Assembly (NCBI RefSeq): GCF_000186885.1
Contig: NC_014972.1
Span: 330,001 to 362,000 of the forward strand
Length of the DNA: 32,000 nucleotides
Reading direction: 5' to 3'
From: Desulfobulbus propionicus DSM 2032
GTDB lineage: Bacteria; Desulfobacterota; Desulfobulbia; Desulfobulbales; Desulfobulbaceae
Position numbers and translations under genes: made by a program. How positions within the stretch are numbered: the first letter of the stretch is position 1; the number at the start of each line of letters is the position of its first letter. Under the pieces are notes generated by a model. It was not told the DNA's origin and did not search any database. It saw nothing but the letters and a program-made list of their open reading frames with translations. Of the stretch, positions 1 to 32,000 are shown piece by piece.

Positions 1-681
1 AGCGGCTACATGGTCTATTCCATGAAAGAAGAACTCAGCCAGCTGTCAATTCTCCCGACCAATTGGGGCCTTCCCTTCCTGGTTGCAGGACTTGGTCAAC
101 TCTACATTGCCAGGGTCGGCTCGGAATATTTTCTCCAAAGAACTTCCCTTATTCTTGTGTTGCTGGGAATAACTCTTTTCCTTTTAGGCAAGGCCATCAC
201 GAAAAAAGTGCTACTGCCGATCGCCTACCTTTTGTTCATGGTTCCGCTTCCAGCTATCATCTGGAACAAGATCGCTTTTCCTATGCAGCTTTTTTCCAGT
301 GCGATCACCGAAGAGGTGGTCAGGATGATTGGTATCCCTATTTTTCGTGAAGGCAATGTTCTCCACCTTGCGCAGACGACTTTGGAAGTCGTCGATGCCT
401 GCTCGGGCCTCCGCTCCTTGACCACCATGTTTGCCCTGGCCGCAGCCCTCGCCTGGTTCACCGACTTTGTCCAGTGGAAAAAATGGGTACTATTTTTTCT
501 GGCCGCTCCGGTTGCCATGTTTGCCAATATCGTGCGCCTCACTGCCACCGCAGGTTTAGCCAGTATCTATGGGGGAAAAGTGGCTCAGGGGTTTCTTCAT
601 GATTTTTCAGGGATATTTACTTTTGTACTCGGGCTGAGCCTGCTCATGTTGAGCAATAAGTTCCTGCTCAGAAAGAAATGA
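1..681 (+). CDS. xrtA: Exosortase (XrtA/EpsH-type), 5'-partial
   Basis: The frame is open to the window start (no stop in 1-9), so the gene is truncated by the window. It is a polytopic membrane protein with the exosortase catalytic signature: Cys in 'VVDACSGLRS', Arg in 'FANIVRL', His in 'GFLHDFSG'. The XrtA subtype is inferred only from the downstream deacetylase/FemAB/AsnB neighbours. Confidence 0.85.
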   Translation, partial: SGYMVYSMKEELSQLSILPTNWGLPFLVAGLGQLYIARVGSEYFLQRTSLILVLLGITLFLLGKAITKKVLLPIAYLLFMVPLPAIIWNKIAFPMQLFSSAITEEVVRMIGIPIFREGNVLHLAQTTLEVVDACSGLRSLTTMFALAAALAWFTDFVQWKKWVLFFLAAPVAMFANIVRLTATAGLASIYGGKVAQGFLHDFSGIFTFVLGLSLLMLSNKFLLRKK

Positions 682-747
682 TGACTCTTCTTATTATTAC
701 CGCATACTTCTTTTGACCTCATATCGTCCATAACATACGCTTCCTAT

Positions 748-1567
748 ATGACTTCAATCGACAACTATCTCACCATTGATGTTGAAGATTATTTTCAAGT
801 TTCGGCCTTTGAGGACATTATTCGAACCGACGATTGGGATGGAATGGAGCATAGAGTTGTGCGCAATACTGAAAATGTGCTCGAGTTATTGGATCAGTAC
901 GATACCAAAGCGACCTTTTTCATAGTTGGCTGGGTAGCTGAAAAATATCCTCATCTCGTTCGCAATATCCATAATCGGGGACACAGCATCGGTTGTCATA
1001 GCTACTGGCATCGTAAGGTGTATGACCTCTCCCCCGAGCAATTCAGAGATGACACCGCCAGAGTAAAAGCAATTTTAGAAGAAATTATCGGAGAACCGGT
1101 GCTTGGCTATCGTGCACCCAGTTATTCAATCACCGCCAATTCCTTGTGGGCAATTGACATTCTCAAGGAGCTCGGCTTTACCTACGACTCCTCGATTTTT
1201 CCCATCCACCACGACACCTACGGCATTCCCGACGCACCCCGTTTTGCCTACCGGCATGCCAATGGCCTACTCGAATACCCGATTTCCACGGCTATCCTGC
1301 TCGGTAGAAAAATTCCAGTTTCCGGGGGGGTATTTTCGGCTATTTCCTTATTGGTTTACTTATTTATGTCTTCAAAGAATCAACCACAACGATGAAAATC
1401 CATTCATATTTTATATTCATCCATGGGAAATAGACCCTCATCAGCCTCGCATGCATAATGCAAGATTGTTATCTCGGTTTCGTCACTACAACAATTTAGG
1501 TAAAACAAGATCCAGGCTAATGCGATTGTTAACAGATTTTGCTTTCACCTCCATACCTTTACAATAA
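748..1567 (+). pseudogene. Polysaccharide deacetylase (NodB fold, PEP-CTERM-locus type), frameshifted in a G7 run
   Basis: The N-terminal part lies in the frame of 748..1395 ('YLTIDVEDYF', 'GHSIGCHSYWH', 'LGYRAPSYS'). The conserved C-terminus ('GGYFRLFPYW...FYIHPWEIDPHQPR...RFRHYNNL') continues in the frame of ORF 1103..1567. The frames switch at the G7 run 1324-1330. This could instead be a sequencing error in an intact gene. Confidence 0.8.
1324..1330 (+). repeat. G7 homopolymer at the deacetylase frameshift site
   Basis: The sequence reads 'tccgggggggtatttt'. Six or nine G would give an in-frame '..VSGG(G)YFRLFPYW..'; seven G breaks the frame. Confidence 0.9.
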
Positions 1568-1666
1568 CTTTTAAAAGATATCTTTATTGTATGGTTATTG
1601 GAATTGGCATGAATTTAATTGTGTAAATATCACAAACGCACTAATTGAATCTGGATAGCAATTTTT

Positions 1667-2707
1667 ATGATCATCAATAAAGCGGTTGAGACAGATCGGA
1701 AAAAATGGGATAACTATGCGTTATCACACCCCGATGCAACGCCCTATCATCTTTGGGCCTGGAAAGAAGCGGTTGAAACGGCTTATGGTCACAAAGCACA
1801 CTACCTAATAGCAGAAGAACAAGGCAAAGTTCGCGGTATACTTCCGCTTTTCCAGTTAAAATTATTTTTTCTGCAAAACCAATTGGTTTCACTCCCATTT
1901 TGTGATGTGGCCGGTCCTATTGCGGACGATTATCTCACACGTGACAGACTTCTCGACAAGGCACAACAAGCAGCAGCGCAATATAAAGCGACCACAGTTG
2001 AACTTCGAACCAGATTATCTCATCAATCAACAATTTTTAATAATAGCAAAGTATCAATGCTTCTGTCCCTGCCTGCTGATCCAAAGGAACTTTGGAATAG
2101 TTTTAGATCAAAACTGCGCAGCCAAATATTAAAAGCTGAAAAAAACGGTCTCATGTTTCGGCTCGGGGAGGGGGATGAGGATATAAAATCATTTTATCAG
2201 GTGTTTAGCCAAAACATGCTCGAATTGGGCTCACCAGTCCATTCCAAATATTTTTTTGCCTCCATCCTTAAAAGTTACGGTGGCTCTTGTCGGATGGGAT
2301 TGGTATTTCTCGACGAAAAACCAATTGGTTGCGGAATCATCCTTTTCTGCGGTACACACACAGCAATCCCTTGGGCTTCAACCATTCGCAAATACAACAA
2401 ATTGGGCCCAAATATGTTATTATACTGGAATTTATTGCAATTCTCCATAAAAGCCGGAGCGAATCTTTTTGACTTTGGCCGCTCAACCCCAAATAGTGGC
2501 ACATACCGATTCAAAGCTCAATGGGGAGCTCAGCCAAACCCCTTACACTGGGATAAGTTACCCGTCGATATCAACCAATATGCCAGCCCAGCATCTCTGA
2601 AACAGCATGGCGTAAATCGGCAGTTAGCAGCAAACCTGTGGAGCAAGCTTCCACTGTCTATTGCTAATTTAATTGGCCCAAAACTCAGACAATATATCAG
2701 TTTATAA
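1667..2707 (+). CDS. FemAB-family (GNAT-fold) PEP-CTERM system-associated protein
   Basis: 346 aa. The N-terminus 'KWDNYALSHPDATPYHLWAWKEAVETAYGHKAHYLIAEEQGKVRGILPLFQLK...LVSLPFCDVAGP' and the size match my recollection of the FemAB-related family found beside exosortase A. It sits directly after the deacetylase. Confidence 0.75.
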   Translation: MIINKAVETDRKKWDNYALSHPDATPYHLWAWKEAVETAYGHKAHYLIAEEQGKVRGILPLFQLKLFFLQNQLVSLPFCDVAGPIADDYLTRDRLLDKAQQAAAQYKATTVELRTRLSHQSTIFNNSKVSMLLSLPADPKELWNSFRSKLRSQILKAEKNGLMFRLGEGDEDIKSFYQVFSQNMLELGSPVHSKYFFASILKSYGGSCRMGLVFLDEKPIGCGIILFCGTHTAIPWASTIRKYNKLGPNMLLYWNLLQFSIKAGANLFDFGRSTPNSGTYRFKAQWGAQPNPLHWDKLPVDINQYASPASLKQHGVNRQLAANLWSKLPLSIANLIGPKLRQYISL

Positions 2708-2708
2708 A

Positions 2709-4985
2709 ATGATTTTCATTTTATTAGGGGTTGCTTGCATATCCTTAGGAATTCTTTTCTATGTGTATTTGGGATATCCAATATTTATTCTCTTTCTCTC
2801 TCTTCTTCTTCCCAATAAATCTATCAGAAAAGCGCGCATAACACCTTCTGTATCTTTTATTATTTCATGTTATAATGAAGAAGCAGTTATAGAAAAAAAA
2901 ATAAAAAATACCCTGTCGTTGGATTATCCAAAGGATAAAATTGAAATCATCGTTATTTCTGATGGTTCTACCGATAAAACAGATGAAATTGTCAAGCAAT
3001 ATGATGTTCAAGGTGTGAAATTGATCCGCCAGGAAGGCCGGCTTGGTAAAACCATGGGAATTAATCTCGCCATGAAGGAGGCAACTGGTGAAATTGTCGT
3101 TTTTTCAGATGCCAATGCCATCTTTCATCAAGATGCAATAACAAATTTGGTAGCAAATTTCGCAGATCACCGAATTGGGTATGTAGTCGGAGAAGCCCGA
3201 TATAATGATATTACCGAAACCGCTGCATCTAAAAGCGAAAGTACCTATTGGCGTTACGAAATTTTATTAAAGACCGCAGAGAGCAGGTTGCACTCCATCG
3301 TGGGCGGTGACGGAGCAATTTACGCGATTCGACGAGTTCTTTACAAAGAATTGCTCCCAACCGATATTAACGATTTTGTCAACCCCCTTCAAATTATCAT
3401 TCAAGGATACAGAGGTGTTTATGAACCAAACGCAATCTGTGAGGAAGAAACTTCCGGCAGATTTGACAAAGAGATTGGACGTAAAATCAGGATTGTTAAT
3501 CGCAGTTTCAGTGGATTGATGCGTGTTAAGGCCGTAATGAATCCGTTACGCACGGGTTTTTACAGCATTCAGATCATCTCCCATAAACTGCTTCGATGGT
3601 TCGCCCCCCTGTTCCTCGCATCGTTCTGGGGAGCCAGTGTGGCTCTTTCTTTTTTCACTTGGCAAAGCGCCTTTCTTTTCCAGGCAATAACGCTTGTTTC
3701 TCTCATCTTTTTGGCATGTTCTTACATTGGCTATATATTTTCTGGTGATCCTCGGCTCTGGCCAGTTTTTGCTTTTCCCTATTATTTCATTGCAGTCAAT
3801 ATTGCGGCGTTTATCGGCGTAGTTCGCAGTTTAAAAGGATCGATTCAGACAACATGGCAGCCGGTTCGTGAAGCTGATTCCTCGCCTGGGCGCTCCTTAA
3901 CTCTTTCCATCGTCGTCCATGTATGCCTCATCCTTCTATTGATTCTCGGTTTCTCCCTCTTTGAGCAGGCCACGGATTGGAGCCTGATATCCCTGTATAT
4001 TCTTTTTTTCCTCTCCCTCACAGTGCCCCTCTATGTTTATTTCGGATATCCTTTGGCCCTTTGCCTTATGAAGAGCAAAGACACAACGAAAAAAAATTAC
4101 AGCAACGTTCTCCCGAGTATAACTCTGCTTATCTGTGCGTATAACGAGGAGAATGTGATTGAGGAAAAAATATGCAATAGTCTTGAGTTAGATTATCCGG
4201 CCGATAAATTCAAAGTAATTCTCGCCTCCGACGGATCAAACGACCAAACTGTAGCCTTGGCACGTCTCCATGAGGACGATCGTCTTCTGATTATTGATTA
4301 TCCTGAGCGAAGAGGAAAAATTGGCGCCTTGCTGGCAACTGTGCCTTTAATAGAGTCAGAGATTATCGTTTTTTCAGACGCCAATACAATGCTCCAGCCC
4401 AAGGCACTTCAACTGTTTGCTCAAGATTTTCTGGACGCACAAGTTGGGGGAGTGAGTGCCAATGTTGTGCTTAAGAACCATGACACCACTTTTGGTGCAT
4501 CTGAATCGCAGTACTATGCCATTGAACGCTGGATTCAGCTCAAGGAATCGCAAATCGGTTCGATTATTGGTGCAGACGGGGGGTTGTACGCTATCCGTCG
4601 TGCCCTTTTCGTTCCACCATCCGCCAATATCATTCTCGATGACTTTGTGATCTCCATGAACGTGGCTAAACAAGGATATAAGTTTATTTACGATCCAGAG
4701 ATCGTGGCCACCGAAAAGGGCAGCAGCGACCATTTTGCCGAGTTCCGCCGCAAGACACGGGTTATGGCCGGCGCTTTTCAGGCGCTCAGTCAATATGAGG
4801 GTATTCCATCGATGGGGGATGGCACGCTCTTTTTCTGTTTCGTTTCCCACAAATTACTTCGCTGGCTGGTTCCTTTTTTTCTACCTTTTCTGCTGGTTTC
4901 CAATGCCCTCATAGTCATTGTGTCACCGCAATCGTTTTTCTTTATGGCGACTCTCTGTGGCCAGACGATCTTTTGGGTTTCTTGA
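2709..4985 (+). CDS. Tandem-fused double family-2 glycosyltransferase, 3' end displaced by IS insertion
   Basis: The ATG at 2709 is in frame with track ORF 2673..4985 and lies 2 nt after the FemAB stop. One ORF holds two complete GT2 modules: 'PSVSFIISCYNEEAVIEKKI..ISDGSTDKT..VFSDANA' and 'PSITLLICAYNEENVIEEKI..ASDGSNDQT..VFSDANT'. Each module is preceded by a TM segment ('YLGYP' / 'YFGYP') and followed by 'SHKLLRW' plus TM helices. The ORF stops at TGA 4983-4985, at the IS junction. Confidence 0.85.
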   Translation: MIFILLGVACISLGILFYVYLGYPIFILFLSLLLPNKSIRKARITPSVSFIISCYNEEAVIEKKIKNTLSLDYPKDKIEIIVISDGSTDKTDEIVKQYDVQGVKLIRQEGRLGKTMGINLAMKEATGEIVVFSDANAIFHQDAITNLVANFADHRIGYVVGEARYNDITETAASKSESTYWRYEILLKTAESRLHSIVGGDGAIYAIRRVLYKELLPTDINDFVNPLQIIIQGYRGVYEPNAICEEETSGRFDKEIGRKIRIVNRSFSGLMRVKAVMNPLRTGFYSIQIISHKLLRWFAPLFLASFWGASVALSFFTWQSAFLFQAITLVSLIFLACSYIGYIFSGDPRLWPVFAFPYYFIAVNIAAFIGVVRSLKGSIQTTWQPVREADSSPGRSLTLSIVVHVCLILLLILGFSLFEQATDWSLISLYILFFLSLTVPLYVYFGYPLALCLMKSKDTTKKNYSNVLPSITLLICAYNEENVIEEKICNSLELDYPADKFKVILASDGSNDQTVALARLHEDDRLLIIDYPERRGKIGALLATVPLIESEIIVFSDANTMLQPKALQLFAQDFLDAQVGGVSANVVLKNHDTTFGASESQYYAIERWIQLKESQIGSIIGADGGLYAIRRALFVPPSANIILDDFVISMNVAKQGYKFIYDPEIVATEKGSSDHFAEFRRKTRVMAGAFQALSQYEGIPSMGDGTLFFCFVSHKLLRWLVPFFLPFLLVSNALIVIVSPQSFFFMATLCGQTIFWVS

Positions 4986-4989
4986 AAAT

Positions 4990-4994
4990 TAAAT
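4990..4994. repeat. Candidate target-site duplication TAAAT (left copy)
   Basis: The same 5-mer recurs at 6275-6279, immediately outside the candidate IS ends. The exact IS ends are uncertain. Confidence 0.35.
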
Positions 4995-6274
4995 GCAGTA
5001 GCCTGCGACAAGTTTAACTATCAAATTGTTGATTTTGTGTAAATATGTTACATTCTTCATCGTTTTAAGGCCGCATCCGCCAACCATCACCCGATGGAGA
5101 TCAGCCATGATCCAGCCCGGCTTTTTTGATTTGCAGGACCGATTGCACAAAATCGACAAGAACGGCGACCCACTTGCCAAGATCAACGAGACGGTCAACT
5201 GGGAGATGTTTCGTCCTGCGCTCGAAAAGGCCAGGGACAAGGGCCGGCAGTCTACGGTCGGGCCGAAGGGGTACGACGTCATCCTGCTGTTTAAGATTCT
5301 CATCCTGCAGTCGTTGTACAATCTGTCGGATGACGCGACCGAGTTTCAGATTCTCGACCGGCACTCCTTTGGGCGCTTTCTTGGTCTGCACATCAGCCAG
5401 AAGGTTCCCGATGCCACCACCATCTGGCGTTTTCGGGAAGACCTCGTCAAGGCCGGCATTGTAGAGGAACTGTTTGCGACCTTCGATGCGCATCTCCGGG
5501 ACAACGGCTTCATGGCGATGAAAGGGCAGATCGTGGATGCCAGCATTGTCAGCGTGCCCAAACAGCGGAACAGCCGGGAGGAAAATGCCCGGATCAAAGA
5601 GGGCGACATCCCGGAGAACTGGTCCGAGAACAAGCGGCGTAGAAAAGACGCGGACGCGCGCTGGACCAAGAAGAACGGCAAGTCTTATTACGGCTACAAG
5701 AACCACATCTCGGTGGATGTGAAGCACAAGTTGATTCGCAGCTATGCCGTGACCGATGCGGCCCTGCACGACAGCAACGTGTTCGAGCAACTCCTTGCCG
5801 ACAATACGAGCAAGGACGTCTGGGCGGATTCGGCCTATCGATCCGCGGATCGATTGGAGCGCCTCGGCCAGGATGGTTTTCGTGAACACATCCAACGCAA
5901 GGGGAGCCGCAATCGTCCCTTGACGCCCAGAGAACAGGAGGGCAACCGAACCAGATCCAAGGTCCGTTCGCGAATCGAGCATGTCTTTGGTGTACAGGCG
6001 CAGCGAGCGGGGAATGTACTGTTGCGCACGATCGGCATAGCCCGAGCCCGAGCAAAGATCGGCTTGCGCAACTTGGTGTATAACATTGACCGAATGGGGA
6101 TGCTTCTGGCTGCAAGCAGGTGAAGTGTGCCCGGAGTGCGGCAAACTGGCAAAAGACCGCCATCGAGCACAGAGCGAGGCACCGCCAAGGTGCAAAACCG
6201 ATCGGATTAAAAGCCAGAAGAGCATGGTCTTTGTGAATAAAATTGTCGGTGAATGGTGCCGGGGCTTGCTAAGC
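4995..6274 (+). mobile_element. IS5-family insertion sequence (ends approximate, +/-15 bp)
   Basis: A single DDE transposase ORF interrupts the GT2 gene, and local G+C is higher than in the flanks. The candidate imperfect terminal inverted repeats are GCAGTAGCCTGC (4995-5006) and the reverse complement of 6264-6274, GCTTAGCAAGC (9/13 with one gap). A second inverted pair is CGACAAGTTTA (5006-5016) and TAAAATTGTCG (6238-6248). TAAAT flanks both ends. Confidence 0.8.
5107..6123 (+). CDS. IS5-family (InsH-like) DDE transposase
   Basis: The ATG at 5107 has GGAG 7 nt upstream; the track ORF start at 5026 is a less likely TTG. The product is 338 aa. The InsH-type N-terminal region reads 'ILLFKILILQSLYNLSDDATEFQILDRHSFGRFLGL'. 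DDE candidates are 'IVDASIV', 'VWADSAYRS' and 'RSRIEHVFG'. Confidence 0.9.
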   Translation: MIQPGFFDLQDRLHKIDKNGDPLAKINETVNWEMFRPALEKARDKGRQSTVGPKGYDVILLFKILILQSLYNLSDDATEFQILDRHSFGRFLGLHISQKVPDATTIWRFREDLVKAGIVEELFATFDAHLRDNGFMAMKGQIVDASIVSVPKQRNSREENARIKEGDIPENWSENKRRRKDADARWTKKNGKSYYGYKNHISVDVKHKLIRSYAVTDAALHDSNVFEQLLADNTSKDVWADSAYRSADRLERLGQDGFREHIQRKGSRNRPLTPREQEGNRTRSKVRSRIEHVFGVQAQRAGNVLLRTIGIARARAKIGLRNLVYNIDRMGMLLAASR

Positions 6275-6279
6275 TAAAT
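6275..6279. repeat. Candidate target-site duplication TAAAT (right copy)
   Basis: This is a direct repeat of 4990-4994, and the copies are 1285 bp apart. Removing 1285 bp puts the 3' GT2 fragment in frame with the 5' part. Confidence 0.35.
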
Positions 6280-6471
6280 TTCAAGATTCCCTTTTATCTG
6301 TTTGCCCTGTCAGGTTTTTTGTTTAAAAGACATATCCCTTTTCGTATCATCGCCTTTCCGTTTTATTTCTGCCTGGTTAATGGAGCTATACTGCTTGGAT
6401 TTTATAAAGGATTTCTCGGAGAACAATCCGTCAAGTGGCGTACGGAAAGGGGGGCTAAATGTGCGGAATAG
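6280..6471 (+). pseudogene. Displaced 3' fragment of the tandem GT2 gene
   Basis: It encodes '..FKIPFYLFALSGFLFKRHIPFRIIAFPFYFCLVNGAILLGFYKGFLGEQSVKW'. This is clearly paralogous to the end of GT2 module 1, 'PVFAFPYYFIAVNIAAFIGVVRSLKGSIQTTW'. There is no credible independent start. Confidence 0.7.
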
Positions 6472-8348
6472 CCGGGGCAACCCGGAATTTGTTAGGGAGT
6501 GATCCTCATCAAACTCTCCACTGGATGAATGATGCCATGCTGCATCGAGGTCCGGACATGGGAGAGATCCATTTGGACGAGGCCATCGGCCTTTGTCATC
6601 GTCGCCTGTCGATCATCGATCTCAGCGAAGACGGCAGGCAACCTATGTCGAGCAGTGATGGTCGGTTCGCCATTGTGTTTAATGGCGAAATTTATAATTT
6701 TCCTGCCTTGCGCAAGGAGCTTGAGAAGAAAGGTCATCTTTTTCGCAGTAGAACCGACACCGAAGTTCTATTGGCGCTTTATCAGGAAGAAGGCACGATT
6801 GGCCTGCAGAAAATCAGGGGCATGTACGCCTATGCCATTTGGGACAAGGAAAAAAAAGAGCTATTTGCGGCTCGAGACCGTATCGGCAAAAAACCGCTCT
6901 ATTTTTTTCATGACGGTGACAGGTTCGCCTTTGCCTCGGAAATCAAATCCTTGCTTGCCATCCCTTCAATCAAGCCCAAATTTGACCCCACCGCCTTGGT
7001 TGATTATCTTAAATATCTCTTTATCCCTCATCCAAAAAGCATTTACAGCAATATTCACAAACTCGCTCCTGGGCATTTTCTGCTGTTCAAAAATGGCAGG
7101 GTCCATATCGAGGAGTATTGGGATGTTGATTTTTCCGAAACGAGCAATGCAAGTGAAGAGGAATTGACCGAAGAGTTGCTGACGATCATAGAAGAAGCGG
7201 TGCAATGCCGATTGCTTTCCGATGTCCCGCTGGGGGCGTTCTTGAGCGGCGGGATTGATTCCTCCGGTGTGGTGGCCTTGATGAACAGGTTGCAGCCGGA
7301 CCCAGTCATAACCTGCACTATCGGTTTTAAGGACAAATCCTATAACGAGGCGGAAGAGGCCAAGACGTTTGCCTTCTCCCTGGGGGCCAGGCACCATGAG
7401 TATTATGTGGAGGATGAGCCGGCTCAGGTGATCAAAAAGCTGGTGTGGCATTTTGATGAGCCTTTTGCCGACTCATCCATGGTACCGACCTATTACGTTT
7501 CGCAAATGGCCCGCAAAAATGTGACCGTTGCCTTGTCAGGCGATGGAGGCGACGAAAATTTTGCCGGCTACGGAAAATACGCCATCGATCAGTTTGAAAA
7601 CAGAGTTCGACAGCACGTACCGTCTCCCCTTCTTCGCCTGCTTGCCTCATTTTCCGGTTCAATGCTCTCCGGAAGCAGGGTGGGGAAAAAGCTCCACTCC
7701 CTTAGTTCGTCCGCCCTGTTGAGTCCGGCTCAGGGATTTTATGTCACCAATACCTTTATCAGCGACAGCCAGTTGCAGACGCTGCTTGCCCCGGAGTTGT
7801 TGGCACAGGTCAGGGACTACGATCCAGCTGGGCATATCCTTGGTTATTACAATCGGGCCCATGGGCCAGATCATCTTGCTGCTATTCTCTACACAGATCT
7901 TAAATTGCTGCTCCCTGGCGACTTTCTTGTCAAGGTAGATAGGATGAGCATGGCCAATTCCCTGGAAGTCCGATCACCGCTTCTCGATCAAAAAGTGATC
8001 GAGTTTGCCGCTCGCATTCCCTCTCGGTTCAAGCTGCACGGCCGCGAAAAAAAATATATCCTGAAAAATGCGTTGCGCGGTGTTTTGCCATCACAGGTCC
8101 TGCAGCGCAAAAAACACGGATTCGAATCTCCCATCAACAAGTGGTTCCGCCACGAATTGCGTTCAATGGCCGAAACGTATCTTCTGTACAATGAGGCCAT
8201 GGCCTCATTTTTCAACATCCATGCCATCAAGCAACTATGGGAGCAACACCAGACCGGCAAGCAGGACCACGGCACCCTCCTGTGGACCCTATTTGTCTTT
8301 GCCCTCTGGCAAGAACAGTGGATTGCAGGCGGTGCTGTTCATGTTTGA
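6459..8348 (+). CDS. Asparagine synthase-like glutamine amidotransferase (exosortase-A-system-associated type)
   Basis: It starts 'MCGIAG', the N-terminal Cys nucleophile of class II amidotransferases. 'FLSGGIDSSGVVAL' is a PP-loop ATP-pyrophosphatase motif. The product is 629 aa, and the start overlaps the GT2 3' fragment by 13 nt. Confidence 0.9.
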   Translation: MCGIAGATRNLLGSDPHQTLHWMNDAMLHRGPDMGEIHLDEAIGLCHRRLSIIDLSEDGRQPMSSSDGRFAIVFNGEIYNFPALRKELEKKGHLFRSRTDTEVLLALYQEEGTIGLQKIRGMYAYAIWDKEKKELFAARDRIGKKPLYFFHDGDRFAFASEIKSLLAIPSIKPKFDPTALVDYLKYLFIPHPKSIYSNIHKLAPGHFLLFKNGRVHIEEYWDVDFSETSNASEEELTEELLTIIEEAVQCRLLSDVPLGAFLSGGIDSSGVVALMNRLQPDPVITCTIGFKDKSYNEAEEAKTFAFSLGARHHEYYVEDEPAQVIKKLVWHFDEPFADSSMVPTYYVSQMARKNVTVALSGDGGDENFAGYGKYAIDQFENRVRQHVPSPLLRLLASFSGSMLSGSRVGKKLHSLSSSALLSPAQGFYVTNTFISDSQLQTLLAPELLAQVRDYDPAGHILGYYNRAHGPDHLAAILYTDLKLLLPGDFLVKVDRMSMANSLEVRSPLLDQKVIEFAARIPSRFKLHGREKKYILKNALRGVLPSQVLQRKKHGFESPINKWFRHELRSMAETYLLYNEAMASFFNIHAIKQLWEQHQTGKQDHGTLLWTLFVFALWQEQWIAGGAVHV

Positions 8349-8856
8349 GAACATCAAGGCCGACATAGCCCGGCTCGGGGATGGCAAAGCATCCTGGCGC
8401 GCCTTGGCGCGCGGTCTGCTTTCCCAGGGATTTCAGGCGATTTTGGTGTACCGCTTTTTTCATTGGTTGCATACGCTCAACATACCTGCCCAACCTGTCC
8501 GCTTTCTGGTCGAACGGACAATCGAGATCACCACCGGGATCTCCATCCCTGCAAAATGTGACATTGGCAAAGGCCTGCGAATTCATCATTTTGGCGGAGT
8601 CATACTCCACCCCACCACCAGGCTGGGAGACAACTGCACCCTCTACCATCATGTCACCATCGGTGACCGCGGAGGGCACGGTGGCGCGGCCTCTATCGGC
8701 AACAATGTGATGATCGGTGCAGGTGCCAAGATCATTGGCGAAATTACCATTGGCGATGGATGCAAGATCGGCGCCAATGCGGTTGTCAACTGTGACATGC
8801 CCCCTGATTCTACCGCCACATCTCCGCCGATCATTTTGAAAAGACGTCAGGAATGA
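8341..8856 (+). CDS. Hexapeptide-repeat O-acetyltransferase (serine acetyltransferase/CysE-EpsC-like)
   Basis: The ATG at 8341 overlaps the asnB-like stop (ATGTTTGA). Left-handed beta-helix repeats are present: 'IHPTTRLGDNCTLYHHVTIG..IGNNVMIGAGAKIIGEITIGDGCKIGANAVV'. The upstream part of track ORF 8068.. is an alternative frame of the previous gene. Confidence 0.85.
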   Translation: MFENIKADIARLGDGKASWRALARGLLSQGFQAILVYRFFHWLHTLNIPAQPVRFLVERTIEITTGISIPAKCDIGKGLRIHHFGGVILHPTTRLGDNCTLYHHVTIGDRGGHGGAASIGNNVMIGAGAKIIGEITIGDGCKIGANAVVNCDMPPDSTATSPPIILKRRQE

Positions 8857-10055
8857 AAGCAAGAGGACAAGTATCGAGGAATGGCCTGCCGGTGCGGGTA
8901 CTGGACCTACGCGGCACCTACAAAGGAGGAGGTGGCCCGGACAAGACTATTCTCAATTCCGCAGTCTTACATGATCGGCAACGGGTCGATGTTTTGGTCT
9001 GCTATTTGAGGCAGCCCCAAGACACGGAGTTTCAGATTGCCGGCCAGGCTGCCAGGCTTAAGATCCGGTACCAGGATCTGGTCGATCGGTGTTTTCTTGA
9101 CCTGCAATGCGTACGAGAACTTGAGAGGCTAATTCGACGGGAACGGATCGAGGTGGTGCACACCCATGATGATAAAACCTCCCTATACGGCTATCTGCTC
9201 AAGCGGCGCATGCCCCGTCTTGCCCTGATGCACACCTGCCACTCCCACGCCGAATACGGCAGAGAGCATTTCCTTTCTTTCCATGCCTATCTCTCCTTTC
9301 TGCTTCGGAAGAAAATCATCATCCAGTTATTGAAACGGCACGCCAAACCAGTGCTGACCATCTCCGAAAACACCAAGACTCGTTTGGTGCGGGGAGGCCT
9401 CTCCGGCCAAGATGTCGCCGTGCTCTATAATGGTATCGATACCTCCTTTTGGTCCCGACAGTCCGTTACCCCGGTTCTGCGCCGGGAGTTGGGCATCGAT
9501 GCCCCCTGTCTCCTGGTTGGAACCGTTGCGCGTATTACCTATGACAAGGATCTGCCTACTTTTTATGAGGTGGCTCGCCGGGTGCAAGAGAGGCTGCCGG
9601 CAATCCGTTTCGTGATCGTCGGTGACGGCTATGGCAATGAGTTGGCCGAGGCCCGCCAACAGGTCGATGCCCTGGGCTTGAGCGGACTGATCACCTTTAC
9701 CGGTCATCGGCAGGATCTGAAAGAAGTGTACGCCTCCTTGGATCTCTTTCTGATGACCTCGCGGACGGAAGGCTTGCCCAATACGGTACTCGAAGCCATG
9801 GCCATGAAAGTTCCTGTTGTGGCCACCAATGTGGGGGGGGTACCGGAATTGGTACAGGATCAAGTGACTGGCCTGCTCGCTGGCGCTGGGGATGTCGCCT
9901 CCTTGAGCGGGGCAGTGCTCGACCTGCTCCAGGACAGCAATAGGCGTCAGGTATACGCCGCAGCCGGCCGGCAGCGTATAATGCAATCTTTTGATTTCCT
10001 ACAAAGGGTCCGCGCGATGGAAGATTTCTATGCCCAGTTTACCTGTTGCCGTTGA
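8853..10055 (+). CDS. Glycosyltransferase, GT-B fold (GT4 family)
   Basis: The start forms an ATGA overlap with the previous stop. The EX7E region reads 'SRTEGLPNTVLEAMAMKVPVVATNVGGVPELV'. Confidence 0.9.
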   Translation: MKARGQVSRNGLPVRVLDLRGTYKGGGGPDKTILNSAVLHDRQRVDVLVCYLRQPQDTEFQIAGQAARLKIRYQDLVDRCFLDLQCVRELERLIRRERIEVVHTHDDKTSLYGYLLKRRMPRLALMHTCHSHAEYGREHFLSFHAYLSFLLRKKIIIQLLKRHAKPVLTISENTKTRLVRGGLSGQDVAVLYNGIDTSFWSRQSVTPVLRRELGIDAPCLLVGTVARITYDKDLPTFYEVARRVQERLPAIRFVIVGDGYGNELAEARQQVDALGLSGLITFTGHRQDLKEVYASLDLFLMTSRTEGLPNTVLEAMAMKVPVVATNVGGVPELVQDQVTGLLAGAGDVASLSGAVLDLLQDSNRRQVYAAAGRQRIMQSFDFLQRVRAMEDFYAQFTCCR

Positions 10056-11040
10056 CGCGAGTGCTGGAAAAAGAGTTTGGATAAGCTGGAATAGGCAGCG
10101 GCGCAATATCGGCCTGGCCCGCTCGGTCAACGCCACACTATACATGTCGGAACTCCGGTTGCCCCGGTGCTTCCGCCTTGTGGCGGAGTGCTTCAACTCG
10201 TGGATGATTATCCTGCGCGAAAAGCCTGATATCTGTTTTGTGATGAACCCCTCCATTTTTGCAAGCTGGTGGATGGCACGATTGAAAAAAGTCTACGGAT
10301 TTGTCCTGGTTACTGACCTGCACACCGTCAATATCCGCCTTGAGGGGCTTGACGAGAAAATTTTTTTATATTTTTTCAGAAAGGGACTTCGTGGCTCAGA
10401 TGTGGTCATTGTTACCAATCCATTGTATCGTCAAGAAATCTTGCCGTTCAATCAACAGGTCGTCTGCATTCCCGATCAACTCCCCCGATTGCTGTCAGGA
10501 TCGGTGTGTGCGAAGGGACTTGTGGCCGAGGGCAAAGGACAGGTTCCCCTCCTGGTGGTCAGTTCCTTTGCCGAGGATGAGCCCCTCGATGAATTGGTTT
10601 CCCTGGACAACGAACTCTCTCCGTTTCACCTCTACATCACAGGAAACTGGAAAAAAAGATATAAAACCCCTCCAACCACACGCCATATTACTTTTCTTGG
10701 CTATGTGGCCGATGACGTCTACGATGAACTGTTGCATACCGTTGATGGCATCATTGTTCTGACCACCGTCGAGGGCTGCCTGTGTTGTGGTGCCTATGAG
10801 GCGCTTGCCGCCGAAAAACCTTTGATCTTGTCAAGCACTAGGGCCTTGCAGGATTTTTTTGAAGATGGACCGATTTACACGGAACACGAACCTGCGGCTC
10901 TGATGGCGGCGATAAAGCAACTTGGCCGGGAAAAGACGGAACGACGACAGAAGATGATTGCTTTGAAGGCAAACATTCAGCGTAAATTCGATCAGAGTGT
11001 TGCTCAGCTTGAAGAATTGCTCTGTAAATCATTTTGTTAG
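10030..11040 (+). CDS. Divergent GT-B-like glycosyltransferase
   Basis: The ATG at 10030 is in frame with track ORF 9991.. . The C-terminal half 'ITFLGYVADDVYDELLHTVDGIIVLTTVEGCLCCGAYEALAAEKPLILSS' resembles the donor-binding half of GT1/GT4 enzymes. The N-terminal half is not recognisable. Confidence 0.55.
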   Translation: MPSLPVAVDASAGKRVWISWNRQRRNIGLARSVNATLYMSELRLPRCFRLVAECFNSWMIILREKPDICFVMNPSIFASWWMARLKKVYGFVLVTDLHTVNIRLEGLDEKIFLYFFRKGLRGSDVVIVTNPLYRQEILPFNQQVVCIPDQLPRLLSGSVCAKGLVAEGKGQVPLLVVSSFAEDEPLDELVSLDNELSPFHLYITGNWKKRYKTPPTTRHITFLGYVADDVYDELLHTVDGIIVLTTVEGCLCCGAYEALAAEKPLILSSTRALQDFFEDGPIYTEHEPAALMAAIKQLGREKTERRQKMIALKANIQRKFDQSVAQLEELLCKSFC

Positions 11041-11047
11041 GACATAG

Positions 11048-12184
11048 ATGCGCGCAAACAAAAAAATTCATATCCTCCATGTTGTGCTGACCCTTGATAT
11101 CGGCGGGCTGGAATCGCTAGTGATGGCGATGTCCAGGCGCATTGACAAAAAAAAATTCACTGTTTCTGTGCTCTGCCTGCAATATGTTGATTCGCAATAT
11201 AAAAATGAGATGGAGCGGGGTGGCATTCCAGTTTATTTGATAAAAAAAAAGGGGAAGTTCGATTTTTCTTTTATTGCGAAAATTAGAAAACTGCTCAAGG
11301 AACAACAAGTTGATGTCTTGCATTCCCACAGCGGCTGTTTCTTCAATGCTGCCTTGGCCTCACTTTTTACCGGCGTTGCCGGTGTGATCTACACGGCGCA
11401 TGGCATGCCAGTCGAGTATGGGATTAAGGCCTCTCTTGAAAATGCTATCGCCGCTTGCTTGACCACCAAACTGGTGGCGGTCTCGGAAGAGATTAAAATC
11501 CACCTAGAAAGCTGTTATCCATTTGCCCGGCGCAAGATCGAACTGATCATCAATGGGGTGGATACGGAGAAATTCAAACCTGTTAGCGATGAAGGCGATG
11601 CAGCCTCGATCAGGAAACAGCATGGCATCCCATTGAATGCCCTAGTGGTCGGATCTGTCGGTAGATTGGAACCGGTAAAAAACTATCAGATGCTTGTGCG
11701 ATCGTTTGCATTAGCCAATCACAATGCGCAAAAGCCGCTCCACCTCGTTTTTATCGGTGACGGCGGTGAGCAGAATACACTTGTCAATTTGAGCAGAGAA
11801 CTAGGCTTAGAGGGAAATGTGAGTTTTCTTGGCATGCAGTATAATCTCCATCTTCTGGTCCCCATGCTCGATATCTTTGTGTTGAGTTCTTTATCGGAGG
11901 GTACATCCATCTCTCTGCTTGAAAGTCAGTCGGCAGGCATTCCGGCGGTGGTCACCAATGTCGGGGGCAATAATAAGATCATCGAGGATGGGTATAATGG
12001 CTTTCTTTGTGAAGTGAATGACATCAACGCCATGGCCAGTGAAATCGAGCTCATGGCAAAGGATGATATGCTGCGCCACCGCATGGGCCGCAGCAGCCGC
12101 CATGTGGTGGAGGAAAAGTTCAGTCTGAAACATATGATGGGTTTGTATGAAGAACACTATGTTGCTTTACACCAGTCTCACTGA
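11048..12184 (+). CDS. Glycosyltransferase, GT-B fold (GT4 family)
   Basis: It has 'LDIGGLESLV' at the N-terminus and the EX7E region 'SSLSEGTSISLLESQSAGIPAVVTNVGGNNKIIEDGYNGFL'. Confidence 0.9.
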   Translation: MRANKKIHILHVVLTLDIGGLESLVMAMSRRIDKKKFTVSVLCLQYVDSQYKNEMERGGIPVYLIKKKGKFDFSFIAKIRKLLKEQQVDVLHSHSGCFFNAALASLFTGVAGVIYTAHGMPVEYGIKASLENAIAACLTTKLVAVSEEIKIHLESCYPFARRKIELIINGVDTEKFKPVSDEGDAASIRKQHGIPLNALVVGSVGRLEPVKNYQMLVRSFALANHNAQKPLHLVFIGDGGEQNTLVNLSRELGLEGNVSFLGMQYNLHLLVPMLDIFVLSSLSEGTSISLLESQSAGIPAVVTNVGGNNKIIEDGYNGFLCEVNDINAMASEIELMAKDDMLRHRMGRSSRHVVEEKFSLKHMMGLYEEHYVALHQSH

Positions 12185-12222
12185 CAAATAGACCGGCGAG
12201 CAAGGACAATCAGCTCTAAACC

Positions 12223-13305
12223 ATGCTGCGAATCGAAACAATTACCAATATAGAAGATTTTGGCCGTATCCGTGAGATGTGGAATGAATTTATTCGACAC
12301 TATTTTCCCTGGGCCTACTTTTTCGATCATGATTGGCTGGTCAAGTGGATCCGGGCCTATCTTCAGGAACCACGTATTTTCGTTTTTCTGGTCTACGATG
12401 GGCAGACCCTGATTGGAGCTGTGCCCCTGTATATCGGTAAAGAGAATTTCAGCGGTTTTCCAATCTCCCGTCTCGCCCTGCTTGGCATGGGATACGGCGT
12501 TGAAGACCTGCCCATCGCTGGTCGGCACCAGGAAGTACTGGACCTGCTGTTCGCCACGATCAACAAAACATTCCGCTGGCATCTTGCCAATTTTTCCCGT
12601 TTTACTCCTGAATTCGCAAACTCCATTGCCGGGATTGCGCACAATCGAAATATCCACATCGAGGAACGGGATATTGTTAATCCGGTCGTTCGCATCGAAG
12701 GGACCTATGCAGACTACTTTTCCGGGCGTTCCAAAAATTTTCGGGCAAATGTCCGTAAAAAAACCAACCGAATCAATTCCTGGGGCAAAATGACCGTGGT
12801 GCACAACGACACTTCGGATCTCGCCGCCCTGATCGGCAAGGTCGAGGCGATAGGCAAGGAGAGTTGGCAGGGGGAAAAAGGGGTGAATCTGGCTGCCAGC
12901 GAACAAGGCCGCCGCTTCCTCCATGACATGGTGGTCAATTTCCATGCGCGCGGCATTCTCGACATCTCCTTTATCGAGCTTAACGGCATTCCCATCGCCT
13001 ATCTGTTGGGAGCCGTGCTGGACAAAACCTGTTTTGCCATTGAGACCGCCTACCTGACGAAATACTTCGATGCCTCGCCCGGCATGCTTCTCCATCTCTA
13101 TGTTCTGGAGCGACTTTTTGACGAGAAAAAGGTCAATCTGATCGATTTCGGGTATGACGCAGCGTACAAAAGAAAATGGACCGATGATAACCGTCCGGAA
13201 AAACAGCTCATTCTCTATAACAATGCTCTCTATCCAAAACTTATCAGAGCAGTGCGCAACAGTTCTCTCTATGAAAAACTTCAGAACCTGAAAAAAGACA
13301 GATGA
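12223..13305 (+). CDS. GNAT-fold acyltransferase, CelD/BioF2-like (FemAB-related)
   Basis: 360 aa. The size and the C-terminal block 'GIPIAYLLGAVLDKTCFAIETAYLTKYFDASPGMLLHLYVLERLFDEKKVNLIDFG' resemble the CelD/BioF2-like acetyltransferase domain. The assignment is from recall, not from a search. Confidence 0.6.
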   Translation: MLRIETITNIEDFGRIREMWNEFIRHYFPWAYFFDHDWLVKWIRAYLQEPRIFVFLVYDGQTLIGAVPLYIGKENFSGFPISRLALLGMGYGVEDLPIAGRHQEVLDLLFATINKTFRWHLANFSRFTPEFANSIAGIAHNRNIHIEERDIVNPVVRIEGTYADYFSGRSKNFRANVRKKTNRINSWGKMTVVHNDTSDLAALIGKVEAIGKESWQGEKGVNLAASEQGRRFLHDMVVNFHARGILDISFIELNGIPIAYLLGAVLDKTCFAIETAYLTKYFDASPGMLLHLYVLERLFDEKKVNLIDFGYDAAYKRKWTDDNRPEKQLILYNNALYPKLIRAVRNSSLYEKLQNLKKDR

Positions 13306-13973
13306 CCACCCTGCTCTGCACCGACCTCGACGGTCCGATCATCAACTGTGAAGAACGCTATCATCGCGTGTATTGTGACTGTGTCCGAGAGTTCGGCGGC
13401 AACGCCTTGGAGCAACCCAAATATTGGAGTCTGAAACGGCAGCGGGTCAAGGAGGCGGATATTCTTCGTCTCAGCGGGGTGGATGAGAGTGGTCTTGAGC
13501 CGTGTAATGCCCTGCGAATTGCCCGGATCGAACAAAATGAATACCTTGCTGTCGATACCCTGCAAGAGGATATTTTTGCCATCCTTGCCGGTCTGCGCCC
13601 CTTCTTTTCCGGTTTGTTCTGCATCACCCTGCGAAGAAACGAAACCGCCTTACGAGAACAGCTCCGCAGCCTGGGGATTGACAGATGTTTTGATGCCGTG
13701 TTGACTGGCTACAACGAAACCGAGCCAGGATGGAAGATCAAGGCCGATCTTCTCCGTCGTCACATCGGCATGACGGCAAGAATCGACGGCGGCTGGTTTG
13801 TCGGGGATACGGAAACTGATCTGCTGGCCGGTCGTGCATTGGGGCTGCAGACCGCGGCGATGATCAATGGTATCCGGACAGAAGAGTACCTCCGGAGCCG
13901 CACACCTGATCTTGTCGTCGCATCCTTGCAAGAATTCGCCGAGCATGTGCGAGCGGGAGCGACCTACCTATGA
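13302..13973 (+). CDS. HAD-superfamily phosphatase
   Basis: The start forms an ATGA overlap. HAD motif I is 'CTDLDGPI' and motif IV is 'VGDTETDLLAG'. Confidence 0.8.
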   Translation: MTTLLCTDLDGPIINCEERYHRVYCDCVREFGGNALEQPKYWSLKRQRVKEADILRLSGVDESGLEPCNALRIARIEQNEYLAVDTLQEDIFAILAGLRPFFSGLFCITLRRNETALREQLRSLGIDRCFDAVLTGYNETEPGWKIKADLLRRHIGMTARIDGGWFVGDTETDLLAGRALGLQTAAMINGIRTEEYLRSRTPDLVVASLQEFAEHVRAGATYL

Positions 13974-15100
13974 ACATCAAATTCGTTAACTTGCGGCGGC
14001 AATATCTTAGCCTGAAAGACGAAATCGATGGGGCTTTACGCAGGGTCATCGAGAACAGCGCCTTTATCGGGGGCGAGGAGGTCAGCCGGTTCGAGGAAAA
14101 TTTCGCGGCTGCCTGCGGTACACGATTCTGTGTCGGGGTAGGAAACGGCACAGATGCCCTCTTCATTGCTCTCAAGGCCATGGGCGTCGGGCAGGGCGAT
14201 GAAGTGGCCACTGTGGCCAATTCCTATTTCGCCACTTCGGAAGCGATTGTCATGGCCGGAGCACGGCCCGTTTTTGTCGACTGTGATCCGGTCACCTTTA
14301 CCATGGATGTGCAAAAACTTGCCGCATGCCTGAAAGAACGCATTGAGGTGAAAAAGAAAAGGGTCAAGGCTATATTGCCGGTCCACCTTTATGGCCGAAT
14401 GGCTGCAATGGACCCGATCCTGGATCTTGCCCGGCATTATGGCTTGCGCGTGATTGAAGATTGCGCTCAAGCCCATTTGGCCGAATATCGTGGGAAAAAA
14501 GCAGGAAGCCTTGGCGATGCCGGCTGTTTCAGCTTCTACCCCAGTAAAAACCTCGGGGCCTTCGGCGATGCCGGCGCGATAACAACCAACGACCCCGTTC
14601 TGGCGGCGGATATGCGCATGTTCGCCAACCATGGCCAGGCCTCGCGTTACGATCACAGGATGGCCGGAATCAACAGCAGGCTGGATGGATTGCAGGCAGC
14701 GGTGCTTAACGTCAAGCTGCCCTTTTTGCTCCAATGGAGCAAATCCCGGCGCACGCAGGCCATGCTTTATCATCGTCTGTTGGGCGATATTGATGGCCTG
14801 TTGCTGCCGGACATTCCTTCGGACGGCTCTCATGTGATGCATCTCTATGTCGTTCGGGTACAGCATCGTGAACAGGTTATGGCTCGGCTTGCCGAGGAGG
14901 GTATTCCCACTGTTGTCCATTATCCGACCGCATTGCCGAATCTTCCTGCCCATGCCGATCTCGGATATACACCGGACGATTTCCCGGTTGCCTCTCTTCT
15001 GGCACGAGAAGTATTGAGCCTGCCCATGTATCCGGAATTGAAAGAACTTGAAATCGTTGCCGTTTGTGACGCTCTTCGCTTCATTTACAATGAAGGATAG
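13970..15100 (+). CDS. DegT/DnrJ/EryC1/StrS (ArnB-like) PLP-dependent sugar aminotransferase
   Basis: The start forms an ATGA overlap. Motifs are 'GNGTDALFIALKA' and 'FSFYPSKNLGAFGDAGAITTND' (Schiff-base Lys). The product is 376 aa. Confidence 0.9.
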   Translation: MNIKFVNLRRQYLSLKDEIDGALRRVIENSAFIGGEEVSRFEENFAAACGTRFCVGVGNGTDALFIALKAMGVGQGDEVATVANSYFATSEAIVMAGARPVFVDCDPVTFTMDVQKLAACLKERIEVKKKRVKAILPVHLYGRMAAMDPILDLARHYGLRVIEDCAQAHLAEYRGKKAGSLGDAGCFSFYPSKNLGAFGDAGAITTNDPVLAADMRMFANHGQASRYDHRMAGINSRLDGLQAAVLNVKLPFLLQWSKSRRTQAMLYHRLLGDIDGLLLPDIPSDGSHVMHLYVVRVQHREQVMARLAEEGIPTVVHYPTALPNLPAHADLGYTPDDFPVASLLAREVLSLPMYPELKELEIVAVCDALRFIYNEG

Positions 15101-15170
15101 CGAACAATTCTTGACCGGATGAAAAAATCAAAACGGTTTTCGGAAGCGAAGCCGGACATTTGCCGGCCGC

Positions 15171-16157
15171 ATGGAGAGAGGAATGAATGTTGATAATCTG
15201 ATATCTGTGGTGGCGGTAGTCAGGAATCATGCCGACATAATCAAGGAATTTATTGACGACTTGACCGAAACTTTAAGCCGGTTCTACTCCAATTACGAAA
15301 TCGTGCTGGTCGATAACGGCTCCACTGATTCCACGGTAGAAAAGATCCAGGGGCTGCAGAAAGAGGTGCGTAATGTTCGACTGATCGTTCTTTCCCGCCA
15401 GTACAGTGAGGAAATTACATACATTGCAGCGCTGGAAAATTGTATTGGGGATTTCGTGACCCTGATTGATCCCTGTTTCGATCCTCCACAACAGATTCCC
15501 CAGATGATCGCCAAGTCGCAATCCGGCTACGATGTGGTCATTGCCGAAAGTAAAGGTGATGCGGATAAAGGTATTATCGATCGAGTGGGGTCGAAGATTT
15601 TTTTCATGATAAGCAAATATCTGACTGGTTACGATGTCTCCCCAAGTTTCTCAAAGTTCATTGTGCTCAGTCGCCGGGCAGTCAATTCCATCACTCGAAT
15701 CAAAGACCGTAACCGCTATCTCAAGTTTTTACTGTTGGAAATAGGCTTCAAGCGGATTTCGATTCCCAGCTCATCGATCAACCGCCGATATTATAGACCC
15801 AACCAGAATTATTTCAGTGCGTTTGCCTTTGCCATCGAGGCGATCGTCTCCAATTCAGAAAAACTGATCAGGCTGGCTGCACTCACCGGTTTTTTTGCCG
15901 GCCTGCTCAATCTTTGCTATGTCCTCTACGTGCTGGTCGGCTATCTCCTCTATCATAATCAGATCGCCGCAGGGTGGACATCGACGCAGGTGGTCGGTTC
16001 CACGATGTGGTTTCTTCTCTTTTTGATCCTGGCGATTATAGGAGAATATCTGGCGAGAGTATTGCGGGCTACTCGAGGAGGTGATCTCTATTACATCGCC
16101 GACGAGTCGAACAGTTCGGTCTGTCCCTCTGATATCGAGAGAAAAAATGTCATCTGA
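15171..16157 (+). CDS. Family-2 glycosyltransferase with two C-terminal TM helices (ArnC/GtrB polyprenyl-phosphate glycosyltransferase architecture)
   Basis: GT2 motifs are 'ISVVAVVRNH' and 'EIVLVDNGSTDST'. Two C-terminal hydrophobic helices are 'LAALTGFFAGLLNLCYVLYVLVGYLL' and 'MWFLLFLILAIIGEYLA'. The true start may be the ATG at 15183, which is preceded by GGAGAGAGG. Confidence 0.8.
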   Translation: MERGMNVDNLISVVAVVRNHADIIKEFIDDLTETLSRFYSNYEIVLVDNGSTDSTVEKIQGLQKEVRNVRLIVLSRQYSEEITYIAALENCIGDFVTLIDPCFDPPQQIPQMIAKSQSGYDVVIAESKGDADKGIIDRVGSKIFFMISKYLTGYDVSPSFSKFIVLSRRAVNSITRIKDRNRYLKFLLLEIGFKRISIPSSSINRRYYRPNQNYFSAFAFAIEAIVSNSEKLIRLAALTGFFAGLLNLCYVLYVLVGYLLYHNQIAAGWTSTQVVGSTMWFLLFLILAIIGEYLARVLRATRGGDLYYIADESNSSVCPSDIERKNVI

Positions 16158-17352
16158 ATCGGGGACAGAAAGCCGCTTTGACGCAATAATCATCGGTGGC
16201 GGATTCTACGGCTGTTGTATTGCCTTGGTCCTCCGAAATTTCTGCGACAGGATTCTTCTTGTCGACAAAGAAAAAGACCTGCTGCTGCGAGCCTCGGCAA
16301 TCAACCAGGCCAGGGTGCACACCGGCTATCACTATCCCCGGAGTTTGGTAACGGCAATCAGGTCATTTGTCAACTTCCCTCGTTTTCTCCTTGATTTCAA
16401 AGGATGCATTTATGATGAATTCGTGAAGCTGTACGCCATTGCGCGACGGGGATCAAAGGTAAACGCCTTTCAGTTTCATGAAACGTTTAAAAGAATCGGT
16501 GCCCCCATAGAGATCGCTCCGGTGCGATATACAAAATTGTTCAACGCCGATACGATCGAAGAGGTTTTCCTGGTTCGGGAAGTGGCATTTGATGCCGCCA
16601 AGTTACGGGAGATTCTTCGCGAACGATTGGACAGGGCTGGGATCGAACTCAGCATGGAGACAGAGGTCCACAAAGTGGCTGGAAACCAAGAGGGCTTCGT
16701 CGATATCCTGCTCTCCAATGGTCTGCGGTTCACGGCTGGCAAGGTCTTTAACTGCACATACTCCCGGATCAATACACTGTTGAAAAATTCAGGCCTCCCT
16801 CTGTTGTCCCTGAAACACGAATTGACAGAAATGCCGCTGGTGGAGATGCCAGAGGAACTGAAAAATGTGGGCATCACCGTCATGGATGGGCCTTTTTTTT
16901 CCTTGATGCCCTACCCTTCGCTGAACCTGCATTCCTTTCCCCACGTACGCTATACGCCCCATTACGAGTGGCGCGACATGGAACAATGCATTGATGGTCA
17001 TCAATTATTACGTACGGCTGACCTGAAAACCCATTTTCCCTTCATGGTCAAGGATGCGGCCCGCTATATGCCGCTGATCGGCGAAGTCAGGTATAAAAAG
17101 TCCCTTTTTGAGGTGAAAACCGTCCTTGTTCAAAACGAAATTGATGATGGGCGACCAATTCTGTTCCGCAGGGATCATGGTCTGAAAAATTTTTCAACCG
17201 TCATGGGCGGAAAAATTGACAACATTTACGATGTTCTTGAAATGATAGGTGAAATCAAGGAGTACGCCGGATATTCTCCTAAGGGTTTGCTGCGCTATCT
17301 GAAAAATGATGGCCTCGTAAAAAGTCAGAAATCCGGAAATCACGTATCGTGA
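16147..17352 (+). CDS. FAD-dependent oxidoreductase (DAO/amine-oxidase-like)
   Basis: The ATG at 16147 is in frame with track ORF 16081.. and overlaps the GT2 end by 11 nt. The dinucleotide-binding motif is 'FDAIIIGGGFYGCCIALVL', followed by 'VDKE'. Confidence 0.75.
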   Translation: MSSESGTESRFDAIIIGGGFYGCCIALVLRNFCDRILLVDKEKDLLLRASAINQARVHTGYHYPRSLVTAIRSFVNFPRFLLDFKGCIYDEFVKLYAIARRGSKVNAFQFHETFKRIGAPIEIAPVRYTKLFNADTIEEVFLVREVAFDAAKLREILRERLDRAGIELSMETEVHKVAGNQEGFVDILLSNGLRFTAGKVFNCTYSRINTLLKNSGLPLLSLKHELTEMPLVEMPEELKNVGITVMDGPFFSLMPYPSLNLHSFPHVRYTPHYEWRDMEQCIDGHQLLRTADLKTHFPFMVKDAARYMPLIGEVRYKKSLFEVKTVLVQNEIDDGRPILFRRDHGLKNFSTVMGGKIDNIYDVLEMIGEIKEYAGYSPKGLLRYLKNDGLVKSQKSGNHVS

Positions 17353-17443
17353 AACCAGCGCGTTACGAAGCTCGAAACGTCGTTGTTGCAGTCTTTGGCG
17401 AGAACGACAACCTCGACAACCAGAACCGACAGGAAAGACTCCA

Positions 17444-18541
17444 ATGAAAAAAATATTACTGACCAGTGCCGGCGGTTCTGCGGCCTTGGGTTTCATGCGC
17501 TCCCTTCGCAAGGCTGCATCCGATTACTTTTTTATTGGTTGTGACGCAGATAAATATTATCTCGAACGTTCCGAGGCTGACGAGAAGCATCTGATCCCCC
17601 TGGCCTCCAGCCCTCACTATCGGAATATTCTTCTCGAAATCATCGAGGAAGCGAAACCCGATATGATCCACACCCAAACCGATGTGGAGGTTCACCGTCT
17701 TTCGGCCATGCGAGACGACTTTGACCGTCTCGGAATAAAGTATTTTCTGCCGGATCATGAAACCATCGAAATCTGTCTGAGTAAATTTCGCTCCTATGAA
17801 AAATGGCTGCAGGCAGGACTGACCGTACCGGCTACCCATTACCTGCATACACCGGACGACCTGCGACGAGCCTTTGACCAATATGGATCCCCGGTGTGGA
17901 TCAGGGAAGACAAGGGAGCTTTTGGCAAGGGCTCTTTGCCGGCTGAAAGTTTCGAGGAAGCAAAGTTGTGGATCGACGTTCGTAAGGGTTGGGGGAGTTT
18001 TACCGCCGCCGAGATGCTCGACCCCACGTCAATGGTCACTTGGCAGTCGATCTGGCACAAAGGGGTGCTGGTCGTCGCCCAGACGCGCAAACGGCTTTAC
18101 TGGGAGTTCGGCAACAGGGCACCATCCGGCGTCACCGGACTTACCGGTGCCGGGGTGACCATTTCCGACCCCAATGTCGATCGCATCGCCCAGCAGACAA
18201 TTCTAGCTGTCGATCCTTCTCCCCACGGCATTTTCAGTGTCGATATGACCTACAACAGAGTTGGAGTGCCCAATCCCACAGAAATCAACATCGGCCGTTT
18301 TTTCACCACTCATCATTTCTTCAGCGAGGCGGGCTTAAACATGCCGCACATCTTCACCTCCATAGCCCTGGGGGGGAGCGCGCCATTTTTTGAAAAGAAA
18401 ATCAATCCATTGCCCGAAAACTTGGTATGGATACGCGGCCTGGACTTTCTGCCCAAGCTTTCCACCCTCGAGGAAGTGGAAAAACACGAGGAACGCCTGC
18501 AACGCCGTCTGAACCGCATCGGCAACACGAAAACACCATGA
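17444..18541 (+). CDS. ATP-grasp family ligase
   Basis: AGGAAAG lies upstream of the ATG. The N-terminal 'KKILLTSAGGSAALGFMRSL' is a pre-ATP-grasp domain. Other motifs are 'SPVWIREDKGAFGKGS' and the Mg/ATP-site-like 'PTEINIGRF'. Confidence 0.7.
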   Translation: MKKILLTSAGGSAALGFMRSLRKAASDYFFIGCDADKYYLERSEADEKHLIPLASSPHYRNILLEIIEEAKPDMIHTQTDVEVHRLSAMRDDFDRLGIKYFLPDHETIEICLSKFRSYEKWLQAGLTVPATHYLHTPDDLRRAFDQYGSPVWIREDKGAFGKGSLPAESFEEAKLWIDVRKGWGSFTAAEMLDPTSMVTWQSIWHKGVLVVAQTRKRLYWEFGNRAPSGVTGLTGAGVTISDPNVDRIAQQTILAVDPSPHGIFSVDMTYNRVGVPNPTEINIGRFFTTHHFFSEAGLNMPHIFTSIALGGSAPFFEKKINPLPENLVWIRGLDFLPKLSTLEEVEKHEERLQRRLNRIGNTKTP

Positions 18542-19287
18542 AGAGCATCGGAACCAACAAGAGCGCCTATTTTGTTCCTGTTTTCAACCAGGTTCGCGAA
18601 CTTCCCCAGGTCCTCGACGAGATAAGGGTGGCGAATGTTCCCTGCGACACCTTTATATTTGTCAACGACGGTTCGACCGACGGATCGGAACAGGTTCTCG
18701 CCGATTATGGTTACTCTTGGTTGACCAATGAAAAAAGGATGGGACTCGGCTATTGCTACATGAAGGCGCTTGATTGGGCGCTTGAACATGGGTACTCTTT
18801 TTTCGGGACTATGGCAGCCAACGGCAAGATGCTCCCGTCGGAGATGCCTCGCCTACTCGGGCCGGTGATGCGGGGAGAAGTGGACTATGCCACCGGTAGC
18901 CGTTTTCTGCAGGGGGGCGCCTCGCCAAATCTTCCAGCTTTTCGACGGACCATGATCCCGTTCGTCAACCACTACGTTCATTTTCTTACCGGAGCGCGCC
19001 TGACTGACGCAACCTGCGGTTATCGGGCCTTTTCACTCGATATCATCCGCAAGGCCAATTTTGACTGGCACAAACCGTGGATGTACGCTTACGGCTTTGA
19101 AAGCTATCTCTATGCCAAGGTCCTGCTGTCAGAAACTATACGATGGCATGAGGTCCCCATAACCATGCGTTATCCTCAAAAAGGTGTTCCCTACAGCAAG
19201 ATCGTCCCCTTCAAGGGTTGGTATGACATGTTGAAACCCTGGCTCATAGCCCGCCTTGACGGCTACAGTTTGGACGAGAGGATTTGA
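18538..19287 (+). CDS. Family-2 glycosyltransferase, soluble DPM1-like
   Basis: The ATG at 18538 forms an ATGA overlap with the ATP-grasp stop; the track ORF start at 18427 lies inside the previous gene. GT2 motifs are 'YFVPVFNQ' and 'FIFVNDGSTDGSEQVL'. No TM segment is apparent. Confidence 0.8.
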   Translation: MKSIGTNKSAYFVPVFNQVRELPQVLDEIRVANVPCDTFIFVNDGSTDGSEQVLADYGYSWLTNEKRMGLGYCYMKALDWALEHGYSFFGTMAANGKMLPSEMPRLLGPVMRGEVDYATGSRFLQGGASPNLPAFRRTMIPFVNHYVHFLTGARLTDATCGYRAFSLDIIRKANFDWHKPWMYAYGFESYLYAKVLLSETIRWHEVPITMRYPQKGVPYSKIVPFKGWYDMLKPWLIARLDGYSLDERI

Positions 19288-19290
19288 TAA

Positions 19291-20379
19291 TTGGGTTCCG
19301 CCAGAATGTTTTTCTCCACCTTCATGGGGATAGCCCTGTCGGCGGCCTTGTTTTACCTGGCATTCCGGAATGTTCCTTTGCGGGAATTAATCCTCTATCT
19401 CCGCCAGGTTGAGATTGGCTGGATAGCTCCTTCCCTAATGGTGATATTAGGCGCTTTTTTTATCCGAGCGGAACGTTTGCGTCTTATTATCTCTGCATCG
19501 CATCCTCTCTCGTTTTCCCCGGTGTATCATCCCCTTGCTATCGGTTATTTGGCCAACTGCATAGTACCCGGCAGACTCGGAGAAATAATTCTTCCTGTCC
19601 TACTGAAAAAGAATAAAAAGGTTCCCTTGAGTACAGGGTTGGCGGCTGTTGTGGCCGAGCGAATTTTCGACCTGATCACCTTGCTGTTGCTCTTTACCTG
19701 TGTCATTCCTCTGGTACGGCTTGCCCCTTCCCAAAGCACTTCCTTTGCCGGGTACGAATTAAGTACAGGAACCCTGCATAATCTCGCAGGCAAGATGATG
19801 ATTCTTTGTGTTTTATTGCTCCTGTGCATCAACCTCGTCACCATCCAGGCAACAAAGAATTGGATCAAAGGGATTCTTCATCGCCTTTCTTCCATGTCGT
19901 TGTTTGCCTCCTCTCCACATGCACAGTCGCGTTGGCGTAAAGCCTGCCACTTGGCCGAAACATTTTTGGACAATATTGCCTCTGGTTTTTCATTGCTACG
20001 TTCGGCGAGAAGGCTTGCGCTGTGCGTTTTTTATTCCTTGGCTATTTGGGGCCTGGTGATTTTTGCAAACTATCTGCTGACCTTTGGCTGTCCTCGAATG
20101 AGTGGCCTGAGTTATGCAGAAATCAGTGCGATGACCATTTTCATCGGTTTTTTTGTCGCGTTGCCATCGGCTCCAGGTTTTTGGGGGGTATGGGAGGCGG
20201 GGGGTATTTTTGCGCTGAGTGTGTTTGGGATCAACACAACCGATGCAGCAGGATATACTTTGCTCAACCATGTGGTGCAAATTGGCACTTTTATCGTACT
20301 CGGCGTAGTTTCCGCCTTGTTAACCGAATTTAATTGGCGAAACATGCTTGTTCAAAAATCTTCATCGCATTACGAATGA
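19291..20379 (+). CDS. Flippase-like polytopic membrane protein (LPG-synthase-TM / UPF0104 family)
   Basis: It has about 8 hydrophobic helices. The family-typical N-terminus is 'LFYLAFRNVPLRELILYL...FFIRAERLRLII'. The start is either the TTG at 19291 or the ATG at 19306. Confidence 0.65.
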   Translation: MGSARMFFSTFMGIALSAALFYLAFRNVPLRELILYLRQVEIGWIAPSLMVILGAFFIRAERLRLIISASHPLSFSPVYHPLAIGYLANCIVPGRLGEIILPVLLKKNKKVPLSTGLAAVVAERIFDLITLLLLFTCVIPLVRLAPSQSTSFAGYELSTGTLHNLAGKMMILCVLLLLCINLVTIQATKNWIKGILHRLSSMSLFASSPHAQSRWRKACHLAETFLDNIASGFSLLRSARRLALCVFYSLAIWGLVIFANYLLTFGCPRMSGLSYAEISAMTIFIGFFVALPSAPGFWGVWEAGGIFALSVFGINTTDAAGYTLLNHVVQIGTFIVLGVVSALLTEFNWRNMLVQKSSSHYE

Positions 20380-20585
20380 TATACAAAGCAGGCAAAGAGA
20401 CGTTGATAGTCTCGTGGAAATATAAAAAAACAAACCTCGTGTAGTAAAGAAACAGTTAATTCGAAGATTAAAAGGTCAATTGCACCGATTTTTTTTAACG
20501 ACAAATACAAGAAAAAAATGTTAGCTAAAATTCAATTGAATTGTTTTGATAATATAAATAAAAAACAAAGAATACTATGTAGTTT
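20380..20585 (+). promoter_or_regulatory. AT-rich 206-bp intergenic spacer, probable internal promoter region
   Basis: This is the only long non-coding gap inside the cluster other than 1568-1666, and it is strongly AT-rich with A/T runs. One sigma70-like candidate is TTCAAT (20531-20536), 16 nt, TATAAA (20553-20558). No Shine-Dalgarno sequence is evident before 20586. Confidence 0.3.
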
Positions 20586-22190
20586 ATGCATTTTTTTCAT
20601 ATTGATTTAAAGTTCCATATTCTTTTTTCACTTTTTCTCTGCGCTGCTCTCGGTTTGCGCATCCTTTTCTATCAAGGTCCTTCTGCTGCCGATGATATGA
20701 TCTATTTTTCGGTTGTCGAAAAGCTTCTTGCTGGAAAGGATGTGGGCGAAACGATTACCACTGCAGGCCATTGGGGTGCGCGAACAGGAATGGTCTTTCC
20801 GCTCTGGGGCGTGATGAAGTTTGCCGGCGTATCCGAGGCCGCTTCAATGATCTATCCCCTGGTCCTTTCCGCCGCAACCATGGTTCTGATCTATTTCTCC
20901 GGTTTCAACCTGTTCGGCCCCGCTCCGGCCTTGATTGCCCTTGCATCCTACGCCCTTTTGCCCCTGGATGTTCATTATGCAGGAATCATGTACCCGGATG
21001 GTCCGGTGGTCTTTTTCAGTTTTCTTTCGTTGTATCTGCTGTTTTTGGTATCTGGCTCAACAAAATTCTCCGTATGGGCTCCGCTTCTGGCCGGAATTTC
21101 TCTCGGCTTGGGATATTGCATCCGCGAAACATCGATCCTGCTCTTCATCATCGTGCCACTTCTTTTTGTGCCCGCGAAAAACAAGGTTGCCTACTGCAAG
21201 TCAGTGGTGCTGTTCGGCATTGGATTCGCACTGGTCCTAGCATGTGAGATGCTCTTATTTTGGTTTTTGACGGATAACTTGTTTGCCCGTTTTCAAATAC
21301 TCACCCAAAAAACCCAGGTGCTGACACCACATCAATATCCTTTCATTCCCCGGTTCCACAGTTACTTCTGGGACGGCCCCATCCTACTTTTTGCCACCTA
21401 CTGGATGGCGCCGTTGCTGATTCCTCTTGTTCTCATTGCTGCCCCTTTTGCCTTCCTATGGGAACGGCAATACACCGACCAGCGAAAGGAGGACGGGAAG
21501 GTACTGTGGTTGGCCATTCTCGCTCTCGCTGTTCTCCTTTTTTTTATTTATGCCCCAGTGATCGGCTTTACCAAGCCGTTGGAGCGGGATGAGCGATATT
21601 ATTTGATTGTCATGCCGTTGTTCGCTCTGCTTTTCGGCGTCATGGTAGATCATGTTTTCCGATCGGGGAAGCTATGGAAAAAATTTGCGATTTTCACGCT
21701 GGTCATTAATTTAATCCTCTCGCTTTTTGCCCTTGGGTGCATTGTCAATAAAAACTCCATCGGCTTGACAGAGATCCATGCGTTTATACATGCAACTCCT
21801 GCCGCAAAGTACCTGCTTCCAGAAGCGTTGGCTCCTGCGTTACGCCTGAAGGTCGGTGGTGCGACAGAGTCGGAGAAAATAACGTCCTATCGGTACAGCG
21901 ATAATCCAATTTTACCAGTCCAAGGCTTAAGCGATCAGGCATATCTCTTTTACATTCCCTATCTTCATCGCATCCAACCAGATTGGACGGGACCCATGCA
22001 CTGGCCGGCAGAGCGTTATGTGTTATGGAAGGTGTTGCACACCGAATCTTCCCTTTCTTGCCGCCTCTTACAGCAAGTCCGCTTGCTCGACGCTCTGCCT
22101 GAATTTTTCTCCAAGAGAGTATGCGTTTCCCCGGATGTCCACGTATATACATTCAGACAAACCACTACTAGCTTTTCCGGCCATGACTGA
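20586..22190 (+). CDS. GT-C fold membrane glycosyltransferase (ArnT / PMT_2-like)
   Basis: 534 aa with at least 10 hydrophobic helices. An acidic 'AADDMIYF' motif follows TM1, the position of the GT-C catalytic DxD/ExD loop. The soluble C-terminal domain spans about aa 400-534. Confidence 0.7.
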   Translation: MHFFHIDLKFHILFSLFLCAALGLRILFYQGPSAADDMIYFSVVEKLLAGKDVGETITTAGHWGARTGMVFPLWGVMKFAGVSEAASMIYPLVLSAATMVLIYFSGFNLFGPAPALIALASYALLPLDVHYAGIMYPDGPVVFFSFLSLYLLFLVSGSTKFSVWAPLLAGISLGLGYCIRETSILLFIIVPLLFVPAKNKVAYCKSVVLFGIGFALVLACEMLLFWFLTDNLFARFQILTQKTQVLTPHQYPFIPRFHSYFWDGPILLFATYWMAPLLIPLVLIAAPFAFLWERQYTDQRKEDGKVLWLAILALAVLLFFIYAPVIGFTKPLERDERYYLIVMPLFALLFGVMVDHVFRSGKLWKKFAIFTLVINLILSLFALGCIVNKNSIGLTEIHAFIHATPAAKYLLPEALAPALRLKVGGATESEKITSYRYSDNPILPVQGLSDQAYLFYIPYLHRIQPDWTGPMHWPAERYVLWKVLHTESSLSCRLLQQVRLLDALPEFFSKRVCVSPDVHVYTFRQTTTSFSGHD

Positions 22191-22334
22191 AACCATTGAC
22201 ATCCACTGCACCAACAAGGGTGCTTCACCGCTGCAGCATTATCCCGTACAGGTTGGCTACCTTTTGGCCGAACTCTCCTGACATCGGCCGAGCAGCAACT
22301 CTACCTGGTTGACGAAACCGGTCGTTCAAAACCT

Positions 22335-24806
22335 TTGCAAACCTTCCCGCTGGCCTTGTGGCCGGATGGCAGCATCAAATGGCTGCTGGTCGATTTTTTT
22401 GTTGATTTACCAGGGAACACACAGAGAACTTACACATTGGTTCGTCATCCGGAGCCGCCGCCCTCAGCCTTCCCTGTTGTCATCTGCCATCAAAGCGTGG
22501 AGAGCTGGATCGTCGAGACCGGTACCGCCGAATTTATGGTCAACACCCGCATCCTGAAGCCCTTTGATCAGGTCTCGATTGGCGTCAATAGCCACCACAG
22601 GACCAAAGCTATCGAGTCCAGCCAGTTATGTTTGCTCGATGATCAGGGCAGGAATCTCGATGCACGCATTGAGACCCTGGTACTCGAGACTTGCGGAGCT
22701 GTACGTTGTACTGTGGTGGCCTGCGGGACCATGATCGACGCAGCGGAGAAAACACTTGGCTTCGAGGCTCGCTTGCATTTTTATCAGGGGACCGCTCAAA
22801 CCACCATAGAGTTCAGGCTCCATAATCCGCAAGCAGCCCGGCATTTTGGTGGCCTTTGGGACCTTGGTGACCCAGGATCCTTTTTTTTCAAGGAGTGCGG
22901 ATTTCGTTTTACTCTCCCTCGGCAACCGATGCATTTTTCATGGCAAATGGAATCAGGCGATCCTTGGTACGAGCTGGGTCCGGGGGAAAACTGGACCGTC
23001 TACCAGGAATCCAGTGGTGGCGATCACTGGAACAGTCCCAATCATCGCAACCATCAAGGCAAGGTGCCGCTCACCTTTCGCGGGTACAAGGTTCTGGACG
23101 ATCAGGGGGAGGTGACGCATGGTGATCGGGCAGAACCGGTCCTGGTGTGCCAAATGGATTCCGGGGCGGTCCTTTCGACGTATATATCAAACTTTTGGCA
23201 AAAATTTCCAAAAAGCATTACCGGAGGCGGGCAAGAGCTGGTCATCGGGCTTTTCCCCGGAGCATTTCCGGACCTGCACGAACTGCAGGGTGGTGAACAG
23301 GCGACCAATCACATCTGGCTCGATTGCGCCGCCGATCCCAAGACCGCTGCGTTTGGCAACGCCATGGTAACGGTCCAGGCGGATGAAGCCTGCCTGATCC
23401 GATCCGCCGTATTCAAGGATTTTTCATGGAGCAAGGAGGACACTCCGTTCTCCGAACTGCTTCGGGAAGGTCTTGAGGGAACAAGAGGCTTCTACGCCAA
23501 GCGGGAGATGATCGACGAGTATGGCTGGCGCCATTTCGGCGAGTTGTATGCGGATCATGAATCCGCTCAAAGTCCTGACATCCCTTTTTTTATCTCACAT
23601 TACAACAACCAGTACGATCCGTTGTACGGGATGTATCGGCAGTACTTGACCAGTGGCGACGAGCGCTGGCGGCAACTGGCCGCCGATCTGGCCGCCCATG
23701 TGGCCGATATTGACATCAACCACACGAACAGGGACCGTGAGGAATATAACCACGGCCTTTTCTGGCACACCGATCATTATCTCGATGCAGGTACTGCAAC
23801 CCACCGCATGGCTTCACGCGAACACCTGCTCAAAAAGAATCCCGCCTTCTGCGGCGGCGGTCCGGGCGCCGAGCATTGCTACACTTCCGGACTGGCAGTG
23901 CATTATCTGCTCACCGGTGATCCCCGTTTCAAAGAACTGGTTCTCCAGTTGGCCGACTGGTGCTATCTGTCGCTTCGCGGCCCTCAAACCATTCTGGCTG
24001 CATTGTTGCGTGCGCTCAAAGGCGCAAAGACCCTTGCCCGGCAACAGGGCAGCCCACGACTATGGCACCGTTTCCCTCTCACCAGGGGCACGGGCAATTG
24101 CATCAAATCCAACCTCGACGCTTTTGATCTCAGTGGAGACCGCCGCTATCTCGACCGAGCCGCATCGCTGATCCGGCAGACGGTGCATCCATGCGATCCG
24201 CTGGAGGAGCGCGACCTGCTCAACGCCGAAGTCGCCTGGTCCTATACGGTTTTCCTGGCGGCGGTGGGAATGTTTCTTGCCAAGAAGGCAGAATGGAACG
24301 AATACGACAATGCCTATGCCCATAGCCGCGAATCCTTTCTCCATTACGCCCGGTGGATGGCTAGGCATGAATATCCCTATCTTGACAACCAGGTCATTCT
24401 GGAATTTCCCGAAGTGACCTGGGCAGGGCAAGACATGCGCAAAAGTGTTCTCTTTTACTTCGCCGCCGGATTGTGCGACAATCCCGAAGAGCAGTCGCTG
24501 TATTTGGAGCGTTGCCGCTTCTTTCTTGACGCAGCCGCCAGGGAAATGCACAATTCCGATGCGAGCCTGTACACTCGACCCTTGGCACTTGTTCTGCAAA
24601 ACAGTTGGGTGGCCGGGAAGGCAGGCAATGCCCCACCTCTGGCCGACTCACCAGGAGAGACGGCGCGCAACCGCCGTCCTCAGGCACCCCGCCTGACGAT
24701 GTTCACCTTGCTGAAGCGTACCGCCCGCGATATGGGCGAAGTGCTCCGGGAGACCAACCTGAAACGGGAACAACGATGGCTGGCGGCCCGGTTGAGAGAT
24801 CGTTGA
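22335..24806 (+). CDS. Large uncharacterised protein, possible beta-sandwich + alpha/alpha-toroid glycan lyase/hydrolase; N-terminus apparently frameshifted
   Basis: This is an 823-aa ORF from the TTG at 22335. The frame is open upstream to 22200 and encodes sensible sequence ('SAEQQLYLVDETGRSKP') with no start codon. A 32-codon ORF (22183-22281, ATGA-coupled to the previous gene) looks like the true N-terminus. The C-terminal half 'WRHFGELYADHE..HYNNQYDPLYGMYRQYLTSGDERWRQLAADLAAHVADIDINHT..NHGLFWHTDHY' resembles toroid-type glycan-active enzymes from recall. Confidence 0.8.
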   Translation: MQTFPLALWPDGSIKWLLVDFFVDLPGNTQRTYTLVRHPEPPPSAFPVVICHQSVESWIVETGTAEFMVNTRILKPFDQVSIGVNSHHRTKAIESSQLCLLDDQGRNLDARIETLVLETCGAVRCTVVACGTMIDAAEKTLGFEARLHFYQGTAQTTIEFRLHNPQAARHFGGLWDLGDPGSFFFKECGFRFTLPRQPMHFSWQMESGDPWYELGPGENWTVYQESSGGDHWNSPNHRNHQGKVPLTFRGYKVLDDQGEVTHGDRAEPVLVCQMDSGAVLSTYISNFWQKFPKSITGGGQELVIGLFPGAFPDLHELQGGEQATNHIWLDCAADPKTAAFGNAMVTVQADEACLIRSAVFKDFSWSKEDTPFSELLREGLEGTRGFYAKREMIDEYGWRHFGELYADHESAQSPDIPFFISHYNNQYDPLYGMYRQYLTSGDERWRQLAADLAAHVADIDINHTNRDREEYNHGLFWHTDHYLDAGTATHRMASREHLLKKNPAFCGGGPGAEHCYTSGLAVHYLLTGDPRFKELVLQLADWCYLSLRGPQTILAALLRALKGAKTLARQQGSPRLWHRFPLTRGTGNCIKSNLDAFDLSGDRRYLDRAASLIRQTVHPCDPLEERDLLNAEVAWSYTVFLAAVGMFLAKKAEWNEYDNAYAHSRESFLHYARWMARHEYPYLDNQVILEFPEVTWAGQDMRKSVLFYFAAGLCDNPEEQSLYLERCRFFLDAAAREMHNSDASLYTRPLALVLQNSWVAGKAGNAPPLADSPGETARNRRPQAPRLTMFTLLKRTARDMGEVLRETNLKREQRWLAARLRDR

Positions 24807-24807
24807 A

Positions 24808-25812
24808 ATGACCATGCCCCAGATTATCAAAAAGCTGCTCTGTGAGACCATGGTCCTGTGCGGGCTGGCACGGGCCGGTCGATTGCGGAATCGGAGCAAA
24901 TTGCTGGTCGTCATGTATCACGGCGTCAGCCGCTTGCCACACTTAGACCCGATCTGGACCCAACTTCCAGTGGAACGCTTTGAACGGCAACTCGATTTTC
25001 TCCAGCGTTGGTATTGCCCCGTCACCCTCGCCCAGGTTCTCCGGGCCCTTCGGGGCAAGCAAACACTGCCGCCAAGAGCGGTATTGCTCACCTTTGACGA
25101 CGGCCTTCGCAACAATTACACCGTGGCGTGGCCGATATTGAGAGCCAGGAAAATACCGGCCACAGTTTTTTTGACCGTGGACTACATCGGCGGTCATCGG
25201 CTGCTCTGGCCGGATGAACTCTATCTCCTAGTCAAGAATGCCCATGAAAACGCCCAGGCTCTTCCGGAACCATTCGCCAGCCTATGCCTGCAAACCGAGA
25301 CAGTCTGGCCACGTTATGCGATCTTGGTCGAGGCACTGAAAAGGATGGACGATGACCAGCGCCAACAGGCCATGGATGCCCTGCGCCGGGCAACACCACT
25401 GCCCGACCATGCCCATTGCGAAGACTTCACCCTGCTCAACTGGCAAGAGGTAGATACCATGCACCGGGATGGCCTGATGGATTTCGGTGTGCATACGGCC
25501 TCCCATATCATTCTCAGCCGCATCGCGCCGGGAGATCTGAAAAAGGAAATCGTCTGGCCCAAAAAGAGATTGGAGGAAAAGCTGGGCCATGAGGTGGAGG
25601 CCTTCTGTTATCCCAACGGCAGGAGCGGCATCGATTTTCACGAGGAGCATAAGACCGGGCTTCACCAGGCCGGATACGCCTGTGCCTTCACCACCGACCA
25701 CGGCCTGCATGCCATGGGCACCGACCCCTTTGCCATCAAACGGATTGCCGCCGGCAACGACATGACCTCCGACCCGGCCTTTTTTCAATTGGCCTGTTCC
25801 GGCATAATCTGA
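24808..25812 (+). CDS. Polysaccharide deacetylase (NodB homology domain; ArnD-like position)
   Basis: 'VLLTFDDGLRNNY' is the Asp-Asp motif and 'FGVHTASHIIL' is H-x-x-x-H. The ATG lies 1 nt after the previous stop. Confidence 0.85.
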   Translation: MTMPQIIKKLLCETMVLCGLARAGRLRNRSKLLVVMYHGVSRLPHLDPIWTQLPVERFERQLDFLQRWYCPVTLAQVLRALRGKQTLPPRAVLLTFDDGLRNNYTVAWPILRARKIPATVFLTVDYIGGHRLLWPDELYLLVKNAHENAQALPEPFASLCLQTETVWPRYAILVEALKRMDDDQRQQAMDALRRATPLPDHAHCEDFTLLNWQEVDTMHRDGLMDFGVHTASHIILSRIAPGDLKKEIVWPKKRLEEKLGHEVEAFCYPNGRSGIDFHEEHKTGLHQAGYACAFTTDHGLHAMGTDPFAIKRIAAGNDMTSDPAFFQLACSGII

Positions 25813-25824
25813 GGAGTAGCACGG

Positions 25825-26994
25825 ATGTCTGCTCAAAAAATCTACAGAACCTTTCCATCCATCAACCCTGCTACGGTTTTTCGAAAAATCAGGGAAGAAA
25901 ATCCAATTCTAGACGCAAAGCGTTTTTACCTCTATGCAAGTGGTCGTGCCGCGCTTTATCACGGCGCATTGTGCCTCAAAAAAATAGGCATTCATACCAT
26001 ATACGCCCCTGAATACCATTGCGGCGTTGAGATTGAAGCCTTGGTACGAGCTGGTTTGATTGTGCGTTTTTACCCAATTAAACAAGATCTCTCAAGCGAT
26101 CTTGTTTGGTTAGAATCGAACATGGTAGAAACGAATTGCGCTTTATTAGTAATTCATTATTTCGGATTTGCACAACCGCTTGATCAGATTGTTCAATTAT
26201 GCAAGCGTAAAAAGATACTTTTAATCGAAGATTGCGCACACGCCCTGTATTCTTCATTTGAAAATAATTTTTTAGGTTCATTTGGCGATATGGCCATTTT
26301 TAGCCTCCATAAAACTATTCCAATGCCGAATGGTGGTGGATTGCTTATTAATAATAAAGAAATACCTACACCTAACCCTGTAAAAATTAAATATGATTTT
26401 GTTTTATTGAAAATTACTCTAAGATCAATTCTCAATTATTACATTAATGCAGGGAAAATCATGGCTCTGTTTTCTCAAAGCATTATAAATCTCTACAATA
26501 AATTAATATATAACCGCGATGTAGTTATCCATCATATTGAAGAAAATCAGAATAGTTCTCCATGGTATTACGAAGTTAAGCAATATAATTACAAAGATGG
26601 AATAGCAATTATTTCAAAAATATTGCTACGTCCTCAATCGTATAAAAAAATAATTGAAAAAAGAAAATTTAATTACAACAAGCTGTTGAGATCATTAAAT
26701 TTTGGACCATTATTTCTTCCTGTTTTTGGAGAATTACCTGAAGGATGTAATCCTCTTTGCCTTCCTTTAAAAGTAAATAACAGTGATTATTGGTTAAAAA
26801 AACTGCAAAATTCAAATTTGGAAATTTTTGTATTTGGCAGATTTTGTCATCCTCTTTATAATCGCAATGAAATCAAATCTAATGAATTAGGAAGAAAAAT
26901 TATTTGCCTACCTATTCATCAACAATTAAATCAAAGTGATATGAATCAATTAATAACATTAATCAATGAAAATTTACGTGTTAAGGATAACTGA
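25825..26994 (+). CDS. DegT/DnrJ/EryC1-like PLP-dependent enzyme (divergent)
   Basis: Motifs are 'SGRAALYHGALCL', 'LIEDCAHAL' and 'GDMAIFSLHKTIPMPNGGGLL' (candidate PLP Lys). The G+C decline starts inside this gene. Confidence 0.65.
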   Translation: MSAQKIYRTFPSINPATVFRKIREENPILDAKRFYLYASGRAALYHGALCLKKIGIHTIYAPEYHCGVEIEALVRAGLIVRFYPIKQDLSSDLVWLESNMVETNCALLVIHYFGFAQPLDQIVQLCKRKKILLIEDCAHALYSSFENNFLGSFGDMAIFSLHKTIPMPNGGGLLINNKEIPTPNPVKIKYDFVLLKITLRSILNYYINAGKIMALFSQSIINLYNKLIYNRDVVIHHIEENQNSSPWYYEVKQYNYKDGIAIISKILLRPQSYKKIIEKRKFNYNKLLRSLNFGPLFLPVFGELPEGCNPLCLPLKVNNSDYWLKKLQNSNLEIFVFGRFCHPLYNRNEIKSNELGRKIICLPIHQQLNQSDMNQLITLINENLRVKDN

Positions 26995-26999
26995 CGGTA

Positions 27000-28316
27000 A
27001 TGCGGGTAATTTTATTAAAAATTTTATTTCCAATTCTATCATTATTTAGTTTTGTTAATCCATTTTATGGAGTCATTAACTATACTTTTATTTCAGTAAT
27101 TAGGCCAGAGCAACTAACATACGGTTCACCAATCATTGGGAACGTATTTGCTTTGGCAATAGGTTGCTTATTCATTGCTTGTATTACCAAAAAAGAAAAA
27201 TTAATTTTTGCAATTTCAAATAAATTTTTTGTAAGTTTTTTATTATTTGTAATTTTTCTATATGTATCAACATACTTTAGTCCTTTTACGGATTTCACTG
27301 AAACACGTGGTAGCATATATTATCTTCAGCAATTTCCACAGATTTTTGTTTTTTGCCTTTGCTTATATGCTGTGCTTACTAGATTAACGAAAAAAGAAGT
27401 TCAATTTTATTTATATATATTGACTTTTTTATTTTTATTTATGGGATTATGGGGGATTGAACAATATTTTCGTGGAAATACACTGGTAGAAAATCTTTTT
27501 GGCACAGCCATTGTCGATCGATGTGGAATAACAGCTGTTTTTATACTATACTTTCCAATCTCTTTATATTTATTTATTTCTAATAAAGGATTCAAAAAAA
27601 TATTTGGCCTTATCAGTTCCATTACTTTCATGGTTATGATAATTTTAACTCAATCGAGAGCTGGTTTTCTTGGTTTTTTGATGACTCTTTTTGTTTTGTG
27701 GCTGCACTCAAAACAAAAAATAAAATTATTATTGATATCATTTGTTTTTGTAATTCCTGTCTTATTTATTTTGCCTAACGAGTATATCTCTAGAATAAAA
27801 ACTATTAAATATGATTCGGTTAAAAATGAAGAAATTTTAGATTTGTCTGCAGCTTCAAGGATTGTTTTATGGAAAATTGCTTTAAAAATATTTCAAGATA
27901 ACCCGGTCGCAGGGATTGGAAATTTGAATTTTTCCAAGGCTGGAATAATCTATCATTCTGATTTTATAGGTAAAATAAATGAAGATTTATATGAATATAT
28001 ATTCGATCATAAAACAATTAAATTGTCTCATAGTCATAATACTTTTATTAATATTCTAGCAGAAGGTGGACTTATTGCAACTATTCCGTTTTTTATTGTT
28101 CTATTTTTACCAATAGTAAACGGACATTTTTTGATAAAAAAATATATCAACAAAGAAAATGATTATGCAAAACTCTTGTTATATATAAACAGTGGCTTGA
28201 TTGGATTTTATGTAGCAGCTATTTTTGCGAATCTATTATTACTCGATTTTCTTTATTGGAATCTTACACTTTCATATTTTATTGGAAATAAGATATACAA
28301 TGATAGTGAATTATAA
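27000..28316 (+). CDS. O-antigen polymerase/ligase family protein (Wzy_C-type)
   Basis: 438 aa with at least 10 TM helices. The 'ILTQSRAGFLGFLMTLFVLW' block is typical of Wzy/WaaL-type proteins, followed by a large loop and C-terminal helices. The gene is very low in G+C. Confidence 0.75.
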   Translation: MRVILLKILFPILSLFSFVNPFYGVINYTFISVIRPEQLTYGSPIIGNVFALAIGCLFIACITKKEKLIFAISNKFFVSFLLFVIFLYVSTYFSPFTDFTETRGSIYYLQQFPQIFVFCLCLYAVLTRLTKKEVQFYLYILTFLFLFMGLWGIEQYFRGNTLVENLFGTAIVDRCGITAVFILYFPISLYLFISNKGFKKIFGLISSITFMVMIILTQSRAGFLGFLMTLFVLWLHSKQKIKLLLISFVFVIPVLFILPNEYISRIKTIKYDSVKNEEILDLSAASRIVLWKIALKIFQDNPVAGIGNLNFSKAGIIYHSDFIGKINEDLYEYIFDHKTIKLSHSHNTFINILAEGGLIATIPFFIVLFLPIVNGHFLIKKYINKENDYAKLLLYINSGLIGFYVAAIFANLLLLDFLYWNLTLSYFIGNKIYNDSEL

Positions 28317-29415
28317 TATTCAAAACAAAATTAATTGTTTTCGTGGTCTTGCTATAATAGGAGTGTTAATTATACATTCCTCGGCGCCAATTATTAATCC
28401 AAAATTTCAAAGTCCTTCTATATGGATTGATATTACAATAATATTTAATCAAATCTCACGTTACAGTGTGCCATTATTTTTTTTTATATCAGGATTTTTA
28501 TATGGAAATATTTATTCTGAAAAAAATATTAATTATATTTATTTCATAAAACGACGTTTTGTTAAAATAATAATACCTTTTATAATTTGGTCAATCATAT
28601 ATTTAATATTACGGTTGACAACAGGTGATATTGAAAGTGATGAAATTAATTTTATTAATTTAATCAAAATTGTCATCACGGGTTCAGCTTATGGTCATTT
28701 ATATTTTATACCTTCGATATTTCAATTTTATCTTTTATTGCCATTAATCTTGTGGATTTCAAAAAAAATATTCAATTCCTATATTGAATATTTTTATTTA
28801 TTTGTCTTAATTATTTTATTTAGCATTGTTTACGAAGTGAGGATAGTCAATTTATTAAGCAATAAAAATGATTTAATTTTTCTAAAAAGTTATTGGTTTT
28901 ATTGGTGGTACCCATTTGCAGCAATAGGTATATTGGTTGGATTAGGTTCAAATATTATTTTTAAAATTAATAAAAAATTATTATTTATAGGAGCTTGCAT
29001 TTTTTTATATATAATTTGCTACGAATATATAAAAGCTTTCCATGAATGGCCCAAATTTTCAGATACTATTGGTAATATATTAGATATTAATCAAATCGCC
29101 ACTTTTTTGCGACCAGGAGCTTACTGGTATGCTCTAAGTGTTTGTTTTTTACTTTTTCGGTGTATCTATAGTAATAGTATTTTAGAGTTTACATTGATTA
29201 GTTCTTTTGGTAAATATTCTTTTGGAATTTACTTTTTACATCCTATGATCAATAAAATTATTATTAAATTTATAAAATTATTAGAAGTTGACCTAACTCA
29301 TAATTTATGGAGTAGTATAATACTGTTTTTTATAGGTTCCAGTCTAACTTATGTAATAGTTGCACAATGTTCAAAAATAAAAGATTCTGAATATTTTTTT
29401 GGAACTGTTCGATAA
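28300..29415 (+). CDS. Acyltransferase family 3 (membrane O-acyltransferase)
   Basis: The ATG at 28300 is in frame with track ORF 28225.. and overlaps the wzy-like end by 17 nt. The N-terminus 'INCFRGLAIIGVLIIHSS' is the family signature (R..H), and about 10 TM helices follow. Confidence 0.8.
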   Translation: MIVNYNIQNKINCFRGLAIIGVLIIHSSAPIINPKFQSPSIWIDITIIFNQISRYSVPLFFFISGFLYGNIYSEKNINYIYFIKRRFVKIIIPFIIWSIIYLILRLTTGDIESDEINFINLIKIVITGSAYGHLYFIPSIFQFYLLLPLILWISKKIFNSYIEYFYLFVLIILFSIVYEVRIVNLLSNKNDLIFLKSYWFYWWYPFAAIGILVGLGSNIIFKINKKLLFIGACIFLYIICYEYIKAFHEWPKFSDTIGNILDINQIATFLRPGAYWYALSVCFLLFRCIYSNSILEFTLISSFGKYSFGIYFLHPMINKIIIKFIKLLEVDLTHNLWSSIILFFIGSSLTYVIVAQCSKIKDSEYFFGTVR

Positions 29416-29427
29416 TAAACATAGACC

Positions 29428-30917
29428 ATGATAATTAAAAGGATAATATTTAACGTTTTATCAAACTACGCTCACCTTTTTATTTCAGTTGTTTTGGCCT
29501 TGGTAATGTCACCATTTATTGTACATACCTTGGGGGATTTTTTTTACGGGGTATGGTCAATAATAGCAGCAATAACCGGATACTTTTCACTTCTCGATCT
29601 TGGAATAAATAGGGCAATAGTTCGATATATTTCAAAATATGAAGCAGAAAATAATATCAACGCTTTAAATAAATTTTTCAACACAAGTTTATTATTGTTT
29701 GTTTTTTTAGGTTTGCTAATCGTATTGGCAACATTTATTACTACATTTTATCTCGATACAATTCTGGATTTAAAAGAATATTCGACTATATCAAAAATCG
29801 TATTTTTAATAGTTGGCATTGATTTTGCTTTTTCATTTCCATTTGGAGCTATTTATGCAGTTATTATAGCTAAACAACGGCACACAATTGCTAATAAAAT
29901 TAATATAATTAGTAGCATATCGAGAAATTGTGCGATTTACGCATCACTTTCGTTTATGCCTGATATTGTTATTCTTGCCGTGTGTAATGTGTTTTTCAAT
30001 TTAATAAGAAATTTTTGTATTTTTTATGAAGCAAAAAAAATATCTCCGGAAATTTCTTATAAATTGACATTTTTTGATAAAAAAATAATTAGAAATATTT
30101 TTAATTACAGCCTGTATAGTTTCGCTGTATCAGTCTCTTCAAGAATCATAAGTTTCACCGACGAAATAGTTGTTGGACTCTTCTTGACGGTAAGCGATGT
30201 TACTTACTACGCTATTGCTGTTAATCTAGTCACTTATTTTGAAAAATTGATATGGGCTGGTGCTAGTGTTTTAGTTCCTTATATCAGTCAATTAGACTCA
30301 TCCAATGACCATGAAGGGATAGAAAGGGCTTTTTACCAATCCTTTAAATATACTCTTCTTTTTACCCTTTTTATATTCTTTGGCATTATATTTTTAGGGC
30401 GTCCCTTTATCGATATATGGATGGGGGAGACGTATGGAGAAAAAGCCTTTCCTGTTTTAATAATCCTAGCAACTGCTAAAGTTGTATCGCACGGGCAATC
30501 GATTACTATTGCGCGTTTTTTAGGGACAAGTAATCATAAATTCCTTGGTATTATTAATTCGTTGGAAGCTTTATCAAATTTGGTGCTTAGTTTATTTCTA
30601 GTTGTGCATTATCAATTAATAGGGGTTGCTATAGGAACTTGATCCCCTGTCTAATTTTTAATGGTGTCATCCTGCCAGTCTACACTGTGTATTCATTTAA
30701 GATTCAACCTTCAGTTTTCTTGAAAAAGGCTCTCTTCGGGCCGTTGGCCACCTTTTCGATATCCTGTTTGATAATTTACAAATTAGATCTTACTTCACTG
30801 AGATACAGCGACCTGCTTTTAAATGGTTTCCTGATGTCTTTTATATTTGGTATATTTAGCTTAATGGTTTGTCTAGATTTAAGATTATACAGGAGAGTTG
30901 CTTCTAAAAATGAATAA
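29428..30917 (+). pseudogene. Wzx-type polysaccharide flippase (MOP superfamily), split by a 1-nt frameshift at ~30640
   Basis: ORF 29428..30642 (404 aa, about 10-11 TM) ends '..LIGVAIGT*'. The next frame continues '(L)IPCLIFNGVILPVYTVY..' with two or three more TM helices to 30917. Together the length is about 495 aa, typical for Wzx. One extra T in 'ggaacttgatc' would fuse them. Confidence 0.75.
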
Positions 30918-32000
30918 GTTTAAAATCGCTATCATACGCCCCATTGGCTATCCTATTGATTTAAAATCATATAATTCTCAAGAAATAGGTCTCGCTAGGG
31001 CGTTAACGCTTCAGGGGGTAAATGTAGATGTTTTTTTGGCAGGTAGGACTTCAAAACCAGAGAGACAAAAAATAGTTACTACGGGGGAGGGAGAGCTACA
31101 CGTCTATCAATTGCCCTATTATAAAATCCCTGAAATAGATCATGCTATTTATCCTCATTTGAAAGGAATTTTAATTAAAAACCAATACAATCTTTTCCAT
31201 GTCAATGAAGAAAACGAAATCACGTCTTTCCTTGTTGCTAAATTGGGAAAGAAAATTGGTGTTCCAGTCGTTATTTATCAAGGTATGTATCAACAACTTA
31301 CGGGTCGAATTAGGGCAGCGTTTCAAACATTATATGATCATACTGTGTTACCTTGGTTAAGCAAGAATATTTATTTGGCTCTTGCAAAAACTACCAGTGC
31401 AGAAAAACATTTAAAAATGAAAGGTTTTGAAAATACTTTAGTAATGCCTGTGGGGCTGGACACATCTGCATTTGATAACCCTACCGAGATAGATTGGCGC
31501 GCCAAGCTTAAAATTTCCCGCCAGGCGAAGATAATTCTTTACATAGGAGTGTTTGAAAAAAGACGTAACATCCAGTTTCTGTTGGATTTGGCAAAATTAT
31601 TTATAAATAAAAGCGATTTATTTTTTGTTTTTGTTGGCAAGGGAGATGAATTTGAAACAGCTAAAATTCGCACGGAAAAAGAACAGCTTGTGAATGTCAG
31701 GTTACCAGGCCATATACCTCAAAGCGAGTTGCCTTCCTTATACAAAGAAGGTACACTTTTTTTGTTACCGAGTAATTATGAAATATACGGAATGGTTGTT
31801 TTGGAATCGATGTTTTTTGGCGTTCCTGTGATATCTACATCAACAGCTGGTCCAAAAGATATCATTGAGAATGGTATTGATGGTTACTTATTAGATAATT
31901 TAAGTCAAGAACTATGGATAAATTTAATGAACCAAGTGTTAGAAAATGACAACTTGCATTTATTTTTAAAAAATAATGCAATAAATAAAATAATTTCAAA
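30910..32000 (+). CDS. Glycosyltransferase, GT-B fold (GT4 family), 3'-partial
   Basis: This ORF is not in the track because it runs off the window. The ATG at 30910 overlaps the previous stop, and I translated it by hand as 'MNKFKIAIIRPIGYPIDL...'. The EX7E region is 'LPSNYEIYGMVVLESMFFGVPVISTSTAGPKDIIENGIDGYLL' (in-frame check at 31768). Confidence 0.85.
   Translation, partial: MNKFKIAIIRPIGYPIDLKSYNSQEIGLARALTLQGVNVDVFLAGRTSKPERQKIVTTGEGELHVYQLPYYKIPEIDHAIYPHLKGILIKNQYNLFHVNEENEITSFLVAKLGKKIGVPVVIYQGMYQQLTGRIRAAFQTLYDHTVLPWLSKNIYLALAKTTSAEKHLKMKGFENTLVMPVGLDTSAFDNPTEIDWRAKLKISRQAKIILYIGVFEKRRNIQFLLDLAKLFINKSDLFFVFVGKGDEFETAKIRTEKEQLVNVRLPGHIPQSELPSLYKEGTLFLLPSNYEIYGMVVLESMFFGVPVISTSTAGPKDIIENGIDGYLLDNLSQELWINLMNQVLENDNLHLFLKNNAINKIIS

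Follow-up and report, generated by a model that had tools for sequence, protein, structure and literature searches.

The window analysed here, i.e. a stretch of 32,000 nucleotides from Desulfobulbus propionicus DSM 2032, carries at positions 12223-22190, around Despr_0344, a block of nine co-oriented and partly overlapping genes (g1 to g9), followed by two further genes (g10 and g11) and preceded by exosortase-associated and polysaccharide backbone genes. As in the initial annotation, all nine ORFs were found on the + strand, with the predicted domains recovered by domain profile searches; the coordinates of g5, g7 and g8 were corrected from the genes called in a contig of 99.5% identity. The features are the following:

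10..4985, + strand, context: exosortase lacking its 5' end, deacetylase of the XrtA system, XrtA-associated FemAB protein and double-GT2 synthase-like protein
8853..12184, + strand, context: three GT4 genes, XrtA-type polysaccharide backbone set, with stp2-like matches in NCBIfam
12223..13305, + strand: g1, FemAB/CelD-like GNAT-fold acyl(aminoacyl)transferase (Acetyltransf_6; PF13480, 75 bits)
13302..13973, + strand: g2, HAD-superfamily phosphatase (Pfam HAD matches, DLDG motif at residues 8-11)
13970..15100, + strand: g3, DegT/DnrJ/EryC1-family PLP sugar aminotransferase (PF01041, 364 bits)
15171..16157, + strand: g4, GtrB/ArnC/PgfS-type polyprenyl-phosphate glycosyltransferase (GT2 domain, then two TM helices at the C-terminus)
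16147..17352, + strand: g5, DAO-family FAD oxidoreductase (401 aa; PF01266)
17444..18541, + strand: g6, ATP-grasp carboxylate-amine ligase (Despr_0344; PylC-like_N 27 bits, PRK12767 80 bits)
18538..19287, + strand: g7, small soluble GT2, weakly DPM1/PpgS/AglJ-like (249 aa; PF00535)
19324..20379, + strand: g8, UPF0104/LPG_synthase_TM flippase-like membrane protein (PF03706, 145 bits)
20586..22190, + strand: g9, GT-C glycosyltransferase (PMT_2) of a rare subfamily (PF13231, 46.8 bits for a cutoff of 26.1)
22183..24806, + strand: g10, PcRGLX/GH127-like putative glycan-cleaving enzyme, about 874 aa, frameshifted in the window
24808..25812, + strand: g11, NodB-type polysaccharide deacetylase, PgaB/IcaB-like (PF01522, 77.8 bits)

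The g1/g2, g2/g3 and g6/g7 junctions are ATGA overlaps, by which g2 is tied to both of its neighbours, g4 and g5 overlap by 11 nt, and the intergenic gaps elsewhere in the block measure 70, 91, 36 (or 3) and 206 nt. The start of g10, the tenth gene of the run, overlaps the stop codon of g9 by 8 nt, the groups in translational coupling being g1-g2-g3, g4-g5, g6-g7 and g9-g10. Upstream, the exosortase matches Exosortase_EpsH (186 bits), and the same region passes the cutoffs of TIGR03006 (280.2 vs. 276.2) and TIGR03019 (292.9 vs. 260.35). The GT4 genes are syntenic with the module in the related locus L004, where the GNAT homologue comes directly after GT4a (57%) and GT4b (50%); GT4b is also 51% identical in L083. 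Frameshift-like lesions affect three genes of the locus, which moreover carries an inserted IS element, and the locus may therefore be inactive in DSM 2032. In g10, 1 nt is missing at about 22258 by comparison with L001; once corrected, the protein matches PcRGLX_1st at 37.9 bits (cutoff 22.1), and L084 encodes an intact homologue of 889 aa.

Regarding the sugar-tailoring genes, g1 is a variable member of the module, with a homologue 49% identical in L004, another in L084 and none in L003; its similarity to the pepcterm_femAB protein of the window itself is not significant. The aminotransferase g3, at first taken as ArnB-type, is by its PDB alignments closest to QdtB/WbpE-type enzymes and much farther from ArnB (7b0d 362 bits, QdtB 287, WbpE 285, perosamine synthase 197, ArnB 129); NtdA and 7kz3 (KabA), both sugar-phosphate enzymes, give about 150-157 bits. 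QdtB and WbpE are C3-aminotransferases. The ATP-grasp ligase g6 represents an uncharacterised yet highly conserved subfamily. Its homologues number 3472, and the 408 genome loci with 49-74% identity reach into CPR bacteria and DPANN archaea; solved structures are only remotely related, e.g. RimK and LysX. For the flavoenzyme g5, the AF2 model (pLDDT 84) retrieved with Foldseek glycine and sarcosine oxidases, glycerophosphate oxidase (TM 0.70), L2HGDH and GlpD, i.e. enzymes acting on amino acids, glycerol-3-phosphate or 2-hydroxy acids; its family keeps 52-60% identity across phyla.

As for carrier loading, flipping and transfer, g4 aligns over its full length with GtrB 5ekp (E 6.5e-33) and ArnC (E 5e-21) and ends with two TM helices (residues 242-260 and 273-291), which bears out its proposed GtrB/ArnC type; in NCBIfam, full-length matches to PgfS (146 bits) and ArnC (79.5 bits) stay under the equivalog cutoffs. 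The small GT2 g7, with no predicted TM helix, is probably a second polyprenyl-phosphate sugar synthase, judging from AglJ (41.9 bits) and PpgS (39 bits) in NCBIfam and DPMS (E 0.0015) in the PDB. The flippase-like character suggested for g8 is upheld by a match to TIGR00374 that exceeds the cutoff (65.7 bits), by a minimum of 6 TM helices and by an adjacency of small GT2 and UPF0104 genes that recurs in unrelated loci (L014, L030, L082, L102 and L084), which makes g8 a candidate flippase, albeit a variable member of the module. The GT-C fold anticipated for g9 was likewise found, as the best 30 Foldseek PDB matches of its AF2 model (pTM 0.74) are all GT-C enzymes, ArnT, ALG9, STT3/PglB and Pmt4 included, and residues D36 and D37 are invariant within ADDMIYF, after TM1. 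Only 9 close homologues occur among 5.8 billion proteins, with 3 full-length representative clusters, and g9 has zero NCBIfam matches. The presumed tie to the exosortase stands: wherever enough flanking sequence allowed a decision, namely in the window, L084, L003, L004, a JGI contig and L083, this subfamily lies in an XrtA/PEP-CTERM-type polysaccharide locus, the exosortase gene itself being seen in four.

Beyond Desulfobulbus, the full nine-gene set is present in an 85%-identical relative, and one Nitrospirae and one Acidobacteriota MAG share the HAD-DegT-GtrB-FAD-ATPgrasp-GT2-GTC series with its order intact (45-74% protein identity). With seven of its nine genes collinear in two further phyla, the run goes beyond chance. 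The conserved unit is nevertheless not the nine-gene set, the GNAT and UPF0104 genes being variable; from gene neighbourhoods, the block is a mosaic of two widespread uncharacterised cassettes rather than one ancient unit. Co-occurrence was counted over 80 ATP-grasp genome loci and 81 flavoenzyme loci. The first cassette combines the ATP-grasp gene with HAD (63/80) and DegT (54/80) genes and, elsewhere, with an SDR and a Gfo-family gene (41 loci; UDP-GlcNAc 3-dehydrogenase model matched at 226 bits); a g7-type small GT2 occurs in 26 of the 80. The second associates the flavoenzyme with a g4 homologue (55/81) and a g7-type small GT2 (44-45/81) and, elsewhere, with a TIM-barrel keto-sugar-epimerase-like gene (41 loci), an SDR-like reductase gene (39 loci) and GtrA or SMR flippases. 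The epimerase/reductase pair was found in 15/18 full-flank flavoenzyme loci vs. 0/6 of those carrying DegT (Fisher p 0.005-0.01, a statistic covering about five independent lineages and uncorrected for phylogeny). Such an exchange of DegT for the epimerase/reductase pair is consistent with a sugar being oxidised to its keto form and then transaminated and, together with the absence from the window of both the Gfo-type dehydrogenase and the SDR, supports the earlier suggestion that the FAD enzyme supplies the keto group, g5 being thus a putative sugar oxidase.

At the level of family and fold, the block comprises a GtrB/ArnC-type synthase (g4), a GT-C enzyme whose Asp-Asp loop is conserved (g9), a flippase-like membrane protein (g8), a sugar aminotransferase (g3), a DAO-fold flavoenzyme (g5), an ATP-grasp ligase (g6) and a HAD phosphatase (g2). 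On balance, with a probability of roughly 0.55, we read it as a three-component-type periplasmic glycan-decoration module whose donor sugar is tailored by enzymes unseen in characterised systems. In this scheme, g5 would oxidise a hexose or HexNAc to a keto sugar, replacing the Gfo-type UDP-GlcNAc 3-dehydrogenase-like enzyme of other ATP-grasp cassettes; g3 would convert the keto group into an amine, which g6 would N-acylate with a carboxylic acid, possibly phosphorylated, in which case g2 would then take the phosphate off, and g1 could introduce or modify an acyl group. The substrate of oxidation and amination could be a nucleotide sugar or, as in the DprE1/DprE2 case, the lipid-linked sugar. 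Undecaprenyl phosphate would carry the sugar via g4 and/or g7, flipping would be ensured by g8 in Desulfobulbus and by another protein in relatives devoid of it, and g9 would transfer the sugar in the periplasm to a product of the XrtA locus, more likely the exopolysaccharide than PEP-CTERM proteins. Counting against this reading are the two candidate lipid-sugar synthases, g4 and g7, for a single GT-C, the absence of g8 homologues from L003 and L004, and the absence of sugar oxidisers among the DAO-family structural neighbours of g5 in Foldseek.

With the same core machinery, the GT-C could instead O-glycosylate the Ser/Thr-rich PEP-CTERM proteins, i.e. exosortase substrates, an unlikely option that nonetheless deserves consideration, since g9-type genes directly adjoin PrsK-PrsR-XrtA in L004 and the JGI contig, the Nitrospirae homologue is named GT family 39 by NCBI, and PgfS is the best NCBIfam match of g4. 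In streptococci, GtrB/PgfS and GT-C systems provide a precedent, as they glycosylate Ser/Thr-rich regions of extracytoplasmic proteins (PMC11092751). However, the PgfS score is far under its cutoff (146 vs. 500), no PEP-CTERM ORF was found in the window, polysaccharide genes (deacetylase, FemAB, double GT2 and GT4) follow the GT-C at once in L083, and a glycan-hydrolase or lyase-like gene comes next in the window, L084 and L003. Somewhat more doubtful is an amidation of the Campylobacter kind, where g5, g3 and g2 would turn a keto-phosphate into a small phosphorylated amine, much as DHAP gives serinol phosphate, g6 would link it to the uronic-acid carboxylate of a polysaccharide before the HAD enzyme removes the phosphate, and the GtrB, GT2 and GT-C genes would form a separate side-branch system. 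In C. jejuni HS:2, the pathway runs in exactly this order, with the Cj1437 transaminase, the C-terminal ATP-grasp amidoligase of Cj1438 and the Cj1435 HAD phosphatase (PMC11800379). HAD is also the most constant ATP-grasp partner, and glycerophosphate oxidase, the sole sequence-level PDB match of g5, is with GlpD among its highest TM-scores. Yet similarity between g6 and the TupA-like ligase domain of Cj1438 is undetectable (BLASTP E 1.3; hhalign probability 0.7%), g3 scores far better with nucleotide-sugar aminotransferases (285-362 bits) than with NtdA and 7kz3, the Gfo partner of other loci best matches UDP-GlcNAc 3-dehydrogenase, the g5 family is tightly tied to GtrB-type GT2 genes rather than to uronic-acid genes, and UDP-glucose dehydrogenase is absent from the window.

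That the nine genes are just independent polysaccharide genes that happen to follow one another within a long co-directional array is very improbable: every gene from 6459 to 30642 lies on the + strand, neither orientation nor spacing sets the block limits, promoter and terminator scans remained at chance level and two genes are not conserved, but the ordered series of seven spans three phyla and its sub-pairs turn up independently in hundreds of loci. Scarcely credible, finally, is an Arn-like aminosugar modification of lipid A (LPS) adjoining the exosortase locus by chance. The DegT aminotransferase, the ArnC-like GT2 and the ArnT-like GT-C, with ArnT among its top structural matches, recall such a system; Arn membership is nevertheless not supported, given equivalog scores far under cutoff (ArnB 155.9 vs. 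631, ArnC 79.5 vs. 529), the absence of ArnA, ArnD and ArnE/F, the lack of any NCBIfam match for g9 and the restriction of its subfamily to XrtA-type loci. Nor does the ArnD-like role once assigned to g11 find support: as a protein matching the PgaB N-terminal domain (84.8 bits) and not the ArnD model in profile searches, located between backbone GT4 genes in L004 and missing from L003, it seems to belong to the backbone set.

Comparison with characterised pathways returned no match to the gene set, as the initial annotation had expected, and several enzymes of the proposed decoration module belong to uncharacterised families spread over hundreds of other microbes. The same logic is encountered independently in the metagenome locus L092, arranged as FAD-GtrB-hexapeptide acetyltransferase-small GT2-DegT-PMT_2 GT-C, where an acetyltransferase occupies the slot held in the window by the ATP-grasp ligase. 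With the known three-component systems, the block shares the overall design, namely a lipid-phosphate sugar synthase, a flippase and a GT-C transferase.

The window holds an XrtA/PEP-CTERM-type exopolysaccharide locus, which opens with an exosortase gene cut by the window start, an XrtA-system deacetylase, an XrtA-associated FemAB, a double-GT2 synthase-like gene and an IS element, continues with an AsnB-type amidotransferase and a hexapeptide acyltransferase, three GT4 genes and a block of nine genes (g1 to g9), and ends with a large PcRGLX/GH127-like protein (g10), a NodB deacetylase (g11), a second DegT-like gene and a low-GC Wzy/acyltransferase/Wzx segment. The 5'-cut exosortase matches Exosortase_EpsH at 186 bits and, as a truncated protein, the XrtA model TIGR03109 at 160.8 against a cutoff of 208; the XrtA markers pass their curated cutoffs (280.2 vs. 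276.2 for TIGR03006, 292.9 vs. 260.35 for TIGR03019). The g6 product matches Despr_0344 of Desulfobulbus propionicus DSM 2032 at 100% identity, and a metagenome contig, L001, shows 99.5% identity to the window across 7444-23825. The features needed below are:

748-1567, + strand, XrtA-system deacetylase, apparently frameshifted
5026-6123, + strand, IS-type transposase gene (DDE_Tnp_1 and DUF772) between the double-GT2 and AsnB-type amidotransferase genes, within the XrtA locus
12223-22190, + strand, nine-gene block, g1 to g9
17444-18541, + strand, ATP-grasp ligase gene, g6
24808-25812, + strand, NodB deacetylase gene, g11
25825-32000, low-GC segment
29428-30917, + strand, Wzx-type flippase ORF (404 aa), then an overlapping hydrophobic ORF of 92 aa

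Several lesions and compositional breaks were observed along the locus. In the XrtA-system deacetylase, residues 1-197 match profile positions 1-194 of 272 in the 748-1395 frame, and the frame at 1103-1567 encodes the conserved C-terminal DUF3473 part (GGYFRLFPY...HPWEIDPHQP), which reflects either a pseudogene or a sequencing error. Terminal inverted repeats were sought for the IS element and none was clear. At about 22258, a one-base deletion relative to L001 breaks the PcRGLX-like g10, which is intact at 889 aa in L084, a relative 85% identical; once frame-corrected, the 874-aa product of g10 matches PcRGLX_1st above cutoff. Considering this deletion together with the IS element and the deacetylase lesion, the type-strain locus may be undergoing decay. 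At the boundary between the NodB and DegT-like genes, GC drops from about 0.55 to 0.23-0.33, and the genes beyond it (a weak DegT-like gene at GC 0.32, also present in L084, Wzy at 0.27, Acyl_transf_3 and Wzx) probably form a horizontally acquired O-antigen-type cassette. There, the 92-aa ORF resembles the missing C-terminal helices of the Wzx-type flippase, so that the split may be another frameshift. Comparison of the window with L001 gives 80 differences, of which around 60 cluster within the block in the 1.5-kb stretch 15160-16713, where g4 differs by 40 nt (17 aa) and the flavoenzyme gene by 17 nt (9 aa), against 0-4 nt for the aminotransferase, ATP-grasp and GT-C genes; this pattern suggests either a recombination tract or a hotspot of diversification in the g4-g5 pair.

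The initial annotation had assigned domains to all nine ORFs of the block, and these assignments were upheld by ORF and domain-profile checks of the window, namely a GNAT acyltransferase (g1), a HAD phosphatase (g2), a DegT aminotransferase (g3), a GtrB/ArnC-type GT2 (g4), a DAO-family flavoenzyme (g5), an ATP-grasp ligase (g6), a small soluble GT2 (g7), a UPF0104 flippase-like protein (g8) and a GT-C of the PMT_2 type (g9). The genes are tightly packed, with ATGA overlaps at g1/g2, g2/g3 and g6/g7, an 11-nt overlap at g4/g5, and gaps of 70, 91, 36 and 206 nt; in L001, the gene calls trim three ORF 5' ends (FAD, 16147-17352; small GT2, 18538-19287; flippase-like, 19324-20379). Orientation does not delimit the block as all genes from 6459 to 30642 lie on the + strand, with an 8-nt overlap between the GT-C stop and the tenth gene. 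Promoter and terminator scans over 8000-27500 stayed at shuffle level (24 vs. 19.3 and 23 vs. 21.8, respectively), hence operon boundaries could not be drawn. Among the module proteins, the only above-cutoff NCBIfam match is that of g8 to the generic flippase-like domain model TIGR00374. The possibility that g1 is a paralogue of the XrtA-associated FemAB of the locus was rejected, as no significant similarity appeared between the two.

As the initial annotation had proposed, the ORF starting at 15171 (g4) belongs with ArnC/GtrB-type enzymes, since its alignments to the solved structures of GtrB (5ekp, E 6.5e-33) and ArnC (E 5e-21) cover the full length; it also aligns with the NCBIfam PgfS and ArnC models, below their equivalog cutoffs, and carries two C-terminal TM helices at 242-260 and 273-291. 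The GT-C fold proposed for the ORF starting at 20586 (g9) likewise stood, with PMT_2 above cutoff and a Foldseek search in which the top 30 PDB matches are all GT-C, including ALG9, ArnT, ALG12, STT3, AglB, PglB, Pmt4, DPY19 and AftD; the AlphaFold2 model used as query drew on nine homologues and reached pLDDT 71 and pTM 0.74. An invariant Asp-Asp pair (D36, D37) in 'ADDMIYF' after TM1 provides the acidic motif sought in the first extracytoplasmic loop. PDB sequence searches for g1, g2 and g9 returned nothing useful. The g9 subfamily is rare, with nine proteins at E <= 1e-5 in a search of 5.8 billion proteins, and an exhaustive profile search with this subfamily retrieved three full-length representative clusters followed by a sharp score drop.

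In every context long enough for judgement, the g9-type GT-C lies in an XrtA-type locus (the window, L084, the genome and metagenome loci L003, L004 and L083, and a JGI contig with the order ATP-grasp, GT2, GT-C, sensor kinase, sigma54 regulator, exosortase), which bears out the exosortase placement initially described. In L083, which encodes a 38%-identical GT-C variant, a pair of GT2 genes with GtrB architecture and the GT-C stand immediately before deacetylase, FemAB, double-GT2 and GT4b genes whose products are 50-55% identical to the window proteins, with an LPG_synthase_TM gene upstream and without the ATP-grasp cassette. The g9 subfamily thus tracks with the XrtA-type polysaccharide locus, and the sugar-tailoring genes are interchangeable.

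The claim that the nine genes form a conserved unit held only in part. Searching 185,579 species genomes with an alignment of ATP-grasp homologues gave 408 loci. When the full set of window proteins was compared by tblastn with the best 80 of these 408, seven genes (HAD, DegT, GtrB, FAD, ATP-grasp, GT2 and GT-C) were recovered in the same order and at 45-74% identity in two loci only, whereas the GNAT and UPF0104 genes proved variable. L003 is a Nitrospirae MAG with an exosortase gene some 3 kb downstream; in L004, an Acidobacteriota MAG, GT4a, GT4b and GNAT genes stand directly upstream and PrsK-, PrsR-, XrtA-, EpsI- and PrsT-like genes, as read from translations and gene order, follow the GT-C. 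The UPF0104 gene is missing from both loci and the GNAT gene from L003. All nine genes plus the next three are found in L084, and XrtA loci carrying the module amount to a handful only. Immediately upstream of the HAD gene in L003, at 4279-5875 of that locus, sulfotransferase-like and APS kinase-like genes were read from the sequence, which hints that the polysaccharide of that organism may be sulfated.

The block combines parts of two widespread gene sets, here called cassette A around the ATP-grasp ligase and cassette B around the flavoenzyme. At least 408 species, ranging from Patescibacteria to DPANN archaea, have the ligase at 49-74% identity; across Deltaproteobacteria, Patescibacteria (many of them), Dormibacterota, Omnitrophota, Woesearchaeota, Iainarchaeum, Nanoarchaeia and Methanosarcinales it is 49-58% identical, with the gene order of cassette A kept. 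This order runs from a Gfo/Idh/MocA oxidoreductase, best matched by the archaeal UDP-GlcNAc 3-dehydrogenase model (226 bits, below cutoff), through the ATP-grasp ligase, a slot in which SDR and methyltransferase alternate (loci L003-L082) and the HAD to the DegT; among the window genes, both the Gfo dehydrogenase and the SDR are absent. Solved relatives of the ligase are remote only, e.g. RimK and LysX, also by profile search of the PDB. With the HAD as the most faithful partner of the ligase, it is an attractive guess, by analogy with the Campylobacter jejuni glucuronamide pathway, that a phosphorylated acyl donor would be dephosphorylated by the HAD after ligation.

The flavoenzyme family is found at 52-60% identity in Paenibacillus, Cohnella, Bacillus, Polaromonas, Desulfovibrio and Aliarcobacter, and hundreds of contigs, as well as Firmicutes, show this DAO-fold enzyme linked to GtrB-type transferases. 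In a co-occurrence set of 81 loci (80 metagenome contigs and Cohnella candidum), a GtrB-type GT2 accompanies it in 55, a small GT2 in 44-45, a TIM-barrel protein like 5-keto-L-gluconate/psicose epimerases in 41 and a short SDR-like protein in 39, together with GtrA-family or SMR/ArnF-like small membrane proteins and sometimes PMT_2 proteins. In the light of established chemistry, cassette B resembles a tailoring set that oxidises, epimerises and reduces, attached to a lipid-carrier glycosylation system. The AlphaFold2 model of g5 (pLDDT 84) has the two-domain DAO/GR2 fold, and its structural matches are glycine/sarcosine oxidases, glycerophosphate oxidase (TM 0.70), L-2-hydroxyglutarate dehydrogenase, GlpD and opine dehydrogenase; since no sugar oxidase is among them, the proposed sugar oxidation would be new for the fold. 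In Cohnella candidum (L087; CP033433, 3777689-3794834), the cassette reads GT2, 260-aa protein, AP_endonuc_2, GT2, FAD and small EamA-like protein, directly upstream of four genes with Pfam domains fitting dTDP-rhamnose rmlACBD, with an SLH-domain protein nearby. As a cultured Firmicute, this organism would be tractable for tests of the flavoenzyme family.

In the window and its relatives, the flavoenzyme is found with DegT, without the Gfo dehydrogenase of cassette A and without the epimerase/reductase of cassette B. The epimerase/reductase pair occurs in 15 of 18 flavoenzyme loci flanked by 4 kb or more on each side vs. none of the six loci carrying DegT (the window, L084, L003, L004, L092 and L102), a difference (Fisher p 0.005-0.01) that is suggestive only as the lineages are few and non-independent. 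In L092, an independent compact locus, the order FAD, GtrB, hexapeptide acetyltransferase, small GT2, DegT and PMT_2 would fit oxidation, transamination and N-acetylation via the lipid-carrier route; the place of this acetyltransferase is taken in the window by the ATP-grasp ligase together with HAD and GNAT. The g3 aminotransferase matches PF01041 over its full length (364 bits vs. a cutoff of 19.8, residues 15-370) and scores 285-287 bits against QdtB/WbpE, 197 against perosamine synthase and 129 against ArnB, while remaining below every equivalog model (best PseC, 230.9 vs. 423.5). QdtB and WbpE act at C3. Gene content thus suggests, as the best reading, that a keto group from the flavoenzyme feeds the aminotransferase, i.e. 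in the fused arrangement of the window g5 would make a keto sugar and, from the amino sugar formed, g6 would produce the N-acylated form.

As for export, the flippase slot of the block contains no GtrA, SMR or MATE gene, the canonical flippases, and holds instead g8, a UPF0104/LPG_synthase_TM protein. Because a small GT2 repeatedly adjoins a UPF0104 protein in archaeal and bacterial loci, g7-g8 is supported as a candidate synthase-flippase pair; g4 is tightly tied to the flavoenzyme. Two candidate lipid-sugar synthases (g4 and g7) stand against a single GT-C. Regarding the acceptor, exopolysaccharide is favoured over PEP-CTERM proteins from context, since the GT-C has polysaccharide genes as direct neighbours in L083 and adjoins genes resembling glycan hydrolases in L003, L084 and the window, and PEP-CTERM-type ORFs sought across the window were not found. 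PEP-CTERM proteins are a possible acceptor given the streptococcal precedent, where GtrB/GT-C systems glycosylate Ser/Thr-rich protein regions (PMC11092751).

The boldest reading goes further. Here, g5 and g3 would act on the undecaprenyl-phosphate-linked sugar made by g4, g6 would then add an amino or hydroxy acid, and the product would be an exosortase-specific matrix decoration on polysaccharide or PEP-CTERM proteins; this we regard as unlikely, at roughly one chance in five. If true, it would be the first pathway oxidising, aminating and acylating a sugar on its lipid carrier, and would assign functions to two uncharacterised enzyme families found in hundreds of lineages of bacteria and archaea, CPR and DPANN among them. 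More broadly, exosortase/PEP-CTERM systems are common among bacteria that form biofilms or flocs, yet their matrix chemistry is almost unknown, and the module points to a specific decoration step in the exosortase-associated matrix. It also provides a functional hypothesis for two large uncharacterised families, the ATP-grasp ligase and the DAO-fold flavoenzyme, and, if confirmed, would bring new enzymology in bacterial/archaeal glycan diversification as well as new glycoengineering handles.

The initial annotation knew of no characterised pathway matching the block, and in agreement with it no description of cassette A, cassette B or the fused module turned up in the searchable literature, including papers on Desulfobulbus and exosortase, on exosortase and GT-C, and on PDB 7B0D. 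In its architecture, the block corresponds to three-component periplasmic glycosylation (GtrABC, Arn and GT136 systems), with two of the three defining parts present. The GtrABC system, responsible for O-antigen glucosylation in Shigella/Salmonella phages and with Gram-positive relatives CsbB/YfhO and GacI/GacL, has in common with the block a GtrB-type GT2 with two C-terminal TM helices, a flippase candidate and an extracytoplasmic GT-C. The block differs by a UPF0104 protein in place of GtrA, in Desulfobulbus only, an extra small GT2, five added sugar-tailoring enzymes and a GT-C from a rare PMT_2 subfamily. ArnBCDEFT, which performs the L-Ara4N modification of lipid A, similarly combines an aminotransferase, an ArnC-like GT2 and an ArnT-like GT-C, with an aminosugar loaded on undecaprenyl phosphate. 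Membership in the Arn system was nonetheless rejected: scores fall far below cutoff (ArnB, 155.9 vs. 631; ArnC, 79.5 vs. 529), g9 has no NCBIfam match, the domains of ArnA, ArnD and ArnE/F are absent from the window, and the block is associated with exosortase loci rather than LPS genes. The ArnD-like role initially given to the NodB protein g11 received no support, as it matches PgaB/IcaB and not the ArnD model.

On the side of sugar chemistry, DprE1 belongs to the VAO/FAD_binding_4 family, and g5 was ruled out as an enzyme of this type by its DAO/GR2 fold, the likeness being restricted to the proposed role; cassette B and DprE1/DprE2 follow a parallel logic with unrelated proteins. In DprE1/DprE2-type systems, the flavoenzyme oxidises a lipid-linked sugar to a keto intermediate handled by a second enzyme, yielding the donor for an outside GT-C (PMC11127046), and GT136 pentofuranose three-component systems come with auxiliary epimerases (Kelly et al., 2024; PMC11127046). 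Both start from PRPP with a UbiA-like synthase where the block has a GT2, and the keto group reduced by DprE1/DprE2 would be transaminated in the block. In the C. jejuni HS:2 glucuronamide pathway (Cj1437, Cj1438C, Cj1435), whose substrates are small phosphorylated amines and a uronic acid (PMC11800379), an aminotransferase, an ATP-grasp amide ligase and a HAD phosphatase are likewise encoded in a polysaccharide locus; g6 was ruled out as a TupA-like Cj1438 C-terminal amidoligase (BLASTP E 1.3, hhalign probability 0.7%, with the Cj1438 sequence taken from the supplement of PMC11800379), which leaves an analogy only. The window itself shares with the XrtA/PEP-CTERM loci (TIGR03006, TIGR03019, TIGR03108 and TIGR03088 sets) an exosortase, the deacetylase and FemAB above their curated cutoffs, as well as AsnB-type amidotransferase and stp2-like GT4 genes. 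Finally, 3-oxidation, 3-transamination and N-acylation are the steps of the WbpB/WbpE/WbpD (UDP-GlcNAc3NAcA) and GnnA/GnnB (UDP-GlcNAc3N) pathways. Their logic is common to the block, with 285 bits for g3 vs. WbpE and a UDP-GlcNAc 3-dehydrogenase-like Gfo partner in the related cassettes, but the window lacks a Gfo-family dehydrogenase and the block an acetyltransferase, and a DAO flavoenzyme and an ATP-grasp ligase occupy their positions.
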